NCBI GenBank assembly: GCA_046292465.1
Contig: JBKBRB010000005.1
Location: 22,536-86,535, forward strand
From: Chloroherpetonaceae bacterium
GTDB taxonomy: Bacteria > Bacteroidota > Chlorobiia > Chlorobiales > Thermochlorobacteraceae
Length of the DNA: 64,000 nt
Direction of reading: 5' to 3'
Shown here: positions 1 through 64,000 of the stretch, one piece after another
Layout: each line of letters starts with the position of its first letter
Position numbering within the stretch: the first letter of the stretch is position 1
Translations under genes and position numbers: made by a program
Notes under the pieces: generated by a model
Told to the model about the DNA's origin: nothing
Seen by the model: only the letters and a program-made list of their open reading frames with translations
Database searches by the model: none

Positions 1-894
1 GCAAAGCGATTAGACCGCATTGCCAAGAATGTGATTTTTGGCGTCTCACTTATTTCCATTTCCATCATCTTGCTCATTCTCATTTTCACGTTCAAGGAAG
101 CGAAAGATGTTTTTTTCGATGCGCATGTTCGCCAAGAAGTTCTGCCAACGCTGATTAGCACGAATTGGCAACCGGTTTCCGATTCGCCCAAATACGGCAT
201 CATTCCGCTTCTGATTGGCACCATTAAAACCACGCTGATTGCGATGGTGATTGCCGTTCCGATTGGCGTATTATCCGCGCTCTATTCGGTGATGTTTGCG
301 CCGAAGTGGACGAAAGAAATCTTGAAGCCTGCGGTTGAGTTAGTGGCGGGGCTTCCGTCGGTCGTGATTGGATTTTTCGCGTTAGTGGTGCTTTCAGGGT
401 GGCTTCAATCTTTGACGGGCTCGCCGTTTCGGCTAAATGCGTTGGTGGGCGGCGTTGCTATATCGCTTACAGCAATTCCGATTATTTTCACGATAGCCGA
501 AGAAGCACTTTCTGCCGTGCCGCAATCGATGAAAGAAGCCAGCTACGCGCTTGGCGCAACGGAATGGGAAACGGCGTTTTATGTGGTGCTTCCTGCTGCC
601 TATCCGGGCATTTTTGCAGGGGTGTTGCTGGGGCTGGGTCGCGCTTTCGGCGAAACGCTGATTGTTTTGATGGCAACGGGCAACGCTGCAATTAGCTCAT
701 GGAGTTTGTTTGATTCAACGCGTACGCTCACCGCAACTATCGGCGCGGAAATGGCAGAAGTCGTTTTCGGAGACCCGCACTACAATGTGCTTTTCCTCAT
801 CGGCACATTTCTCTTTCTCTTCTCAATGGCGCTAAACTTGACTGCGGAGTTTTATGTGAAGGCGAAACTGCTCAAAAAATTTCGTGGCGAATAG
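1..894 (+). CDS. pstC: Phosphate ABC transporter permease PstC (5' end runs off the window)
   Basis: Frame 1 is open from base 1. Motifs YGIIPLLIGT, ELVAGLPSVVIG, GRAFGETLIVLMATGN and RTLTATIGAEMAE are typical of PstC. Confidence 0.85.
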   Translation, partial: AKRLDRIAKNVIFGVSLISISIILLILIFTFKEAKDVFFDAHVRQEVLPTLISTNWQPVSDSPKYGIIPLLIGTIKTTLIAMVIAVPIGVLSALYSVMFAPKWTKEILKPAVELVAGLPSVVIGFFALVVLSGWLQSLTGSPFRLNALVGGVAISLTAIPIIFTIAEEALSAVPQSMKEASYALGATEWETAFYVVLPAAYPGIFAGVLLGLGRAFGETLIVLMATGNAAISSWSLFDSTRTLTATIGAEMAEVVFGDPHYNVLFLIGTFLFLFSMALNLTAEFYVKAKLLKKFRGE

Positions 895-942
895 CACTCG
901 CGCAATTTGCGTTCAGACGAATTGCATTCAAGCAGCAGCCTC

Positions 943-1536
943 TCAAAAGTTGCCACGACCAAACCACCAAACGAGTTCCAAAAACGTGGCGGAAAATCCT
1001 AATGTGCCGCCTGCGATGGTTTGCATCGGTGTATGGGCTTTCAAGTGAACACGCGCCCACGCCAGCGGCGGCATCAAGAGCAACAACCACAGCGATTGCA
1101 ATCCGAAAACATACGTCATTGCAGCAATTGGTCCACCCAATGACGTAACATGCACGCTGATTTTCCATACCAGCGTGATAAAAAAAATGAACACTGTGTT
1201 TATGGCGTAACACAGCATAAATCCCACGATAATCGGCGGTGCCTTTAAGAGATAGAGAAACAGCGCACCAATAAAGTAGCCAACCACGCCAATTAAAAAT
1301 GGGAGAATGCGATTTTCGCGTCTTGAAATATCGTAATCACTTACCTTGCCCATCTTTTTGAGAATAATAACGACAAGTGCAGGCACAATTGAGCAGAAAA
1401 GCACAACAACCAGCAAGTGCAGGTAGATATCCGGCACTGGTTCGCTGAATCCAAACTGCATTAAAATCCAAAATGTTACAATCGGGAGAACAATTGGGTG
1501 AATGATGTTAGAGATAAGATGTGCGAGTGTCGTCAT
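943..1536 (-). CDS. PAP2-superfamily integral membrane protein
   Basis: Multi-TM protein. KISVH and WARVHLKAHTPMQ resemble PAP2 motifs C2 and C3; C1 is not evident. Start chosen at ATG 1536. Confidence 0.6.
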   Translation of the reverse strand: MTTLAHLISNIIHPIVLPIVTFWILMQFGFSEPVPDIYLHLLVVVLFCSIVPALVVIILKKMGKVSDYDISRRENRILPFLIGVVGYFIGALFLYLLKAPPIIVGFMLCYAINTVFIFFITLVWKISVHVTSLGGPIAAMTYVFGLQSLWLLLLMPPLAWARVHLKAHTPMQTIAGGTLGFSATFLELVWWFGRGNF

Positions 1537-1592
1537 TGAATAGTTCCGATAATGAACGCCGATGATGAGCAATCTCAAAGGCGTGCAGCAGT

Positions 1593-2318
1593 TCAGCCGT
1601 CAAAAAAAGTTTGCGTGCGATGTTGCGTTTGCCATTCTGATTCCGCCGAGCGTTTCTTTCCAACGATAAGGTTAATGACGAACTGCCCTTCTTCTTCACG
1701 AAGCCCTGTAATGCCGACAATGTTCATAATGCCATGCCGAATCAGCGCAGACGCAATCGTTTTTTGTTCTAAAATTTTTTCGATGTTGATGCTAAGCCCG
1801 ATTGGGCGCACCACCTTGCCGCACAAGTAGAACCCTTGCTCCAAACTCATGCACGGCACGCTTTGCGCCAGCGAAGCCAGCAGTCGCCGCTCGCCAAAAC
1901 GGCTATTAAAATACGCTTGAACAAATTGATAATAAAATAACTGCCACAAAGATTCCGATGCAATGCGCAACTTTCCCGCCCGCTCCACAACAGCGACTGA
2001 TTGATTTTTTACAACCGTCAGTTCCGCAATGTGAAGTGGCAAGCGGCACGAGAGCCAATCGCCAAAGATGCCCTTGAATGAAAAATGCAGTTCGGACAAG
2101 TTCGGGAGAAATCTGACCGAAAGGTTTCGCACAGGCGCATCAGGACGCTCAGCCGAACGAAGCGCAAGATTAACGGCTTTTTCCGTCAAGACAAGTTCCG
2201 TCTCAAAGTAGGGCGATTGATGCTCCCTCCGATGCTCTTGAACCGTGCGCGCAATTTGTGCAATCCCGGATACAATTCCGGCGACATTGCGAAAAAATCC
2301 TCCTAATCCCATCATCAA
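1593..2318 (-). CDS. Hypothetical protein (241 aa)
   Basis: Long ORF with a good RBS (gaaaggag) upstream of ATG. No family recognised. Confidence 0.65.
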   Translation of the reverse strand: MMMGLGGFFRNVAGIVSGIAQIARTVQEHRREHQSPYFETELVLTEKAVNLALRSAERPDAPVRNLSVRFLPNLSELHFSFKGIFGDWLSCRLPLHIAELTVVKNQSVAVVERAGKLRIASESLWQLFYYQFVQAYFNSRFGERRLLASLAQSVPCMSLEQGFYLCGKVVRPIGLSINIEKILEQKTIASALIRHGIMNIVGITGLREEEGQFVINLIVGKKRSAESEWQTQHRTQTFFDG

Positions 2319-2634
2319 TACTCCTTTCTCGCATGGCTTTTCACGCCTTGTAGGCTTTGTTCAAGTCGGTCTTACTCAAACATAAGCGTCCCGCTTTACA
2401 ATCTAAACGACAACCAACCACGTCAATAGTCGTTTCAGCCGAATCGTGCTTGCAACCTCATTTCCTGCGCTTTGTGCTCAATCATTCTAATCCTTGCCCT
2501 GACAATTTTTATGCTAATCTGCTCATACTTGAATTTTTTTTTCACTGTTTGCAACTTCTCAAAGGCAAATCGCGTTTCTGAGTCTGATTAGTAGTATCAA
2601 TTCTTGTTATCAACAACTAAATTCTATCTCAAAA

Positions 2635-3201
2635 ATGCTAACCATTGGAGACAAATTTCCGGAACTTGAACTCGATGCGGTTGTTTCAACCGAGAAGAAC
2701 AAAGAGTTCGCTAAAATTTCAACCGCTGAACATCGCAAGCAAGGCAAATGGGCGGTTTTCTTCTTTTGGCCCAAAGATTTCACCTTCGTTTGCCCAACCG
2801 AAATCAAGGGCTTCAACGACAAATTTGCGGATTTCCGTGATAACGACGCTCTGCTTTATGGCGCAAGCACCGACACTGCCTTCGTCCACCTTGCTTGGCG
2901 CAAAGACAATGAAAATCTCAAAGATTTGAAATTCCCAATGCTCGCTGACCATGGCAAGCACCTGACACGCGCACTCGGCATTTTAACGGGTGAAGAAGAA
3001 GTTGCACTTCGTGCCACCTTCATCGTCGACCCGCAAGGCACAATCCAATGGGTGTGCGTTAATAACCTCGATGTCGGTCGTAACATTGACGAAACGGTGC
3101 GCGTGCTTGAAGCCCTTCAAACTGGCGAACTTTGCCCGTGCAACTGGAAAGAAGGCGACGCCACGCTTAAAGTTGCAGGCGGTTCGCTCGTCGAAGCCTA
3201 A
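2635..3201 (+). CDS. ahpC: Peroxiredoxin AhpC
   Basis: FFWPKDFTFVCPTE peroxidatic motif and ELCPCNW resolving motif; followed by ahpD. Confidence 0.93.
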   Translation: MLTIGDKFPELELDAVVSTEKNKEFAKISTAEHRKQGKWAVFFFWPKDFTFVCPTEIKGFNDKFADFRDNDALLYGASTDTAFVHLAWRKDNENLKDLKFPMLADHGKHLTRALGILTGEEEVALRATFIVDPQGTIQWVCVNNLDVGRNIDETVRVLEALQTGELCPCNWKEGDATLKVAGGSLVEA

Positions 3202-3225
3202 GCGCAATTTTCATGTTAAGACTCC

Positions 3226-3251
3226 AAAAGGCGGGCAACAATCCGCCTTTT
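3226..3251 (+). terminator. Intercistronic stem-loop between ahpC and ahpD
   Basis: aaaaggcgg-N8-ccgcctttt perfect inverted repeat. Confidence 0.55.
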
Positions 3252-3312
3252 GTGTTCAGTCAAATCTGTTCCGTTAAACACCAACGATTACTTAACGACC
3301 GATATTTAACTC

Positions 3313-3912
3313 ATGGAAGACACAAGAAAAGATTTGCTCGCCGACTTGGGTATTTCCGCCAATACCCATTTTGTGGGATTAGATGCCTTTGTGAAAGGCG
3401 ATTACAAGTATATTCGCGACTTGCGAGTCAATTTGAAATCAACGCTCGATAGCCCAAGTTTGGGCGGCAGAAAAAATGCGTATTTGATTGCGCTTGCCGT
3501 CGCCGCCAATGAACGCAACAACGCTTTGATTTCGGCTTTCACAGAACTTGCCAAAAAAGAAGGCGCAAGCGAGGCAGAAATCGGCGAAGTCCACGCCATT
3601 GCTTCGCTCCTTGCTACGAACAATGTCTTTTACCGTTTCCGCCATTTCAGCGAGAACAAAGCCTACGAGCAAATGCCTGCTGGCATTAAGATGACCATCA
3701 TGATGCGCCCTGTGTTGCCGAAGATGTTTTTTGAATTGGTTTCGCTGGTCGTTAGCGCGGTGAATGGGTGCGAAGTGTGCGTTAATAGCCATGAAAAATC
3801 TGTGCGTCATGAGGGTGGTTCAGAGCAATTGATTTTCGATGCCATTCGCTTAGGTGCAGTTGTGAGAGGACTATCGATTTCAATGAATGAATATCACTCT
3901 GTCGCCGTTTGA
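3313..3912 (+). CDS. ahpD: Alkyl hydroperoxide reductase AhpD (CMD family)
   Basis: VSAVNGCEVCVNSH (CxxC-H) motif; adjacent to ahpC. Confidence 0.88.
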   Translation: MEDTRKDLLADLGISANTHFVGLDAFVKGDYKYIRDLRVNLKSTLDSPSLGGRKNAYLIALAVAANERNNALISAFTELAKKEGASEAEIGEVHAIASLLATNNVFYRFRHFSENKAYEQMPAGIKMTIMMRPVLPKMFFELVSLVVSAVNGCEVCVNSHEKSVRHEGGSEQLIFDAIRLGAVVRGLSISMNEYHSVAV

Positions 3913-3945
3913 ACTTTGATTTCATTTTCGTGTGACTAACAAAAC

Positions 3946-3972
3946 GAAAGCCCGATTTCTTCGGGCTTTTTC
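3946..3972. terminator. Bidirectional rho-independent terminator
   Basis: aaagcccga-tttct-tcgggcttt with A and T tracts, between convergent genes. Confidence 0.8.
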
Positions 3973-3997
3973 TTTTAGTCTTGCTTATGTTTTTCGT

Positions 3998-4336
3998 TCA
4001 GTTGAACGAAGCAACGGCTTGATCGATGTCGTCAAAGGTTTTGAAGAGTTGGTTGAGTTTCGTAATGGCAAGCAGACTTTTGATGCGTTCTGCGGGGTTT
4101 GCAAGTGCAAGCGTTCCGCCTGCGCTCTTTACTGTCGAGAGCATGGATGTCATCATTCCCAGCCCTGATGAGTTCATATACTCGACCTTGACAAGGTCAA
4201 TGACGATATTTTTTTTGCCTTGATTGAGCAGGTCGCGCAGTTTGCTGTGAAGTTCGTTAGCGTCCGGTCCGCCAAGCACATCGCCATTGAGTTCAATCAC
4301 GGTTACGGAGCCAAGTTGTTTTTCGCCGAAGGTCAT
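3998..4336 (-). CDS. STAS-domain anti-sigma factor antagonist
   Basis: IVIDLVKVEYMNSSGLG motif with the phosphorylatable Ser; about 112 aa. Confidence 0.88.
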   Translation of the reverse strand: MTFGEKQLGSVTVIELNGDVLGGPDANELHSKLRDLLNQGKKNIVIDLVKVEYMNSSGLGMMTSMLSTVKSAGGTLALANPAERIKSLLAITKLNQLFKTFDDIDQAVASFN

Positions 4337-4380
4337 AATCAAGTTGTTTGACGAATAGTTTTGATACTGTGGCTCTAAAT

Positions 4381-5304
4381 TTAGCCTCTCAACTTGAACT
4401 TTCCGCCTGTTTTCTGTTGCCAGTCGAGCACAATTGGCGCGGCGATGAAAATAGACGAGTAAGTTCCGATTAAAATTCCTGCGGCAATTGCAAAGGCAAA
4501 TCCGCGAATTGTTGGACCGCCAAAAATGAAGAGCACAATAACCGTCAAAAGCGTTGTGCCTGACGTGATAATCGTGCGGCTCAAAGTTTCATTTAAACTG
4601 TCATTGAAAACTTTTTCGTAGGAGTCGCTTTTTCGGATTTTCAGATTTTCACGAATACGGTCATAGACCACAACAGTATCGGTAATAGAGTAACCGACAA
4701 TCGTCAAGAATGCGGCAATGATGCTTTGGTCGATTTCCAGCGTCATTGAGTCGAAAATGCCACCTAAAATGCTGAACAAGCCTGCCACGATTAAGACATC
4801 GTGGAAAATGGCAACCACACCCGCCGTTGCAAATTTGAACTCGAAGCGGATTCCGACATAGAGCAAAATCATCACCAATGCGCCGAGCAACGCGCTCACA
4901 GCAGACCATTTCAAATCGCCCGCAATACTCGGACCGACAGCATCGACTTTGATTACTTCGCTTGGATTGTTTGGAAAATCGCGCCTTAACACGCGTTCAA
5001 TCGTGTTTTGAAGGTCGTTGAGCTCTCCGCTGAAATCTGTCGTGATGATGACTTCTTGCGCCGAGCCATATTCTTTGATTTGTCCTTTCAAACCTTCGCC
5101 GTTCAGACTTTTGCGCACTTCACCAATGTTGATGGCGTCTTGAAACTTCACCACGATTTCCGTTCCGCCTTTGAAATCAATTCCAAGTTGAAAGCCTCGC
5201 ACCATCATCGACACCAATCCAATGCCAATCATAACCGCCGAAATGATGTAGCCTGTTTTGCGTGAGCCGATGAAATTAAAATTTGCCTTTTCTAAAAATC
5301 TCAT
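4381..5304 (-). CDS. secF: Protein translocase subunit SecF
   Basis: GIDFKGG, GYSITDTVVVYDRIRE and TLSRTIITS motifs. Start set at ATG 5304, downstream of the secD stop. Confidence 0.95.
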   Translation of the reverse strand: MRFLEKANFNFIGSRKTGYIISAVMIGIGLVSMMVRGFQLGIDFKGGTEIVVKFQDAINIGEVRKSLNGEGLKGQIKEYGSAQEVIITTDFSGELNDLQNTIERVLRRDFPNNPSEVIKVDAVGPSIAGDLKWSAVSALLGALVMILLYVGIRFEFKFATAGVVAIFHDVLIVAGLFSILGGIFDSMTLEIDQSIIAAFLTIVGYSITDTVVVYDRIRENLKIRKSDSYEKVFNDSLNETLSRTIITSGTTLLTVIVLFIFGGPTIRGFAFAIAAGILIGTYSSIFIAAPIVLDWQQKTGGKFKLRG

Positions 5305-5365
5305 TTGACTTGAAAAGTAAGTATTATGGTTGGATTTTACTGTTCCGCAAACTTGTTGGATGGCA

Positions 5366-7252
5366 TTAGCCGAAACTTGTTTCGGTAACGCTGTTGCGCT
5401 CAATCATCCAATCGAGCACGACTTTGGTCACCACAATTGCCGTAAAGAGACTTGCGGCAATGCCAATCATCAGCGTAACGGCGAAACCACGAATTGGTCC
5501 AATACCAAAAGTATAAAGCAGGGCTGCTGCGCCGAAGGTGGTTACGTGCGAATCTAAAATCGCCGAGAAGGCTTTATCGTAGCCAATTTCGATGGCAAGT
5601 TTCAAATTTTTCCCGCGCGACGATTCTTCTCTGACACGCTCAAAAATGAGCACGTTCGCGTCGACCGCCATACCGATGGTGAGCACAAGCCCTGCAATGC
5701 CCGGCAGTGTGAGCGTTGCGCTGAACCCAGCAAGGAAGGCAATCACGAATAAGATGTTGAAGACGAGCGCAAGGTCTGCAAGAATGCCTGATGTTCGGTA
5801 ATAGACGAGCATAAAAATTGCTACCACCACAAAGCCGAACGTGATAGAAAACAGCCCCGCACGAATGGAATCTGCGCCAAGCGATGCGCCAACCGTTCGC
5901 TCTTCTGAAATTTGAACTGGTGCTGGAAGCGCACCTGCTTTCAAGACGATTTCCAAATCTTTGGCTTCTTCAATGCTTCCAATTCCGTTAATGACTGAAC
6001 TGCCGTTTGGAATTTTAGACTGCACCACTGGCGCAGAGTAGACCGCTCCATCTAAGACGATAGCAATCTGCTTTCCAATGTTTGCCCCTGTGGTTCGCGC
6101 CCAAATTTTTGTGCCTTCATCGTTCATTTTCATGTTCACTTCGGGCAATGATTGGTCGACGCTGAATGTCGCGTTGGCTTCAGTAATCACGCTTCCGGTC
6201 AGTTCGGCTTCTTTTTTGAGCGCATAGAGCCGGTAAAATTTCAAGCCGTCGTTTTCGCTTACAGGGCGTGCATCGAGGGCAAATTCCAAATCAGAGGGAA
6301 TACGCGACTTCACATCGGGGCGATTGAGCAATCCCATGACGGTTGATTTACCTGCATCGGTTACAAAAAAGCCTGCACGTGGGTCGATGATGATTTTATC
6401 CGTTGTTTCTTCATCAACAGCAAAAAGCGGATTGACGAGGCGACGCTGTTCTTTGGTTTTGAGTGAATCGGGAATGGCGCGAATCGAGTCCAATTGCGCA
6501 CGCGCAAGCATTGCGGCTGAATCGACCACGCTGGTGTCGCCTGATGGCATGACAGGATAACGCGCTAAATACTCATTGACATCTTGCAAGACTTTGAAGG
6601 CAAGTTCGGCGTCGCGCACGAGTTTGAATTCGAGTTTGGCAGTGCCTTTGAGCAACTTGCGCACGCGCTCTTTGTCGGAAACGCCGGGAAGTTCAACAAT
6701 GATACGCCGTCCGCCTTGCGTAACGATTGTAGGCTCGGTAACGCCGTATTGGTCAACACGGTTTCGGATAATTTCTTTGGCGCGGTCAACTGCATCGACG
6801 GCTTCTTTGGAGAGTTTTTCTACGATTTCTTCATCGCTGTCGCGAATGTCGTAGTAATAGCGCGAGAGACGGATTTGTCTCTTTTGAAATTCTTCCGCCA
6901 ACAGTTTCGGGATTTCTGTGCTCTCTTTCTTGGCGCGTTCTCTGACGACCATCATGATGCTGTCGAACTGCACATCACGATTGCGCGCGCGATTTTCCAA
7001 CAGTTCAAGCACATCAACTTCCAAAACCACGTGCATTCCGCCTTGCAAATCAAGCCCTAACTTCAAGCGTTTTTCCTGCGCTTTTTCTATTGATTTGCGA
7101 TTTTCGCGCACATAGGCAAGGCTATCTTCAGGCGATGAGAAGGATTTGAGTTTGGACGTGTGGCTTGCGTCTTGGAAGGTCGGCAGTAAAAACCACACAG
7201 AAAGAAGCGTGAGAAGAACAATTAAAACCAGTTGAAAGCGATTCTTTTGCAT
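5366..7252 (-). CDS. secD: Protein translocase subunit SecD
   Basis: [21 protein letters not shown] and GFAVTL motifs. Confidence 0.96.
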
Positions 7253-7339
7253 TGATAGTTTTCGGAGAAGACCTACTTCTCGCTGTAATTATGTGAAGTT
7301 TAGTTGCTGTTGCAAAAATACTATTGCAAAAAAGGGTTG

Positions 7340-7371
7340 CAAATATAAGAAAGCGTGTTTGCAAAGTCAAA
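7340..7371 (-). promoter_or_regulatory. Bacteroidota-type -33/-7 promoter candidate for secD
   Basis: Minus strand reads TTTG-N20-TATATTTG, matching TTTG-N19-21-TAnnTTTG. Confidence 0.45.
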
Positions 7372-7413
7372 GCTCGCTATTTATAAGTTTTCGTTTCATT
7401 CATTTTGATTGCC

Positions 7414-8151
7414 ATGACAACCGTTCTCATTACGCGCCCAAAAGCCGATGCTGTAGCGTTTGCCACCGCCCTTGCGCAGTATGGATTTAGTGCTGAATAT
7501 TTTCCAACGATTGAAATTGTGCCGTTGAGCGGATGGGCGTTGCCGAACCTTGAAGGCTACGATGGATTGATTTTCACAAGTGCCAACGCCGTGCGCGGCT
7601 TTTTATCGGAATTTCTTTCGCGCGCACCGAAACAGTTTGCTCGTCTGCGTGCCATGAACCACTACGCCGTCGGCATCAAGACAAATCAAGCCTTGCAAGA
7701 ATACGGCATAGATTCCACGCTTTACTCCGACAAAGGCAATGCGGCAGATTTAGCCGACCTTTTAAGGCAGATAGGCATTCGTGGCAAGCGGTTTCTCTTT
7801 CTTCGGGGCACACGCTCGCTCGGCACAATTGCCGAGTTCATCACTACGCACGGGGGCACTTGCGATGAACTCACCGTGTATGAAACGCGCACCCTTTCCT
7901 CCGAAGCATTGCACGAACTTTCCCTTTTGCTTTCTCGCGTCGATATAACTTGGGTAACATTTTTCAGTCCTTCCGCCGCACAAGCATTTTTTAACTTACT
8001 ACCCAAAGATTCTGCTCCTTTGCGCCAAAAGATTGCCGTCATTGGGAGCACAACGAAAGAAGCCGTCCTATCGCTCGGCTTTTCGGTTCACGCCATGCCT
8101 GATGTTCCGACTGCCGAAGCATTAGCAAAAGTGATTGCCTCGGTTACTTGA
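7414..8151 (+). CDS. hemD: Uroporphyrinogen-III synthase
   Basis: VLITRP, IFTSANAV, YET, FFSPSA and IGSTT motifs. Confidence 0.9.
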   Translation: MTTVLITRPKADAVAFATALAQYGFSAEYFPTIEIVPLSGWALPNLEGYDGLIFTSANAVRGFLSEFLSRAPKQFARLRAMNHYAVGIKTNQALQEYGIDSTLYSDKGNAADLADLLRQIGIRGKRFLFLRGTRSLGTIAEFITTHGGTCDELTVYETRTLSSEALHELSLLLSRVDITWVTFFSPSAAQAFFNLLPKDSAPLRQKIAVIGSTTKEAVLSLGFSVHAMPDVPTAEALAKVIASVT

Positions 8152-10426
8152 CCGTAAACCTTTCTTTCAAAGGCGCTCTTGAATCGCCGCCCACGTAGAT
8201 TTCGAATTCCCCTGCTTCCACAACAGGCTTAAAGTTTTTATCGAGCATCGCCAATTCTTGCTTGCCAATCTTGAACGTGATGGTTTTGGCTTCACCTGCT
8301 TTGAGCTCCACTTTTTGAAAGCCTTTGAGTTCTCTGACAGGGCGCGTAAATGTTCCAACAACATCTCTCACGTATAGTTGAACCGTCTCGACGCCATCGC
8401 GCTTACCTGTATTTTTCACGGTTACAGTAGCAGTCAGCACTTCGTTTTTGTTGATTTCTTTTTTGGAGAGTTTCAAGTCGCTGTATTCAAAGGTCGTGTA
8501 AGAAAGTCCGTAGCCGAAGGGATAGAGCGGCGAATCGGGCAGGTCGACGTAGCGAGATTTGTATCGGTCAATTTCGTTTTCCGGTTGCGATGGTCTGCCA
8601 GTGTTCTTGTGATTGTAATAAATCGGAATTTGCCCCACGCTTCGCGGGAAAGAAACCGTTAGTTTTCCGGTTGGATTCACATCGCCAAAGAGCACATCGC
8701 AGATGGCGTTTCCGGCTTCGACGCCGAGATGCCACGCACAAACAATCGCAGGAAGATTTTCAGCCGCCCACGAAATTTCAAGCGGTCGACCGTTCGTCAT
8801 GACCATCACGATTGGCTTTCCGAGTTTGCGAAGTTCTTTGAGCAGTTCTTCTTGTCCGATTGGCAGTCCGATGTTGGCGCGGCTATGGGCTTCGGCGGTA
8901 ATGTCGGCAGTTTCGCCAACAACAGCAATTATCACATCGGCACGTTTGGCAATCGCAAGGGCTTCGTTTCGGAGTGCGGTCAGTTCGGCTTCGGTTGGGT
9001 CTTTGGCGTCGCCTTTTCGTTTCTTCCAAGCAGGCGCAGGCAGTTCGTAACCTTTGGCATATAGCACTGTCGCCGTCTTCAAGGTTGCTTGAATTGCCTC
9101 AAGCGGTGAGACAACATCATCAGGCATGCCTACCATTTCCCATTCGCCGAGCATATCGCGTTTTGACTGCGCTAATGCCCCCACAACTGCAACCGTTTTC
9201 AGCGACTTTGAGAGGGGCAAAAGTTCGTTTTCGTTTTTGAGTAGCACGATAGATTTTGCGGCGGCTTCACGCGCGAGCGCACGATGTTCGGCTTTGAGCA
9301 TGGTTTCTTTTTCGCGCGCCTCGTCAATGTATCGGAACGGGTCATCAAATAAGCCCAACTTGAACTTCACGCGCAGAATGTTTCGCACGGCTTGGTTAAG
9401 CATCTCTTCGCTGACCTTTTTTTCCTGAACAAGTTTAGCGAGATGTTTTGGATACGATTCGCCTTCCATGTCCATATCCACGCCTGCGGCGATGGCTTTT
9501 TGAGCCGCTTCTTCGTAATCCTTTGCCGCACCGTGTGCGACGACTTCATCAATCGATTCCCAATCGCTCACGACAAAGCCGTTGAACTTCCACTCTTTGC
9601 GCAAGATGTCGGTCAAGAGGTATTTGTTGATGGAAGAAGGAACGCCCGCGATTTCGTTGAACGAGGTCATCACGGTTTGCACGCCTGCTTCAATGGCGGC
9701 TTTGAATGGCGGAAGATAGACTTCGCGCAAAGTGCGTTCTGAAATGTCAGCGGTGTTGTAATCTCTGCCCCCTTCGGCGGCACCGTAAGCGGCAAAGTGC
9801 TTGGCGCACGCAGCGATGGTGTTGTTTGCGCTTAAATCTTCGCCTTGAAATCCACGCACACGTGCGGCGGCAAAGAGCGAACCGAGATACGGGTCTTCGC
9901 CCGCGCCTTCAATGATTCTGCCCCAACGCGCGTCGCGTGCAATGTCGACCATCGGCGCAAAAGTCCAGTTGATTCCTGCCGCTGATGCTTCAATCGCCGC
10001 AACACGAGCAGATTTATAGGCGATTGCCGTATCCCAACTGCACGACTCCGCAAGCGGAATGGGAAATGTGGTTCGATATCCGTGAATCACATCGAAGCCG
10101 AAGATGAGCGGAATTTTCAGCCGCGATTGCATCGCCGCTTCTTGCAACTTGCGCGCAACCGACGCTTCCGAGACCATCAAGAACGAGCCAACTCCCGCTT
10201 TTGCTTTCGCCAAGTGTTCATCGTTTATATTCGTTTTCTTCGTCTTGAAATCAAACCACGCTGCCACTTGCGAGACTTGCATCACTTTTTCGTCTAAGGT
10301 CATCAACGCTAAAACTGAATCCACACGGCGCGCGATTTCCGTTTCGGCATTTTTTTGTTTTGGAGATGAACATGCAACGCTCATTGTGGTTGCAAAAGCA
10401 AGTATGAAGGCAACAGTAAATTTCAT
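8144..10426 (-). CDS. GH3 beta-glucosidase-like lipoprotein (BglX type)
   Basis: DIARDARWGR, KHFAAYG, nucleophile motif VVSDW and C-terminal Fn3-like domain. Lipobox-like signal MSVAC. Confidence 0.93.
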   Translation of the reverse strand: MKFTVAFILAFATTMSVACSSPKQKNAETEIARRVDSVLALMTLDEKVMQVSQVAAWFDFKTKKTNINDEHLAKAKAGVGSFLMVSEASVARKLQEAAMQSRLKIPLIFGFDVIHGYRTTFPIPLAESCSWDTAIAYKSARVAAIEASAAGINWTFAPMVDIARDARWGRIIEGAGEDPYLGSLFAAARVRGFQGEDLSANNTIAACAKHFAAYGAAEGGRDYNTADISERTLREVYLPPFKAAIEAGVQTVMTSFNEIAGVPSSINKYLLTDILRKEWKFNGFVVSDWESIDEVVAHGAAKDYEEAAQKAIAAGVDMDMEGESYPKHLAKLVQEKKVSEEMLNQAVRNILRVKFKLGLFDDPFRYIDEAREKETMLKAEHRALAREAAAKSIVLLKNENELLPLSKSLKTVAVVGALAQSKRDMLGEWEMVGMPDDVVSPLEAIQATLKTATVLYAKGYELPAPAWKKRKGDAKDPTEAELTALRNEALAIAKRADVIIAVVGETADITAEAHSRANIGLPIGQEELLKELRKLGKPIVMVMTNGRPLEISWAAENLPAIVCAWHLGVEAGNAICDVLFGDVNPTGKLTVSFPRSVGQIPIYYNHKNTGRPSQPENEIDRYKSRYVDLPDSPLYPFGYGLSYTTFEYSDLKLSKKEINKNEVLTATVTVKNTGKRDGVETVQLYVRDVVGTFTRPVRELKGFQKVELKAGEAKTITFKIGKQELAMLDKNFKPVVEAGEFEIYVGGDSRAPLKERFTVK

Positions 10427-12711
10427 TGCGTTTGTTTGTTTTGTTGTTGGATTTTTTCAGATAGAGGCGTTGGCGGAAGTTCTCTACTTCCCCAATCGGT
10501 TGGCATATCGGTCATCTCAAAGTCGAGCGTTGCGCCGTTAGCAATTTCGCTGTGGCGAAGCCATGCGCGTTCAATCGGCATGCCGTTAAGTTTAAGCGAT
10601 TTCACATACACATTTTTTTCGGAGGCATTCGGCGCATTGATGATAAGCGCGTTTCCATTTTCAAGTTTCATGACGACTTTGGTAAAGACAGGACTTCCGA
10701 CGAAATACCAATCTTGTCCTGCATTTGGGAACAATCCGAGCGACGCCCACACATACCATGCAGAAAGCGTGCCCGAATCGTCGTTGCCCTTGTAGCCATC
10801 AGGCGCGACGCGAAAATCTCTTTTGAGAATATCTCTTGTAAAGAGTTGCACTCTATCGGCTTTGCCGGCGTAGATGTATTGCCATACAGTAAGCATATCA
10901 GGCTCGTTCCAAATCGTGAAGTAGCCTTCTTTGTCGCGATTCGTGAGCATTGTATCCCACTTGGCAATAAACTTTTCTTTGCCGCCAAGCAAGGCGATAA
11001 GCCGATAAAAATCATGCGGCACATAGCCCAAGTATTGCCACGCCGCGCCTTCGTAGTAATGCACTTCATAACTCCATACTTGACCTTCGGGGAAAATCAT
11101 CGTTGGCTTAAAAGGCTCAACCCATTTTCCGTCGGAGCGTTTCGGTCGGAAAAATCCTGTTGTCGTATCGAAGAGTTCAAAGACTTTTGAGGCGCGTTCG
11201 AGTGCAAACTTTGCCGATTCGCCTTTGCCAATCGCGTTAGCGAGCGCATAAACACAATAATCGTTGTAAGCATATTCGAGCGATTTGCTAACGGAAACCC
11301 ACTGTTTATCGGCGTAGAGAAATCCTTGTCGGAGATATTCGGGAAAGCGTCCTTTGCGCGCATTGATGCTTGGCTTATCGCCTGTGGTATCGGTAGCATT
11401 TTTCATCACATATTTGAAGGCTCTTTCGTAATCGACGCCTTGAAGTTTTTTGACGGCGGCATCGGCGAAGAGCACATCGGCATTGGTGCCGCCTTGCATT
11501 GAGGTGAAGGCGTTGCCTGTAAATCCGTCAGGAAGCCAGCCGCGATTGTCGGCAATATCCAAGAGCGCATTGAGCAAGTCTTTTTGAAGCGACGGAAGCC
11601 AAAGCGTAAAGAATGGATTTTGTGTGCGGTAAGTGTCCCAAATTGCGAAGTAGTTTGTGAAGGCTTTGCCTGTGGTTTTGAAACTGTCGGGCGTTTCGCC
11701 TGTGATGTCGGTTGGCATGAGGCACATGCGGTAAAGCGCGGTGTAAAAGAGCGTTTGTTCTGCTTCGCTTCCGCCTTGAATTTGAATTTTGTTTAAGAGT
11801 TCGTTCCAAGCGGTTTCCACTTGTGCGGCAATGCGGTTGAAGGTTGTGCTTTTTTCTTCAATGGCGCGAATGTAGTTATCGCTGTTTTGAAAACTCTTGT
11901 AGGAAATCGCGCTCGTGAGTTCAATGACTTCTTCGTCTTTATCAGCAATCCAACCGAGAATTGCGCCACACTCTTCGCTGTCTTCGGCTTGAATGGATTG
12001 AAGGTCGGAACGGATTTCAGACTGCTTATCGGAGAGCCTATAAACGGCGATGAAATCAGGTTTCTTGGACGGCTTTGCAGAAAAGAACGCTTGCATTTCT
12101 TTAGGGTCTGAACCGAATCCGCCATAAAAAACACCATGTCCGTGAATTATTCCGTCGTTGCCGATGCTGGCTTCAGAGCGTTTTGGCTTTTGTGGAAATG
12201 ACGCGCGCGACATGTTGAAAAGCAATTTCAGCGTATCACCTTTTGCATTTTGCTTGAAGGTGTAGCGGTGATGAGCGGTGCGTGCAGTAGCGGTGAGTTC
12301 GACCTGCACATTGGGTTTAGTGAGCCATGTGGCATAGTAGCCGGGCTTGCCGCGCTCGTTTGTTCGTGGCGATTTATAGCCGAAGTTTTCAAGCGTGGTG
12401 GAATTGCGCACAGGCATAACGAGGAAATTTCCGTATTCGGCGCATCCAATGCCGCTGACTTGATTGTGCACAAATCCAATGATGAACGAATCGGCGTGAT
12501 TGTATCCCATGTTAATCCAATCTTGCGTCTCGGTATGAGGCGAGAGCGCAATCATGCCGAAGGGCGTGGTTGCACCGGGGTGGACATTGCCTCCGGCGGT
12601 TGTGCCGATGAAGACATCAACTTGTTTAGCGACGGAGTTTGCGACCTCTTTTGCGGGTGGCGCGCATGAGAGCGCAGTTGTTAGAAAGAGTGTTAGTAAT
12701 CCCAATCTCAT
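10423..12711 (-). CDS. GH92 alpha-mannosidase family lipoprotein
   Basis: VDVFIGT, IWDTYR, YEGAAWQY, WNEP and GNDDSGTLSAWYV motifs. Lipobox ALSC. Stop overlaps the GH3 start (ATGA). Start chosen at ATG 12711; the ORF track gives 12756. Confidence 0.9.
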   Translation of the reverse strand: MRLGLLTLFLTTALSCAPPAKEVANSVAKQVDVFIGTTAGGNVHPGATTPFGMIALSPHTETQDWINMGYNHADSFIIGFVHNQVSGIGCAEYGNFLVMPVRNSTTLENFGYKSPRTNERGKPGYYATWLTKPNVQVELTATARTAHHRYTFKQNAKGDTLKLLFNMSRASFPQKPKRSEASIGNDGIIHGHGVFYGGFGSDPKEMQAFFSAKPSKKPDFIAVYRLSDKQSEIRSDLQSIQAEDSEECGAILGWIADKDEEVIELTSAISYKSFQNSDNYIRAIEEKSTTFNRIAAQVETAWNELLNKIQIQGGSEAEQTLFYTALYRMCLMPTDITGETPDSFKTTGKAFTNYFAIWDTYRTQNPFFTLWLPSLQKDLLNALLDIADNRGWLPDGFTGNAFTSMQGGTNADVLFADAAVKKLQGVDYERAFKYVMKNATDTTGDKPSINARKGRFPEYLRQGFLYADKQWVSVSKSLEYAYNDYCVYALANAIGKGESAKFALERASKVFELFDTTTGFFRPKRSDGKWVEPFKPTMIFPEGQVWSYEVHYYEGAAWQYLGYVPHDFYRLIALLGGKEKFIAKWDTMLTNRDKEGYFTIWNEPDMLTVWQYIYAGKADRVQLFTRDILKRDFRVAPDGYKGNDDSGTLSAWYVWASLGLFPNAGQDWYFVGSPVFTKVVMKLENGNALIINAPNASEKNVYVKSLKLNGMPIERAWLRHSEIANGATLDFEMTDMPTDWGSRELPPTPLSEKIQQQNKQTQ

Positions 12712-12830
12712 TCTTGCTGAAATAAACTCACCCTGCTCGCTGGCTTTTCCCGACAAGCAGGGTGAGCGTTTGTCTAACTTCTAAACAAGGTGGCGCGCAG
12801 AGAACATACTTTCCCCACACGCCCAAATCG

Positions 12831-15800
12831 TTATTTCACCAGCATCATTTTTCTTGTTTGCACGAAATCGCCGGCTTGCAAGCGATAGAAGTAGATGCCA
12901 CTTGCAAGGTTTGTCGCGTTGAACTGCACGGTGTATTCACCAGCGGCTTGGCGACCGTTGACGAGCGTTGCGACTTCGCGACCCAAAATATCATAGATTT
13001 TCAGGCTTACGTTGCCGGCATTAGCAATTGAATACCGAATCGTCGTTGTCGGGTTGAACGGATTCGGATAGTTTTGCGAAAGCGTATAGGACTTTGCCTT
13101 GTTGCTTGTCTTTTGCACACTTAACTGTTGAGCAAGCGGGTTGCGGATTGTTTTTGAAGCAATCGCAAATTGTCCGAACTCGTTGCCTGAAAGGTTAAAG
13201 GCTTTGAGATAATCGCCGTCGCGGTAGGTCGTCAGCGGTTTCCAAGGCGACGATGCATTCGGGCGATAGGCGATGTAGAGATTTTGCGGACGAACAATGC
13301 CTGTGAGCGCGCCGCAGTAAATTGAGATATCGAAGCGGGTTGATGCGCTTAATCCTGTTTGGTTGATTGTCCACACCCGACCAGGTATCACAAAGTGCTC
13401 GTTGCCATCGCCATCGTTAATGCGATAGACATTGTGAATGCCGACTGTATCATTGACCGAAAAGACCGGTTCAGGCGCAATCGTTCCAACAGAGGCACTA
13501 ATGCTTCCGTCTGTCGTTGAGCCGCGTTGGATTTCAATAAAGGCATTTGTATTTCCTAAGATGTAGGTGCCTTCGCCTGCTGCGCCTGATGCGACACTCG
13601 GAGTTGCCGATGTGCTTCTGCGGTTTGTTACAGGAATAGGATCATCGTTGGCAACAATTGAACGAATGAAGATATCGCCCACGAAACGCGGCGCAGAAGT
13701 TGTATAGACTGGAATGTAGTCGCCACCAACATTGTCTGGACCACGATTACCAACAACGCGTGCTTCACGGTCAGGGTCGTCGAAGTTGTGGCGATAGGTC
13801 ATGCCTGCAATTAAACCGGGATTGACTGTAATGTCCATATACTCGATTTGTGTGCTGTCGACCGTGTAAGCCGCATTTACACCGAATCCAAACACATTTC
13901 CGTAATCGAGTCCTCTGAAGTTGTTCGTAAAGTCGAAGATATACTCGTGATATTTTCCATCGGCAATGAGTGTAACCATGCGTTCGGGTTCGTTAGAGTA
14001 GCGGCGACCGCCGTTTGTTGCGCGACGTTGATAAAGCGTATCGCCATTTGGGAACACATAAGGCGGACGGGTTGCATCGGTCAGGATTACGCTGAGCGTC
14101 GGCGCAATATCGCGTTGGAATCGGTTGGTGTTTTCAGCATCGGTTTTGGCAATCACATGGAGCACTTTTGCGCGGCTCAAATTGACAGGCGTGGTGTCGG
14201 TTGCCGATGATTTGAAGTATTTGCGAATCGCGTCGCGTCCGCCACCGAGCGTATCAGGAAGCCCTCCCGGCAAATCAGTTCGTCCTTGCGGCAAGCCATT
14301 GATGCCGACTAAACCGCTTGTTCCGATTTTAAGCGCTGGTTGTCCTTCGTCTGTAACCCAGTTGAGCGTGTATCGGTCGCGCGTCGGCTCTCCGCCGAAA
14401 ATATCCAGAACGCTCCAACCATTAAGCAAGGTATCGCTGACGGAGAAGTCATCCAGCACAACACTTTGAGGCGCAGTATTTGCAGGTACGCCGATATTGT
14501 ATTTCAAACTCAAATACTGCTCGACTTGTGCAATTTCAGATGGCGATAAGACTCGGTTATAGACTAACACTTCGGCAATATCGTTTTGACCGTAGCCTGT
14601 GTTGTCAATCAGCGACCCGAGCCGTATACGCGATGTGTTTCCGATTCCCGTGAGCGTTGAGGTTAAAATTGCGAATTGATTTTCAGATAATGCAGGCGAA
14701 CCTGCTACACCGTTTGTTGAAAGGGTTGCTGTTCCAGAACCGCCGACCACATTAAACTGGCGTGTTCCGCCATTAGACATCGCATAATAGCCTGCCTCAT
14801 TGGAGAGCAATCCTTCGGGTGAACTTGGGTTGATGGTCGAACGACGATTTGCAGCGACCGCAAAAACGGTTGCATTGCCTGTAAGCGGCAAGGCTGTTGC
14901 CATCGTGTCGTTTACACCATCGAAGCGCATCACGACAAATCCTCTGCCTTGTGTGCCGTTATTGGCAATGGTTGGGCGTGCGTCGCCTGCCGAGCGCATG
15001 TGGTTGCGTGCTCCAGACGCATCGAGCCAAATGTTGGCTGGCTGACCGGTCAGTGTAACATTGCTTGATTCTAATTTGAGCCACAGTTCCAAGCCGTTTG
15101 ACGGAATGCCCGAAATCGGCGGTCGCACCAGTGGAATGTTATACTTGTTGCTCAAATAAAGCTCAATTTCATCGAGTTCAAGCTCGGAGAGCGTGCGTCC
15201 ATAAATGATGACTTCTGCAATGTCGTTTGACCCAGCACGAACCGAATCACGAAGCGCACCGAGGATGAGCGGTGAGCCGCTGCCAAGCGTGTTCGTAACT
15301 CCTTTCAATTCATACACCACAATCGCAAATTCGTCATATCCAAGTTCTCTCGATGTTTCTGACCCATTTTTTCGAATCCTTGGAGTACCGTTATTGCCAA
15401 TTCCACTCTCGCCGTGAATTCTGCGTCCGTCTTGCGACACATAACTGTTATAGGTTGAAAAGGCAAATCCCGTAGCTGGGTAGTCAGTTTTCGTGCCTAA
15501 CACCACATCGACAGTGTTTGGAGGCAACGGTGGATTTCCAGAACGCCTGTTAGCCAGAACGACAATAGCTGTTGCATCTGACTCCGTTGCCACATCCACC
15601 TTCATCAGCGGCTGGTCCTTCGTTGTCCCACCATTTCCAGTAAACCTGACCACAGGTTTGCCATTGATGCGATTTGTTACAAAGGTCGGGCGATATATGC
15701 CGGTTGAAGTCGCATTAGGCGTGTTATCGAAACCTGGCCAAGTCGACACCGAATCTCCATCGTTTAATCCCGTAATTCCATCGGCTTTTAGCCACACCAA

Positions 15801-16640
15801 TAAACCATCTTCACGAGGCGGTGGTGGCAGCACAAAGTTATACTTTTGAGCCAAATAATTCTCGACTTGAACCGTTTCATTCAAGTTCAAGATGCGGTCG
15901 TAAAGGAGAATTTCCGCAATATCGTGCCGACCTGAACGCATCGAGTCGCGCAATGCATTGATGACCAACGGGCTACCGCTTCCACCTGTGTTTTCAACAC
16001 CTGAAAGCTTAAAGGTCATAATCACAAACTCATTTTCTTCCAGTGTTGGTGCTGCATTACGATTCTTTTTGATGGTTGCTGTACCATTGTTGCCTAATGT
16101 TCCACCCTCAGCACGAATCTCGCGTCCATCTCGTGAGACGTAACTGTTGTAAGAAGAAATTCCAAATCCTGTTGTGGGATAGTCGTTCTTCGTTGCCATC
16201 AATACGTCGACAGTTTGATCCTGCAGTGGCGGCGTGCCTGGTCGCGTGTTCGCAAACACAGCAAATGCCGTTACATTCGAGCCTGTTGAAACACCTTGAA
16301 CAACCATCAAAGGCTGGTCTTTTGTCCAACTTCCATTTCCCAAAAAACGCACCACTTTTTTAGGCTGACCATTGATGTTGACCTGCATAAGCATTGGAAT
16401 ATGAACGCCTGATGACGCTGCTGATGGACCTACCACAGCGGGCCAACTTGCCACAGGCGTCCCGTCTGAACCTGTGAGTGTATCGGCTTTCAGCCAGAGT
16501 TGAAGCCCATTGGTTGGAACTTGTGCAAGCAGAGATTGGGCAAAACACAGCAGGAAGGCAAGCGCAGTAAGCGTTCCAAGTGTTTTTTGTTTCAAGGGTG
16601 AAACCGACTTGGACGCACGAAGAAGCGTAGCGTTTGTCAT
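12831..16640 (-). CDS. T9SS type A CTD protein with three LamG/concanavalin-like repeats and unassigned domains
   Basis: Signal peptide; three repeats of GLxxWLKxD...DIAEVxxYxRxL...YLxxKY; C-terminal [12 protein letters not shown]...GIYFYRL...RKMMLVK. Confidence 0.85.
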
Positions 16641-16730
16641 AGTTTGAACAAAGGTTTGTCGTTAATTAAGGAAGAAGACTTCAAAGAAAACTCTCAATGT
16701 TGTAGTGATACGATTAAAACTTGCTTGTTT

Positions 16731-16749
16731 ATTTAATCGTTTAACAGCG
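16731..16749 (-). promoter_or_regulatory. Candidate operator (LacI-like), copy 1
   Basis: ATTTAATCGTTTAACAGCG, identical to 27061-27079; quasi-palindromic core TTAAaCGaTTAA. Confidence 0.7.
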
Positions 16750-16787
16750 TTGCAAGTTAATTTTTTTCCATTCAATTCCAAAAGCGA

Positions 16788-17681
16788 TTAGCATGCGGTC
16801 AGCATTGCCGCACCGAAGACGCCCGCACTATCACCAAGCAAAGGTTTTACAATTTTTGTCTCGAGTGTATGATTAAAGACATATCGCTTTGTTGCTTCGA
16901 CGCCGTCGGTGTAAAGCAGGTCGATGTTGCCCACGCCGCCGCCCAACACAATCACATCGGGGTCTAAAATGTTGATGACGGTGGCAATGGCTTTTCCAAA
17001 ATTTTCGGTTAGGCGACGCACAGTTGCCGTAGCGTGTTCATCTTCGGCGCGCAAATGCCGCTCGACAATGTCTTTTAGTTTTCTTGTTTGACCGCTTTGT
17101 TTTCGGTAGAAGCGCTCGAGCCAAACGCCTGACAAAACCGTTTCAACACAGCCGCGCTTTCCGCAATAACATTGTTCGCCGTTTTCTTCGAGCATGTTGT
17201 GCCCCCATTCGCCTGCAATGCCTTGCTTGCCGTTAAGCACTTTTCCATTGACGACGATTCCGCCGCCGACACCTGTTCCCATAATCACACCGAAAACGAC
17301 CGACGCACCTTTTCCTGCTCCCAGCGACGCTTCCGCTAAGGCAAAGCAGTTTGCGTCGTTTGCAATTTCAATGGGCAGTCCTAAACTTTCTTCTAAGTCG
17401 CGTTTGAAGGGTTTTCCGTTTAGGCAAACGGTATTGCTGTTTTTGAGCGTCTGTGTGGAGGGTTCGAGCGTGCCGGGTGTTCCGATTCCGATTGTCGTTG
17501 GTTGGCTTCCAACTTCGTTTGTAACCTCGCCAATCAGTCGTTTGATTTGCGCGAGAATATGCGCGTAGCCTTTCTTTGATTCCGTCGGCATGCGTTTTCG
17601 CGCCAGCGTGTGCGTGCTTGTTGGATTTTCCAAAACTGCACATTCAATTTTTGTTCCGCCTAAATCAATTCCCCAAAGCAT
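16788..17681 (-). CDS. ROK-family sugar kinase (Mak/fructo-mannokinase-like)
   Basis: GIDLGGTKIE, NDANCFALAE, GTGVGGG, GEWGH and CYCGKRGCVE motifs. Confidence 0.92.
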   Translation of the reverse strand: MLWGIDLGGTKIECAVLENPTSTHTLARKRMPTESKKGYAHILAQIKRLIGEVTNEVGSQPTTIGIGTPGTLEPSTQTLKNSNTVCLNGKPFKRDLEESLGLPIEIANDANCFALAEASLGAGKGASVVFGVIMGTGVGGGIVVNGKVLNGKQGIAGEWGHNMLEENGEQCYCGKRGCVETVLSGVWLERFYRKQSGQTRKLKDIVERHLRAEDEHATATVRRLTENFGKAIATVINILDPDVIVLGGGVGNIDLLYTDGVEATKRYVFNHTLETKIVKPLLGDSAGVFGAAMLTAC

Positions 17682-17684
17682 TGT

Positions 17685-18992
17685 TCAAGCCTGTTCGATT
17701 TTTCCGTGCACGGAGCCTTTGAAGCCGTAATAAACAATGTAGAGATAGCAAATCGCTGGAAGCAAGAACGCGCTTTGCAAACCTGACGAATCCGCGATTG
17801 CGCCCATCGCGACGGGCAAAAGCGCGCCGCCAACAATCGACATAATCAAGATGCTCGAGCCTGCATTGGTGAGCTTTCCGAGACCGTCGATGCCGAGCGT
17901 GAAAATGGTTGGGAACATAATCGAGTTGAACAGTCCGATGGAAAGCACCGTCCACATTGCGAATGCGCCTGATGAAAAGGTTGCTGTTAATGCAAGCAGT
18001 GCCGCCACACCTGCAAAGATGCCGAGCAAAACCCCCGCCCGAATTTTTTGCAAAAGTGCCGAGCCGATGAACCGACCAACCATTGCTCCGCCCCAATAGT
18101 AAGAGACATAGTTTGCTGCCTCGGCTTCCTTCAAACCTTGAATCTCGGACAAGCCGATGAAGTTGATAAGAAAACTTCCGATGGAAACTTCTGCGCCGAC
18201 ATACACAAAAATTCCAACTGCACCAAGCGCGAGATGCGGCACTTTAAGCGCCTCACCAAATGCACTTTCCTTTTCCACATCTTTTTCAGACTCGCCCTCA
18301 ACGGTTTCAATTTTGGGAAGATTAAAGAGCGCAATCACGCCCGCAAGTGCAAAGAGCGCGAGCGCAAGTCCGATGTAAGGCAGTTGCACCGACGCTGCCT
18401 CTGCAAGTTTGTAAGCATAAAGTTCTTCAGGCGAAAGCGTTTTGAGTTCTTCTGCGGTTTTTGCTGCCGAGTTCAAAATGAGCAACCCGCCGAAATACGG
18501 CGCCACCGTTGTGCCAAGCGAATTGAACGCTTGTGCAAGATTCAATCGGCTTGATGCGGTTTCAGGCTTGCCGAGCACGGACACATATGGATTTGCTGCT
18601 ACTTGCAGAATCGTAATGCCTGACGCAAGGATAAACAATGCGCCTAAAAAGAGCGGATACGCTAAGGTTGCCGCCGCCGGAAAAAAGAGCAACGCCCCTA
18701 TGCCCGCTGTGCATAGCCCGACCACGATTCCGCGCTTATAGCCAACCCACGCAATCACTTTTCCCGCAGGTAGCGACATCAGGAAATACGCCGAAAAAAA
18801 TGTGAATTGAATAAGCGCCGATTGCACATAGTTCAGGTCAAACACGGCTTTGAGGTGTGGAATTAAAATATCGTTCAAGCATGTGAGAAATCCCCACATA
18901 AAGAAAAGCCCTGTTACGACGATGAACGCCGGCGTGTAGTTCTTTTCAGAACTTGCTGTCGTTGCACTTTCAGGTGTTGCGAGATTTGCCAT
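17685..18992 (-). CDS. MFS glucose/galactose (FucP/GluP family) permease
   Basis: LFFMWGF, LIPHLK, QVAANPY, RLNLAQAFN and YVGAEV motifs. Confidence 0.92.
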   Translation of the reverse strand: MANLATPESATTASSEKNYTPAFIVVTGLFFMWGFLTCLNDILIPHLKAVFDLNYVQSALIQFTFFSAYFLMSLPAGKVIAWVGYKRGIVVGLCTAGIGALLFFPAAATLAYPLFLGALFILASGITILQVAANPYVSVLGKPETASSRLNLAQAFNSLGTTVAPYFGGLLILNSAAKTAEELKTLSPEELYAYKLAEAASVQLPYIGLALALFALAGVIALFNLPKIETVEGESEKDVEKESAFGEALKVPHLALGAVGIFVYVGAEVSIGSFLINFIGLSEIQGLKEAEAANYVSYYWGGAMVGRFIGSALLQKIRAGVLLGIFAGVAALLALTATFSSGAFAMWTVLSIGLFNSIMFPTIFTLGIDGLGKLTNAGSSILIMSIVGGALLPVAMGAIADSSGLQSAFLLPAICYLYIVYYGFKGSVHGKIEQA

Positions 18993-19097
18993 TTTGTTTT
19001 TGGTTTGATACTTCGTTCCGATATGCTCTGTGCCAACAACTTTTTGGATTCTTCACTCCGCTTTGCTTTGTTCAGACTGACAAGTCTTCATGTCGGA

Positions 19098-20120
19098 TTA
19101 GAAAAGAAGCGAGAGCGAAAGCCACTGCGGTGCGTTCAAGCGTCCGTAGGATTGGTAAGTGTAATCTAACCGGAAGACGAGATAGCCGAGATTATATTTC
19201 AAGCCTGCACCGAGCGTGAAGCCGGCTTCTGCAAATTCGACGAAGAGTTGGTTATATCCTGCGCGAAGGAAGAGCATATCGCGCCAGCCGTATTCCATTC
19301 CAACATTTGCATGTGGCTGCATGTCGTTCGGATTGACAGCATCGAGCGCAAGGGTGAGTCGGTTGCTTGCGTCTTCGAGCACTTCGGTTGCAATGCCGAC
19401 CCTGAACATCAGCGGCAAGTTCCATGCATCGGTTGAAAGTTCAGCGGGAATGCCGTTGTTGTCTCCATTTAAGCCTGTGCCTGTTGAAGCCGTAATGAGC
19501 AAGGCGTTCCCGCGCATGCGCATTGTGCCGCCGAAGTTGTGCATCGTCGCCGCCAATCGGAATCGTTTTGAGACTTCGAACAAAACGCCTAAATCTATGG
19601 CAACCGTTTGTGCCGACGATTGATAGAGCGACTGTGAGATAAGTTTTGCAGTAATTCCGACCGAGAAGCGGTCTGTAAGAGGACGTGCGTAAGAGAGATT
19701 GAACGAGAGGTCAGAGGTTGAGAAAAATTCGCCTGTGCCGTCGGGGTCTCTTTCGGTGGTGCGTTCGATATCGCCAGAGGTCAGCAAGGTTACTGAGCCG
19801 CCGAATGTGCCACCATCGCCGAAGTTTGCGGTTGCGCCTGCCCAAGCAATGCGTGTATCGACGAGCCAGTTGGAGTGAATGAACGCTGTTTGCACGCGCT
19901 CGTTTCGCGCAATTGCGGCAGGATTCCAATAGAGCATGGAGACGTCGTTTTTCATTGCCGTAAATGCGCCGCCCATTGCCACGGCACGCGCGCCAATCCC
20001 AATGCCGAGAAATTGCGCTCCGGTTGTGCCGACTTTAGACTGCGCAAATGCGCTTTGGCACATCTCCAACAAGAGCACTAAAAGAACCCTTGAGTAAAGT
20101 TTTCTCATTGTCCGTGTCAT
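19098..20120 (-). CDS. PorV/PorQ-family outer-membrane beta-barrel
   Basis: Signal peptide, then FLGIGIGARAVAMGGA...YWNPA, typical of FadL/PorV-like barrels. Alternating beta-strand pattern; C-terminal Phe. Confidence 0.8.
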   Translation of the reverse strand: MTRTMRKLYSRVLLVLLLEMCQSAFAQSKVGTTGAQFLGIGIGARAVAMGGAFTAMKNDVSMLYWNPAAIARNERVQTAFIHSNWLVDTRIAWAGATANFGDGGTFGGSVTLLTSGDIERTTERDPDGTGEFFSTSDLSFNLSYARPLTDRFSVGITAKLISQSLYQSSAQTVAIDLGVLFEVSKRFRLAATMHNFGGTMRMRGNALLITASTGTGLNGDNNGIPAELSTDAWNLPLMFRVGIATEVLEDASNRLTLALDAVNPNDMQPHANVGMEYGWRDMLFLRAGYNQLFVEFAEAGFTLGAGLKYNLGYLVFRLDYTYQSYGRLNAPQWLSLSLLF

Positions 20121-23100
20121 TTAATCAAGACGAATTTTCCTGTTTTTGTGCCGATGCCTGGTGCATCTAAGTGATAGAGATATAATCCGTAAGCCACATC
20201 GAGCCGCTCACGTGAGCGCAAATCCCAAGTTACATCGCCCTCGTTCGAGCCATCTTGTGTCAGGGTTTGGACTAAATCGCCACGAATGGTGTAGATGCGA
20301 ATCGTTGAGCCTTTGGGCACATGCGTAAAGCGAATGACTCTCTCACCGCGTCCGCGCGTTACGCCCAGGGGCAAGGGTTGCTCGTATTGGCTTCGTGCGA
20401 TGTAAGGATTTGGCACAACCTTGACTCGGTCGAGCGCATTTTTTGCGCGGTCCTTATCGACGAATACGGCACGGGTTTTAAATTGAAAACTATCGCCTGT
20501 TCGGAAAGGCTTGTTGAAACGCACCACGAACTTATCGCCCACACGAGGCACGATGCGATTCGGTCCTAAGCGCGGATTGAAGGCAAATGTCCAAGTGAAG
20601 ACTGAATCGGCAAGGACCTGACTCGGTCCATATGGACGCGGGTTTTTGTAGAATGGCAATCCAATTTCAATGGGGCCTGAGTTTTGCGTTGCAACCGTGT
20701 CGAATACATTCGTTGAGCGTTTGGTGAGAAAGAATCGTACCGTATCGCCTGTGCTTAAATTGCGAATGATGAAGTTTGTCGGTCGCCCGATGAAACTTTG
20801 TCCAATCGTTGTTGGCAAGCCTGATGTTCTGATGTAGCGCACGGTGTCGCTTCGCCATGTGCCGAAGGGCACGATTTCAATTTCGTAGTCGTCCGGTCGC
20901 AAGACGGTTGCAAACACACCGAGAGGATTAACGAAGTAGTTGCGTCCTGCGGTGTCAGTGGCTTGCACGAAAGCGTCATAGCCGTTGATGTCTTCGCGTG
21001 TCCATTTTGTCTCTGCTCGGTTGAGTTCGCCTCGGATGCGGTTTCGAATCGTCAGGTATATGCCGTTAAAAATTTGGTCGTCGGCAATGTAGAGTTGGCG
21101 GTCGCGCGTGGCATAAGAACTTTGTTCGTTGAGCGGTCGGCGATTGCGTTTAATGACTGTGTCGGGCGAATTAGGATTGGTTCTATCAATGACAGAGAAA
21201 AATGATGTGGCGGCTAATTGCTCTTCGAAATCATCGTCGTCAATTAAGCCGTTGCCGTTGTTGTCTAATCCATCTGTGGCGGTGTCGAAGAATTTCAGCA
21301 CATATGTTTTATCCTGAACGGTATCAGGGTCGACGATGGTGTATTGTACTGTTCCGTTTCCAACGATGTTGCCAATTGGTTGAAGTGCGCCGCCCTCTGA
21401 CGGAATCGTGAATCCGGCGACCTTTGGTCGTGGCACGACGGCTACGACATTCGTTCCCAAAACGAAATTGCCTTGTCCGTCGGGTCTTGCGCTTGGCGTG
21501 TTTTCAGCGGGATAAAGGCTCAAGGCAGTATCGCCACGCGTGTAAGCCAACACGGCGTAGAAGTATAGCCGCCCGTTGACGACGTTGGAGTCCGTAAAGG
21601 TGTGTTGCAATCCAGAGTTGTTGCCTAAGTAATAGGCAATGCCGCGCGACTGTTGCAACAGTTCGCGTGTCGTCAGTGGAAAGTTTCCGAAGACATCGTT
21701 GTCTAAATCAAACTGTACTAATGCTTTGAACTGTTGAGCCTCTTCGCCGCGCGAGCCTGTAATGAGCAGTGCGTCTGCAAAGTTTGGGTCAGTGGCTTTG
21801 ATGATTTTATAGCCCTCGAAATTTTTGACGCGCGGGTCGTCGGTGCCAACAGGCAGGTTCAATCGGCGTCGGATAAATTCATCACGATAATCTTCGGCGG
21901 CGGCATCCCAATAAAGCGTTACGCGGCGGTCATCCGTGTAATAGCCAAGCTTTGGTGGTGTCGGCGGACGGGCGAAGTTGTAGTTCGCATCGTAAATTGC
22001 CTGCACAATATCTTTTGTTTGAACGATTGATTGCGCGTCATTACCGAAGAGCAAGGCAATCGAGAGCCGCTCTGTTTGTCCTGACGCCAGCGGAAAGTAG
22101 CCAGTGCTGTAAAGGTAATCTTGGTCAATCGTTTGATTGAGGTCAGCAATGATGTCGTAGGTTCCAGGCTGCGCCAATTGCGGAATCAAGTCGACGGTTT
22201 GCGGACTTGCAATTGGCAATCCTTCGTTCGGGCGAATTGCAAATCCTGTCAATCCAATTTGGTCAGATTCTTTGACATCGACGGCATCGATGAAGCCGTC
22301 GCCGTTGTTGTCGAAGCCATCATCGCGCCGTTCATCAATCATCGGATAAATTGTGCGATTGATTTCCAGCGGGTCGTAAATGCCACTTCCTGCGGGAATG
22401 CCGGTTGGAAAGCGTTGCGCAAGTTGAATGTAATTGACGTAGGCAAGCGCCGGTTGTTCTCTTGGAATGACGATGCGTTGGATGAGGTCGTATTCAATGC
22501 GGCGGCGCCTGACATGCTGATTGTAGTTTTCATCGATGATACCGTTGAGATTATCATCTAAAAGGTTGTTATCAATTTCTTTGAGCACAGTTCCTGAGGC
22601 ACTCAATCGGTAAGGAATGCCGAGCGAGACGACGGTTGTATCGACATTCGGCATTCTCACGACACGCCGCACATATTTGAGGATTCGGCGGTTGTTGACG
22701 AGCGTGTCGCGCTGTTCAATCAAGACCAGTAGGTTTCCGGGGACAATAGTTCGGCGAAATGCTGTATCGCCTGCGACGATGCTGTAATCGTAATCACCTG
22801 TGCCGGGCAGTTTGCTGAAAATTGAGGGTTGTTCAGTTGGATTATCCGTTTTTTCCCAGTCACCGTCGTTATCAATTCCGTCAAAGGGGTTGCCGGGGCT
22901 TTCTAAAAATGCTGCGCCTGCAAATCCGGGCGGGTAAAAGTTTCGATTCCAACTGCCTGCAACTGGTGGGTTATTGACGGTGCTTTTGAAGCTATAAGTA
23001 ATTGAGTTGGCTTGGTCGAAGGCAGAAACGCCGTCAATACCGCCCGTGCCGCCGCCGCCGATGTCGGTTCCGACGACCGAGCCGAAGAAAACTTTATCGT

Positions 23101-24004
23101 AATCGTAAATCGAGTTGTTTTTCACCTCATAAAGCCAGAAGATGACGTCTTGGGCAAGGAAGTTTGAGAATTGCAAGCCGCGCACTCTTAAGTCTAATCC
23201 GAAGCCGTAGCGAGTCGGCTGTGCGGGGTTTGGCTGGAAGTTATATCGCGTGAAATACTGTTTGTCTTTTCCGTCGGTAGCGGCAAAGTAGCTTTCTTGG
23301 TCGGCGTTCGTGACGCCCGGTCCGAAATAGCCGTTCCAGACGGCGCGCCCTGTGGCAGGGTCAGTAGGATAGTTTTCATTGCCAGGCCACGATGCAGGCC
23401 ATGAATTTGGAATATGACTCATTGCCACGCTGTTTTGCAGTGGATTCCAAAATCCTTCGTAGGGGGTGATGCCCCAGAATTCGCCTGTCCCCGACTTTCC
23501 GCCAGGGGCTTCGCCGAAGCGCACCGAAGGATGGCTGGTTACATACCACTCTTGATAGCGCAACGCCATTGCCAACGTATCGCCTTTGAAAAATCTGCCG
23601 ACCGTGTCTGCGAACGCGACGCCTACTGTGCGACGGTCCCGCAACCGAAATCCTCTGACGCTGTCTGGACCAACGGTGAAGTTAATGAGCGTGTCGCGCA
23701 CACCTTGAATGCCGATGATAATGTTGATGTCGGGCAAGTAGGTATTTTCTTCAACCGGCCATGCACTTCTAGGCAACTGGGTAAAGCCTGCTGGCTGACC
23801 AATAAAGCCTGTGTTCGCAAAGGCTGTTTTCACTCGATTTCCGTTGTGTAGCCCAACCCGCGTGAATCGTATATCGTAGTTCGTGTTAATTGGTCCTGCT
23901 TCTTGTTGCGCATAAAGCCATTTGGTTGGAACAATCACGGCAGTGCCAACAAGCAGAGCGCAGAGAAGCAAATGACGGTAAATTTTTGTGCGTGCGTGTT
24001 GCAT
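20117..24004 (-). CDS. Large secreted hypothetical protein with a variant T9SS-like CTD
   Basis: Signal peptide; repeated DGxDNxGxGxxD motifs; C-terminal VKVVPNPY...IRIYTIRGDLV...GLYLY...GKFVLIK. Stop overlaps the PorV start. Confidence 0.8.
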   Translation of the reverse strand: MQHARTKIYRHLLLCALLVGTAVIVPTKWLYAQQEAGPINTNYDIRFTRVGLHNGNRVKTAFANTGFIGQPAGFTQLPRSAWPVEENTYLPDINIIIGIQGVRDTLINFTVGPDSVRGFRLRDRRTVGVAFADTVGRFFKGDTLAMALRYQEWYVTSHPSVRFGEAPGGKSGTGEFWGITPYEGFWNPLQNSVAMSHIPNSWPASWPGNENYPTDPATGRAVWNGYFGPGVTNADQESYFAATDGKDKQYFTRYNFQPNPAQPTRYGFGLDLRVRGLQFSNFLAQDVIFWLYEVKNNSIYDYDKVFFGSVVGTDIGGGGTGGIDGVSAFDQANSITYSFKSTVNNPPVAGSWNRNFYPPGFAGAAFLESPGNPFDGIDNDGDWEKTDNPTEQPSIFSKLPGTGDYDYSIVAGDTAFRRTIVPGNLLVLIEQRDTLVNNRRILKYVRRVVRMPNVDTTVVSLGIPYRLSASGTVLKEIDNNLLDDNLNGIIDENYNQHVRRRRIEYDLIQRIVIPREQPALAYVNYIQLAQRFPTGIPAGSGIYDPLEINRTIYPMIDERRDDGFDNNGDGFIDAVDVKESDQIGLTGFAIRPNEGLPIASPQTVDLIPQLAQPGTYDIIADLNQTIDQDYLYSTGYFPLASGQTERLSIALLFGNDAQSIVQTKDIVQAIYDANYNFARPPTPPKLGYYTDDRRVTLYWDAAAEDYRDEFIRRRLNLPVGTDDPRVKNFEGYKIIKATDPNFADALLITGSRGEEAQQFKALVQFDLDNDVFGNFPLTTRELLQQSRGIAYYLGNNSGLQHTFTDSNVVNGRLYFYAVLAYTRGDTALSLYPAENTPSARPDGQGNFVLGTNVVAVVPRPKVAGFTIPSEGGALQPIGNIVGNGTVQYTIVDPDTVQDKTYVLKFFDTATDGLDNNGNGLIDDDDFEEQLAATSFFSVIDRTNPNSPDTVIKRNRRPLNEQSSYATRDRQLYIADDQIFNGIYLTIRNRIRGELNRAETKWTREDINGYDAFVQATDTAGRNYFVNPLGVFATVLRPDDYEIEIVPFGTWRSDTVRYIRTSGLPTTIGQSFIGRPTNFIIRNLSTGDTVRFFLTKRSTNVFDTVATQNSGPIEIGLPFYKNPRPYGPSQVLADSVFTWTFAFNPRLGPNRIVPRVGDKFVVRFNKPFRTGDSFQFKTRAVFVDKDRAKNALDRVKVVPNPYIARSQYEQPLPLGVTRGRGERVIRFTHVPKGSTIRIYTIRGDLVQTLTQDGSNEGDVTWDLRSRERLDVAYGLYLYHLDAPGIGTKTGKFVLIK

Positions 24005-24027
24005 CGTCTAGTTCTCGTCAATTTGAT

Positions 24028-27006
24028 TTAGAAGTTAATTGACATTCCCAGCATGATTCGGCGCGGCTCTGAAAAGAAGTCAGGACGCAAGAAAAAGTCG
24101 GGCAATGAATTAAACGCTTGATTTTGTTCCGATACCGTATAGCGATACAGTTCATAGGTGGCGCGCCCAGTTGTCGAGTAGACAATGATTTCGTTCGCCG
24201 TATCAAACAAGTTGAAAATTTGTGCAAATACTGCCAGATTGGTTTCTCCAATTTTGAAGTTGCGTGTCGCACGCACATCGACTGAAAAGGTCTGAGGTTT
24301 GACGCCACCATTCTGAAATAGCCTTGCTAATCCTTGCGTTGGTGGTTGCGGCACAGTTGTCGGAGAGTAAGGAAAACCAGAGCCATAACGACCGATAACA
24401 GAGACATTCCAATCACGGTCATCGTAAAGGACTTCGGCGTTGAGCGTATGCGTCTGGTCCCAATCCAATCGTATGAGTTGTGTTTCAGGCTCGTTGCCGC
24501 TTGCAATCGACGCAATTGCCGTTCGTGGGTCGGGTGAGTTGCCTTGTGCCACTTGGAGCGTGTAGTTGATGTTGAAACTAATGCTTTGCGAAAGCCGCTT
24601 GCTCAGCGTTGCCACAATCCCACGCACGAAAGCATAGTCGGTATTGTCAAAAACGAAGTATTGTCCGCCTGTAATCAATTGTCGAGCAAATGCCGAGCCT
24701 GCAAGGTCGCGAATATCACGATAGTAGGCGCTCATCGTTAGCCCAATCGTTTCGCCGATTTGTTGCTGAATTCCGATTTCACCAGTAATAGTGCGTTGCG
24801 GACGAATGTCTGGATTGCCAAACGGCGAGTTAATGCGACTGGTAATGTCGGTCTCTCGGAACTTGAAGAGCGCATTTTCATAAAGCAGGTAAAAGTTTGG
24901 AACTTGAAAAAACTGCCCATAAGAAAAGTAAAACATACCGCGCTCCGTGATAGGGAACGAGACACCGATTCTGGGACTAAACGCAAACTTTGGCGTAGCA
25001 TTTTTCCGACGATTACGGAATCCGTTTCGCGCTGCAAACACGCTGTCGCTATCAATTTTGAAAAAGAGGCTCGGGTCTAACGGGTCAGTTGGCACTTGGT
25101 CGCGTGAGTTAAAGTAATCGAAGCGAATGCCGAGATTGATGATGAAGTTATCGAATTCAAGCTTGTCTTGAATGTAGGCAGCAAACTCAATTGGGTTGCG
25201 CGTGTAGCGTTCGTGTCCAAATTCAGTTTCAGCATCAGGAATGTAGGGCTGAAAACCATCGCGAATTTCACCAGTTCGGTCGCGAATCTCAATAAACTCA
25301 AAATCCAACCGATGATACTTGAAATCAACGCCTGTTTTGACAAGGTTATGTTTATTGAGCTGTGTGGTTAGGTCGAGTCGAAATTGATTCGTGAGCGTTG
25401 TTCGGTCGACACGCGAATTTTTCGTGCCTCCATGAACGAAATTCACACCTCGTCTTACTGCACCAGGCACACCTAAGTCTTGATAACGCGCATCGAAGGG
25501 GTCTTCAAAGGCGTAATTCTTGAATCCTGTTCGGAACAGCGAATATCGTCCGTCGAGGAAGCTGTTGGAGTTTAGCGTGTAGGTTATGCCCAAAATGTTG
25601 GTGAACCCGCTTCGAAAATTTTGCAGTTCACCATCTGGGTTAAGACTCCATGCGTGGTCGTAGCCTCTGAAATTTTCATCTTCGTAATTGAAACTGTAAA
25701 ACGCCTTGAAGGTGCTAGACGGACGAAAGGTGAGTTTTCCTTGAAGCGAGTAGCGTTCATATTCGTTAAGTGGCACAGGGGCGTTATCGCCACTTCCAAA
25801 ATTTTCATAGCGGTTAAAGCGCTGCTCCAATCCGAATTGATTACTCACGCTGAACGGAATAAAGATGCGCGTTCCGTTTTGTCGGTCGATAATGGCGCGT
25901 CCGTTTTCGTCAGTTGCAATGAAGACGGGATTTCTGCGTCCATCAACGATTGAGGTCGGAATTCCTTGTTCGTTGATAAATGAGCTAATTGCATTAGGGT
26001 CGTCTGGTGTTGTGAGGCGAAATTTTCCGGCAATCGCAGGCGCATTGTAAGGATTTAGCGGATTGCCTTGTTGAAGCACATCGTCCGTTCGGAATTGACG
26101 GCGTCCAAAGAGATAGCCTTCGTTTCGGAAATATCGTCCCGCCAAATAAAACGACAATTTATCTTTCAAAAACGGAAACGGACCGCTGATTGAGGCTTGC
26201 ATGTTCGGCGTTGCAAAGGGGGAGAAGTTGTTCATGTTGCGATAAAGGTCGCGTCGCCCTGTAAGATAATCACCGCCGTAAAGTTGAACTTGCCCTGAAT
26301 AAGTCTCGCCACCTTCTTTGGTAACGATGTTCACAATGCCCGACATGGCTTGCCCATATTCAGCATTGAACGCACCTGTAATCACCTGCACTTCTTGAAT
26401 CGACTGCGGGTCAATGAAGGTCGAGCCGCCTCTGCCGGCGTTGCCGTCGAAGACGTCCGTTACCGTTACGCCGTCAACTAAGTAACCAACTTCGCCAAAC
26501 CTGCCGCCACGAAAACTTCCGCCCACAATCCCCGACTGCAAGCGAATCACTTGGCTGACATCTTCAACAGGCAGTTTCTGAATTTGCTCCCCGGCAACTA
26601 CCGCCGACGAAAACGTTTGGTCTTTGATGACAATCGGTCGCTCGGCACTAACCACCACTTCTTGCGCCTGCACCGATTGCGACGAGAGTTCAACATCGAC
26701 GCGCGTGGTTAGGTCGACACGAATGGTAATTTTTTCAACTGTTTTGGATTGATAGCCAACATAAGTTACGCGGAGCGAATACTGCCCAGGAGGAATGTTC
26801 AGAATCGTATACTCGCCATCGAAGTTGGTTTTCGCGCCAAGTTTCGTGCCTTGAAGAACAACTGTCGCACCGATGAGCGGCTCACCTGTTTGTGCGTCTT
26901 TGACAACACCTGTGAGTTTTCCTGTTGTTCCGAAGTATGCAGAAGTGCTTGCGCTACTTGCAAGTAATAAGAAAAGCAAGGCAATGTGTTTCATTCTCAT
27001 TCGCAA
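24028..27006 (-). CDS. TonB-dependent receptor with N-terminal carboxypeptidase-regulatory-like domain (not SusC-type)
   Basis: GVVKDAQTGEPLIGATV...YVGY domain; plug YLVDG...GAFNAEYG; C-terminal EPRRIMLGMSINF. Confidence 0.92.
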   Translation of the reverse strand: MRMRMKHIALLFLLLASSASTSAYFGTTGKLTGVVKDAQTGEPLIGATVVLQGTKLGAKTNFDGEYTILNIPPGQYSLRVTYVGYQSKTVEKITIRVDLTTRVDVELSSQSVQAQEVVVSAERPIVIKDQTFSSAVVAGEQIQKLPVEDVSQVIRLQSGIVGGSFRGGRFGEVGYLVDGVTVTDVFDGNAGRGGSTFIDPQSIQEVQVITGAFNAEYGQAMSGIVNIVTKEGGETYSGQVQLYGGDYLTGRRDLYRNMNNFSPFATPNMQASISGPFPFLKDKLSFYLAGRYFRNEGYLFGRRQFRTDDVLQQGNPLNPYNAPAIAGKFRLTTPDDPNAISSFINEQGIPTSIVDGRRNPVFIATDENGRAIIDRQNGTRIFIPFSVSNQFGLEQRFNRYENFGSGDNAPVPLNEYERYSLQGKLTFRPSSTFKAFYSFNYEDENFRGYDHAWSLNPDGELQNFRSGFTNILGITYTLNSNSFLDGRYSLFRTGFKNYAFEDPFDARYQDLGVPGAVRRGVNFVHGGTKNSRVDRTTLTNQFRLDLTTQLNKHNLVKTGVDFKYHRLDFEFIEIRDRTGEIRDGFQPYIPDAETEFGHERYTRNPIEFAAYIQDKLEFDNFIINLGIRFDYFNSRDQVPTDPLDPSLFFKIDSDSVFAARNGFRNRRKNATPKFAFSPRIGVSFPITERGMFYFSYGQFFQVPNFYLLYENALFKFRETDITSRINSPFGNPDIRPQRTITGEIGIQQQIGETIGLTMSAYYRDIRDLAGSAFARQLITGGQYFVFDNTDYAFVRGIVATLSKRLSQSISFNINYTLQVAQGNSPDPRTAIASIASGNEPETQLIRLDWDQTHTLNAEVLYDDRDWNVSVIGRYGSGFPYSPTTVPQPPTQGLARLFQNGGVKPQTFSVDVRATRNFKIGETNLAVFAQIFNLFDTANEIIVYSTTGRATYELYRYTVSEQNQAFNSLPDFFLRPDFFSEPRRIMLGMSINF

Positions 27007-27060
27007 AGTTCAGGTACATTTTCAAGCGCGAATGATTCACGCTTATTGTATTGGCAACGA

Positions 27061-27079
27061 ATTTAATCGTTTAACAGCG
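27061..27079 (-). promoter_or_regulatory. Candidate operator (LacI-like), copy 2
   Basis: Identical 19-mer to 16731-16749, 54 bp upstream of the receptor ORF. Confidence 0.7.
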
Positions 27080-27146
27080 AGCGAATATAAAACTTTGCGA
27101 TATAAAACAAAATTTTTCTGCAACAATTTTCCGAGACCGACTTTCA

Positions 27147-27932
27147 TTATGTCGCGTCGCTTTCCTGTTTCCAATAACTGCTCAAATCGCTTTCCAGCGT
27201 CAAGCCCTCGCCGATTAACACTGCATCAAAGCCCGCTTCTTCGATTTTGAGCAAATCGGCTTTGGTTTGAATCCCACTTTCAGAGACCACCGTCACTTCT
27301 TTCGGAATTTCTTTTTTCACCCGAAGCGACGTTTCAAGCGAGACTGAAAAGTCATGCAAATTGCGATTATTAACGCCGATGATGGTTGCGTCATATTTCA
27401 TTGCTCGTTCCAACTCCCACTCGTCGTGCACTTCGGTTAGCACATGCAAACTGATTTCCTTTGCTAATTGCAGGAAGGATTGCAGTCGAGCATTATCCAG
27501 CGCGGCGACAATCAAGAGCATGGCATCTGCACCAACAAGGCGCGTCTCCAAAATTTGCGTTTCATTGATGATGAAGTCTTTGCGTAAGACCGGCAGTTCA
27601 AAGCGTGAGCGAACTTGTTCGAGATACTCGATTTTGCCTTGAAAAAACTTTTCATCAGTCAGCACCGAAAACGCGGACGCGCCGAGATTGAGATACATTT
27701 CAGCGCGCTCAATCGGCTTGAAGTCTTGGACAATTACGCCGCGCGAGGGCGAAGCCTTTTTCAGTTCCGCAATCAAGCGTAGCGTTTCGTCTTCGCGCCG
27801 AATGGCTTTGGCAAAGTCGCGCGTTGGGTTCAAATACTTACGCTCCGCCTCAAAGGTTCTTGAAATGCCGCGCAGTTTCAGAGCGGCAACTTCGCTACGC
27901 TTTTCGTCCAAAATTTTATCGAGATAGGTCAT
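27147..27932 (-). CDS. trpC: Indole-3-glycerol phosphate synthase
   Basis: IAELKKASPS, SVLTDEKFF, LRKDFI, GVNNRNL and VSESGI motifs. Confidence 0.96.
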   Translation of the reverse strand: MTYLDKILDEKRSEVAALKLRGISRTFEAERKYLNPTRDFAKAIRREDETLRLIAELKKASPSRGVIVQDFKPIERAEMYLNLGASAFSVLTDEKFFQGKIEYLEQVRSRFELPVLRKDFIINETQILETRLVGADAMLLIVAALDNARLQSFLQLAKEISLHVLTEVHDEWELERAMKYDATIIGVNNRNLHDFSVSLETSLRVKKEIPKEVTVVSESGIQTKADLLKIEEAGFDAVLIGEGLTLESDLSSYWKQESDAT

Positions 27933-28654
27933 TTGAGTAGTGATTTCGGTAGGTCTTCAAATTTTTTGATGCGATAGAGGTTTGTCGCAATCGTTGGCAC
28001 ATCTTTGAATGGAACGGTCATACACATCTCGCCATCAGCCATGCGTGCCAGTTCTCTGCCCGATAAATCGCCGGGCGAAAAAACAGGCTTTTGCGCTAAA
28101 TACGGATGCGGCACGACCAGCGCACAGAGCGAAAGTCCTGCAAACCCTTGCACCAACTCGCCTGATTCAAAACTATATGCATGACAAAGCCACTCGAGTT
28201 GGCGTGCGTTGCAAAAGAACATTACCACGTCAGGGTCTTCGACCTGCTCTAATCGTCCCATCACTGTTGCTTCAAATCGCTTTTCCTTTTTGAAACTAAA
28301 CGGCACGCTTTCTTGGCACTTTGTTGCCGATTCACGCGAGTAATAAATTTTGCCTTCGCCGACCAGCATGTTCCAGCCATGCTCGACGAGTTTCGGCGGC
28401 AGGTCTTTTTGTCCCATGCCTGTGTAGCTTGTTCCGCCTGCACAAATGTGGTCGTCCGGAACGGTATAAAACGGTGTGGCATAGTTTGACACTTCTTTCC
28501 ACATGCCGCAATAAATGCCTTTGCCTTGATAGCGCACGGCATAAGGCGGCACATCGGCAAGTGTTGGGCAAAATTTCAGCGCAACGAAATCGCGCTCAAT
28601 GCCTGTAAAGGCGCGAATTTTTTCTGCCCACTCCTGTTGCTCTGTAAGGCTCAT
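27929..28654 (-). CDS. DUF169-family protein
   Basis: Cys-rich pattern YCG...HICAGG...LCA and P-x-x-S-x-G-D-x-x-x-R near the C-terminus. ATG 28654 overlaps the upstream stop. Confidence 0.7.
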   Translation of the reverse strand: MSLTEQQEWAEKIRAFTGIERDFVALKFCPTLADVPPYAVRYQGKGIYCGMWKEVSNYATPFYTVPDDHICAGGTSYTGMGQKDLPPKLVEHGWNMLVGEGKIYYSRESATKCQESVPFSFKKEKRFEATVMGRLEQVEDPDVVMFFCNARQLEWLCHAYSFESGELVQGFAGLSLCALVVPHPYLAQKPVFSPGDLSGRELARMADGEMCMTVPFKDVPTIATNLYRIKKFEDLPKSLLK

Positions 28655-31600
28655 TTGAGGAACATCAATTTTTTGGTTGAAGACCAATCCGCCGCTTTCA
28701 AGCGATAAAAATACATGCCTGACGAAAAGCCGGACATGTTGAGCACATATTCATGAAAGCCTGCGTCCTGTTTCGCTTCCACGAGCGTTGCCACTTTTCT
28801 GCCCAACACATCAAAGAGTTCCAAAGTTACGCGACTTGCAACGGGCAACTGATATCGAATGACTGTTGTCGGATTAAATGGGTTCGGATAGTTTTGCTCT
28901 AACGCGAACGCCTGCGGTTTTTGAGCCAATCGCTCCCGTGTTGAACTTAATCCTACTCCGCCTGAGAGGCACCAGATTCTTCCATCGCGCGAAGTTACAA
29001 CAAAGTCCACCGTGTTATCGCCTGTAATATCGTCGACGATACTGATTTGCTCTGCTGCGGTGCTGTTCGAGCCAATGCCTGTGTTGAAGACGAAGCGTTG
29101 CTGTCCTGTTGGCGCATCATAGACCAGCACGCGATTGTCGAGCGTTGCAAATGCGACGGCGGAAGTTGCGCCATCGATTGAGCGATTGCCTTTGCGAAGT
29201 TCTGCCGCGCCGAGCGTAATGCTTCCGAGCGAATTTTGCCATAGCGTTGCACCGGTCGCGCCGTTGAGCACAAACGCACTGTATCCGCCTGCGGCAATGA
29301 CTTCGGGAATGTTGTCGTTTGTGAAGTCAGCCGTGAGTTTGACATCGGTGTAAAAGCCGTTGCCTGTTGCGCCTGTCCACAAGAGTTGCCCTGTTTGCGC
29401 GCTTAGTGCTTTGATAGAAACACTTGCGAGCGTTGATGTGCCTTCGGCAACAATGACGGTTTGGTTGTTTGGTGCGGTTTGAAATTTTGCCATTTCCCAA
29501 ACAGGACGATTGTTGTTGTAACTCCATCGCACCACGCCCGTGCTATCGAATCCGTAGATGAAGTTATCAGCGTCGCTTTGCGAGTTTGTTGCTACCACAC
29601 CGCCGAGCCATGTGGCAATGACGCCGTCGACAAATCGGTTTAAGGGCAGTTGCCATAGCACTTGTCCCGTGCGTCCGTTGAGGCAATAGAGGGAACGTCT
29701 TCCTTGCGTGCCACTTGAATTGGTTGCCGACGACGTGGCTAAAATATCCACCGTGCCATCGCCGTTGAAGTCTCGGCTTGCATCAATACCGTTGATGTCG
29801 CCTAAGGCGAAATTGACGCTATCGAAGAGTTCCCACTGCCAGATTAGCCGTCCAGTTTTGCCTGAAATTGCATAGACTTCTTCGTTGCCGCCGCCACAAC
29901 CGATAACGACATCGGCAACGCCATCGCCGTTCAAATCAGGTGCGACTTGCAATGCACCAACGCGGTCAACCGAGCCTGAATTGTTGTTGTTTGTGCCTGT
30001 ATTAAATCGCCAAAAAATGTCCATACTTCCTGACGCATTGCCGTTGATGCACAGCGTCCAATAGTTTTCAGTGGCTAACACAATATCGTCGATGCCGTCT
30101 CCATTCACATCGGGAATTGGTTTCATTGATACGGGCGAATAATCTTGAAACGAAGTTGCAGGATTGACGGGCACTGTGCCTTGCCAGAGCACGGCTCCAA
30201 GTTCGCGATTTACCGAAATGCCTTCGCCGCGAAGCGCAAGCCGCTGAACCGCGCCATTTACAGCATCTGACAACACATAGAGCGTATCGCTCACCACGCC
30301 ACTTGTGGCCGGTGCTTTGAACCACACTCGAACTTCGCTTGATGCTTGTGGCGCAATTCGAATGGGAATGGCTTGTAGCGAAAGGCTATCGACATAAAAA
30401 TTTTCACTCTTTGTCGTTAAGCCTATAATTTCCAATGTATCTGTTCCGCGATTTTCAACCGTGAGCATGTAGCTTGAGCGTGCGTTGTGCCGCCGTTGTC
30501 CAAAGTCGTATTGTGTTGCCCCTAAGTGAAGATACTTGCCTTGATAGACGCCCTTGCCACGCAGGGTTAGGCGTTTTTGCGGCTCAGTTGGGTCGTTGGA
30601 GTTAATGAAAATATCGGCTTCTTGATTGCCAAAATTTTGAGGCTCAAATGACGCGAAGTAGGTTTTCGTTGCACCTACGGCGAGGGTATCGATGCCGACG
30701 CTGATTCCGAAATTGTGATTAGCGGTCGTCGTAATGCCGTTCAAACGAAGCGGTGCGGAACCGATGTTGCTAATTGTAAAGGCGATCGAATCGCGCGAAT
30801 TGATTGCAACATTTCCGAAGTTAATTGTCGAGGTCGAGAGTGCAATTTTCGGCGAACCACTGCCATCGATTCGGAAGCGATAAAGCACGCGAAATCGGTT
30901 GATATTATTGCCCACGCGGAACGCCACCGACCACAGGTGATTGCCGTCCCAGTATAAGCCTCGCGGGTCTTGGTCGTTATCAGGGTCCGGCATGGGGAAA
31001 CTGAACAGTGTATCTTTGGTTGGCGAGTTCAGATTGACAGCATACACGCGTTCAGGTTGATTGTTGTGAAAATTATCGCCGACGTAGAAGAGCGTATCGC
31101 CTTTGACGGCAATGCCTTGCACTTGTCCGTTGTGGAGCGGGACAGTGTCGAGCAGTGTATTGTTGAGATAATCCCATTTGTAAGCATATGCAAACGGATA
31201 GCTTCCGCCGCCACTTGACGGAATGTTGTCAGGTTCATAGACCGCAAACCACAAGTGTCCGTTTCGGTCTAAGGCAATGTCGCCGATTCCGCCTGCACGC
31301 ATTGGCGGACCGTTGTTATCGCCAATGACAAACGGAAACTGAATCGAGTCGACAACTTGCCCTTGCCGAGTGAAGCGGTAAAGCCTTGTGCCTGAAAAGC
31401 GATAGTCTTGTGCCACCAAGAAATGCGTGCCGTCGAATTCCAATCCGTGATTGAAGTTGTAGAAATTTGGTAAATCGATTCTGCCGAGCGTGTCGCCGCG
31501 CACTGTAACTTTGATAATGTCGCCGAAGCTATCGTCTCCCAAAAAGAGCGTATCGCCAATGCGTGTAATGCCCCAAATGAAATTCCAGTTGTTAGCATTT

Positions 31601-31686
31601 GGCAATGCAATAACGGTATCAATCGCTTGCGCCGATGCAGAATAGCTAAGCCCCACCAACAGCAGCGTTGTCATCATTTTCTTCAT
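28651..31686 (-). CDS. T9SS type A CTD protein: N-terminal beta-propeller, two ASH/choice-of-anchor-D Ig domains, FG-GAP/PQQ-like propeller
   Basis: Signal peptide; INFGNV...ISNIG and SNDP Ig motifs; five DxxGD-type repeats; [15 protein letters not shown]. Confidence 0.85.
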   Translation of the reverse strand: MKKMMTTLLLVGLSYSASAQAIDTVIALPNANNWNFIWGITRIGDTLFLGDDSFGDIIKVTVRGDTLGRIDLPNFYNFNHGLEFDGTHFLVAQDYRFSGTRLYRFTRQGQVVDSIQFPFVIGDNNGPPMRAGGIGDIALDRNGHLWFAVYEPDNIPSSGGGSYPFAYAYKWDYLNNTLLDTVPLHNGQVQGIAVKGDTLFYVGDNFHNNQPERVYAVNLNSPTKDTLFSFPMPDPDNDQDPRGLYWDGNHLWSVAFRVGNNINRFRVLYRFRIDGSGSPKIALSTSTINFGNVAINSRDSIAFTISNIGSAPLRLNGITTTANHNFGISVGIDTLAVGATKTYFASFEPQNFGNQEADIFINSNDPTEPQKRLTLRGKGVYQGKYLHLGATQYDFGQRRHNARSSYMLTVENRGTDTLEIIGLTTKSENFYVDSLSLQAIPIRIAPQASSEVRVWFKAPATSGVVSDTLYVLSDAVNGAVQRLALRGEGISVNRELGAVLWQGTVPVNPATSFQDYSPVSMKPIPDVNGDGIDDIVLATENYWTLCINGNASGSMDIFWRFNTGTNNNNSGSVDRVGALQVAPDLNGDGVADVVIGCGGGNEEVYAISGKTGRLIWQWELFDSVNFALGDINGIDASRDFNGDGTVDILATSSATNSSGTQGRRSLYCLNGRTGQVLWQLPLNRFVDGVIATWLGGVVATNSQSDADNFIYGFDSTGVVRWSYNNNRPVWEMAKFQTAPNNQTVIVAEGTSTLASVSIKALSAQTGQLLWTGATGNGFYTDVKLTADFTNDNIPEVIAAGGYSAFVLNGATGATLWQNSLGSITLGAAELRKGNRSIDGATSAVAFATLDNRVLVYDAPTGQQRFVFNTGIGSNSTAAEQISIVDDITGDNTVDFVVTSRDGRIWCLSGGVGLSSTRERLAQKPQAFALEQNYPNPFNPTTVIRYQLPVASRVTLELFDVLGRKVATLVEAKQDAGFHEYVLNMSGFSSGMYFYRLKAADWSSTKKLMFLK

Positions 31687-31753
31687 GCGACACCTCGCTT
31701 TTGTTTGCAGTTTGGATTCACGATGAAAATTTAGAGAATTTATGGCACAATTA

Positions 31754-31784
31754 TTTGGAAAAAAACGCAGATGTGCTATCTTTG
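31754..31784 (+). promoter_or_regulatory. Bacteroidota-type -33/-7 promoter candidate upstream of ffs
   Basis: TTTG-N19-TATCTTTG, an exact consensus match. Confidence 0.5.
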
Positions 31785-31851
31785 CGACCCCTGTTTTTTG
31801 AACGGCTATCGTAGGTATTATCCCGAAAGTGTTGAAAAAGTATTAAGTTTC

Positions 31852-31948
31852 GGGCAAGTCCTATACAGCGTCCAGTAACTCAACCATGTCAGGTCCGGAA
31901 GGAAGCAGCATCCAGTTATTTTGGACGTGTGATATAGTCCGCTTGCCC
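31852..31948 (+). ncRNA. ffs: Signal recognition particle RNA (small bacterial 4.5S)
   Basis: Domain IV core CAGGTCCGGAAGGAAGCAG; termini pair (gggcaag/cttgccc; gcgtccag/ttggacgt); followed by a T tract. Confidence 0.92.
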
Positions 31949-32014
31949 TTTTTTATTTGCAATCACTTTTGCAGTAACGATTTTTCTTCTAACCATCTAA
32001 ACGATACAGTGAAA

Positions 32015-33076
32015 ATGTCAGACCAAAAGACTTTCAGCAAAGCGGATTTCTTAAAAGACACCATTGAGCACATCGACATGAAGCAATACAATGTTGTGCC
32101 GATGGTTTCAGCGATGGAAAAAATGGCATTCCAAGCACGCAACCTTAATCGTGCGGCAAAGATTTACGACATGATGCTTTCAGACAAAGACTGTGCGATT
32201 ATTCTCACGCTTGCAGGTTCGCTTATCAGTGCAGGCTTGAAGCAAATCATCATTGATATGATTGAACACAACATGGTCGATGCCGTTGTCTCTACGGGGG
32301 CGAACATCATTGACCAAGATTTCTTCGAGGCTCTTGGCTTTAAGCACTACATCGGCACGCCTTTCGTTGACGACGCCATTTTGCGCGAACTTCACATCGA
32401 CCGCATCTACGACACCTACATCGACGAAGACGATTTGCGCGTGTGCGACGACACCACCGCCAAAATTTTCGGCTCGCTTCCGCCGAAGCCCTACTCTTCG
32501 CGCGAATTGATGATTGAATTTGGAAAGTATTTGGAAAAGCATCACCCCAACGCCAACTCTATTGTGCTTTCCGCTTACCGCAAGGGCGTTCCGATTTTCA
32601 TTCCGGCGTTCAGCGATTGCTCGGCAGGTTTCGGCATTGTGCATCATCAATGGAACAATCCTGATTCGCACATCTCGTTTGATTCGGGCAAAGACTTTTT
32701 GGAATTGACGCGCATTAAAATCGAAAATCCGACAACGGGCATTTTCATGATTGGCGGCGGCGTTCCGAAAAACTTCACGCAAGACATTGTCGTCGCAGCA
32801 GAAGTCTTGGGCTATGAAAATGTTTCCATGCACAAATATGCGATTCAACTTACCGTTGCCGATGAGCGCGACGGTGCACTTTCAGGCTCAACCTTAAAAG
32901 AAGCCAGTTCGTGGGGCAAGGTCGACACGGCTTATGAACAAATGGTTTTCGGCGAAGCCACCGTTACCTTCCCGCTCATTGCCGGCTACGGCTATCACAA
33001 AGGTTCGTGGAAAGGGCGCGTTGCAAAAAACTTCAATGCGATGCTCGCTACAAAGCATACGGTCGAGACGAATTAA
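32015..33076 (+). CDS. Deoxyhypusine synthase-like protein (probable homospermidine synthase)
   Basis: LAGSLISAG, IGGGVPKNF and DGALSGSTLKEASSWGK with the catalytic Lys. Start moved to ATG 32015 to clear ffs. Confidence 0.9.
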   Translation: MSDQKTFSKADFLKDTIEHIDMKQYNVVPMVSAMEKMAFQARNLNRAAKIYDMMLSDKDCAIILTLAGSLISAGLKQIIIDMIEHNMVDAVVSTGANIIDQDFFEALGFKHYIGTPFVDDAILRELHIDRIYDTYIDEDDLRVCDDTTAKIFGSLPPKPYSSRELMIEFGKYLEKHHPNANSIVLSAYRKGVPIFIPAFSDCSAGFGIVHHQWNNPDSHISFDSGKDFLELTRIKIENPTTGIFMIGGGVPKNFTQDIVVAAEVLGYENVSMHKYAIQLTVADERDGALSGSTLKEASSWGKVDTAYEQMVFGEATVTFPLIAGYGYHKGSWKGRVAKNFNAMLATKHTVETN

Positions 33077-33116
33077 CTTCTGTTCAGACCTGTGCTCTAA
33101 AAACAGCAAGGACGAC

Positions 33117-33145
33117 GTGAGGGGGAAATTCTCTCACTGCTTTTT
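33117..33145 (+). terminator. Probable rho-independent terminator
   Basis: gtgagggg/tctctcac stem with G-U pairs, followed by a T tract. Confidence 0.55.
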
Positions 33146-33185
33146 ATCTTGGCGTTGTTTTTCAACCTTTTAACTCTTACCGACA

Positions 33186-33860
33186 ATGCAATTTTTCATT
33201 GACACGGCGAATTTAGATGAAATCCGCGAGGCGCAAAGTCTTGGGGTCTTAGATGGCGTTACCACAAATCCATCGCTGATTGCCAAGGAAGTCAAACCGC
33301 TCACCTATGAAGCGTTCCGAGACCACATCAAAAAAATCTGCGAGATGGTTCACGGTCCTGTCAGCGCGGAAGTAACCACGCTCAAAGCCAGCGAAATGGT
33401 TGTCGAAGGTGAAGCCCTTGCCGAAATTCACGAAAACGTGGTGGTCAAATGCCCATTGACCGTTGAAGGCATCAAAGCCATTAAGGCACTTTCGTCCAAA
33501 GGCATTCGCACAAATGCGACCCTAATTTTTTCGCCTAATCAAGCCTTGCTTGCCGCAAAAGCGGGCGCAACCTATGTCAGCCCCTTTGTCGGACGCTTGG
33601 ACGATGTTTCCACTGACGGCATGTTGCTTATTGAGCAAATCGTTACTATTTTCCGCAACTACGAAATTCCAACCCAAGTTTTGGCGGCGAGCATTCGCCA
33701 CCCCGTCCACGTCGTTGAGTGCTCACTTCTTGGCGCCGATGTAGCGACGATTCCTTTCAAAGTGATTGAGCAACTTGCTAAACATCCGCTTACCGATATT
33801 GGATTACAAAAATTTATGGACGATGTCAAAGCCTTGCGCGAAAAGGTCGCCAAAGTGTAA
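33186..33860 (+). CDS. tal: Transaldolase / fructose-6-phosphate aldolase (short TalC type)
   Basis: [20 protein letters not shown] and [11 protein letters not shown] motifs. Confidence 0.92.
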
Positions 33861-33921
33861 TTTTTATCGTTGTGAAGAGCGTCGTTAGTACGTTCTTCCG
33901 TTTTTCACAACCTACAATAAT

Positions 33922-34122
33922 ATGAGTGTCATGAAAGCCTACGAAGAACTCAAAGCGATGGTCGCTTCCTTTGAAGAGGATTTTCGCAAGTTTTACGAGA
34001 AGGGAAACAAATCTGCGGGCACGCGCGTGCGCAAACACATGGCGGATTTGAAGCGAAAAGCACAAGAAATTCGCCTCGAAGTTCAGTCCATGAAACAAGC
34101 CGAAAAGTCTGCCGACAAATAA
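33922..34122 (+). CDS. Histone H1-like (Hc1 family) small basic protein
   Basis: KFYEKGNKSAGTRVRK...LK..AQEIR motif. Confidence 0.8.
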   Translation: MSVMKAYEELKAMVASFEEDFRKFYEKGNKSAGTRVRKHMADLKRKAQEIRLEVQSMKQAEKSADK

Positions 34123-34180
34123 CTATCAGAGCAAAGTCTACTTTCAGATAACTTCTTCGCTTTGCACTTGAATTGAAAAC

Positions 34181-34219
34181 AAAAAGCCCAATGCTATCAA
34201 CGCATCGGGCTTTTCTTTT
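34181..34219. terminator. Bidirectional terminator
   Basis: aaaagcccaatgc-N7-gcatcgggctttt between convergent genes. Confidence 0.75.
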
Positions 34220-34237
34220 GCCTCACTCACGGCAATT

Positions 34238-34681
34238 TTAGTTCGTTGCCGGTATGGCTTGGCGGTTGTCGTCGTTCGTCGATGCCGATGGTCGCAAAAA
34301 CCACAAGAGCGCAATAATGATGACTTGCGGCGTGTGAACAAAGGCAAAGTTCGACCAACTAATGATTTGCTCCGCGTTCAATACCTCCACCGTCGAGGTG
34401 ATGGCACCGACCACTTGCTCGACCACCACAATCCAGAGCAGTTTTTCGTATTTGACCACATCGGTTGCGATAATCGCATATGCGACCGCCAATACATACA
34501 AGACCATGCCGTATTGGTGAAAGACAATGCTGGTTTGAGAATTACTTGCGTAATCCTGCCAGCCGTATAGCGAAGCACCCCAACTCAAAAATATCGTTGA
34601 GCCAAGCGCGTTTAAGAGTTCCCAGGCGGCTAAAACCCACATCAAGCCTGAGAGCAGTTTGATTTTGGTGTTGCTATTCAT
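34238..34681 (-). CDS. 4-TM membrane protein of unknown function (BphX/DUF4345-like architecture)
   Basis: Strong RBS (ggagga); four hydrophobic helices; similar to the modules of 35340-36323. Confidence 0.65.
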   Translation of the reverse strand: MNSNTKIKLLSGLMWVLAAWELLNALGSTIFLSWGASLYGWQDYASNSQTSIVFHQYGMVLYVLAVAYAIIATDVVKYEKLLWIVVVEQVVGAITSTVEVLNAEQIISWSNFAFVHTPQVIIIALLWFLRPSASTNDDNRQAIPATN

Positions 34682-34737
34682 AATGAATCCTCCAAATGAT
34701 TGTTAATGTTACTGAAAGAAAGAACAAAAAAAATCCG

Positions 34738-35331
34738 TCAGAGTCGCCTTGCAGGCTGTTGATTGAGAATCACAGGCTTACCGAAGACTTTTGAGAGACG
34801 AAACGAGCGCGTCCAAGTTTTGAGTCGCGCCCATCGCGCCACCAACAAGAGCGGACAAAAGTGCACGCACGCACCTCGCTTTCCTAACAGCATCACTGAC
34901 GCGCCTACCATCACGAAAAATGCCGCTTGCAATACATGCGCATCGAGGTTCGTGTAGTTAAACCCAAACGGCACAGTAATCAAGTGCATTATATCGGGAC
35001 GAATGAGCCACGACACCGGTGCCCACAACACTGCCACTGCAAGCGTAAATGCACGCCAAAAATTTGCATTGAGTTTTACGCGCCGTCGTGCCAACGGCTC
35101 TGCCCAATCCTGCGCCGCGCCAAGCCAACACACCCAACTGCACACGATTGGACCGTTCGTTACTGTTATGACAATCACCGATGCCCAAAATATGCCTCCA
35201 ACGACTGCCCAAACCACACTCGGCAAACGTGTTTCTATCAGCACAAGGTTAATTACAACAAACACGGCTTGCACCGTGCGCCGTTGCCACAGCAACGCTC
35301 TTGACTCCTCTTCTGACTCTGCCTGTCGCAT
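34738..35331 (-). CDS. Membrane protein with NapH/CcoG-like CxxxC(P/W) motifs (4Fe-4S_5-like)
   Basis: CSWVCWLG and GACVHFCP motifs between TM helices; no ferredoxin domain. Confidence 0.65.
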   Translation of the reverse strand: MRQAESEEESRALLWQRRTVQAVFVVINLVLIETRLPSVVWAVVGGIFWASVIVITVTNGPIVCSWVCWLGAAQDWAEPLARRRVKLNANFWRAFTLAVAVLWAPVSWLIRPDIMHLITVPFGFNYTNLDAHVLQAAFFVMVGASVMLLGKRGACVHFCPLLLVARWARLKTWTRSFRLSKVFGKPVILNQQPARRL

Positions 35332-35339
35332 CTTGCTTC

Positions 35340-36323
35340 CTATTTTGTATCGCTCTGAATCGCTACGCTCACTTGTTGCTTCGGATATAGCACATAAAAG
35401 AGCAAAAGCGTAATGGCTTGCACCGAAAACACTGTGAGAAACTGCGGGAATAAAATGCTTCCAAAGAGCAACTCAATCACAGCACTTAGCGCGTTGATAA
35501 TTTGTTGTGCCATCACAAATTCCAAGATTCGCAAATGCGAGAGCGGGAAATACGCGCCAAGCATCGTTGCCAAGCCAATGCCGAAGAGCATCACACCTTG
35601 CTGATTTCTCACGATGTGGTTGGCTTGCATCGCATTGAGCAAGTTCATTTCCGCTGTTCCATCGCTACTGATATTGGCAACGCCAATTTCCCAAAAGACC
35701 GTCGAGCCAAGTCCCCACAGCACCCACAACACACCAGCAACAAGACACATGGTTTGGATTGAAAAACGTTGAAGCCAGGGCGAGAGCATTATGCCGAACC
35801 GTTTCTTTTGGGATAAAATTGCCAATTCCGCCTCTTTTGTGTGAGTGAAAATTTCGGTTGGAGCGTAACGCAAGAGCAACGCAGCAAGGGTTATATCAAT
35901 CGCGCAAGCCGGAATTATTTGAGCGAGCGTTAATTCGCCTTGTGTGAAAGCGTAAAGTCCAAGCCCTGCCATTAAGAGCCTTGTCAAGGCGAGCACACGA
36001 ATCAAATTCCGATAGCGCACTGGCTCAGTTGCCGCAAAGACGGCAAGCAAGGAAAGTTGAATCACGAAAAAGCCGTATTGCCGAATGATTGAATGTGCAT
36101 AAAGAAAACTTTCTTCGCCATTGATAAGCGTTGGAATGGGCAGTGCGAAAAACGGAGTTGAAATTTGCGCAAAGAAGATAAGACACACTGCAAATTCAAG
36201 TGCATAGAGCGCGGCTGAAATCAGCAGAAGCGTTCTTACTGCTCTGTTCGCACGAGGAGAAGAGACGAAGAGTCCGCGGAAAAATGTTGCCGCTCTCGGC
36301 ACAACCGAAGATACTACCGGCAT
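35340..36323 (-). CDS. 8-TM membrane protein made of two tandem 4-TM modules
   Basis: Hydrophobic; internal duplication; second half resembles the 34238-34681 product. Confidence 0.65.
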   Translation of the reverse strand: MPVVSSVVPRAATFFRGLFVSSPRANRAVRTLLLISAALYALEFAVCLIFFAQISTPFFALPIPTLINGEESFLYAHSIIRQYGFFVIQLSLLAVFAATEPVRYRNLIRVLALTRLLMAGLGLYAFTQGELTLAQIIPACAIDITLAALLLRYAPTEIFTHTKEAELAILSQKKRFGIMLSPWLQRFSIQTMCLVAGVLWVLWGLGSTVFWEIGVANISSDGTAEMNLLNAMQANHIVRNQQGVMLFGIGLATMLGAYFPLSHLRILEFVMAQQIINALSAVIELLFGSILFPQFLTVFSVQAITLLLFYVLYPKQQVSVAIQSDTK

Positions 36324-36424
36324 AAATGTAAAAGGTTACTGCGTTACTATAACTACTACAAAATAAAAATCAGAACTCCGCGATATAGGTTTCGGTGGTT
36401 TTTGGTTTGGAGCGTTGGCGAAAC

Positions 36425-36808
36425 TTACATTTTGTTTTTACCACTTCCAAATTTGTTTGTTTGCCGTCGCCGACTTTGGCGTTTGAAATCGTAAAAATGT
36501 AAGTCCATTTTCACCGTTTCATCGGCGTTGAATGTTACGCCTTCGTCTTGCAAGAGCCGTTTCATCAGGTCAGGCGGTCCAAAGTGATGTTTGCCTGTGA
36601 GCGCGCCAAACCGATTGACGACACGGTGTGCTGGGACATCAGTTCCGACGCATTGACTTAACGCATAGCCAACCATTCGCGCTGAAAGTTTCGCTCCAAT
36701 TTTTTCAGCAATCGCGCCGTAAGTTGAGACTTTGCCTTCGGGAATTTGGCGCACTAATGCATAAACTTTCTCGTAAAAATTTTCTTTCGCGGTCTCTTTT
36801 CTTGCCAC
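36425..36808 (-). CDS. MGMT-family alkyltransferase-like (ATL) protein
   Basis: IPEGKVSTYGAIA...ARMVG...PAHRVV; the catalytic Cys is replaced by Ala. Confidence 0.88.
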   Translation of the reverse strand: MARKETAKENFYEKVYALVRQIPEGKVSTYGAIAEKIGAKLSARMVGYALSQCVGTDVPAHRVVNRFGALTGKHHFGPPDLMKRLLQDEGVTFNADETVKMDLHFYDFKRQSRRRQTNKFGSGKNKM

Positions 36809-36814
36809 TTTCAG

Positions 36815-37723
36815 TTATGCGACGCTTTCAGGTTTGAGCAATCCGAGCCGTTCCATTTCCGCATCGAGTTTGGCTTTTGCCGCCGCAGTGGCTTCAACCA
36901 TAGGCAAGCGATAGACTTCTTCAATCAATCCCATTTTGGACATCACATATTTGACAGGAATTGGATTGGACTCGATGAAGTTCATCAAGAAGAGGTTGAT
37001 GTAGCAGTGATGCAAGCGTTGGGCTTCGGCGAGATTGCCTGCAAAGACGGCTTCGACAAGGGCTTTGACGGCTTTGGGCACTTCGTTTGCCGCAACGGAA
37101 ATCACGCCGTCGGCTCCCATTGCCATCATGGCGAGCGTAAGCGGGTCGTCGCCTGAAAGCACAGCAAGGTGGTCGGGGCGATTGCGCAAGAGTTCCATCA
37201 CTTGCACCATGTTGCCTGAGGCTTCTTTAATGGCGATGATATTTGGCGCGTCGCTTGCAAGGCGAAGCATGGTCTCGACGCTGACATTGCTACTGGTGCG
37301 AGTTGGCACGTTGTAAAGAATCACGGGCACAGAGACGGCATCGGCAACGGCGCGGAAATGGCGATAGTAGCCTTCTTGTGTGGGCTTGTTGTAGTAGGGC
37401 GCAACGGAAAGAATGGCTTCTGCGCCGGCTTTTTCGGCGGCTTTGGCGAGCTCAACGGCGTGATGCGTTGAATTGCTTCCTGCCCCTGCCATCACGCGAA
37501 TTCTGCCTCGCGCTTCGTCTTTAACAATTTCGATAATGCGTCGCTGTTCGTCGGCGGAAAGCACAGGGGCTTCTCCCGTTGTGCCACATGGAATCAACAT
37601 ATCTGTTCCACCTTCGATGTGAAAGTTCACCAATCGGCGAAGCGCAACTTCGTCGAGCGATTCATCGCGCTTGAACGGCGTTACAAGGGCAACGGCAGAG
37701 CCAGAAATTGTGCGTCTTTTCAT
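36815..37723 (-). CDS. dapA: 4-hydroxy-tetrahydrodipicolinate synthase
   Basis: [19 protein letters not shown] and IKEASG motifs. Confidence 0.96.
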
Positions 37724-37825
37724 GATTTGAAACAAAGGTTTGATGTTGTCAAAGATTGATGGAAATTTAAGCGTTTGCGTGCGAATTCAGACTCGAATTT
37801 TTGAAACCTTACCTGCACTTTCACG

Positions 37826-38044
37826 ATGAAAAAATTGAAGGCAGTTCAACTTAAAATCTGTGGGAGGGAGCGAACGATGTGGAGCATTTGGATTCTCTTT
37901 GCGGTCGTCGGAATTCTGCGCACCCTTTCTTTCTTGATTGAGGAAGCCCGACAAAAGAAACATGGGATTCATTATCCTATCGCACGGCATCTTTCGGCGT
38001 TGGACTTTCATCAACCCCTGAACACGCCCAAGAGCGTCGTTTAG
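37826..38044 (+). CDS. Small hypothetical single-TM protein (start uncertain)
   Basis: One hydrophobic helix (WSIWILFAVVGILRTLSFLI); fills the gap upstream of pstB. Confidence 0.4.
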   Translation: MKKLKAVQLKICGRERTMWSIWILFAVVGILRTLSFLIEEARQKKHGIHYPIARHLSALDFHQPLNTPKSVV

Positions 38045-38198
38045 TTCTTGCCGATGGTGGTTGAGTTTTTAGATTGCACTGCACTTTGCGCCATGTATCC
38101 CCTTATGCTTGAAACAATTTCTTAACATAATCGGCGCGCACTTTTTCTTAACTTTATTGCTCAAAATATCTTCAAAACCCTGATTTAAGTTGAACGGA

Positions 38199-39062
38199 AT
38201 GAAGCCGAATCCGCAAGAAAACGCTACGACCACGAAACTGACTGGCACTCCCACTTCCACCGATATACCGAAAGAGCAATCCGTGTTGCGCGCGCGTCCT
38301 GAAAACGCTCCGACCGTGCTTGAAATTAAAGAACTGAGGTTTTTTTATGGACAAAGTCAGGCTCTTTACGGCATCAATTTGGACGTGCGAAGGGGCGAAG
38401 TTGTTGCTCTGATTGGTCCGTCGGGCTGTGGAAAATCAACCTTGCTCAAAGCCATTAACCGCATTCACGAAGTTTCAAACGAAGTGCGCGTAGAAGGCGA
38501 CATTTTGCTTGACGGTGCAAATATCTACGACAGCGCAATGGACATCACCTTGCTTCGTCGGCGTGTCGGCATGGTGTTCCAAAAACCCAATCCGTTTCCG
38601 AAATCGATTTACGACAATATCGCTTACGGCATGAACATCGTCGGCGGTTTCACCAAAGCACAAATCGACGAAACCGTCGAGCGATGCTTGAAACAAGCGG
38701 CACTCTGGGACGAGGTCAAAGACCGATTGCAGAAAAACGCGCTCGGCTTATCGGGCGGACAGCAACAGCGACTCTGCATTGCGCGCGCGCTCGCCACCGA
38801 ACCTGAAATCATCTTGATGGACGAACCCTGCTCCGCCTTAGATCCGATTTCCACCCAAAAAATTGAAAATCTCATTGAAGAACTCAAATCGCGCTATACC
38901 ATCATTATCGTTACCCACAACATGCAACAAGCGGCGCGCGTGAGCGATAGAACCGCCTTCATGATGCAAGGCAAACTAATTGAATACGACGACACAGGCG
39001 TTATTTTCACTAAGCCTGCACAAAAACTCACCGAAGATTATATTACCGGGCGCTTCGGTTGA
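38199..39062 (+). CDS. pstB: Phosphate ABC transporter ATP-binding protein
   Basis: [35 protein letters not shown] and DEPCSALDP motifs. Confidence 0.96.
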
Positions 39063-39096
39063 TACGCATAACCTCAATTACGACTGGCTTTTTCCA

Positions 39097-39750
39097 ATGC
39101 ACAAAACCTTTGAACAGTCCTTAAACGAGTTGCAAGACGTGATGCGTCAATTAGCAGGAGAAACTGAAGAAATTGTCATTGACGCGATTGAGTCGCTGAA
39201 AAACCGTGATGTTGCCCTTGCTAAAAGCGTTATCGAGCGCGATGAACACGTCGACCGAATGGACATTAACGCCGACGAACTTGCTTCCACAATTTTAGCG
39301 CGACAGCAACCCGTTGCCAGCGACCTTCGGCTCATCATCGGTGCGATGAAAATTTCCAACGACCTCGAGCGCATTGGCGACCACGCCGTCAACATCGCCG
39401 AATCTGCCATTACGCTTTCGTCTTATCCCTCAATTCCTGAATCTGACAATCTCTTCTACATGGCGGCACTCGTCCAAGAAATGTTACTTGCCGCGATTGA
39501 ATGTTTTGAAGAGCGCAACACGATAACCGCACGCGGCATCATCAATTCCGACACCGAAGTCGATGAATACAACAAAATCATCACGCAAAATTTGATTGAG
39601 GGCATGTCGGCGCAAACCGTTGATGTCAAAGCAGGCATGGAAGTCGTGAGAGTTTGCAAAAATTTGGAGCGCATCGCCGACCTTTCCGTCAACATCGCCG
39701 AAGATGTGATTTACATTCACGACGGCAAGTTCGTTCGCCACAACTTTTGA
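39097..39750 (+). CDS. phoU: Phosphate signalling protein PhoU
   Basis: QQPVASDLR, DLERIGDHAVNIAE and LERIADLSVNIAE motifs. Start at ATG 39097. Confidence 0.95.
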   Translation: MHKTFEQSLNELQDVMRQLAGETEEIVIDAIESLKNRDVALAKSVIERDEHVDRMDINADELASTILARQQPVASDLRLIIGAMKISNDLERIGDHAVNIAESAITLSSYPSIPESDNLFYMAALVQEMLLAAIECFEERNTITARGIINSDTEVDEYNKIITQNLIEGMSAQTVDVKAGMEVVRVCKNLERIADLSVNIAEDVIYIHDGKFVRHNF

Positions 39751-39756
39751 TTTGTC

Positions 39757-40401
39757 ATGAAAAAGCCGATTGGCGCGCTATGCGTGATTACCGACGTCTC
39801 GATACAATCTCGATACAGCCATCTTGAACTGTGTGAGCTCGCGATTCGTGGCGGCGCAAGCATGATTCAACTGCGCGATAAGCACGCCTCTACACGCGAC
39901 CTTTACGCCCTCGCCGTCGCGATGCAACTACTCTGCACGGGCTTGGGCGCAACGTTCATTATCAACGACCGCGTCGACATCGCCCTCGCTGCTAACACCG
40001 ACGGCGTGCATTTGGGTCAAACCGACCTTCCCATTCCGACCGCACGACACCTTTTAGGAAACGATAAAATCATCGGCGGAACAGCGGCGACGCTCGAAGA
40101 AGCCTTGCAAGTCGAGCGCGATGGCGCAGACTACATCGGCTTCGGACACATCTTTCCGACAATCACCAAAGAAAAACCTTCCGCCCCAAAAGGCGTTGAG
40201 ATGCTATCTGAAGTCATTGCGCATGTGAAAATTCCTGTCATTGCGATTGGCGGCATCTCTCACTCCAATGTTGAAGCCGTTGCACGCACAGGCGCGTCGG
40301 TTGCAGTTGTCTCGGCAGTTTGTGCCGCAGAAAATCCAACCCTTGCAACACGCGCACTTATGGAGACCATATCGGCTGTTCGCAAAAGTTCCAAAGATTA
40401 A
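39757..40401 (+). CDS. thiE: Thiamine phosphate synthase
   Basis: IQLRDK, INDRVDIALA, GVHLGQTD and AIGGI motifs. Confidence 0.94.
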   Translation: MKKPIGALCVITDVSIQSRYSHLELCELAIRGGASMIQLRDKHASTRDLYALAVAMQLLCTGLGATFIINDRVDIALAANTDGVHLGQTDLPIPTARHLLGNDKIIGGTAATLEEALQVERDGADYIGFGHIFPTITKEKPSAPKGVEMLSEVIAHVKIPVIAIGGISHSNVEAVARTGASVAVVSAVCAAENPTLATRALMETISAVRKSSKD

Positions 40402-40491
40402 AAACTGTTCGAATTTTACTTAACTTAACTGTGCAAATTCTTGCGCACAGCATTCGTGTGTTTTTTCAACAACATTTAATTGAGAAGTAAT

Positions 40492-43311
40492 ATGCCTACC
40501 AAAGTTCGTTCTAAATCGAAACCCACATCGAAGAAAAATCCGTTGCCCAAATCGCCATCGCCTAACGGCACTTCATCAAAAAAATCTTCGTCCGCAAAGC
40601 CGCGCTACATCTACTACTTCGGCGATGGAAAAGCCGATGGCACTGCTGAAATGAAAAACTTACTCGGCGGCAAAGGTGCGAACCTTGCCGAAATGACCAA
40701 CATCGGCTTGCCTGTTCCGCCCGGCTTCACGATTACCACCGAAGTGTGCACTTACTACTACGACAACAAGCACACCTATCCGAAAAACTTGTTCGAAAAA
40801 GAGATTCCCGCCGCTATGGCGCGGCTTGAGAAATCCACCGGCAAAAAATTCGGCGACCCGAAAAATCCGCTTCTCGTCTCTGTGCGTTCAGGTGCGCGCG
40901 CCTCAATGCCCGGGATGATGGATACGATTCTCAATCTTGGCTTGAACGACGACACCGTCGAGGGACTTGCCACGCTCACCAACAACCCACGATTTGCGTG
41001 GGATTGCTATCGCCGCTTCGTTCAAATGTATGGCGACGTTGTGCTCGGCTTGAAGCCTGCAAACAAAAAAGATATCGACCCCTTCGAAGCCATTATCGAA
41101 GCCAAAAAGCATCAGCGCGGTATTGAATATGATACCGACCTCACCACCGACGATTTGAAAGACCTCGTCAGTCAATTCAAGCATGCCATCAAAGAGCGCA
41201 CTGGAAAAGATTTTCCAAGCAACCCGTTTGAACAACTGCGCGGTGCTATCAGTGCCGTGTTTGGCAGTTGGAACAATGAACGTGCGATTGTTTATCGCCG
41301 TCTCAATAACATTCCATCAAACTGGGGAACGGCGTGCAACATTCAAGCCATGGCATTTGGAAACTTGGGCGAAAACAGTGGCACAGGCGTTGCCTTCACA
41401 CGCGACCCTGCCACAGGCGAAAATGTTTTTTATGGCGAATACTTAATGAACGCGCAAGGCGAAGATGTCGTCGCAGGAATCCGAACGCCGCTGAAAATCT
41501 CCGAACTGCAAAAGCAAAATCCCACTATCTACGCGCAACTTGAGAAAATTCGTAAGACGCTCGAAAAGCACTTCCGCGATATGATGGATATTGAGTTCAC
41601 GATTGAAAACGGCAAACTCTACATGCTTCAATGCCGCGTTGGAAAGCGCACAGGCTTTGCGGCGATTAAAATCGCGTTGGATATGAAAGATGAGCGATTG
41701 ATTTCCGAGAAAGAAGCCCTCTTGCGCATTGAGCCTGAACAACTTAACCAACTGCTCCGCCCCGTCTTCGATGCTGGCGAAAAGAAAGAGGCGATTGCCA
41801 AGGGACGCTTCATGGCAAAAGGATTAAATGCAGGACCCGGCGCGGCGTCGGGCAAAGTCTATTTCAACGCTGTTGATGCCGAAGCGGCAGGTCAGCGTGG
41901 CGAGCGCGTAATTTTGGTGCGCATAGAAACCTCACCCGAAGATATTCGCGGCATGCAAGCCGCCGACGGCATTTTAACCGCACGTGGCGGCATGACTTCA
42001 CACGCGGCACTGGTTGCGCGTCAGATGGGCAAAGTTTGCGTGGCAGGCTGTGGCGATTTAGAAATTCACTACGACCAAGGCGCGATGACCGTTCGCGGTA
42101 AATCTTTCCGCATTAAAGAAGGCGATTTTATTTCCATTGACGGCACCACAGGCGAAGTCTTTGAAGGTGAAATCAAAACCAGAGATTCAGAAGTTCTGCA
42201 AGTCTTGCTTAAAAAAACCCTGAAGCCTGAAGAGTCGGAAATTTATCAGATGTATGCGCGCGTGATGCAATGGGCGGATAAATATCGCAAGTTGAAATTG
42301 CGCACCAACGCCGACCAGCCCGACCAAGCCCAAACCGCCTTGCTCTTTGGCGCAGAAGGCATCGGACTTTGCCGCAGCGAACACATGTTCTTCATTGAAG
42401 ACCGCATTGACCGTGTGCGACAAATGATTTTAGCGAACACCGAAGAGGAACGCCGCGCCGCGCTCAAAGAAATTTTGCCCTATCAGCGCGTTGATTATTA
42501 CAACATCTTCAAAGCCATGAACGGCTTTCCTGTTACCATTCGCTTGCTCGACCCGCCGCTTCATGAGTTCTTGCCCAAAGAGCCACGCGCACAAAGTCTG
42601 CTTGCCGAAAAGTTGCACAAGACCGTTGAGGAAATTGCTGAGCGCGTCGAGTCGCTCAAAGAACTCAATCCGATGCTCGGCTTTCGCGGCTGTCGTTTAG
42701 GCATTTTGTATCCTGAAATCACTGAAATGCAAGTGCGGGCGATTATGGAAGCGGCTTGCAACGCGGCAAAAGATGGGATTAAGGTCCTGCCTGAAATTAT
42801 GATTCCACTTGTCGCTGATGTCAAAGAACTTCAACATCAAGCGGAGATTATTCGCACTGTGTCTGAAGCAGTATTTGCTGAAAAAGGTCGGCGCGTAGAG
42901 TATTTGATTGGAACCATGATTGAAGTGCCGCGTGCCGCGCTTCTTTCAAGCGAAATTGCGCCTGTGGCAGATTTTTATAGTTTCGGCACGAACGACCTCA
43001 CGCAAATGACGCTCGGACTTTCGCGCGACGATTCGAACCGATTCTTGCCCGCTTACCTTGAAAAAGACATTTACCCGCGCGACCCCTTCGAAGCCATTGA
43101 CCGTGCAGGCGTTGGCAAATTGATGAAGATAGCCAGCGAAGAAGGGCGCAAGGTGAAGCCGAAACTCAAACTTGGCATTTGCGGCGAGCATGGCGGCGAG
43201 ACGAGTAGCGTTGAATTTTGTCATCAACTCGGCTTTGATTACGTCTCGTGCAGTCCGTTCCGTGTGCCGATTGCGCGATTAGCGGCGGCGCGTGCGGCGT
43301 TGAAGTCGTGA
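40492..43311 (+). CDS. ppdK: Pyruvate, phosphate dikinase
   Basis: [31 protein letters not shown] (phospho-His) and GICGEHGG motifs. Confidence 0.98.
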
Positions 43312-43330
43312 TATTTAGCCTCTCAAACAA

Positions 43331-43360
43331 GAAAGCCCTTTCACTCCGAAAGGGCTTTTT
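43331..43360. terminator. Bidirectional terminator
   Basis: aaagccctttc-actcc-gaaagggcttt followed by Ts. Confidence 0.8.
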
Positions 43361-43396
43361 GCATTTGCAACACTTAACAGTGCTTGTGAGCGATGC

Positions 43397-44782
43397 TTAA
43401 AGCCTATCGCCAAAGCGCGTGGGCGTTACATAGTCCGATTCGAATCGTACGCCGAAGTGATAGCCGTAGGCTTTAACGTGTGGAATTTCCCGCGCAAGGT
43501 CCTCGACATCTTCCAAATCGGTATGAACAGGGTCTTTAGAAACGGTGGTATCGTGCAAGAAGAGTTCTGTATCGGCAAACCATTGAGCGGAGGCAATCTC
43601 GTATTGTTCTTTGGTGAGCGAGCCGTTTTGAAGGCGCGCGTTGATGAGATTTTTGGAATAAAGCACATCGCCTGAAATGCCAATTGCGCGACCGTTGTAG
43701 TTGAATTTGAGTCCAATCGTTGGAACCGGGTGGTAGTTTTCGCGAATTTGAATATCGCACCCGAAATAGTTTTTGAAGATTTCACGATTGCTCAAATCGG
43801 TGTAATTGATGTGTTGCATTATGTCGCCGAAGATTGGCGAAAAAATTTCTTTGAGTTGTGCCAACACGGGGTCGACACTCAGCAAACACAGTTTTTCTTT
43901 GCGCTCGATTTTTCGTTGCAGAAGCCCACTGAACCCTTCGATGTGGTCTTCATGGCAATGGGTAATGATATATTCGGTTACAGCGTCGGGATTGACTTGA
44001 AGTTTGACGGCTTTTTCGTAGAAGCGTGCAGGTGGGTCAATCCACATCAGGCGGTCGGCATAGTGGACAATAAAATTGCTTGTTACACCTGGCTTTGAGC
44101 CGATACCATTTCCTGCTACGATGATTCCCAATTCGTCTTCATCTCGTTGAAATGGTTCAATTTGCGAGAGCATCATATCCACATAGAGTGAGGCAGCATC
44201 TTTACCTGTGCTAATCGGATAGAGCGTGGAGTCATATACTAATTTTCCGCCATCATAAATTTTGACTTCTTTTGAATTAGAGACATCAATTCTAACACTG
44301 CCGATTTCGACTTCGCTATTTGAAGAATGCCACTCGAAGACATCGTCAACCCAACGGCGCGAGACAAACTTCGCCTGACGCTGACCGTTTTCGTCATGCA
44401 CAAAATCGCCGTTCATCGTCAATTCCAATCGTCGATAAAGGACTTTTAGAGTTGATTCTTGACCAATGAACTTGATTTTATGTGGACGTTGAAAGTCAAT
44501 GAAGCGCGCCGTCCACAGTTCAAACTCAAAGCCGGTGAGCGAGTCGCCAAGTTGCGTAACAATTGGCTCGGTAACAACGGCGGCAACAGGCAACTTTTTG
44601 AGATGGGGAAAATAACTTTTGAAGAGTTCCGGCACAGCATTGACTTGAACCAACCCTGCCGATGTTTCTACAAGATAAGCACAAAGCGAAAGTTCAGGTC
44701 CGCTCACGCGATAAATGCCGCTTTCAAAAGCGTAGAGGTTGTAATCTACCCGTTTCGGTTGCTTGGTAATGGTAGATGTCAT
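43397..44782 (-). CDS. MBL-fold metallo-hydrolase with an uncharacterised N-terminal domain
   Basis: ITHCHEDH metal motif, HPVPTIG, ISGD, LHD...H; RBS gagaggag. Confidence 0.8.
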   Translation of the reverse strand: MTSTITKQPKRVDYNLYAFESGIYRVSGPELSLCAYLVETSAGLVQVNAVPELFKSYFPHLKKLPVAAVVTEPIVTQLGDSLTGFEFELWTARFIDFQRPHKIKFIGQESTLKVLYRRLELTMNGDFVHDENGQRQAKFVSRRWVDDVFEWHSSNSEVEIGSVRIDVSNSKEVKIYDGGKLVYDSTLYPISTGKDAASLYVDMMLSQIEPFQRDEDELGIIVAGNGIGSKPGVTSNFIVHYADRLMWIDPPARFYEKAVKLQVNPDAVTEYIITHCHEDHIEGFSGLLQRKIERKEKLCLLSVDPVLAQLKEIFSPIFGDIMQHINYTDLSNREIFKNYFGCDIQIRENYHPVPTIGLKFNYNGRAIGISGDVLYSKNLINARLQNGSLTKEQYEIASAQWFADTELFLHDTTVSKDPVHTDLEDVEDLAREIPHVKAYGYHFGVRFESDYVTPTRFGDRL

Positions 44783-44827
44783 TAAGGTTGCTCCTCTCTT
44801 GGCGTATTTTTATTTATCAAACTCAAC

Positions 44828-45370
44828 TCACGACTGTTGCGGCAATGAGTAGGCTGTAAAGGTCCGATAATTGCGCACATAGTTCATGTAATTTCGAGGC
44901 GATTCCATAATTGCTGCTCGCTCAGCATCTGAAATCGGGCGAATCACTTTGGCAGGCACACCGGCAACCATCATTCCCGATGGAACGGTGAAGCCTTGTC
45001 GAACTAACGCGCCTGCAGCAATGTAAGAATATGGCTCAATCGTGCAGTGGTCGAGCAAAATCGCACCCATTCCAATTAACACAAAATCGTGAACTGTGCA
45101 TGCATGTAGCACTGCGTTATGCCCAATCGTAACATCGCTCCCAATGCTGAGTGGTCCAGTGTCGTGCGTCACATGAAGCGTTGCGTTATCTTGAATATTC
45201 GTGCGCTCCCCGACACGAATCGGACACACATCGCCTCGCACAACCGCATTAAACCATACGCTACTATCCGCTCCTAAAACAACATCACCTACAACCACCG
45301 ACCCCTCGCACAAAAATACACTTTCGTGAATTTTCGGATAGATTCCACGATATGGTAAAACCTTAGCCAT
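44828..45370 (-). CDS. Gamma-class carbonic anhydrase family protein (YrdA/PaaY-like)
   Basis: Hexapeptide repeats; VRGD...TNIQD...LHVTH...IGH...LHACT. Confidence 0.9.
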   Translation of the reverse strand: MAKVLPYRGIYPKIHESVFLCEGSVVVGDVVLGADSSVWFNAVVRGDVCPIRVGERTNIQDNATLHVTHDTGPLSIGSDVTIGHNAVLHACTVHDFVLIGMGAILLDHCTIEPYSYIAAGALVRQGFTVPSGMMVAGVPAKVIRPISDAERAAIMESPRNYMNYVRNYRTFTAYSLPQQS

Positions 45371-45409
45371 CGTTAAGTATTGAAATCTAACTTTTTAAGA
45401 GTGAGAGGC

Positions 45410-45425
45410 TGTGATTCTTATCACA
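45410..45425. promoter_or_regulatory. CRP/FNR-family type palindrome
   Basis: TGTGA-TTCTTA-TCACA, an exact CRP consensus in a divergent intergenic region. Confidence 0.55.
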
Positions 45426-45602
45426 CAGGTGAGATGCTTTTGAAGATGCGTGCTCTATTAACATTTTAATCAAGGCGTTTCATTCAGCAACCCACACAGT
45501 TCACTGCACTTGTGTTCTGTTGCTATATCTTCAATTTGTTAAAAAATAAAAGTTTCGCTCTCAATTCCAAAACAAGAAAAATTGCCTATTCGCACTTCAA
45601 CT

Positions 45603-45617
45603 ATTACAGTTTTTTAC
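45603..45617 (-). promoter_or_regulatory. CpxR/OmpR-type direct repeat candidate
   Basis: Minus strand reads GTAAA-N5-GTAAT; TAAGTTTG (-7-type element) lies at 45661-45668. Confidence 0.45.
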
Positions 45618-45702
45618 AAGGCAGAAACATCTTGTTTATGTGCGTCAGCGTATCAGAGGGTAAGTTTGAAGTGCTATTTCTCAAACTAAATTCTATTCAG
45701 CC

Positions 45703-46596
45703 ATGAAAAACTTACTTGCTTTCGTATCGCTCGTTGTTATCGTTACGCTCACTGGCACAGGGTGTGGCGATAAAGGTCAATCGCCTATCGATCCAATCAT
45801 AGCGCAAAACGACGAGCGCGTTCAGTTCTCAAACGGCATTCTGCGCATGATTGAATCTGAAGTCAATCTTTCGGAATCGCAAAAAATCGCGCTCAAAAAA
45901 TTAAGTGATGACCTTGCGTCGGAAATGGCGGTAAAACACACCGCACGCAAAGCCGAAATAGAGGCTTTCGCCAACGCTTTCAAACAAAGCACGCTTTCCG
46001 ATGCCGACCTCGAGAAGATTATGCCGCACTTTTTCCCAAAAGAACAGCGCGCTTCAATGCAAGCCAAACTCGTTCAAGCCCATCAAATTCTGACGAGCGA
46101 ACAACGCGCCAAAATTGCAGACAAACTCGCAGCGCGCCACGACCGCATGACGGCTAAACAGGAAAAGCGGAAAGAGAAAAAAGACACGCGCAGCGTTATG
46201 CGCAGCAGCCTTATGCTCAAAGAACTGACGCGCGAGCTCGACTTGACCGACGCGCAACAAACTGCTACAAAGCAAATCATTGAAACATTTCAATCCAAAG
46301 TCAATGCTGACCCTGAACCCGCACGGCTCGCTCACATGCAAGCCTTCATTCGCGAGTTCAAAAAAGAGAAAATGGACGAAAGCGTCCTCAATCAAAGTGC
46401 GGCGCAACTCGATGCCAAACAAGCCGAAGTGCGTTCAGCCATGAAAGAAGCCGTTCTTTCTTTTCACGCGCTGCTCACACCTGCACAGCGCGAAAAAGCC
46501 TCTGAAAAATTACTTCAAATGGCGGAGCGTCAAGCCAAACTTGACGGCGAATATCACGGACGAAAAAAGCGCTGGGGAAGACTTTATCAAGAGTAA
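45703..46596 (+). CDS. Spy/CpxP-family (LTXXQ) lipoprotein with a duplicated domain
   Basis: Lipobox TGC; LSESQK, LTSEQR, LTDAQQ and LTPAQR motifs. Confidence 0.85.
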   Translation: MKNLLAFVSLVVIVTLTGTGCGDKGQSPIDPIIAQNDERVQFSNGILRMIESEVNLSESQKIALKKLSDDLASEMAVKHTARKAEIEAFANAFKQSTLSDADLEKIMPHFFPKEQRASMQAKLVQAHQILTSEQRAKIADKLAARHDRMTAKQEKRKEKKDTRSVMRSSLMLKELTRELDLTDAQQTATKQIIETFQSKVNADPEPARLAHMQAFIREFKKEKMDESVLNQSAAQLDAKQAEVRSAMKEAVLSFHALLTPAQREKASEKLLQMAERQAKLDGEYHGRKKRWGRLYQE

Positions 46597-46618
46597 TTCT
46601 CTTCACTGATTTTAAGCC

Positions 46619-46652
46619 AAACGAGAGCACCACTTGCAGGCGTCTCTCGTTT
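46619..46652 (+). terminator. Stem-loop between the Spy-like gene and the regulator
   Basis: aaacgagag...ctctcgttt followed by T-rich sequence. Confidence 0.45.
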
Positions 46653-46683
46653 TGTATTTTTCAGGAAAACGCAACCCTGTGAT

Positions 46684-47379
46684 ATGAAAGAAATTCTGCT
46701 CATTGACGACGACCTTTCGCTGGCAAAACTTTTAAGCACCTATTTTCAGAAGTTCGAGTTCCATCTTACGCATGCCTCAACCCCAAGCGCGGCAATGAAA
46801 CTGCTTTCTGAACAATCCTTCGACGCCATTGTGCTCGATGTGATGCTTCCTGAAAAAGATGGCTTCAAAGTTGCGCAAGAGATTCGCCAATCTTATCAAA
46901 CACCCATTATCATGCTCACAGCACGCGGCGACGTTCACGACCGCATTATCGGCTTGGAAATGGGCGCGGACGATTACCTTCCGAAACCGTTTGAACCGCG
47001 CGAACTTGTTGCACGCCTGCACAGTCTTATGCGACGTAGCGCGCCAGCTCACTCGCCTTCTATCTACAAAAGCGGCGCACTGGTGCTCGACGAAAAAACA
47101 TTTTCCGCTACGCTCTTCGATAGCCCGCTCGATTTAACTTCAACCGAATTTGAACTTCTGCTCTTGCTCGTCAAAAACGAAGGCAAAACCCTTTCGCGCG
47201 AGTTCATCATGCAACATACCAAAGGCATTCATTGGGAATCTTACGACCGCACGATTGACGTGATGATTAGCAAACTGCGCTCAAAACTGCACGACGACGC
47301 TAAAAATCCAAAATACCTAAAAACCGTTTGGGGACGAGGCTATGTGTTTGTCGGCTATGATGACCATACACAAGATTAG
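46684..47379 (+). CDS. OmpR-family response regulator (CpxR/RstA-like)
   Basis: LLIDDD, LDVMLP, GADDYLPKPF and winged helix with RTIDVMISKLR...TVWGRGY. Confidence 0.93.
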   Translation: MKEILLIDDDLSLAKLLSTYFQKFEFHLTHASTPSAAMKLLSEQSFDAIVLDVMLPEKDGFKVAQEIRQSYQTPIIMLTARGDVHDRIIGLEMGADDYLPKPFEPRELVARLHSLMRRSAPAHSPSIYKSGALVLDEKTFSATLFDSPLDLTSTEFELLLLLVKNEGKTLSREFIMQHTKGIHWESYDRTIDVMISKLRSKLHDDAKNPKYLKTVWGRGYVFVGYDDHTQD

Positions 47380-49514
47380 CCAACATCGGCAAGACCAAAT
47401 CGCTCGTGATAATGATTGAGGTAATACTCGCGCACAACTTGATGTTCGGGCTTGCGCAACTGTGGGTCGCTCTTAACAAGTTCAAACGCGGCATTTTTTG
47501 CGGATTGAAGCACCTCGACATCTTCACTGGGGTTTGCGATTTTCAAGTCCGAAATGTTTCCTGATTGTTCCGTTCCGAGAATGTTCCCTGCGCCGCGTAG
47601 CCTTGCGTCAACTTCGGAAATGTAAAAGCCATCGTTGGATTGCTCCATCGCTTGCAATCGCTCTTTGGCATCGGGCGAAAGCCGTCCGCTATACACAAGG
47701 TAGCAATACGATTGCTCGCTTCCTCTGCCAACGCGCCCACGAAGTTGGTGCAGTTGCGCCAATCCGAATCGCTCGGCGTGTTCAATCATGATGATGCTGG
47801 CGTTTGGCACATCAACACCGACTTCAATGACCGTTGTGCCTACCAAGACGCGCGACTTTCCTGTGCGAAACATCTCCATCTCTTCTTCTTTCTCGTAAGG
47901 CAACATTTTGCCGTGAATCAATCCGACGCGACATTCATCAAAAACATTGTTTTTCAAATTTTCATAACTCTCTACGGCGGCGGCCAAATCGATTTTTTCT
48001 GACTCCTCCACGAGTGGATAAACGATATAGGCTTGTCGCCCTTTGCGAATTTCTTCTTTAATTTTTTCAAGGACTTCTTCGCGCTCCGATTCGTGGCGCA
48101 AGTAGGTGATAATCGGCTTGCGGTTTTTCGGCATTTCGTCGATGATGGAAACATCAAGGTCGCCGTATTGCGTCATGGTAAGCGTGCGCGGAATGGGCGT
48201 GGCGGTCATTAAGAGAATGTGCGGATTTGTGGCTTTATCCTGTAAGGCTTTGCGCTGCATAACGCCAAAGCGATGCTGTTCATCAATGACGGCAAGACCA
48301 AGATTCTTGAACTCGACTTTATCCTCAATAAGCGCGTGCGTTCCGACCACGATTTGCGTTTCGCCTGATGCAATTCCAGAGAGAATTTCTTCACGAAGTT
48401 TTTTGCGTTGCTGACCGACGAGCAGAGCGATTTTGACATTCAGCGGCTCGAGGATTTTTTTGAGCGTGAGGTAGTGCTGTGTGGCGAGAATTTCCGTTGG
48501 TGCCATAAAGGCACATTGCGCGTGATTATCGAGCGCAATCATCATTGAAAAAATCGCCACGAGTGTTTTGCCGCTTCCCACATCGCCTTGCAGCAAGCGG
48601 TTCATTTGCGAGCCTGATTTCATATCGGCGCGAATTTCTTTAATGACGCGCTTTTGTGCGTTGGTCATTTCGTAAGGGAGCATTTGATAAATCTTGTGCG
48701 TGTAGTCGCCTACTTTTTCAAACGATGTCGCTTTCACATGCATGGCGATTTGCTGTTTGCGAAGCGCGAAAAGCAGTTGCATGTAGAAGAGTTCCGTCCA
48801 TTTCAAGCGGTAGCGTGCTTGCGCGAGCGTTTCTTTTGACGATGGAAAATGTATTTCGCGATAGGCATCGGCAAGCGACATTAAGTTTTCTTGTTCGAGA
48901 ATCGCGGGTGGGAGATTTTCAGTGATGAATGGCGTTACTTGCTCAACAAGGGTGCGCATGATTTTGCGAACAGCACGAGTGTTGAGACCTGCTCGCTTCA
49001 TGGCGTCGCTGGTCGGATAAAGCGCGATGATTTTGCCCGTGTTGAAGAGTTGGAAGTCGTTGGGCTGTTGGTCGCTGTCGCGGTCTTCTTGTTTGCTATC
49101 GGTGAGTTTATCAATATCGGGGTGAGTGAGTTGTGGGCGTCCGTTGAACATGCTGACTTTACCAAACGCCGCTAACGCATCGCCTTCTTTGATGAGTTTT
49201 GAGATATATGGCGCGCCTTGAAACCAAATCAAATCAATTCGTCCTGTTTTATCCCACAGTTGCGCAGTGAAGCGTTGGCTTTTCCAATCTTTCCCGAAAA
49301 ATTGAACGTGGCGCACTTCGCCGACGACCGTTGCCATGTCGCCTTCGCGGAGCGAGGCAATGCTTTTAATGGCGGTTTTATCGAGGTATCGGCGCGGAAA
49401 AAGCGTGAGCAACTCTTCAAAGGTGCGAATGTTTTGCTTGTAGAAGAGTTCAGCGCGTTTCGGTCCAACGCCTTTGAGATACATAATGTCTTTTTTGAGA
49501 AAATCGGTCGTCAT
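47376..49514 (-). CDS. recG: ATP-dependent DNA helicase RecG
   Basis: LLQGDVGSGKT, DEQHRFG, MTATPIPRTL and QLRGRVGRG motifs. Confidence 0.97.
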   Translation of the reverse strand: MTTDFLKKDIMYLKGVGPKRAELFYKQNIRTFEELLTLFPRRYLDKTAIKSIASLREGDMATVVGEVRHVQFFGKDWKSQRFTAQLWDKTGRIDLIWFQGAPYISKLIKEGDALAAFGKVSMFNGRPQLTHPDIDKLTDSKQEDRDSDQQPNDFQLFNTGKIIALYPTSDAMKRAGLNTRAVRKIMRTLVEQVTPFITENLPPAILEQENLMSLADAYREIHFPSSKETLAQARYRLKWTELFYMQLLFALRKQQIAMHVKATSFEKVGDYTHKIYQMLPYEMTNAQKRVIKEIRADMKSGSQMNRLLQGDVGSGKTLVAIFSMMIALDNHAQCAFMAPTEILATQHYLTLKKILEPLNVKIALLVGQQRKKLREEILSGIASGETQIVVGTHALIEDKVEFKNLGLAVIDEQHRFGVMQRKALQDKATNPHILLMTATPIPRTLTMTQYGDLDVSIIDEMPKNRKPIITYLRHESEREEVLEKIKEEIRKGRQAYIVYPLVEESEKIDLAAAVESYENLKNNVFDECRVGLIHGKMLPYEKEEEMEMFRTGKSRVLVGTTVIEVGVDVPNASIIMIEHAERFGLAQLHQLRGRVGRGSEQSYCYLVYSGRLSPDAKERLQAMEQSNDGFYISEVDARLRGAGNILGTEQSGNISDLKIANPSEDVEVLQSAKNAAFELVKSDPQLRKPEHQVVREYYLNHYHERFGLADVG

Positions 49515-49622
49515 TTCCCGAAGAAAATTCAAACATGATTGCGTTTAGATTAACGGAATTTCAAAGAGAACACGCACACGTAAGCAGGCAAATTTTGCTA
49601 ACTTTACCTGTCTTAATTTCAT

Positions 49623-50015
49623 TTGACTTTAACCTTTGTTCTAACCTTGATTGCAACAAACACAGATAAGTTTATCATCGTTGGCGATAGAGTTTTGATT
49701 AAGCCGAAGTCGCCGGAGCAACAAACAAAATCGGGGCTGTATCTGCCGCCATCGGTTCAGGAAAAAGAAAAAATTCAAAGCGGCTATGTCGTTAAAACCG
49801 GACCAGGCTATGCCGTTGCGCCGCCCGCCGACGCCGACGAGCCTTGGAAAGAGCCAGCGAGTTCGCCAAAATACATTCCGCTTCAAGCGCAAGTTGGCGA
49901 CCTTGCAATTTATATTCACAACTTCGCGCACGAAATTGAATTTGATGACGAGAAATACATGATTGTGCCACATTCCGCCATCTTGATGCTCATTCGCGAA
50001 AACGATTTAATCTAA
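49623..50015 (+). CDS. Stand-alone GroES/Cpn10-family protein (start uncertain, possibly TTG 49647)
   Basis: GDRVLIKP, TKSGLYLP, GYVVKTGPG; no groEL adjacent. Confidence 0.85.
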   Translation: MTLTFVLTLIATNTDKFIIVGDRVLIKPKSPEQQTKSGLYLPPSVQEKEKIQSGYVVKTGPGYAVAPPADADEPWKEPASSPKYIPLQAQVGDLAIYIHNFAHEIEFDDEKYMIVPHSAILMLIRENDLI

Positions 50016-50070
50016 CGCGCTGATGCTGACTGATTTTAATTTCATCAACTCATTCATCTATTGATTTCAA

Positions 50071-50760
50071 ATGAAAAACGCACTCACTCTCACGCTTATT
50101 GCAACATTCGCTCTTTTCGGTTGTGGTGAAAAGAAGCCGTCTTATGAAGATTTCTTGCGCGCTCAAAAACAAATCAACGAAAAGCAACAAGAAATTTTGA
50201 AGCAATCCGACGAACTGTCCAAAATCATCAAGGAAGTCAATGCGAAGTATCCTGACGAGCAAATCAAGTTAGATTCGTCGCTCGGACTTTCGCCCGAACA
50301 AGAGAAGAAACTTTCAGAAATCATTCAGAAGGAGTCGGATATTGGCATGAAAACCATGCTCCAAAAACTTATAGACTCCGACAAGAAAATCGAAGAGTTG
50401 AATCAACAAATTAAATCTATTGAAGAAAAACTGCCGAAGCCATATGTCGTTAAGAAGGGCGATGCCACGCGCAAAGTGGCGATGGATTACCTTGTCGATG
50501 TTCAAAAACTGAGCAAAGAAGAAGCCAAGAAACTTGTCGATCAAACTGGTCTATTCGACGAGATTGTTCCAGGGAATTATATCTACCTTTATTACAACGA
50601 TGGTGTGTTCGGCGCATTTGTTACGCAAGGCACAGCAAAGTATAGCCCGCAAGTCTACAAACGCGCTATGCGCGAGAAGCGCGAGAACGAAGCCTACGAG
50701 CGCGGCTTGCAAGAAGGGCAAAACGCCGTGCTGGAAAACAGTCGCACCGATGACAAGTAA
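50071..50760 (+). CDS. Coiled-coil lipoprotein with a LysM-like segment
   Basis: Lipobox LFGC; heptad-rich region; YVVKKGD...IVPGNYIYL. Confidence 0.7.
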   Translation: MKNALTLTLIATFALFGCGEKKPSYEDFLRAQKQINEKQQEILKQSDELSKIIKEVNAKYPDEQIKLDSSLGLSPEQEKKLSEIIQKESDIGMKTMLQKLIDSDKKIEELNQQIKSIEEKLPKPYVVKKGDATRKVAMDYLVDVQKLSKEEAKKLVDQTGLFDEIVPGNYIYLYYNDGVFGAFVTQGTAKYSPQVYKRAMREKRENEAYERGLQEGQNAVLENSRTDDK

Positions 50761-50790
50761 GCCTAACGAGAACAGACTAAGAACTTGACC

Positions 50791-51876
50791 ATGTTTGCTA
50801 TTTCCTTTGAACACGATACGCTTCACTATCTCGACCAGCGTTTTTTGCCGCTCAAAGAGGTTGTCGTTGCAACACGCGATTACAGACGAGCAGTTGAAGC
50901 AATTAAAACGCTGGCTATTCGCGGTGCTCCGCTCATTGGCATTGCGGCGGGCTATGCGGTTGTTTTAGCCGCGCGTCAGTTCAAAGGCAAGAAGAAAAAA
51001 TTCTCGGCGTTTCTTTCCAAAGCCATTGGCGAAATTGAGGCGTCGCGCCCAACGGCGGTTAATTTATTTTTTGCAACATCGCGCTTAAAGCACGTCGTTG
51101 AACGCAACCTCGCCTCGTGCGATATTTCCGAACTCATTTCCAAACTCGAACAAGAAGCACGTGCCATTCACAACGAAGAAATTGAACACTGCGAGATGAT
51201 TGCACAGCACGGCGTTAAACTTCTCAAACAAGAGTTTTCACACGTGCTTGCGTATCAACGCCTCACCGTTTTGACGCACTGCAACACGGGCGCATTGGCA
51301 ACGGGCGGAATTGGCACAGCCTTTGGTGTCATCAAACGCGCTTACGAGGCAGGATTGATTGAAAAAGTTTATGCCGCCGAAACACGCCCGCTCCTGCAAG
51401 GCTTGCGCCTAACCGCATTTGAATTAGAAAAAGAGCAAATCCCTTTTGAAGTCATCTCCGATTCGTCGTCGGCGTTTTTGATGCAAAAGTCGCTCATTGA
51501 CTTTGTTATCACAGGCGCAGATAGAATTGCAACGAATGGCGACACGGCAAACAAAATCGGCACGTATTCGCATGCCGTTTCTGCCGCCGTTCATCAGCGC
51601 AAGTTCTACATCGCCGCCCCTATTTCAACCATCGATTTCAGCATTTCCGATGGCTCAAAAATTCCGATTGAACGCCGCTCGACGCTTGAACTGACGCGCA
51701 TTTACGGACGCAATGTCGCCAAAGAATCGCTCCCTGTTTTGAACTTCGCCTTCGATGTTACGCCGCACCAGTTTATTTCTGCCATCATCACCGATAAGGG
51801 CGTTTTGAAGCCGAATTTCACCGACGCTATCTCCGAACTTACGCCTGAACAAATCAAACCTTATCATGATGCTTAA
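50791..51876 (+). CDS. mtnA: Methylthioribose-1-phosphate isomerase
   Basis: LDQRFLP, IRGAPLIG, THCNTGALAT, ETRPLLQG and ANKIGTY motifs. Confidence 0.95.
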   Translation: MFAISFEHDTLHYLDQRFLPLKEVVVATRDYRRAVEAIKTLAIRGAPLIGIAAGYAVVLAARQFKGKKKKFSAFLSKAIGEIEASRPTAVNLFFATSRLKHVVERNLASCDISELISKLEQEARAIHNEEIEHCEMIAQHGVKLLKQEFSHVLAYQRLTVLTHCNTGALATGGIGTAFGVIKRAYEAGLIEKVYAAETRPLLQGLRLTAFELEKEQIPFEVISDSSSAFLMQKSLIDFVITGADRIATNGDTANKIGTYSHAVSAAVHQRKFYIAAPISTIDFSISDGSKIPIERRSTLELTRIYGRNVAKESLPVLNFAFDVTPHQFISAIITDKGVLKPNFTDAISELTPEQIKPYHDA

Positions 51877-52288
51877 AGAACTTGTTGATGTGGGACATAA
51901 CGCAAGCCTTGCTCATCAGCGCGTCATCGCGAACTTGATTTTCCACTTGCGCCTCATGCTGAGAAACGGCCAGACAACCCTTGACGCCCTACCCGAAACC
52001 GATTTAGACACGGGCAACCCTCAAAGTGTTTGTCCCGACATCGTCTTGCTTGACAACGACGCTTTTACGTTTCCTGTCATCATTGAGGTTACAACGAACT
52101 ATGGCTTCCGAAACGACTGCGAGAAAGTGAGCCGATTGGTGCGTGAAACAAAGTTCGGCATTGAAGAAGCCTTCGTTTATAATTTCCAAGCCAACAAATG
52201 GTTTCGTTACTCAATAAACAGCGGTGCGTCAGATTCGTCGTTTTCGCAACGCTTGAACATCGACCTCTCAACCTTCATTCAATCATAA
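51866..52288 (+). CDS. Uma2-like PD-(D/E)xK putative endonuclease
   Basis: HQR...CPDIV...IIEV pattern. Confidence 0.6.
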   Translation: MMLKELVDVGHNASLAHQRVIANLIFHLRLMLRNGQTTLDALPETDLDTGNPQSVCPDIVLLDNDAFTFPVIIEVTTNYGFRNDCEKVSRLVRETKFGIEEAFVYNFQANKWFRYSINSGASDSSFSQRLNIDLSTFIQS

Positions 52289-52297
52289 TCAACCGCT

Positions 52298-53077
52298 ATG
52301 CAACCTTATTCAGGACGATACATTTATGCGATTGTAGAAACTTGGAAATCGGACACTCGCCCCAAATCGCTTGGAAATACAGGCATCGGCGGACGCGGCG
52401 ACGAAGTGTATTTGATTGAACACAGAGACATCGGCGCATTTGTAAGTGCTTCTCCTATCGCTCCGTATCAAATTTCGCGCGAAAACGCCATGGCGCACGA
52501 GCACACGATTGAAGCCATTATGAAAGACTACACGATTTTGCCCATGCAGTTTTCCATGATTGCTGAAAGTGAATCAAGCGTCGTTGCCTTGCTCGAGAAA
52601 AGTTACGACCTCTTCAAAGCGCAACTCCAACGCCTCGAAGGCAAAAAGGAACTTGGCTTGAAAGGCATGTTTCCTGAATCAATTTTTCAAGAACTGCTCT
52701 CCAAAAACGAGGCGATTCAAAAACGCAAAGAAGAACTTGCGCGACGCGGCAATCCTTCACAATCTGATTTGATTGAAATCGGAAAAATGGTCGAAGCCGC
52801 ACTGAACGCCGAAAAAGAACGCTATCGCGAAGAAATTTTAGCCATGCTTCGTCCGATTGCCGAAGAAACGAAAGTCAATCCCACAACTACCGACCGAATG
52901 TTTCTCAACGCGGCATTTCTGGTTACCGATGAACAAGAATCTGAAATGGATAAGAAGGTCAATGAAATTGCTGAACACTATGAAGGCAAGTTCAAACTCA
53001 AATATGTCGGAAACTTGCCGCCGTATAACTTTCTGCGTTTAGTCATCACGCTTGATAACGCAACCGAAACCGCCTAA
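52298..53077 (+). CDS. Gas vesicle protein GvpL/GvpF family
   Basis: YIYAIV, HEHTIE...LPMQF and YVGNLPPYNF motifs. Confidence 0.9.
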   Translation: MQPYSGRYIYAIVETWKSDTRPKSLGNTGIGGRGDEVYLIEHRDIGAFVSASPIAPYQISRENAMAHEHTIEAIMKDYTILPMQFSMIAESESSVVALLEKSYDLFKAQLQRLEGKKELGLKGMFPESIFQELLSKNEAIQKRKEELARRGNPSQSDLIEIGKMVEAALNAEKERYREEILAMLRPIAEETKVNPTTTDRMFLNAAFLVTDEQESEMDKKVNEIAEHYEGKFKLKYVGNLPPYNFLRLVITLDNATETA

Positions 53078-53091
53078 CCCGAAACTATCTG

Positions 53092-53325
53092 ATGTTTATT
53101 CTTGACGACATTTTGCTCGCGCCGCTGAACATGGTTATTGGCATTGCCAAAGCCATTGATGAGCAAGTTCAAAAAGAAACTACCGATGTGAAGCGCATCA
53201 AAGAAAAATTGATGGAGTTGCAGTTCAAGTTTGAGTTCGATGAAATTTCCGAAGCGGAATACAACGCGCGTGAAAAAGAACTTTTAGAACAACTTCAACG
53301 GGCGCAAGAAACAGAGTCGGAATGA
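53092..53325 (+). CDS. gvpG: Gas vesicle protein GvpG
   Basis: ILLAPL...LMELQ..FE..EISEAEYNARE.ELL motif. Confidence 0.85.
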   Translation: MFILDDILLAPLNMVIGIAKAIDEQVQKETTDVKRIKEKLMELQFKFEFDEISEAEYNAREKELLEQLQRAQETESE

Positions 53326-54257
53326 GGGAAGTCAGGGCTTTTGCGCCAGCAACGGTCGCTAATGTCGCCGCAGGATTTGATGTCTTGGGCTTCGCGCTTG
53401 ACGCACCGGGCGACGAACTTACGGCAAAATTTTCCGACCAACCCGGCGTCAGAATTTCGCGCATCACAGGCGACGGCGGACGCCTGCCTCTCGATTCACA
53501 CAAAAACACAGCGGGCGTTGCCGTTCACGCCTTGCTTAATCACATCGGCGAAACGCGCGGCATTGAACTTCTGCTCGATAAAAAAATGCCATTGGGTTCA
53601 GGTTTGGGTTCAAGTGCCGCCAGTGCGGTTGTTGCGGTTGTTGCCGTCAACGCCTTGCTTGGCGAGCCGCTCTCCAAACGCGACCTCTTGCCGTTTGCCT
53701 TAGAAGGCGAACGCATTGCTTGTGGCTCGGCTCATGCCGATAACGCCGCACCTTCACTCTTGGGTGGCTTCGTGTTGATTCGATCCTATACGCCGCTCGA
53801 TGTTGTGCCGCTTCCGACGCCTGAAAAACTTCACGCTACCGTTGTTCATCCGCATATAGAAATTCAAACCAAAGACGCGCGCGGCATCTTGAAGCAACAA
53901 ATCAGTTTGAGCAACGCCATCACACAATGGGGCAACACAGCAGGATTAGTTGCAGGGATTTTAATGTCGGACTACGGCTTAATTTCGCGCTCGCTTCAAG
54001 ATGTGATTGTCGAGCCGATTCGCTCGATTTTAATTCCGAAATTTTACGACCTTAAACATGCCGCGCTCAATGCTGGGGCGTTGGGGTGTAGCATCTCAGG
54101 CTCTGGTCCGTCGCTCTTCGCGCTCTCCGATAGTGCCGAAACCGCGCACGCTGTCGCCACAGCCATGACGCTTGTTTTGGAGAACATAGGCATCGGAAGC
54201 GATGTGTTTATTTCCAAAGTCAATCAAACGGGCGCGAAAGTTTTAAGCGTTGCTTGA
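53322..54257 (+). CDS. thrB: Homoserine kinase
   Basis: APATVANVAAGFD, PLGSGLGSSAAS, HADN and ISGSGPS motifs. Confidence 0.95.
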   Translation: MREVRAFAPATVANVAAGFDVLGFALDAPGDELTAKFSDQPGVRISRITGDGGRLPLDSHKNTAGVAVHALLNHIGETRGIELLLDKKMPLGSGLGSSAASAVVAVVAVNALLGEPLSKRDLLPFALEGERIACGSAHADNAAPSLLGGFVLIRSYTPLDVVPLPTPEKLHATVVHPHIEIQTKDARGILKQQISLSNAITQWGNTAGLVAGILMSDYGLISRSLQDVIVEPIRSILIPKFYDLKHAALNAGALGCSISGSGPSLFALSDSAETAHAVATAMTLVLENIGIGSDVFISKVNQTGAKVLSVA

Positions 54258-54300
54258 ACGGCTGAGATGTGTCGTTTTACCATTTCATTTTTAATTGCTC

Positions 54301-55605
54301 ATGCGTCTTTACAGCACGAACAATCCCAACAACATCGTTTCACTGCGCGACGCCGTCTTGCAAGGCTTGGCAAGCGATGGCGGACTTTTCTTTCCAACCA
54401 AGATACCCGTACTTCCACCTGATTTTTTTCGGCTCTCGCGCATTCGCTCGTTTCAAGAAATTGCTCTGCAAGCGGCGCAATCGCTCTTTCAAGGCGCATT
54501 GCTCAACAGCGATTTGAAAACGATTATCGAGGAAGCGATTAACTTTGACGCGCCCCTTGTCCGCCTTGATGCGACCACGCATGTGCTCGAGCTCTTTCAC
54601 GGCGAAACCTTGGCGTTCAAAGATTTTGGCGCACGATTCTTAGCGCGATTGATGAAGCACTATCTTCACGATGCCAAACAAGAAACCTTGATTCTCGTTG
54701 CCACATCGGGCGATACGGGCAGTGCCGTCGCACACGGCTTTTGGGGAATGGACGGTTTCAAAGTGTGTTTGCTTTATCCAAGTGGGAAAGTCAGCACCAT
54801 TCAAGAGCAACAACTCACCACGATTGGCGGCAATGTAATTGCGCTTGAAGTGCAAGGCACTTTTGACGATTGCCAACGCTTTGTGAAGCAAGCCTTTCTC
54901 GATAGCGATTTACGCGAGCGGTTTCAACTTTCTTCCGCCAATTCCATCAACATTGCGCGGCTCATTCCGCAGATGTTTTATTACCTTCGCGCATATTCGC
55001 AGTTGCATCACAGCGTGCTTTCAAAGCCACTTATCTTTTCTGTGCCGAGCGGCAACTTTGGCAACCTTACGGCAGGACTTTTCGCAAAGCGCATGGGCTT
55101 GCCTGTTTCAAAATTTATTGCCGCCACAAATTGCAACGACATTGTGCCAACGTTTTTAGCCAGCGGAAAATTCGAGCCGAAGCCGTCCATTCAAACGCTT
55201 TCAAATGCGATGGACGTTGGCAATCCCAGCAACTTTGCGCGCATGCTCGAACTTTATGGCTCAGTTGAAAAAATGCGTGAAGATATTTTCGGCGCAAGTT
55301 TTACGGACAATCAAACATTGGAAGGCATGCGCGAAATTTATCGCCGCTACGAATACATTGCAGAGCCGCACACGGCTATTGGTTATCTGGGATTGGAGCA
55401 ATATCGAAGAGTTGTCGGTTACGATAATGTCGGCATCGTTTTAGCCACCGCACACCCTGCAAAGTTTCTCGATGCGATTACACAAGCAGGCTTAAAAGCC
55501 CCTGCCCTTCCTGAACGCTTGGCGCACGCATTGAAAAAGCCGAAGCAATCGATTTTGTTGCCGAACGATTTTTCCGCGTTGAAGGCGTTTTTGATGTCGC
55601 TATAA
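54301..55605 (+). CDS. thrC: Threonine synthase
   Basis: ELFHGETLAFKDFG, ATSGDTG, ANSIN and PSGNFGN motifs. Confidence 0.95.
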   Translation: MRLYSTNNPNNIVSLRDAVLQGLASDGGLFFPTKIPVLPPDFFRLSRIRSFQEIALQAAQSLFQGALLNSDLKTIIEEAINFDAPLVRLDATTHVLELFHGETLAFKDFGARFLARLMKHYLHDAKQETLILVATSGDTGSAVAHGFWGMDGFKVCLLYPSGKVSTIQEQQLTTIGGNVIALEVQGTFDDCQRFVKQAFLDSDLRERFQLSSANSINIARLIPQMFYYLRAYSQLHHSVLSKPLIFSVPSGNFGNLTAGLFAKRMGLPVSKFIAATNCNDIVPTFLASGKFEPKPSIQTLSNAMDVGNPSNFARMLELYGSVEKMREDIFGASFTDNQTLEGMREIYRRYEYIAEPHTAIGYLGLEQYRRVVGYDNVGIVLATAHPAKFLDAITQAGLKAPALPERLAHALKKPKQSILLPNDFSALKAFLMSL

Positions 55606-55611
55606 ATCGTA

Positions 55612-57414
55612 TCAATTCAAATCGAACTGCAACTCTGAGAACATTCGATAAACGCCATTCTCGCGCTCGATGAGTTCGCCGTGCGTGCCGACTTCGACGA
55701 CTTCGCCATTTTGAACCACGATGATTTTATCTGCCGTGCGCACCGTCGAGAGGCGATGTGCAATGATGAACGATGTTCGCCCTTGCATTAAGGTTTCGAG
55801 CGCGTCTTGAACGAGTTTTTCGGATTCGGAGTCGAGCGAACTGGTGGCTTCGTCTAAAATGAGAATCGCAGGATTTTTTAGGATAGCACGCGCAATGGCA
55901 ACGCGCTGACGCTGTCCGCCTGAAAGTTTAATGCCGCGCTCACCAACGATAGTTTTGTAGCCTTCGGGAAAACTGGTGATGAACTCATGGGCATGCGCTT
56001 TTTTCGCCGCTTCGATGATTTCGGCTTCGCTGGCACTTGGGTTGCCATAGGCAATGTTTTCAAAAATAGTTCCGCCGAAGAGCATCACATCTTGCGGCAC
56101 GATAGCCATTTGGCTTCGCAGTTCGGAGAGCGCATACTCGCGCGAATCTTTGCCGTCGATTAAAATTCTGCCGCTATCGGGCTTGTAGAATTGCAAGAGA
56201 AGCGAAACAAGGGTTGATTTCCCTGCGCCGCTTTTTCCGACAAATGCCACGCGCTCGCCCGCCTTGACCTCAAAGGAGATATTTTTCAAGACTGTAATTT
56301 CCTTGCGCGCGGGATAACTGAACACGACATTTTCAAACTTCACATCGCCACGCACACGCATCGACGATTTCGCGTTGAGTTCAATCGGTTCAGGCTTTTC
56401 GCGCAGAATTTCTCGGACGCGCTCGGTCGCACCTAAGGCTTTTTGCACTTGGCTGTAAAGTTCGGCGAAACTGCCCATCGCCGCGCCGACAAAGGTGGTG
56501 TAAAGAATAAACGAGGTGAGTTCGCCGACCGTGAGTTCGCCTGCTTGAACGATTTTCGCACCAACCCACAGCACCAAGACAATCGCGCCGAAAAGTCCGA
56601 AAATGATAAACGAGATAAACGCCCCCCGATACTTCGCGCCCTTCAAAACCGTTTGCAAGAAAAAGTCAATGCTGGTTCGATATCGATTCACCTCGTAGCC
56701 TTCGTTGGCAAAGGCTTTGACGTTCGTAATGCCTTGTAAGGTTTCTTCAACAATCGTGTTGGTGTCGGCGAGTTTATCTTGCGCTTGGCGCGAGAACTTG
56801 CGAATTTTTCTGCCAAAGAACACAGCAATCGCAATGAGAATTGGGAACGAGGACAGCATCACGAGCGAGAGTTGCGGCGAGGTGATAAAAATCAAAATAA
56901 TGCCACCGATGAGAATCGCTGTTTGGCGCAAGAGTTGCGCAAGCGTTGCCGTGAGCACATCTTGAATTTGCGACAGGTCGGCAGCGATTCGGCTGGTCAG
57001 TTCGCCAACACGACGATTCGCGAAAAACGACATCGGCAAGGAAATCATCGTTTGGTAAGTGTCTTTTCGCAAGTCCGCAAGGCTTCGCTCACCGACTTCT
57101 ACAAACCAAATCGATTGCACAAACGAAAACACCGATTGAAGTGCCAGCGCAAGAATTAAAATCAGTGCAATCATATCAATGTTGCCGAAAAGCCCTTCGC
57201 CCTTTCCTGCCAATGCGCCGTCGACCAACTTGCCTGTGAGATAAGGAAACACCAACCCCAACAGGCTTGAACACAACAGTGCCACAAGCGCAAGCACAAA
57301 CTTTGCCTTGTAGGGCGAAAGGTAGCGAAAGAGTTCAGCGACTTGTCTAAGAGATTCTTTGGAGAGTTTCGCTGGCGGAAGGTCTTCTTCTGACGTGCGT
57401 CTGTATCGTGCCAT
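55612..57414 (-). CDS. ABC exporter, fused permease/ATPase (MsbA/ABCB-like)
   Basis: TM domain, GKSGAGKST, LSGGQRQR and DEATSSLD motifs. Confidence 0.92.
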   Translation of the reverse strand: MARYRRTSEEDLPPAKLSKESLRQVAELFRYLSPYKAKFVLALVALLCSSLLGLVFPYLTGKLVDGALAGKGEGLFGNIDMIALILILALALQSVFSFVQSIWFVEVGERSLADLRKDTYQTMISLPMSFFANRRVGELTSRIAADLSQIQDVLTATLAQLLRQTAILIGGIILIFITSPQLSLVMLSSFPILIAIAVFFGRKIRKFSRQAQDKLADTNTIVEETLQGITNVKAFANEGYEVNRYRTSIDFFLQTVLKGAKYRGAFISFIIFGLFGAIVLVLWVGAKIVQAGELTVGELTSFILYTTFVGAAMGSFAELYSQVQKALGATERVREILREKPEPIELNAKSSMRVRGDVKFENVVFSYPARKEITVLKNISFEVKAGERVAFVGKSGAGKSTLVSLLLQFYKPDSGRILIDGKDSREYALSELRSQMAIVPQDVMLFGGTIFENIAYGNPSASEAEIIEAAKKAHAHEFITSFPEGYKTIVGERGIKLSGGQRQRVAIARAILKNPAILILDEATSSLDSESEKLVQDALETLMQGRTSFIIAHRLSTVRTADKIIVVQNGEVVEVGTHGELIERENGVYRMFSELQFDLN

Positions 57415-57451
57415 TGGTGTTTAATTTTCTTGAAGATACAATCAATCTGGC

Positions 57452-59392
57452 TCAACGGAGCAAGGCTTTCACGAGCAATTCAACATCTAAACCGAGCGTC
57501 GAGTTTTTTGCATAAAACACATCGAGCGATTCCTTGTCGAGAAGCTTGTTTTTTTGAAGCGACCACAAACTCCACACGCCAAGTTTTCCGACAAACACGC
57601 CCCCCTTTGAATAGCCATTGAACGATTCCGCCGCGCCAATCCAAGTTTTTTGGTTCGTAATAACTTGCCAAAGCGATTTGAAAATGTGCTTATGTCCAAC
57701 AAGAAATATCACAGGCGAAAGCAAAAGCATTATTGGCACGAGAGCAAGGTCGAAAAGGCGTTTGCCAAGTTGGCGCGACTTGTGCGAAAGGTTGAACTCT
57801 ACATCGGCAAGCGGCACGCTCGAAGCCAATTCATCAATCGCACCTTTGCCAATCATCACGTCCATGCCTTGCGGCACGATTTTGAAATCCATCGCACGAC
57901 CGTTGCACCGCGTAATCGCGCTCAAAACTTGTGTGTTCGTCAAAGCAGGCGAAACGAAAATCAGTTCGCTAATCCGATTGATGCGCGTAATTTCGTCAAT
58001 GTTTTCAAGGCTTCCGAGCACACTTCCTGCGGGCAAGGTTTCTGAACGGGATTCATCTGTGGCGATAAATCCGACGACGCTATAGTTCTTGCCGACTTCG
58101 TTCAAAAGTTTTTCCGCCACTTGTTTGGCGACCTCTTCCGTGCCGACAATCGCCACGCGCTTTTCAGGTTCAAACGCGCCACTGAAACTGCGTTGAATCA
58201 TCACCCTTGCCAAAAGTCGCCACCCAAACACCAGCGCAAAGAGCATCAAGTAAGAAAACCCAAGTCCTGCGCGTGAAAAAGCAACCGCCTTGAAAAAAAA
58301 GTTGAACGTCGAAGAAATTGCAAAGCCTGTTATCAATGCAGGAAAGAGTTTTTTGAGCGAATAGGTATAGCCTTCGCGATATTGTCCAAACGACACAAAC
58401 GCCAAGAGTTGAACCACCACATACACCGGCAAGGCAAACTCCAAAAACGTTTCGGGATACTCATCGAACTTCCACTTGAAGCCGACCAAGCACGAAACCA
58501 CCACGCACAGCGCATCAATCATCGGAACATACACGTGCGCCAAGAGCCGCCGCAAAAACGCCAGCGACGCGCGCGCATAAATGCCCGTAACTAAAATCGC
58601 CTCGAACCACTTCGACGAGGCGTAATACTTCCGCACAAAAATGAGCATCGCTTCATAAAACTGCACCACATAATTGAAACTCATTTTCTTCGCGCTCTCG
58701 CCTTTGTAGTGAATGATTTGCGTGCCGGGGTAGTAGTAAATTTTCCAGCCTGCTTGCTTAATGCGGTAGCACCAGTCTAAATCTTCGCCATACATAAAAA
58801 ACGCCTCGTCAAAAAGTCCGACCGTTTCCAAAACTTCGCGGCGCAAAAACATAAACGCGCCCATCAAGGCATCGACTTCGTAAGTCTCTTCGGTTGAAAG
58901 GTAGGTGAGATTATATCGCGCAAAGCGTTTGCTCTTTGGAAAGAGCCGCGAAAGCCCAACGATTTTGTAGAACGACACTTCGGGACTTGGGAAACCTCTT
59001 CGGCAAGAAAGTTGAAATGTGCCATCTGCATTGAGCAGTTTGCACCCTGCCGCGCCAATTTTTTCATCGGTTTTCATAAAGGCAATCATCTTTTCTAAGG
59101 TGTCTTCTTGCAGGAGCGTATCGGGATTGAGCACAAGCACAAACTCGCCTTTGCACAAACGAAGGGCTTGATTGTTGGCTTTGCCGAAACCAACGTTTTC
59201 TTTGTTCAAAATCAAGTGAATGTTTGGCGCGTTGAACTTCGCTTTGAGCATCGATTGTGTGCCGTCGACAGAGTTGTTATCGACGACGAAAATTTCACCG
59301 TCGATGTTCTGCATCGCTTTTAGCACGGAGTAAAGGCACTGCTCTAAAAACTCCTTGACGTTGTAACTGACAATGACGATGGAAAGCGTCAT
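57452..59392 (-). CDS. GT2 glycosyltransferase fused to membrane, CoA-binding-like and degenerate sugar-transferase domains
   Basis: IVIVSYN, VVDNNS, LNPD and FFMYGEDLD; then TM helices, VAIVG...VVGFI and KRLFDL. Confidence 0.85.
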   Translation of the reverse strand: MTLSIVIVSYNVKEFLEQCLYSVLKAMQNIDGEIFVVDNNSVDGTQSMLKAKFNAPNIHLILNKENVGFGKANNQALRLCKGEFVLVLNPDTLLQEDTLEKMIAFMKTDEKIGAAGCKLLNADGTFQLSCRRGFPSPEVSFYKIVGLSRLFPKSKRFARYNLTYLSTEETYEVDALMGAFMFLRREVLETVGLFDEAFFMYGEDLDWCYRIKQAGWKIYYYPGTQIIHYKGESAKKMSFNYVVQFYEAMLIFVRKYYASSKWFEAILVTGIYARASLAFLRRLLAHVYVPMIDALCVVVSCLVGFKWKFDEYPETFLEFALPVYVVVQLLAFVSFGQYREGYTYSLKKLFPALITGFAISSTFNFFFKAVAFSRAGLGFSYLMLFALVFGWRLLARVMIQRSFSGAFEPEKRVAIVGTEEVAKQVAEKLLNEVGKNYSVVGFIATDESRSETLPAGSVLGSLENIDEITRINRISELIFVSPALTNTQVLSAITRCNGRAMDFKIVPQGMDVMIGKGAIDELASSVPLADVEFNLSHKSRQLGKRLFDLALVPIMLLLSPVIFLVGHKHIFKSLWQVITNQKTWIGAAESFNGYSKGGVFVGKLGVWSLWSLQKNKLLDKESLDVFYAKNSTLGLDVELLVKALLR

Positions 59393-60594
59393 GGAATCGG
59401 TTGGTTTCTCGGTTGAAGCCCAGCGGCGCAAGCGTAAAGTTCAAGCCACTCGATATCGAGTTTGAAGCGAATGTTTGCGCTATGTGTCAGCGCGTAGACG
59501 GCGGTAAAATAGCACAGCGTCAAAGTGAGCGCGATAGCAAAACGCCGATTAAGTTTCCACAGCCTTATCATTCCCCAAATGAACAACACATTCAGCACAA
59601 CAACGGGCAAAACGCGCACCAGCAAAAATTGAAGCGACACTTGCTCGAAATATCGTGGCGGAAATAGCCAATAAAGCACGGCTTGCCAAATTGTTTTTTG
59701 CGCGTAAAGCATCGGCTTGGCTTGAACGGCTTCGAGAAAGGCACTTTTGTAGTGCGCTTCCATTGCCACATCGCCAAGTTTTTGTTGAAGTGAGTTTAAT
59801 TGTTGGATTTTTTCAGAATCAATAAACTCGAATTGATGAAGTCCGTTGTATTCAGGAAGCAAGCCAACGTAAAGGTTCATATAAAACGGCGATTTCGTTG
59901 GAATGATTTTTTCAAACACAAGCCAGTTGCGTGCGGTCCAAATTGAAATCGGCAAGAGCATCAGCGCGAAAACAAGCGTGAGCGATTTTATGCGCGAGCG
60001 AAGCATCAGCGCAAGGCAGAAGGCAATCGGCACGAGAGCAATCGGCTGTGTGAGCACGAGCGTTCCTGAAAGCAATCCAAACCACGCACAAGCACGAACG
60101 CCAACAGCAGATTTAACGACGCCAATCAGCCCTTCAAGCCAAAGGAGCGCGAGCGGCACGAAAAGATTTGTGGCTTCAATCACGGTTGGATAGTAAAGGT
60201 AGGACGGATGAACGAGAAACAAGAGCGCGGCGAGTTTTCCCAATGTTTCTATTTCCAACGCTTTGCTAATGCGCAAGAAAAAAATCGGCAGGAATGCAAA
60301 CAGTGCGTGCTGAACAAGTGCCACAGCGAGTTTTGCGCTTTCGCCAAAGAGCACCACAAACACGGCAAGAAACAAGGGATAAGCGGGGGCTTTGAGTGCT
60401 GTCAAGTGCCAATCGTTCTCGAATCCGCCGTAAGCGAAGCCATCGCCGTGCGCAAGGTGCTGAGCAATGTTGAAATCTTCAACGGCGTGAATGTGAGGCT
60501 GTGCGAGCCATAGGAAACTCCATCGTGCAAGCAGTGAAATTGCGCAAAGCCTTGTGAGTAGAGGCATGTTGAGCCGATTGAGCCACGCGCTCAT
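59389..60594 (-). CDS. GT-C fold (ArnT/PMT, family 39-like) membrane glycosyltransferase
   Basis: EDFNIAQHL..GDGF, PAYPLF and IEATN; multi-TM; ATGA overlaps at both ends. Confidence 0.75.
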   Translation of the reverse strand: MSAWLNRLNMPLLTRLCAISLLARWSFLWLAQPHIHAVEDFNIAQHLAHGDGFAYGGFENDWHLTALKAPAYPLFLAVFVVLFGESAKLAVALVQHALFAFLPIFFLRISKALEIETLGKLAALLFLVHPSYLYYPTVIEATNLFVPLALLWLEGLIGVVKSAVGVRACAWFGLLSGTLVLTQPIALVPIAFCLALMLRSRIKSLTLVFALMLLPISIWTARNWLVFEKIIPTKSPFYMNLYVGLLPEYNGLHQFEFIDSEKIQQLNSLQQKLGDVAMEAHYKSAFLEAVQAKPMLYAQKTIWQAVLYWLFPPRYFEQVSLQFLLVRVLPVVVLNVLFIWGMIRLWKLNRRFAIALTLTLCYFTAVYALTHSANIRFKLDIEWLELYACAAGLQPRNQPIP

Positions 60595-61385
60595 AACTTC
60601 CCGAACAGACTGCGCAATTTGAGCAACCAGACCATCCAAATGGCTTCCCAAATGATTTTCTTCGACATTTTGGATTTGCCGACGGTTCTATCGATAAACA
60701 CAATCGGAATTTCTTTGATGCGAAATCCGCGATGCCAAGTTTTGAAGTTCATTTCAATTTGAAATGAGTAGCCGCCGCTTCGGATGTTATCCAAGTCTAA
60801 GGTCTCGAGCACTTCGCGGCGGAAGAGTTTGAATCCGCCTGTTGGGTCTTGAATCGGCATGCCGGTAATGATGCGCGTGTAGAGGCTTGCGCCGACGGAG
60901 AGAAACAAGCGCGAGAGCGGCCAGTTGACGACATTAGCGACAGAGCCAACATAGCGCGAGCCAATCACTAAATCGGCTTCTTTGATGGCAGAAAGAAAGA
61001 GCGGAATCACGCGCGGGTCGTGTGAAAGGTCGGCGTCCATTTCCATCACGAAGTCGTAGCCATGTTCGAGGGCAAACTTGAATCCGCGCACGTAAGCCGT
61101 TCCAAGTCCGAGTTTGCCTTCGCGCTCGATGAGATGCACGTGCGGGTTTTGAGCGGCAATTTCTTTGACCACGTCGGCAGTGCCATCGGGCGAGTTATCA
61201 TCAACGACCAATACATCGACATCAGGGAGTTCCAAACTGAAAATGATTTCCAGAACCAGACGAATGTTTTCCGCCTCGTTGTAGGTAGGGATAATCACCA
61301 GCGTTTTGCCTTCTGCTAAATCTTGCACCGGCGGCAGAGAAAACCCGATGGTCGAGAGTTGAGAAAAATTTTTGATTGACGTCAT
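60591..61385 (-). CDS. Polyprenol monophosphomannose synthase (Dpm1/Ppm1-like GT2)
   Basis: IIPTYNE, VVDDNSPDGT, MDADLSH, IGSRY and GYSFQIEM motifs. Confidence 0.9.
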   Translation of the reverse strand: MTSIKNFSQLSTIGFSLPPVQDLAEGKTLVIIPTYNEAENIRLVLEIIFSLELPDVDVLVVDDNSPDGTADVVKEIAAQNPHVHLIEREGKLGLGTAYVRGFKFALEHGYDFVMEMDADLSHDPRVIPLFLSAIKEADLVIGSRYVGSVANVVNWPLSRLFLSVGASLYTRIITGMPIQDPTGGFKLFRREVLETLDLDNIRSGGYSFQIEMNFKTWHRGFRIKEIPIVFIDRTVGKSKMSKKIIWEAIWMVWLLKLRSLFGKL

Positions 61386-61483
61386 TGCTGAAAGAGGCGT
61401 CTGTTCATAAGCCCTTCGGAAAAAAAGCATTTTTAGATTCACATACAAGTGTATGCACAGGCACGGTTTCAACGCGCATAATT

Positions 61484-61524
61484 AAAAAGGCAAACACGTT
61501 TCATGTGAAAACCTGTTTGCCTTT
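61484..61524 (-). terminator. Terminator downstream of the ABC ATPase
   Basis: aaaggcaaaca...tgtttgccttt long stem; U tract on the minus strand. Confidence 0.7.
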
Positions 61525-61566
61525 CAAACGATGAAGAAAAGAACATAAACCTCTTGCGTGCAAGTT

Positions 61567-62682
61567 TCAGGTGAGTGCTTTTTCGGTTTGTTTATCGAAG
61601 AAGTGAACTTTTTCGGTGTTCAATTCAAATTCAAATTCTGTTCCGACCTCGGGCACTTGTCGCGCGTCGATGCGGGCGACGAACTGTCCATTATCGGCTG
61701 CGCTCGGCAGGCTAAGGTAAAGAAAAATTTCGTTGCCCATTGGCTCAACGACTTCTAAATTCAATTTCCCTTTTACGCCTGTTGCGACGCGCTTTTGAGA
61801 AGCGTCGTAGATGTCTTCGGGACGAATGCCGAGCGTTACTTCTTTGCCTGCGTGCATTTCTAATTTCTTCGCCAAGTGTTCAGGCAACTGAAACTCTAGC
61901 TTTCCTGATTTATCTCTGAACGTTAGCGTTCCATTTTTGTAGAGCACACCGTCGACGAAGTTCATAGCAGGGCTTCCGATAAAGCCTGCGACGAATCGGT
62001 TAGCGGGGTAATTATAGAGATTGAGCGGCGTATCGATTTGCTGAATGTATCCGTCTTTCATCACGACGATTCTATCTGCCATAGTCATGGCTTCGACTTG
62101 GTCGTGCGTTACATAAATCATCGTCGAGCCGAGCATTTTGTGAAGGCGAGAAATTTCGGTGCGTGTATGAACGCGCATTTTGGCGTCAAGGTTGGAGAGC
62201 GGCTCATCGAAGAGGAACACTTTCGGCTTGCGGACGATGGCTCTGCCGAGCGCGACGCGCTGACGCTGTCCACCTGAAAGGGCTTTGGGTTTTCGGTCGA
62301 GATATTGGGTTAATCCAAGGATTCGTGCGGCTTCATCGACGCGGCGTTTGATTTCATCTTTGGGATACTTGCGTAGTTCCAATCCAAACGCCATGTTCTC
62401 AAACACCGACATGTGTGGGTAGAGTGCATAGTTTTGAAACACCATCGCAATGTCGCGGTCTTTGGGCGGAACGTCGTTCATTTTCGCGCCATCAATCAGC
62501 AAATCGCCTGATGTAATTTCTTCTAATCCTGCAATCATTCTCAGCGTTGTAGACTTGCCGCACCCCGACGGACCGACCAGCACTACGAACTCTTTATCTT
62601 TGACTTCCAGATTGAAGTTATGGACGGTTTTCACTCCGCCTTCATAGACTTTTTCGACGTTGTTTAGAACGACGCTTGCCAT
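61567..62682 (-). CDS. Sugar ABC transporter ATP-binding subunit (MalK/MsmK/UgpC type), orphan
   Basis: [33 protein letters not shown] and C-terminal TOBE region. Confidence 0.93.
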   Translation of the reverse strand: MASVVLNNVEKVYEGGVKTVHNFNLEVKDKEFVVLVGPSGCGKSTTLRMIAGLEEITSGDLLIDGAKMNDVPPKDRDIAMVFQNYALYPHMSVFENMAFGLELRKYPKDEIKRRVDEAARILGLTQYLDRKPKALSGGQRQRVALGRAIVRKPKVFLFDEPLSNLDAKMRVHTRTEISRLHKMLGSTMIYVTHDQVEAMTMADRIVVMKDGYIQQIDTPLNLYNYPANRFVAGFIGSPAMNFVDGVLYKNGTLTFRDKSGKLEFQLPEHLAKKLEMHAGKEVTLGIRPEDIYDASQKRVATGVKGKLNLEVVEPMGNEIFLYLSLPSAADNGQFVARIDARQVPEVGTEFEFELNTEKVHFFDKQTEKALT

Positions 62683-62737
62683 AGAAAAACGACATTGGAA
62701 AAGGTTACTTGAAATTTTGTGTTACAAAAGAATATAC

Positions 62738-62766
62738 ACACGCATTTTTTCGTTACAAATGCGTGT
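62738..62766. terminator. Stem-loop downstream of mltD
   Basis: acacgcattt-N9-aaatgcgtgt. Confidence 0.5.
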
Positions 62767-62772
62767 TGGCGA

Positions 62773-64000
62773 TTACTTGCGCTTTTCTCTCGAGGCAGAC
62801 GCCATTGACCTTTTGTAGGTCTTGGTGCGCTTGTATTGGCGTCCGTAGCGCATTGCACTTGCGCTTTCGTCACTCAAATCAGCTCTTGAAAATGTGTATT
62901 GTTTTGCTACTTCTGCATTCACAGGAATCATCAGCACTGCACCTTTTTGGAGCGTCCAGCTTTTCAGCCCGTTGAACGCGTAAAGTTCGTTGGCGTCGAC
63001 ATGGTGTTTTTTCGCTAAGGCTTTTACCGACTCGCCGCCACGCGCTTTGTGCACAATGAAGTGTTTGCGCTCGGAAGGCGGCAGGTGCGTCATGGCGATT
63101 TCAATATCGTTCAGTCTGTTCAGTGGCACAACGAGCGGATAGTTGTCGTAAGCCGGTGGCGTCATGCCTTTGACGAGTTCAGGATTGAGAAGCACCAGCG
63201 TGTCAAGCGAAATTCGCGAATAGTATGCAATCGTTGAAAGTGGAATGCCTTGTGGCACTGGAAATTTGACAATTGGAATTGGCTCTTTGTAGCGTATCGG
63301 CTCGAAGCCGAATCGTTCAGGGTTCATGGCGATAATCGTTGCGGCAACAAAGCGTGGAGCGTATTCTTTTGTTTCGCGTCGGAAGTATTTGCGCACTTTC
63401 CAAAAATCTTTGGACTTGGCTTGTTTGATTGCGCGATTAACCTTTCCACCGCCAGCATTGTAGGCGGAAAGCGCTAAATACCAATCGCCATATGTTTCAT
63501 AGAGGCTTTTGAGAAAGCGCATCGAGGCGCGGGTTGATTTTTCAAGATTGCGCCGTTCATCAAACCATTGATTGCCCTCGAGGTCATATAATTTTCCTGT
63601 CGGTTTAATAAACTGCCACATGCCGAGTGCGTTGGCGCGGCTGTGCGCGTGCGGATTGACACCACTTTCAATAATGGCAAGGTTGATGATTTCAGGCGGC
63701 ATTCCTTCTTCGGCAATGATGCGCTCGAGCATCGGAAAGTAAATTTCCGCCCGTTTCAAATAGCGTTGAAAATGCTCCTTATGCCGCGTGCTGAAATAAG
63801 TGATGAACTTTTTGACTTCATCGTTGAGCTCCATCGGAATGGTCGTTTTCGGCATAATGAATCCTAAAAACTTGCTTTCATCGACCGTGATTTCATCGAC
63901 TTTTCCGAACAGGCGCTCGTGAATGGCGAGTGCAGGGTTGTCGCTGTCTAGTTCGCAGAGCGGCTGAATGTATCGATGATAGGTTTGAAGCGCGTAAAAG
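62773..64000 (-). CDS. mltD: Lytic murein transglycosylase, SLT + LysM (5' end beyond the window)
   Basis: IIESG, ALGMWQF, SAYNAG and ETKEY motifs. The frame stays open to the window edge. Confidence 0.88.
   Translation of the reverse strand, partial: FYALQTYHRYIQPLCELDSDNPALAIHERLFGKVDEITVDESKFLGFIMPKTTIPMELNDEVKKFITYFSTRHKEHFQRYLKRAEIYFPMLERIIAEEGMPPEIINLAIIESGVNPHAHSRANALGMWQFIKPTGKLYDLEGNQWFDERRNLEKSTRASMRFLKSLYETYGDWYLALSAYNAGGGKVNRAIKQAKSKDFWKVRKYFRRETKEYAPRFVAATIIAMNPERFGFEPIRYKEPIPIVKFPVPQGIPLSTIAYYSRISLDTLVLLNPELVKGMTPPAYDNYPLVVPLNRLNDIEIAMTHLPPSERKHFIVHKARGGESVKALAKKHHVDANELYAFNGLKSWTLQKGAVLMIPVNAEVAKQYTFSRADLSDESASAMRYGRQYKRTKTYKRSMASASREKRK

Follow-up and report, generated by a model that had tools for sequence, protein, structure and literature searches.

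We found that the two transcription units of a glycan-uptake and glycan-hydrolysis locus from a hot-spring relative of the Chlorobi carry the same operator-like site just downstream of their predicted promoters. In our favored reading, to which we give roughly even odds (about 0.5), the two copies are operators of one DNA-binding regulator encoded outside the window (the whole 64-kb stretch of DNA that was analyzed), the likeliest candidate being a LacI/GalR-family repressor, dimeric and of the helix-turn-helix type. The site would offer a concrete and testable way in which uptake and hydrolysis of glycans are tied together in uncultured hot-spring Chlorobi relatives, a lineage for which we found no described regulon.

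The source is an uncultured hot-spring, Chlorobi-like lineage, and the locus is a cluster for glycan uptake and breakdown. Sampled words of the window were present at 81-99% in three hot-spring metagenomes, and at 5-12% in two marine metagenomes and one coded organism. The genes of the locus are as follows.

24028 to 27000, minus strand: TonB-dependent receptor (TBDT; CarboxypepD_reg, Plug and barrel, by Pfam), first gene of the upstream unit
20117 to 24004, minus strand: 1295-aa protein with no significant domain, always adjoining the TBDT gene (synteny)
19098 to 20120, minus strand: PorV/PorQ-family outer-membrane beta-barrel (NF033709, 212 bits against a cut-off of 90)
17685 to 18992, minus strand: MFS glucose/galactose-type transporter, gluP (TIGR01272, 358 bits against a cut-off of 202)
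16788 to 17681, minus strand: ROK-family sugar kinase, 297 aa (PF00480)
12831 to 16640, minus strand: 1269-aa secreted protein with a T9SS C-terminal sorting domain (PF18962 / TIGR04183), first gene of the downstream unit
10423 to 12756, minus strand: GH92 glycoside hydrolase, alpha-mannosidase family
8144 to 10426, minus strand: GH3 beta-glucosidase, BglX-like (NF011678, 811 bits against a cut-off of 666)

The ROK protein has no HTH domain and is therefore not a regulator; its best NCBIfam matches were fructokinase and N-acetylglucosamine kinase, both below cut-off. An earlier note on this DNA had called the 1269-aa protein 'LamG', a label that is weak or unsupported, the Pfam Laminin_G_3 match (E=0.014) being below cut-off.

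The 19-mer ATTTAATCGTTTAACAGCG occurs on the plus strand at 16731-16749 and 27061-27079. This exact search confirmed the note's claim of two identical 19-bp copies in intergenic DNA upstream of minus-strand units: there are exactly two in the 64-kb window, with no further match even at up to three mismatches. Site 1 lies between the stop of the ROK gene (16788) and the start of the 1269-aa gene (16640), and site 2 between the stop of the IGPS/trpC gene (27147) and the ATG of the TBDT gene (27000). The outer CGC of the 19-mer varies among relatives; the functional unit is therefore 13-16 nt, and not the full 19 bp as had been assumed. Its two occurrences are listed below.

16731 to 16746, minus strand: site 1 operator-like element TGTTAAACGATTAAAT, exact match, 92-107 nt before the start codon (ATG) of the gene for the 1269-aa T9SS protein
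27061 to 27076, minus strand: site 2 operator-like element TGTTAAACGATTAAAT (core TTAAACGATTAAA), exact match, 61-76 nt upstream of the TBDT ATG

Dinucleotide shuffles gave an expectation of 0.03, and two or more matches were reached in 0 of 100 shuffles. The chance that the pair is a coincidental repeat, or the remnant of a dispersed or mobile one, is close to nil. A metagenome scan for TGTTAAACGATTAAAT did return at least 119 matches, those listed all coming from unrelated organisms, a number not surprising for an AT-rich 16-mer given the great size of the collection; both copies here stand at promoters and are conserved across at least eight species-level genomes. The flanks of the two copies are unrelated and similarity stops at the motif edge. 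In the related loci (about 20 kb each), the motif was found nowhere else at up to three mismatches. It is not a dispersed repeat.

Conservation was assessed by phylogenetic footprinting. All 13 columns of the core TTAAACGATTAAA were invariant at both promoters in the window and in L084, L086, L089 and L098, and at site 1 only in L097, these five being separate relatives at the species level; GCTGTTAAACGATTAAAT at site 1 was invariant in six genomes. Around this core the flanks diverged, with indels, and in the adjacent ROK gene just 25 of 110 four-fold degenerate sites (23%) were invariant in the same genomes. Distant Chloroherpetonaceae loci with TBDT proteins 53-57% identical (L218, L219 and L220) carried AAACGATTAA upstream of the TBDT gene, as the variant AATTAAACGATTAAGT or ATTGAAACGATTAAAT, and L218 also had AGTAAAACGATTAAAT before a 1258-aa T9SS gene, the equivalent of site 1. 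The motif was kept in every orthologous promoter found, so that the refuting condition set by the note, lack of conservation in such promoters, did not hold. It was missing from L221 (TBDT 48% identical), where an ABC transporter replaces the MFS gene and which marks the outer limit of the conservation seen, and it was not found in the non-syntenic ROK loci L090-L096. Nor was it found in 80 GTDB loci retrieved via the MFS gene, among which the single close relative (L001, 88% nucleotide identity) is on a contig that ends before site 1. To judge from these sequence comparisons, the motif is a real cis-regulatory element under strong purifying selection and is linked to this locus type across a family-level range. 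Footprinting effectively refutes a chance or dispersed repeat, and the note's reading of one element common to both locus promoters is supported.

Each copy follows a predicted promoter at a fixed distance.

16754 to 16782, minus strand: predicted site 1 (internal) promoter, TTTG (16779-16782), 19 nt, TAACTT (16754-16759); conserved blocks TTTGGAATTGA and AAAAAAnTTAnCTT
27084 to 27111, minus strand: predicted site 2 promoter, TTTG (27108-27111), 18 nt, TATATT (27084-27089); the two boxes align as conserved blocks across relatives

Read on the minus strand, the 19-mer begins 2 nt after TAACTTGC (16752-16759) at site 1 and 2 nt after TATATTCG (27082-27089) at site 2, so that the TTTG, TAnnTT-like element and 2-bp geometry is just as first described. 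Differential RNA-seq of C. tepidum gave an RpoD motif of TTG-N17-23-TA[ATC][ATC][AT]T, with the second box as the -7 element (bioRxiv 10.1101/172254), and both TTTG-N19-TAACTT and TTTG-N18-TATATT fit it. The promoter box that had been noticed just upstream of the motif is therefore of the Chlorobi/Bacteroidetes type. Because the boxes match this promoter and each 16-nt site starts 7 nt after the TAnnTT box, the predicted operator should cover roughly +1 to +16. No terminator-like site was seen between the ROK gene and the site 1 promoter, and no RNA runs holding window sequence were found, all six matching runs being DNA. Sigma-70, sigma-54 and ECF readings of the promoter region were tried and ruled out on spacing.

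The constant 7-nt distance, kept in all genus-level sites, would also be expected if the motif were part of the core promoter itself, either as an element at the start site or in the first transcribed bases or as a sequence recognized by an alternative sigma factor, and not the site of a regulator. The left arm TTGAAAC in L219 and L220 resembles ECF -35 elements and points the same way. We consider this very improbable: there is no conserved CGT-type -10 at 16-17 nt, the conserved TCGT being 24-27 nt away; sigma-54 spacing is not fitted on direct reading; the candidate TAnnTT box is 3 nt farther from the motif in L219 and L220; and the motif occurs at no other promoter of the 64-kb window.

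We then compared the site with the operators of known repressors. Each predicted operator is about 12-16 bp, with the consensus T-K-A-A-A-C|G-A-T-T-A-A. Across 15 sites the central CG is invariant (15/15). Positions ±1, ±3, ±4 and ±6 are always complementary, ±2 never and ±5 variably, an AAnCGnTT pattern; the 12-bp core is symmetric at five of six arm positions, while ±7 and ±8 are not complementary and symmetry does not extend past ±6. A LacI/GalR operator would be expected to span 16-22 nt and to have inverted repeats that are strongly conserved. In a survey of LacI-family regulons, 1173 of 1303 motifs had a central CG, in palindromes of even length, and over 75% of sites lay 30-140 nt upstream of the start codon (PMC4052901), a range that includes both sites here (-61 to -76 before the TBDT gene and -92 to -107 before the 1269-aa gene). 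The symmetry pattern, central CG and position make a LacI/GalR-family repressor a plausible binder.

The site is also asymmetric. Its right arm, ATTAAAT, is nearly invariant and its left arm varies at -5, -7 and -8, the weight matrix scores 6-11 bits on the reverse strand against 22-27 forward, and orientation relative to transcription is identical in 15/15 sites. This shared orientation argues against a symmetric dimer, which would not need it; such constancy would be required by an RNA element, or by a binder that is monomeric or asymmetric.

A fixed orientation and a predicted position at +1 to +16 would suit action at the RNA level, with the conserved 16 nt forming the 5' end of both mRNAs and acting through an RNA-binding protein, a small RNA or a local hairpin that controls stability or translation. 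Within the window, base pairing is possible between the motif and complementary sequences downstream of it (ACGAUUAAA/UUUAAUCGU for site 1, AACGA/UCGUU for site 2), and a TCGT downstream of site 1 is positionally conserved. These complements are conserved neither in sequence nor in register across relatives, folding energies are like those of shuffles (z = -1.48 and -0.11), and neither intergenic region matched an Rfam family at E up to 1. Moreover, it is the distance to the promoter box that is fixed, whereas indels vary the distance to the start codon. We regard an RNA-level role as distinctly unlikely. A similarly small chance goes to the broader idea that the motif is no LacI operator but an orientation-dependent start-site element for an unrecognized type of regulator, acting through an asymmetric DNA binder or the first 16 nt of the mRNA. 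If true, that regulator type would do the work of SusR, HTCS or ECF systems in those Chloroherpetonaceae cassettes that lack SusD (TBDT, 1295-aa protein, PorV-like barrel).

The TCGT near site 1 belongs to a second, inverted copy of the motif.

16705 to 16719, plus strand: inverted 12/15 copy GTGATACGATTAAAA, centered +27 from the site 1 center, scoring 14.8 bits with the weight matrix (main site, 26.7 bits)

The 12/15 match at 16705-16719 is as reported; as a second operator, the copy is weak or unsupported. Its conservation is weak: only the core, TCGT(T), keeps its position (+25 to +28) in all six relatives, and the arms are retained only in the closest relative, L084. It is possibly a weak auxiliary site.

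No gene for the predicted repressor was found at the locus. Searches with LacI and PurR (tblastn) gave no LacI-family gene in any frame of the window or in L081-L098, and none was called in L218-L221. The note's statement that the regulator is not encoded in this window stands, and the 64 kb encode no other plausible sugar regulator either; the sole DNA-binding regulator seen is an OmpR-type response regulator adjoining an LTXXQ gene. Local LacI regulators usually adjoin their targets, and more than three quarters are autoregulated (PMC4052901); the lack of a LacI-family gene in the window and syntenic loci counts against the LacI reading. Among the metagenome matches listed for TGTTAAACGATTAAAT, none adjoins a LacI gene or locus genes, and many lie within coding DNA for the GTPase motif GKSTLFNRL; these matches are noise, with no further regulon member and no autoregulated regulator gene among them, the 16-nt pattern being too short to be informative on the regulon in a collection of this size. 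A search for a Chloroherpetonaceae LacI through homologues of an Ignavibacteriaceae LacI returned, as its best 120 matches, only proteins at least 68% identical to the query, the few organism-named ones being Ignavibacteria. Three AAACGATTAA matches near a Thalassotalea LacI gene were rejected, lying inside a transporter coding region. LacI genes with CG-centered palindromes do adjoin orthologues of the MFS gene in other phyla; the gammaproteobacterial operators of this kind are TGACAGCGCTGTCA or TGGAAGCGCTTCCA, a different motif that offers no orthology argument.

The lack of a LacI gene in the window and the related loci, the asymmetry and the uniform orientation would all be accommodated if the site were bound by a protein of another family (GntR, DeoR, ROK-type, XRE, TetR, or a monomeric or asymmetric binder), or by something other than a simple repressor. 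TTAAA-N3-TTAAA can also be read as a direct repeat. OmpR/PhoB-type repeats are spaced 10-11 bp, and the 8-bp spacing here is a misfit. The position over the predicted start favors a repressor over an activator, and the invariant central CG with complementary ±1, ±3, ±4 and ±6 is a LacI-family hallmark (PMC4052901). We consider binding by another family unlikely, but a serious alternative.

Under the LacI/GalR-type reading, a regulator bound over about +1 to +16 would stop RNA polymerase at two promoters. The first would drive the uptake unit (TBDT, 1295-aa protein, PorV-like barrel, gluP MFS and ROK kinase), and the second, an internal one, the hydrolysis unit (1269-aa protein secreted by T9SS, GH92 and GH3). 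Both units would be freed from repression by a sugar or sugar-phosphate that comes from breakdown of the glycan. One repressor acting on operators over two promoters is a textbook, ordinary mechanism. We infer that the reader is a protein and not RNA, that it is a repressor, that it belongs to the LacI family, and what its inducer is; the same holds for which protein the regulator is, whether it acts negatively or positively, and how far the regulon extends. That the motif defines the regulon, as the note proposed, is plausible. A defined site of 13-16 bp could serve as bait for the regulator, as a search pattern for delimiting the regulon in available MAGs, and as a marker for annotating similar SusD-less TBDT loci.

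To place the site among known systems, we compared it with five of them. Bacteroidetes polysaccharide-utilization loci share with this locus a TBDT-led glycan-utilization cluster and membership in the FCB group; they are controlled by SusR, hybrid two-component systems or ECF sigma/anti-sigma pairs, whereas no such regulator is encoded beside the locus in any relative, and SusD is missing here. CcpA cre sites, TGWAANCGNTNWCA, have an AAnCGnTT architecture and serve as the global catabolite-control site at many Firmicutes promoters. Our motif has the same architecture but was seen only at this locus type. The Ignavibacteriaceae LacI of L034, also from the FCB superphylum, has an AAACG-type operator core and a gluP MFS orthologue in its locus; it differs in that its gene lies in the locus, flanked by its own perfect palindromes (GCAAACGTTTGC), and in having GC arms where ours are TTAA. 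The local LacI sugar regulons (Ravcheev et al. 2014, PMC4052901), whose text does not mention a Chloroherpetonaceae-like Chlorobi lineage, likewise have CG-centered even palindromes 30-140 nt upstream of carbohydrate-utilization operons and sites conserved in orthologous promoters, but here there is no target-adjacent regulator gene and symmetry is limited to 12 bp.

The E. coli gal operators differ in their outer arms (GTGT/CCAC in galOE, TGTT/AAAT here), and GalR represses by OE-OI looping with HU, whereas here one site covers the predicted start, any second site 25-29 bp away is weak at best, and no GalR-like gene was found at the locus. What the two have in common is an imperfect palindrome of 16 bp centered on CG; galOE, GTGTAAACGATTCCAC, has the same central 8-mer, AAACGATT (PMC2887952), including the asymmetric ±2. 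Like the proposed regulator, GalR and GalS control sugar transport and catabolism, with one trans-acting repressor serving several promoters.

All genes of the region lie on the minus strand; in the order of transcription, the features are as follows.

27147-27932 (-): trpC/IGPS, upstream of site 2
27061-27079: site 2, the motif copy between trpC/IGPS and the TBDT gene
24028-27000 (-): TonB-dependent receptor (TBDT)
20117-24004 (-): 1295-aa protein, domain-less
19098-20120 (-): PorV/PorQ-family barrel
17685-18992 (-): gluP-type MFS transporter
16788-17681 (-): ROK sugar kinase, without an HTH domain
16731-16749: site 1, the motif copy between the ROK gene and the gene of the 1269-aa protein
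12831-16640 (-): 1269-aa protein with a T9SS sorting domain
10423-12756 (-): GH92
8144-10426 (-): BglX-like GH3

A hairpin with a 13-bp stem (12792-12823 (-)) lies in the 74 nt that separate the gene of the 1269-aa T9SS protein from GH92; it was flagged as terminator-like but has a weak T tail, and it may serve as a partial terminator or for processing within the downstream unit. The upstream genes form a SusD-less, PUL-like cassette of TBDT, ~1290-aa domain-less protein and PorV/PorQ-family barrel, followed in most cases by the gluP MFS gene, that is found in Chloroherpetonaceae and several Bacteroidota MAGs (window 17685-27000 (-); L003, L006, L008, L218-L221). The ~1290-aa protein may have a surface glycan-binding role, as SusD has elsewhere.

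We found that the two copies of the 19-mer ATTTAATCGTTTAACAGCG are its sole matches in the window even with up to three mismatches; dinucleotide-preserving shuffles gave an expectation of 0.03, and none of 100 contained two copies. The 12-mer TTAAWCGWTTAA is also confined to these sites within the window. On the coding strand, site 1 reads TTTG, 19 nt, TAACTTGC, 2 nt, CGCTGTTAAACGATTAAAT, and site 2 reads TTTG, 18 nt, TATATTCG, 2 nt, CGCTGTTAAACGATTAAAT. An earlier note on this DNA had described the same 19-mer at two promoters and this spacing of TTTG, TAnnTT-like box and motif, and both descriptions were borne out. Both promoters match the RpoD motif derived from dRNA-seq of Chlorobaculum tepidum, TTG-N17-23-TA[ATC][ATC][AT]T (bioRxiv 10.1101/172254), and therefore the operator would span approximately +1 to +16 relative to the predicted start. 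Such a placement points to a repressor that blocks the access of RNA polymerase.

The window sequence is contained in hot-spring metagenome runs, with no match among RNA runs, and it aligns with one contig of the MAG GCA_046291895.1 at 99.8% identity; where the TBDT gene seems to be broken into two ORFs in that assembly (L081, 2685-2784), there is a 100-N scaffold gap and no frameshift. The locus also occurs in the assembly GCA_052746635.1 and on a 788-kb JGI contig. The window, from a hot-spring Chlorobi-like genome, also carries the gas-vesicle genes gvpL/F and gvpG (52298-53325 (+)). Through ROK kinase homologues, we obtained syntenic loci from five further species-level relatives (L084/085, L086-088, L089, L097 and L098), labelled Chlorobiales or Chloroherpetonaceae bacteria in their source records. 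The window's ROK protein shares 86-91% identity with theirs; at the nucleotide level the ROK genes are 80-87% identical in pairwise comparison, except for L086 vs L097 (93%). The motif occurs at both promoters in every syntenic relative, with its orientation and its 7-nt distance from the TAnnTT box kept, so the proposal passed the test of conservation in orthologous promoters that its author had named; ROK homologues at ~80% identity in unrelated contexts were without it. Thirteen columns (TTAAACGATTAAA) are unchanged at both sites, as is the 18-mer GCTGTTAAACGATTAAAT at site 1. The 19 bp did not hold as a unit, since the outer CGC is TGC, CGT or CCT in relatives. As a neutral yardstick, the neighbouring ROK gene has 110 four-fold degenerate sites, of which only 25 (23%) do not vary among the same six genomes. 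DNA directly downstream of the motif is unalignable or carries indels, and the further conserved blocks, TTTG(G/T) and the TAnnTT box, both lie upstream.

Homologues of the TBDT extended this range to three Chloroherpetonaceae loci at a greater distance (L218; L219, GCA_033763895.1; L220, GCA_053496755.1), whose TBDT proteins are 53-57% identical. There the cassette runs TBDT, ~1280-aa protein, PorV-like barrel and MFS; next comes a GH16 gene with a T9SS tag, and L219 and L220 have a GH125 gene as well. The motif lies upstream of the TBDT gene in all three (AATTAAACGATTAAGT in L218, ATTGAAACGATTAAAT in L219 and L220), and a second copy in L218 (AGTAAAACGATTAAAT), before its 1258-aa T9SS gene, mirrors site 1. 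No motif was found in L221, where the TBDT is 48% identical and an ABC transporter replaces the MFS gene. The family-wide invariant 10-mer, AAACGATTAA, occurs 33 times in the 1.78 Mb of fetched loci: 21 occurrences are the promoter sites described, one lies within a gene of L097 and 11 are scattered in unrelated loci, where the copies examined (three in L070) were all coding. Together, these comparisons indicate that the motif is strongly selected and conserved over a family-level range of Chlorobi relatives, and we put the probability that it is a functional cis-element at roughly 0.9. Such an element would tie the uptake half of a glycan-utilisation locus to its hydrolysis half; it helps annotate these genomes and is not surprising.

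Around the central CG, positions ±1 (C/G), ±3, ±4 (A/T) and ±6 (T/A) are complementary in all 15 sites; the pair at ±2, with A on either arm, is complementary in none, and ±5 is variable (T/G/A). This layout reads as the AAnCGnTT of LacI/GalR operators, the class put forward in the earlier note. A survey of 1303 LacI-family regulators (PMC4052901) found a central CG in 1173 motifs, and over 75% of its sites preceded the start codon by 30-140 nt; site 2 lies at -61 to -76 and site 1 at -92 to -107. Beyond ±6 the motif is asymmetric (PWM 22-27 bits forward vs 6-11 reverse), and its orientation relative to transcription is identical in 15/15 sites, which would also suit a non-LacI binder or a role at the RNA level, alternatives that we keep open. 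The shared orientation is weak evidence, however, because as few as two ancestral promoters may have given rise to all 15 sites, and an RNA-level role is opposed by non-significant folding (z = -1.48 and -0.11) and by an Rfam search that gave no match. We consider a protein-bound DNA operator probable, and a LacI-family binder about an even bet.

An inverted 12/15 copy of the motif, also previously described, is present at 16705-16719 (14.8 bits by PWM), but its conservation is weak. Similar inverted sites, located at +25 to +29, occur only at site 1 of L084, site 2 of L086 and L089 and, weakly, site 1 of L098. Its TCGT(T) core (coding strand, window ~16711-16714) keeps its position, 25-28 nt past the centre of the site 1 operator, in 6/6 genomes (L084, L086, L089, L097, L098 and the window), and the arms around it are not conserved; it would be a weak auxiliary site at best. 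The TBDT 5' leader contains a 10-bp hairpin, UAAGCGUGAAUCAUUCGCGCUUG (27023-27045 (-)), kept in four genus-level relatives and absent from L098; the changes in this hairpin are one-sided (A-U to G-U), with no compensatory pairs, and read as DNA it is also an imperfect 17-bp palindrome.

As the earlier note had expected of the repressor, no frame of the window gave a LacI-family gene in tblastn with LacI and PurR; the loci of the syntenic relatives gave none either. Local LacI regulators are usually adjacent to their targets and autoregulated (PMC4052901), which counts against the fit here. The sole DNA-binding regulator in Pfam scans of the window's sizeable and gap ORFs is an OmpR-type response regulator, which follows an LTXXQ (CpxP/Spy-like) gene at 45703-47379 (+) with no adjacent histidine kinase; the 10-11-bp direct repeats expected of such a binder do not match the motif. 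A metagenome scan for the 16-mer gave chance matches alone among the matches listed, and no extension of the regulon. Many of these (L100, L104, L122, L129, L137, L159, L160, L164, L178 and others) are coding and read on the opposite strand as the conserved GTPase motif PNVGKSTLFNRLT, which explains a large share of the background that this AT-rich 16-mer gives. Most likely, two Chlorobi-type promoters would be repressed by a LacI/GalR-type dimer, encoded in trans, that covers the start of transcription at each.

In gammaproteobacteria and Acidobacteria, LacI genes with CG-centred palindromes adjoin gluP MFS orthologues, and in one Ignavibacteriaceae genome such a gene shares a locus with the orthologue; therefore, LacI control of this transporter type is common. 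In the Ignavibacteriaceae locus (L034), the LacI gene (4515-5522 (-)) has GCAAACGTTTGC palindromes on both flanks (4478-4495 and 5526-5556), with two tandem copies in its own upstream region; in this related lineage, that is the classical layout of an autoregulated LacI gene. Homologues of this LacI were at least 68% identical among the matches listed, none of them named Chloroherpetonaceae. The palindromes of the other phyla (TGACAGCGCTGTCA, TGGAAGCGCTTCCA and GCAAACGTTTGC) differ from the motif described here, so the parallel is one of analogy, not orthology. The central 8-mer of the motif, AAACGATT, is the same as that of E. coli galOE, GTGTAAACGATTCCAC (PMC2887952).

Follow-up and report, generated by a model that had tools for sequence, protein, structure and literature searches.

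Gene organization of the locus

The window, meaning the whole 64 000 nt stretch of a Chloroherpetonaceae contig that was analysed, contains three adjacent genes on the minus strand that encode, in the order in which they are read, a TonB-dependent transporter (24028..27006, minus strand; 992 aa from a TTG), a large secreted protein of an uncharacterised family (20117..24004, minus strand; 1295 aa) and an outer-membrane barrel of the PorV/PorQ family (19098..20120, minus strand; 340 aa). Direct reading of the sequence places 23 bp between the transporter and large-protein genes (taa atcaaattgacgagaactagacg ATG), while the stop codon of the large-protein gene and the start codon of the barrel gene share 4 bp, ATGA (TTG ATT AAA TGA / ATG ACA CGG). 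An initial annotation of this DNA had described this minus-strand triad, with its 23-bp gap, ATGA overlap and variant C-terminal sorting domain (CTD), and all of these features were present where it had placed them. It had also described the locus as lacking SusD, and no match to the SusD family was obtained in the 19 proteins scanned on both sides of the triad (window positions 2635–36323).

The transporter (Pfam PF13715, PF13620, PF07715 and PF00593) was assigned CarboxypepD_reg, Plug and TonB_dep_Rec barrel domains and consists of a signal peptide, a CarboxypepD_reg-like N-terminal extension (residues 31–119), a TonB-box-like motif (QEVVVSA), a plug (residues 128–223) and a large barrel. 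Its true start is probably the ATG at 27000 rather than the TTG, because a close relative in a related locus (L081) is called at 990 aa. It failed the NCBIfam SusC/RagA model TIGR04056 (71.9 bits, cut-off 368), and no SusC chain was matched among solved structures at E<=1e-5.

The genes that follow the triad on the same strand point to glycan utilisation. The next gene encodes an inner-membrane MFS sugar transporter of the GluP/FucP type (17685..18992, minus strand; TIGR01272, 358.6 bits), which holds the same position in L081 and in L085, the locus of the window's paralog. It is followed by a ROK-family sugar kinase (16788..17681, minus strand; PF00480, 252.8 bits), which came closest to the NCBIfam models for fructokinase and N-acetylglucosamine kinase but reached the cut-off of neither. 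A 1269-aa protein with a canonical type-A tail (12831..16640, minus strand; PF18962, TIGR04183) has no other recognisable domain and no solved relative, and its tail alone matches proteins of other loci; it stands where most related loci have a type-A-tailed binding protein or enzyme after the barrel. Two glycosidases complete the series, a GH92 alpha-mannosidase family enzyme (10423..12756, minus strand; PF07971, 442 bits, and PF17678) and a GH3 family enzyme of the beta-glucosidase type (8144..10426, minus strand; PF00933, PF01915 and PF14310).

Related loci have a similar setting. [quoted passage not shown] This gene carries CBM20 in 16 of the 43 loci and CBM48, X25, GH66, GH9 or GH16 in others. 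Genes flanking the triads include GH13, GH66, GH16, GH92, GH3 and LacI overall, with LacI in six loci, GH13 in six and GH97 in one on the upstream side, and GH13, GH66 and GH3 on the downstream side. L085 contains MFS, GH16, GH125 and galactose genes, and another locus (L087) GH29, GH31 and GH115. The surrounding glycan-utilisation genes bear out the glycan setting without SusD that had been proposed for the locus.

The large secreted protein and its family

No Pfam or NCBIfam family matched the large protein above threshold, and no relative was found among solved structures, nor any fold relative. At least 1296 homologs, all named 'hypothetical' or without a name, were present in a 90 %-clustered collection; the family forms 547 clusters at 50 % identity and its members are about 1150–1400 aa long. 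A Sec signal peptide (23909..24004, minus strand; residues 1–32) has a predicted cleavage site after LYA and before QQ, a position at which the family consensus keeps 'AQ'. The protein is not a lipoprotein, because there is no lipobox, the single Cys is at position 15 and the family consensus has no Cys there.

The predicted fold is beta-rich and wholly unlike SusD. The conserved N-terminal domain (21974..23908, minus strand; residues 33–677) was modelled by AlphaFold2 with a pLDDT of 88.7 and a pTM of 0.90, has a mean pairwise identity of 0.50 and contains numerous Asp, Glu, Trp and Tyr positions that do not vary, as well as Asp/Asn-rich motifs resembling calcium loops (DGIDNDGD at 375, DDNLNGIID at 483 and DGFDNNGDGFID at 562). 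Its best Foldseek match in the PDB was the beta-sandwich part of dextran dextrinase (E 9e-4, TM 0.21). A fibronectin type III (FnIII)-like domain follows (21515..21973, minus strand; residues about 678–830), with Foldseek matches to FnIII tandems, a weak profile match to the Fn3-like protein 3mpc and the family consensus DFEGYKIYK...NGRTYYYAVVAYD. The beta-sandwich region beyond it (20456..21514, minus strand; residues 831–1183) is variable: residues 901–1183 are the least conserved part of the protein (mean pairwise identity 0.28, compared with 0.50–0.56 elsewhere). This region includes a fourth Asp/Asn loop, at 911, and is a candidate substrate-specific surface.

The most conserved part of the protein is its tail (20120..20419, minus strand; residues 1196–1295; identity 0.56), which reads ...VVPNPYIARSQ...KFVLIK at its end. 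Against a type-A CTD profile it gave an hhalign probability of 96.7 % (E 4e-10), aligning with type-A tails end to end except for one insertion, PLP...GRGER, which follows the PNPY strand and adds ~13 residues. This profile comparison places the tail in the CTD superfamily as a diverged member, homologous to T9SS sorting domains. Since it fails the CTD models of Pfam and NCBIfam, it is from profile homology that we infer recognition of the large protein by the T9SS. The only NCBIfam match of the tail was a weak one to the PorZ C-terminus (18.8 bits), and 19 of 23 family tails matched CHU_C weakly. A clean type-B domain was rejected, given the type-A profile probability and the weak CHU_C matches in most members; the variant CTD of the initial annotation is confirmed, and its type-B parallel, SprB, is not the best precedent.

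The barrel passed the PorV/PorQ family model NF033709 (212.5 bits, cut-off 90), as did 57 of 58 triad barrels overall, for which PorQ was the next-best model by best E-value. Beside the comparison with the PorV equivalog, the best E-value among the 58 triad barrels was 1.9e-28. On the equivalog models the window's barrel scored 120 for PorQ (cut-off 220) and 87 for PorV (cut-off 250), so that the barrel, earlier called PorV-like, by NCBIfam score lies nearer to PorQ than to PorV. Its best solved relative was Flavobacterium johnsoniae PorV from the SprA–PorV complex (6h3i_F, E 3.7e-12). A PorP/SprF identity was rejected, no PorP/SprF model being among the Pfam and NCBIfam matches.

Conservation and co-divergence of the triad

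The transporter lies upstream of the large-protein relative in 75 of the 75 loci where the contig permitted the test, and the barrel lies downstream in 67 of 67. The reverse search, from barrel homologs, found the transporter and large protein ahead of all five sampled. Within the FCB group, no fewer than nine lineages contain triads (Ignavibacteria, Melioribacter, Kryptonium, Calditrichota, Marinimicrobia, KSB1, Stahlbacteria, Rhodothermales and Chlorobia-like), with median intergenic gaps of ~20 bp and ~13 bp and stop and start codons that often overlap. Because it recurs in every testable related locus on both sides, the arrangement is far beyond chance, and the triad is a conserved module rather than a chance adjacency. 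Two complete triads, each including a separate barrel, lie on a single Chloroherpetonaceae contig, which shows that the barrel is not a single generic PorV; in all three genes, identity to the window ranks these two triads in the same way. Further copies include a tandem triad (L078) and a second barrel (L032), and the earlier description of the barrel as a dedicated paralog is borne out.

The distance matrices of the three proteins were strongly correlated (Mantel r 0.79–0.91, values inflated by shared phylogeny), and all three had the same nearest neighbour in 20–24 of 39 loci. The same two subfamilies were recovered in all three genes in Ignavibacteria, and two module subfamilies in Marinimicrobia. 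With the transporter controlled, the tail tracked the barrel (partial Mantel r 0.33, p 2e-4); with the barrel controlled, the N-terminal domain (r 0.68), FnIII domain (r 0.32) and variable region (r 0.51) tracked the transporter (p<=4e-4), and these three parts did not track the barrel (p>=0.18). Only the tail, therefore, co-diverges with the barrel, and the rest of the large protein co-diverges with the transporter, although partial Mantel values are likewise inflated by shared phylogeny and co-divergence is not proof of contact. The co-occurrence and co-phylogeny that the initial annotation had expected of the three genes were both found, and its wiring, with the barrel joined to the tail and the transporter to the large protein, fits these results.

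Proposed function and alternatives

We modestly favour the reading that the triad acts as a single machine of the outer membrane that captures glycans and imports them, in which a partner delivered by the T9SS and held by the barrel works with the transporter. In many bacteria related to the Bacteroidetes, triads form the core of sugar-polymer utilisation clusters, where they probably take on the task that SusC/SusD has in Bacteroides. We found no publication describing the triad. The overall interpretation in the initial annotation is partly supported, each of its computationally testable parts having held.

The large protein would be exported by Sec and then cross the outer membrane through the T9SS by means of its diverged CTD. 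In the general PorV/PorU route the tail is cleaved and the cargo is attached to lipopolysaccharide. The large protein may bypass this route, being taken over by its private, co-translated barrel and retained by an uncleaved tail, as PorQ holds PorZ in Porphyromonas gingivalis; T9SS dependence, tail retention and binding of the tail by the barrel are all putative. Once the protein is anchored to the cell surface, its conserved N-terminal domain and FnIII domain would lie against the adjoining transporter, and glycan would be bound by the variable sandwich region together with neighbouring type-A-tailed CBM proteins and enzymes. Oligosaccharides could then enter through the transporter and, in this window, be passed on by the MFS permease to the ROK kinase, while the GH92 and GH3 enzymes trim them. 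The scheme predicts that the large protein touches the transporter, that glycan is bound and transported inward, and that the three proteins associate physically and share a function; the lid role offered in the initial annotation is likewise putative. The strong conservation of the N-terminal domain over loci with different predicted substrates argues that this domain may act as a scaffold or dock onto the transporter and not itself bind glycan, which counts against our favoured explanation, and Foldseek returned no structural relative of the large protein suggesting a binding or lid function (TM<=0.24).

It is unlikely, though worth weighing, that the large protein represents a new carbohydrate-active family and serves mainly as an enzyme which the T9SS delivers, which is released or surface-bound and which cuts polymers outside the cell, with a transporter that is merely co-regulated and forms no complex. 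The invariant residues of the N-terminal domain and the CAZyme-rich loci would suit such an enzyme. What weak fold matches there were, to a mutarotase and to beta-sandwich portions of glycoside hydrolases and phosphorylases, would suit it too, but these matches are at noise level. An N-domain identity of 0.50 over loci of starch, dextran, mannan, beta-glucan and fucose type is unexpected for a substrate-specific enzyme, divergence of the large protein strongly tracks the transporter with the barrel controlled, and a private barrel in every testable locus is needless for a released enzyme.

Somewhat less probable again is that the large protein and barrel form an adhesin or surface-layer unit, similar to SprB–SprF, that keeps cells or polymers at the surface and has no direct role in transport. 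The large, beta-rich multi-domain build with its FnIII domain and calcium-loop-like motifs resembles an adhesin, and gliding adhesins have co-encoded cognate barrels (PMC12618676, PMC9143113). However, such a unit would not account for a transporter that is upstream in every testable locus, at gaps of ~20 bp, or for passenger domains that co-diverge with it and not with the barrel, and the barrel matched no PorP/SprF model.

We give little credence to a secretion device in which the transporter works outward, like Myxococcus Oar, and aids export or assembly of the large protein. The CarboxypepD_reg N-terminus of the transporter and the PF25183 (OMP_b-brl_4) domain found in its relatives form an architecture that we take to be that of Oar, but the T9SS-type tail and PorV/PorQ-family partner already explain export, and the loci encode inner-membrane permeases and kinases for sugars, LacI regulators and glycosidases of periplasmic type, all of which point to import. 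That the three genes are neighbours by accident, with a barrel that is the genome's general PorV, a label that NCBI's pipeline gives to at least one such barrel (P0410), is highly improbable, being at odds with the strict conservation in both directions and the sub-threshold PorV equivalog score and contradicted by the contig with two triads.

Comparison with known systems

The favoured reading, a barrel-held partner working with a transporter, invites comparison with the SusC/SusD pairs of Bacteroidota polysaccharide utilisation loci, such as the Bacteroides thetaiotaomicron Sus system and the SusCD 'utilisome' complexes. In both, the gene for a transporter with a CarboxypepD_reg-like N-terminal extension is followed within ~20 bp by that for a large extracellular protein, and these two genes form the constant core of loci whose CAZymes, CBM proteins, regulators and inner-membrane permeases vary; several paralogous copies occur per genome. 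The triad partner differs from SusD in being a non-lipoprotein without a SusD/RagB domain, with a T9SS-type tail and a beta-rich fold of 1150–1400 aa, whereas SusD is alpha-helical, TPR-like and about 550 aa long. The transporter fails the SusC/RagA model (72 vs 368 bits), and the obligatory third gene, for the PorV/PorQ-family barrel, has no counterpart in SusCD.

Among type-B systems, SprB–SprF and Fjoh_1677 of Flavobacterium johnsoniae and PG1035–PorP depend on a co-encoded cargo-specific barrel for secretion and surface localisation (PMC12618676, PMC9143113). The triad likewise has such a barrel, and most of its tails match CHU_C weakly, but the barrel is of the PorV/PorQ family, the tail aligns with type-A tails and the cargo belongs with nutrient import rather than with gliding. 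In the Bacteroidota BAM, the 14-stranded FadL/PorV-like barrel BamG anchors the large surface-exposed protein BamH beside another big barrel (PMC12578637). The triad barrel would likewise serve as an attachment platform, and eight triad barrels matched BamG weakly; BamH, in contrast, is a lipoprotein held by its N-terminus, has no T9SS tail and acts in membrane-protein assembly.

In the P. gingivalis T9SS attachment complex, a PorV/PorQ-family barrel, PorQ, holds one specific T9SS substrate, PorZ, at the surface through an uncleaved, atypical CTD that is neither clean type A nor type B. PorZ retains this tail, and PorQ anchors it independently of PorV and PorU (PMC10947112, PMC5562754); a review has proposed that cognate PorV-like barrels shield tails from cleavage (PMC10202324). 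The triad resembles this pair in the next-best match of its barrel to the PorQ model and in the weak match of its tail to the PorZ C-terminus. The triad barrel falls below the PorQ equivalog cut-off (120 vs 220 bits), only in its tail is the cargo related to PorZ, and the triad pair is translationally coupled, duplicated in genomes and tied to a transporter, whereas PorZ–PorQ is a single-copy part of the secretion machine. Given a barrel that leans towards PorQ and matches no PorP/SprF model, and a tail that is not clean type B, PorZ–PorQ rather than SprB–SprF is, as judged from these profile comparisons, the best precedent for the triad.

Organization of the triad in the window

The three genes of the triad lie head to tail on the minus strand of the window, with the TonB-dependent transporter (24028..27006) first, the large secreted protein of 1295 aa (20117..24004) second and a barrel of 340 aa (19098..20120) third. 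As read in the sequence, 23 bases separate the transporter stop from the large-protein ATG, and the large-protein and barrel genes overlap by 4 bases, the former ending in TTG ATT AAA TGA and the barrel ATG lying within AAATGA. The transporter is listed with a TTG start; an ATG two codons downstream, at 27000, is the likelier true start because a close relative in the related locus L081 is called at 990 aa. Pfam profiles detected no SusD homolog in any of 19 proteins scanned from window position 2635 to 36323, and the adjacent susC-like and susD-like pair that defines a polysaccharide utilisation locus in the strict PULDB sense is not present there. The three-gene arrangement, the 23-bp gap, the ATGA overlap and the absence of SusD, as described in the initial annotation, were fully confirmed by sequence reading and domain scans. 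No second copy of the triad was found in the 64 kb of the window. The gene order is the same in a metagenome contig of a close relative, in which the large protein is 86% identical. The source is an uncultured member of the Chlorobia, with a SecD that shares 95% identity with its counterpart in a 'Chlorobiales bacterium' MAG, ~72% with those of Thermochlorobacter and Chloroherpetonaceae and 64% with that of Chloroherpeton thalassium.

Downstream of the triad, the same strand encodes an MFS sugar permease and a ROK kinase, then a 1269-aa protein that ends in a canonical type-A T9SS tail (12831..16640, minus strand), and after it GH92 and GH3 enzymes. The 1269-aa protein has no other recognisable domain and no solved-structure relative, and its matches in other loci are limited to its tail; it may be a substrate-specific binder or enzyme of this mannan/glucan-type locus. 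A promoter and terminator scan of the locus was uninformative, as it gave fewer sites than shuffled sequence, the only well-placed terminator-like site being a 13-pair hairpin (12792..12823, minus strand) directly 3' of the 1269-aa gene stop and before GH92. Upstream of the triad are trpC, a DUF169 gene (27929..28687, minus strand) and a second type-A-tailed protein of 1011 aa (28651..31686, minus strand), which carries a choice-of-anchor D/HYDIN-like Ig domain and an FG-GAP/PQQ beta-propeller. The start of the DUF169 gene is overlapped for 37 bases by the 3' end of the 1011-aa gene, and the order 1011-aa gene, DUF169, trpC is common to the window and L081. Also conserved in L081 is a gene (31886..33076, plus strand) that adjoins transaldolase and has, in this bacterium, a strong deoxyhypusine synthase family match (PF01916, E 3e-97); its product probably resembles homospermidine synthase.

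The transporter and the barrel

The transporter is TonB-dependent, matching PF07715 (38.3 bits) and PF00593 (89.6 bits) over cut-off, with a CarboxypepD_reg-like N-terminal extension, a plug and a barrel, and a TonB-box-like QEVVVSA immediately N-terminal of the plug. It fails the SusC/RagA model TIGR04056 (71.9 bits vs a cut-off of 368.25), to which residues 30–234 alone align, and no SusC-like relative was found among solved structures at E<=1e-5.

The barrel passes the PorV/PorQ family model NF033709 (212.5 bits vs a cut-off of 90), as do 57 of 58 triad barrels from related loci, and lies under the cut-offs of each equivalog: 120.2 vs 220 for PorQ (NF033711), 86.8 vs 250 for PorV (NF033710) and 86.8 vs 325 for PorV2. 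Its best solved relative is PorV in the Flavobacterium johnsoniae SprA–PorV complex (6h3i_F, E 3.7e-12), and the PorP/SprF family is absent from its Pfam and NCBIfam matches at E<=0.01. The window barrel also has a sub-family-level match to UPF0164 (29.3 bits, over the cut-off of that family), as do many of its homologs in precomputed Pfam hits. UPF0164 is a family of uncharacterised Treponema proteins, and the match hints that the barrel family belongs to the same FadL/PorV-like barrel superfamily. In a Melioribacteraceae MAG (L014, 3353-4294), a second and more distant PorV-family gene, scoring 91 bits against the window barrel, is located 1 kb upstream of the triad transporter.

The large protein and its tail

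For the large protein, neither sequence nor profile searches (Pfam, NCBIfam, PDB) gave a family over threshold or a solved-structure relative. Weak or sub-threshold profile matches were to a PorZ tail, an Fn3 fragment and spumavirus Gag, the last being taken as chance. A lipoprotein partner of the SusD kind was rejected, as there is no lipobox, no SusD Pfam or NCBIfam match and a mostly beta predicted structure. The signal peptide is ordinary, and the sole Cys of the large protein, at position 15, has no Cys counterpart in the family consensus; the large protein is therefore not a lipoprotein.

AlphaFold2 models built on a 78-sequence alignment were confident, with a pLDDT of 85 and pTM of 0.76 for residues 33–1194, and 88.7 and 0.90 for residues 33–680. 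The protein is predicted to be almost entirely beta, with a large N-terminal domain bearing Asp/Asn-rich calcium-loop-like motifs (residues 33–677), an FnIII-like domain (about 678–830) and a variable sandwich region (831–1183), followed by a short helix and the tail. Foldseek searches of the PDB with the 1162-residue model and the 648-residue N-terminal model found no real fold relative, so that the fold, as modelled, is without a solved counterpart. Matches consisted of FnIII pieces and, at noise level (TM <= 0.24), parts of glycosidase beta-sandwiches, from which no function was drawn. The family is sizeable, with at least 1296 homologs in a 90%-clustered collection, none with a functional name, and 547 relatives of the N-terminal domain among 50%-identity representatives. 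As it lacks a family model, a name and a structure, it makes a well-defined target for structural study and for genetics.

The last 100 residues (VVPNPY...KFVLIK) form the most conserved region of the large protein, with a mean pairwise identity of 0.56 vs 0.28 in the variable region. In the window this tail matches neither the type-A models (PF18962 / TIGR04183) nor, at E<=0.1, CHU_C (PF13585). A profile of 23 family tails aligned with the canonical type-A tails of neighbouring genes with a probability of 96.7% (E 4e-10, 78 columns). The alignment begins at the PNP strand, reaches the final K and is interrupted once, by a 13-residue insertion (PLP...GRGER). Among the 23 tails, one matched the type-A model weakly (E 0.09) and 19 matched CHU_C weakly (best E 1.5e-6), a model that is cross-matched by type-A tails of neighbours too (17 of 43). 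The only NCBIfam match of the large protein is that of its tail to the PorZ C-terminus, and is weak. [quoted passage not shown]

Conservation and co-divergence of the triad

A survey for relatives of the large protein, limited to one genome per species, yielded 168 loci, and 80 of them were retained. These came from Ignavibacteria, Melioribacteraceae, Kryptonium, Calditrichota, Marinimicrobia, KSB1, Stahlbacteria, Rhodothermales and Chlorobia-like genomes, with further loci in MAGs labelled Bacteroidota. Where the contig reached far enough, tblastn with the window proteins found a transporter upstream in 75 of 75 loci and a barrel downstream in 67 of 67. Gene order could be called in 58 loci and was transporter, large protein, barrel in 54. 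In three (L018, L062 and L077) it was transporter, barrel, large protein, and in L032 the best barrel match was in the upstream unit with a second barrel downstream of the large protein. Median intergenic gaps were ~20 and ~13 bases, with several overlaps. Stop/start coupling of the large protein to the barrel is therefore common but, given the order in L018, L062 and L077, not obligatory. In the reverse direction, all five barrels sampled down the list of window-barrel homologs directly follow a transporter and a large Pfam-less protein, which tblastn identified each time as a member of the family. Chance adjacency was rejected, as co-occurrence is strict in both directions.

Distance matrices of the three proteins from 39 complete triads were correlated pairwise (r 0.79–0.91), and the nearest neighbour was the same locus for 20–24 of the 39. 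Part of this correlation, not all, is owed to shared phylogeny. Ignavibacteria and Marinimicrobia each comprise two subfamilies in the large-protein clustering, and the Ignavibacteria split recurs in the transporter and barrel. A single Chloroherpetonaceae contig has two complete triads, separated by 400 kb; identity to the window is higher in all three genes for one (53%, 51% and 60%) than for the other (40%, 36% and 52%). In L078 a complete triad is followed by a tandem second transporter and large-protein gene. The generic PorV of the genome was rejected as an identity for the barrel, each of the two triads on the one contig having its own. Whole triads are thus duplicated as units whose members diverge in step. 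The barrel belongs privately to its triad and is not the one PorV of the genome. The checks named in the initial annotation, on whether the three genes co-occur elsewhere, whether they co-diverge and whether the barrel is a sole, generic porV, came out in its favour, by the neighbourhood counts from both directions, the matrix correlations with the Ignavibacteria split and the duplicated triads, respectively.

Each region of the large protein was compared with one partner, controlling for the other, by partial Mantel tests (5000 permutations). The tail correlated equally with the barrel given the transporter and with the transporter given the barrel (both r 0.33, p 2e-4). The N-terminal domain (r 0.68), FnIII domain (r 0.32) and variable region (r 0.51) correlated with the transporter given the barrel (p <= 4e-4) and not with the barrel given the transporter (p >= 0.18), so that the tail alone among the four regions tracked the barrel. 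Contacts of the tail with the barrel and of the rest of the protein with the transporter would give this pattern, which supports them without being proof, because shared ancestry inflates Mantel-type tests.

Glycan-utilisation genes around the triad

Of 43 genes that follow the barrel, 33 encode a canonical type-A tail and 16 encode CBM20; other domains at this position were CBM48, the pullulanase X25 domain, CBM53, GH66, GH9, GH16 and malectin. The second gene downstream encodes GH13 (8 loci), GH66 (3) or GH3 (2), and upstream genes include LacI regulators (6), GH13 (6) and GH97. Individual triads adjoin GH16, GH125, galactose genes and an MFS permease (L085, a paralog triad locus on the two-triad contig), GH29, GH31 and GH115 (L087) or an ABC sugar importer (L084). 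Among the families listed (the 25 commonest per list) for 131 flanking genes of related loci, there was no SusD. The enzymes and regulators thus vary around the triad, which stays constant as the core of glycan-utilisation loci that differ in specificity. Two kinds of T9SS tail coexist in the loci, the canonical kind on binding proteins and enzymes and the variant kind on the large protein alone, with its own barrel.

In the published Melioribacter roseus genome (2013), Mros0761-0759 are named SusC, SusD and SusE in a starch 'sus operon', and the Mros0764-0758 region has GH13, GH31 and CBM48 amylase flanks (PMC3534657). By this published annotation, the layout resembles the starch-type triads of related loci, and the SusC/SusD/SusE labels may be positional naming of a triad-like unit. 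The Melioribacter triad in L062 is a different locus, as it sits behind a CBM9 protein.

In starch-type, Ignavibacteria-like triad loci, a GDSL-lipase and TPR protein (about 610–640 aa) and a large PPIase (Rotamase, about 610–650 aa) adjoin the unit (L082, 16138-18033 and 3509-5344; L086, 10584-14352; L088, 11358-15253), and PPIases were also among the flanking genes in the locus surveys. The dome of the Bacteroidota BAM complex includes surface PPIases, and by this analogy it is conceivable that the flanking PPIases are tied to assembly of the triad complex.

Proposed role and comparison with known systems

A literature search found no publication describing the triad or the large-protein family. 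The triad would combine transporter–partner glycan uptake with a cargo-specific T9SS barrel, both of known kinds, and is built on a new protein family. A wider reading, advanced tentatively and rated somewhat below an even chance, is that the triad is a second, SusD-independent glycan-import core, in which a giant beta-rich protein with a fold unseen in solved structures would be delivered by the T9SS, clamped by a private PorQ-like barrel and cap a TonB-dependent transporter. In Bacteroidetes, glycan uptake is by common consent recognised from SusC/SusD pairs, which genome surveys use to find utilisation loci; such surveys miss loci without SusD. The lineages that bear triads, most of them uncultured, abound in sediments, hot springs, the deep ocean and wastewater. 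If the triad is an uptake core, it would allow their glycan loci to be searched for, and through these the part that they play in carbon turnover to be traced. It would also be a third class of cargo-specific barrel pairing, beside the PorZ–PorQ and type-B/PorP–SprF pairs, and would link the T9SS directly to nutrient import by using it to build uptake complexes. With a spread over Ignavibacteria, Chlorobia, Rhodothermia, Kryptonia, Calditrichota, Marinimicrobia, KSB1 and Stahlbacteria, it would date back at least as far as SusCD.

The closest documented precedent for the large protein and barrel is PorZ–PorQ, in which the PorZ tail is uncleaved and PorQ keeps PorZ at the cell surface without the help of PorV or PorU (PMC10947112, PMC5562754); cognate PorV-like barrels have been proposed to shield such tails from cleavage (review PMC10202324). 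Type-B cargo with PorP/SprF barrels follows the same logic of a cargo-specific barrel but with a different barrel family (PMC12618676, PMC9143113). The triad barrel can also be likened to BamG, a FadL-like barrel that is the platform for a surface protein beside another barrel (PMC12578637). On these precedents a mechanism is proposed in which the large protein, to judge from its tail, would be secreted by the T9SS, and would then, by analogy, be captured and retained by its private barrel. Placed on top of or beside the transporter, it would be the constant part of a glycan-capture complex, with specificity coming from its variable region and the type-A-tailed CBM proteins. Taken as a whole, this sequence of secretion, retention and capture is considered reasonably probable. 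Less probable rivals are that the large protein is a novel enzyme, surface-bound or released, that it forms an adhesin unit with no transport role, or that the transporter has an Oar-like role in export. The triad would thereby be similar in function to SusCD with its surface glycan-binding proteins, but it is not a member of that system, since the transporter fails the SusC model and its partner is not SusD.
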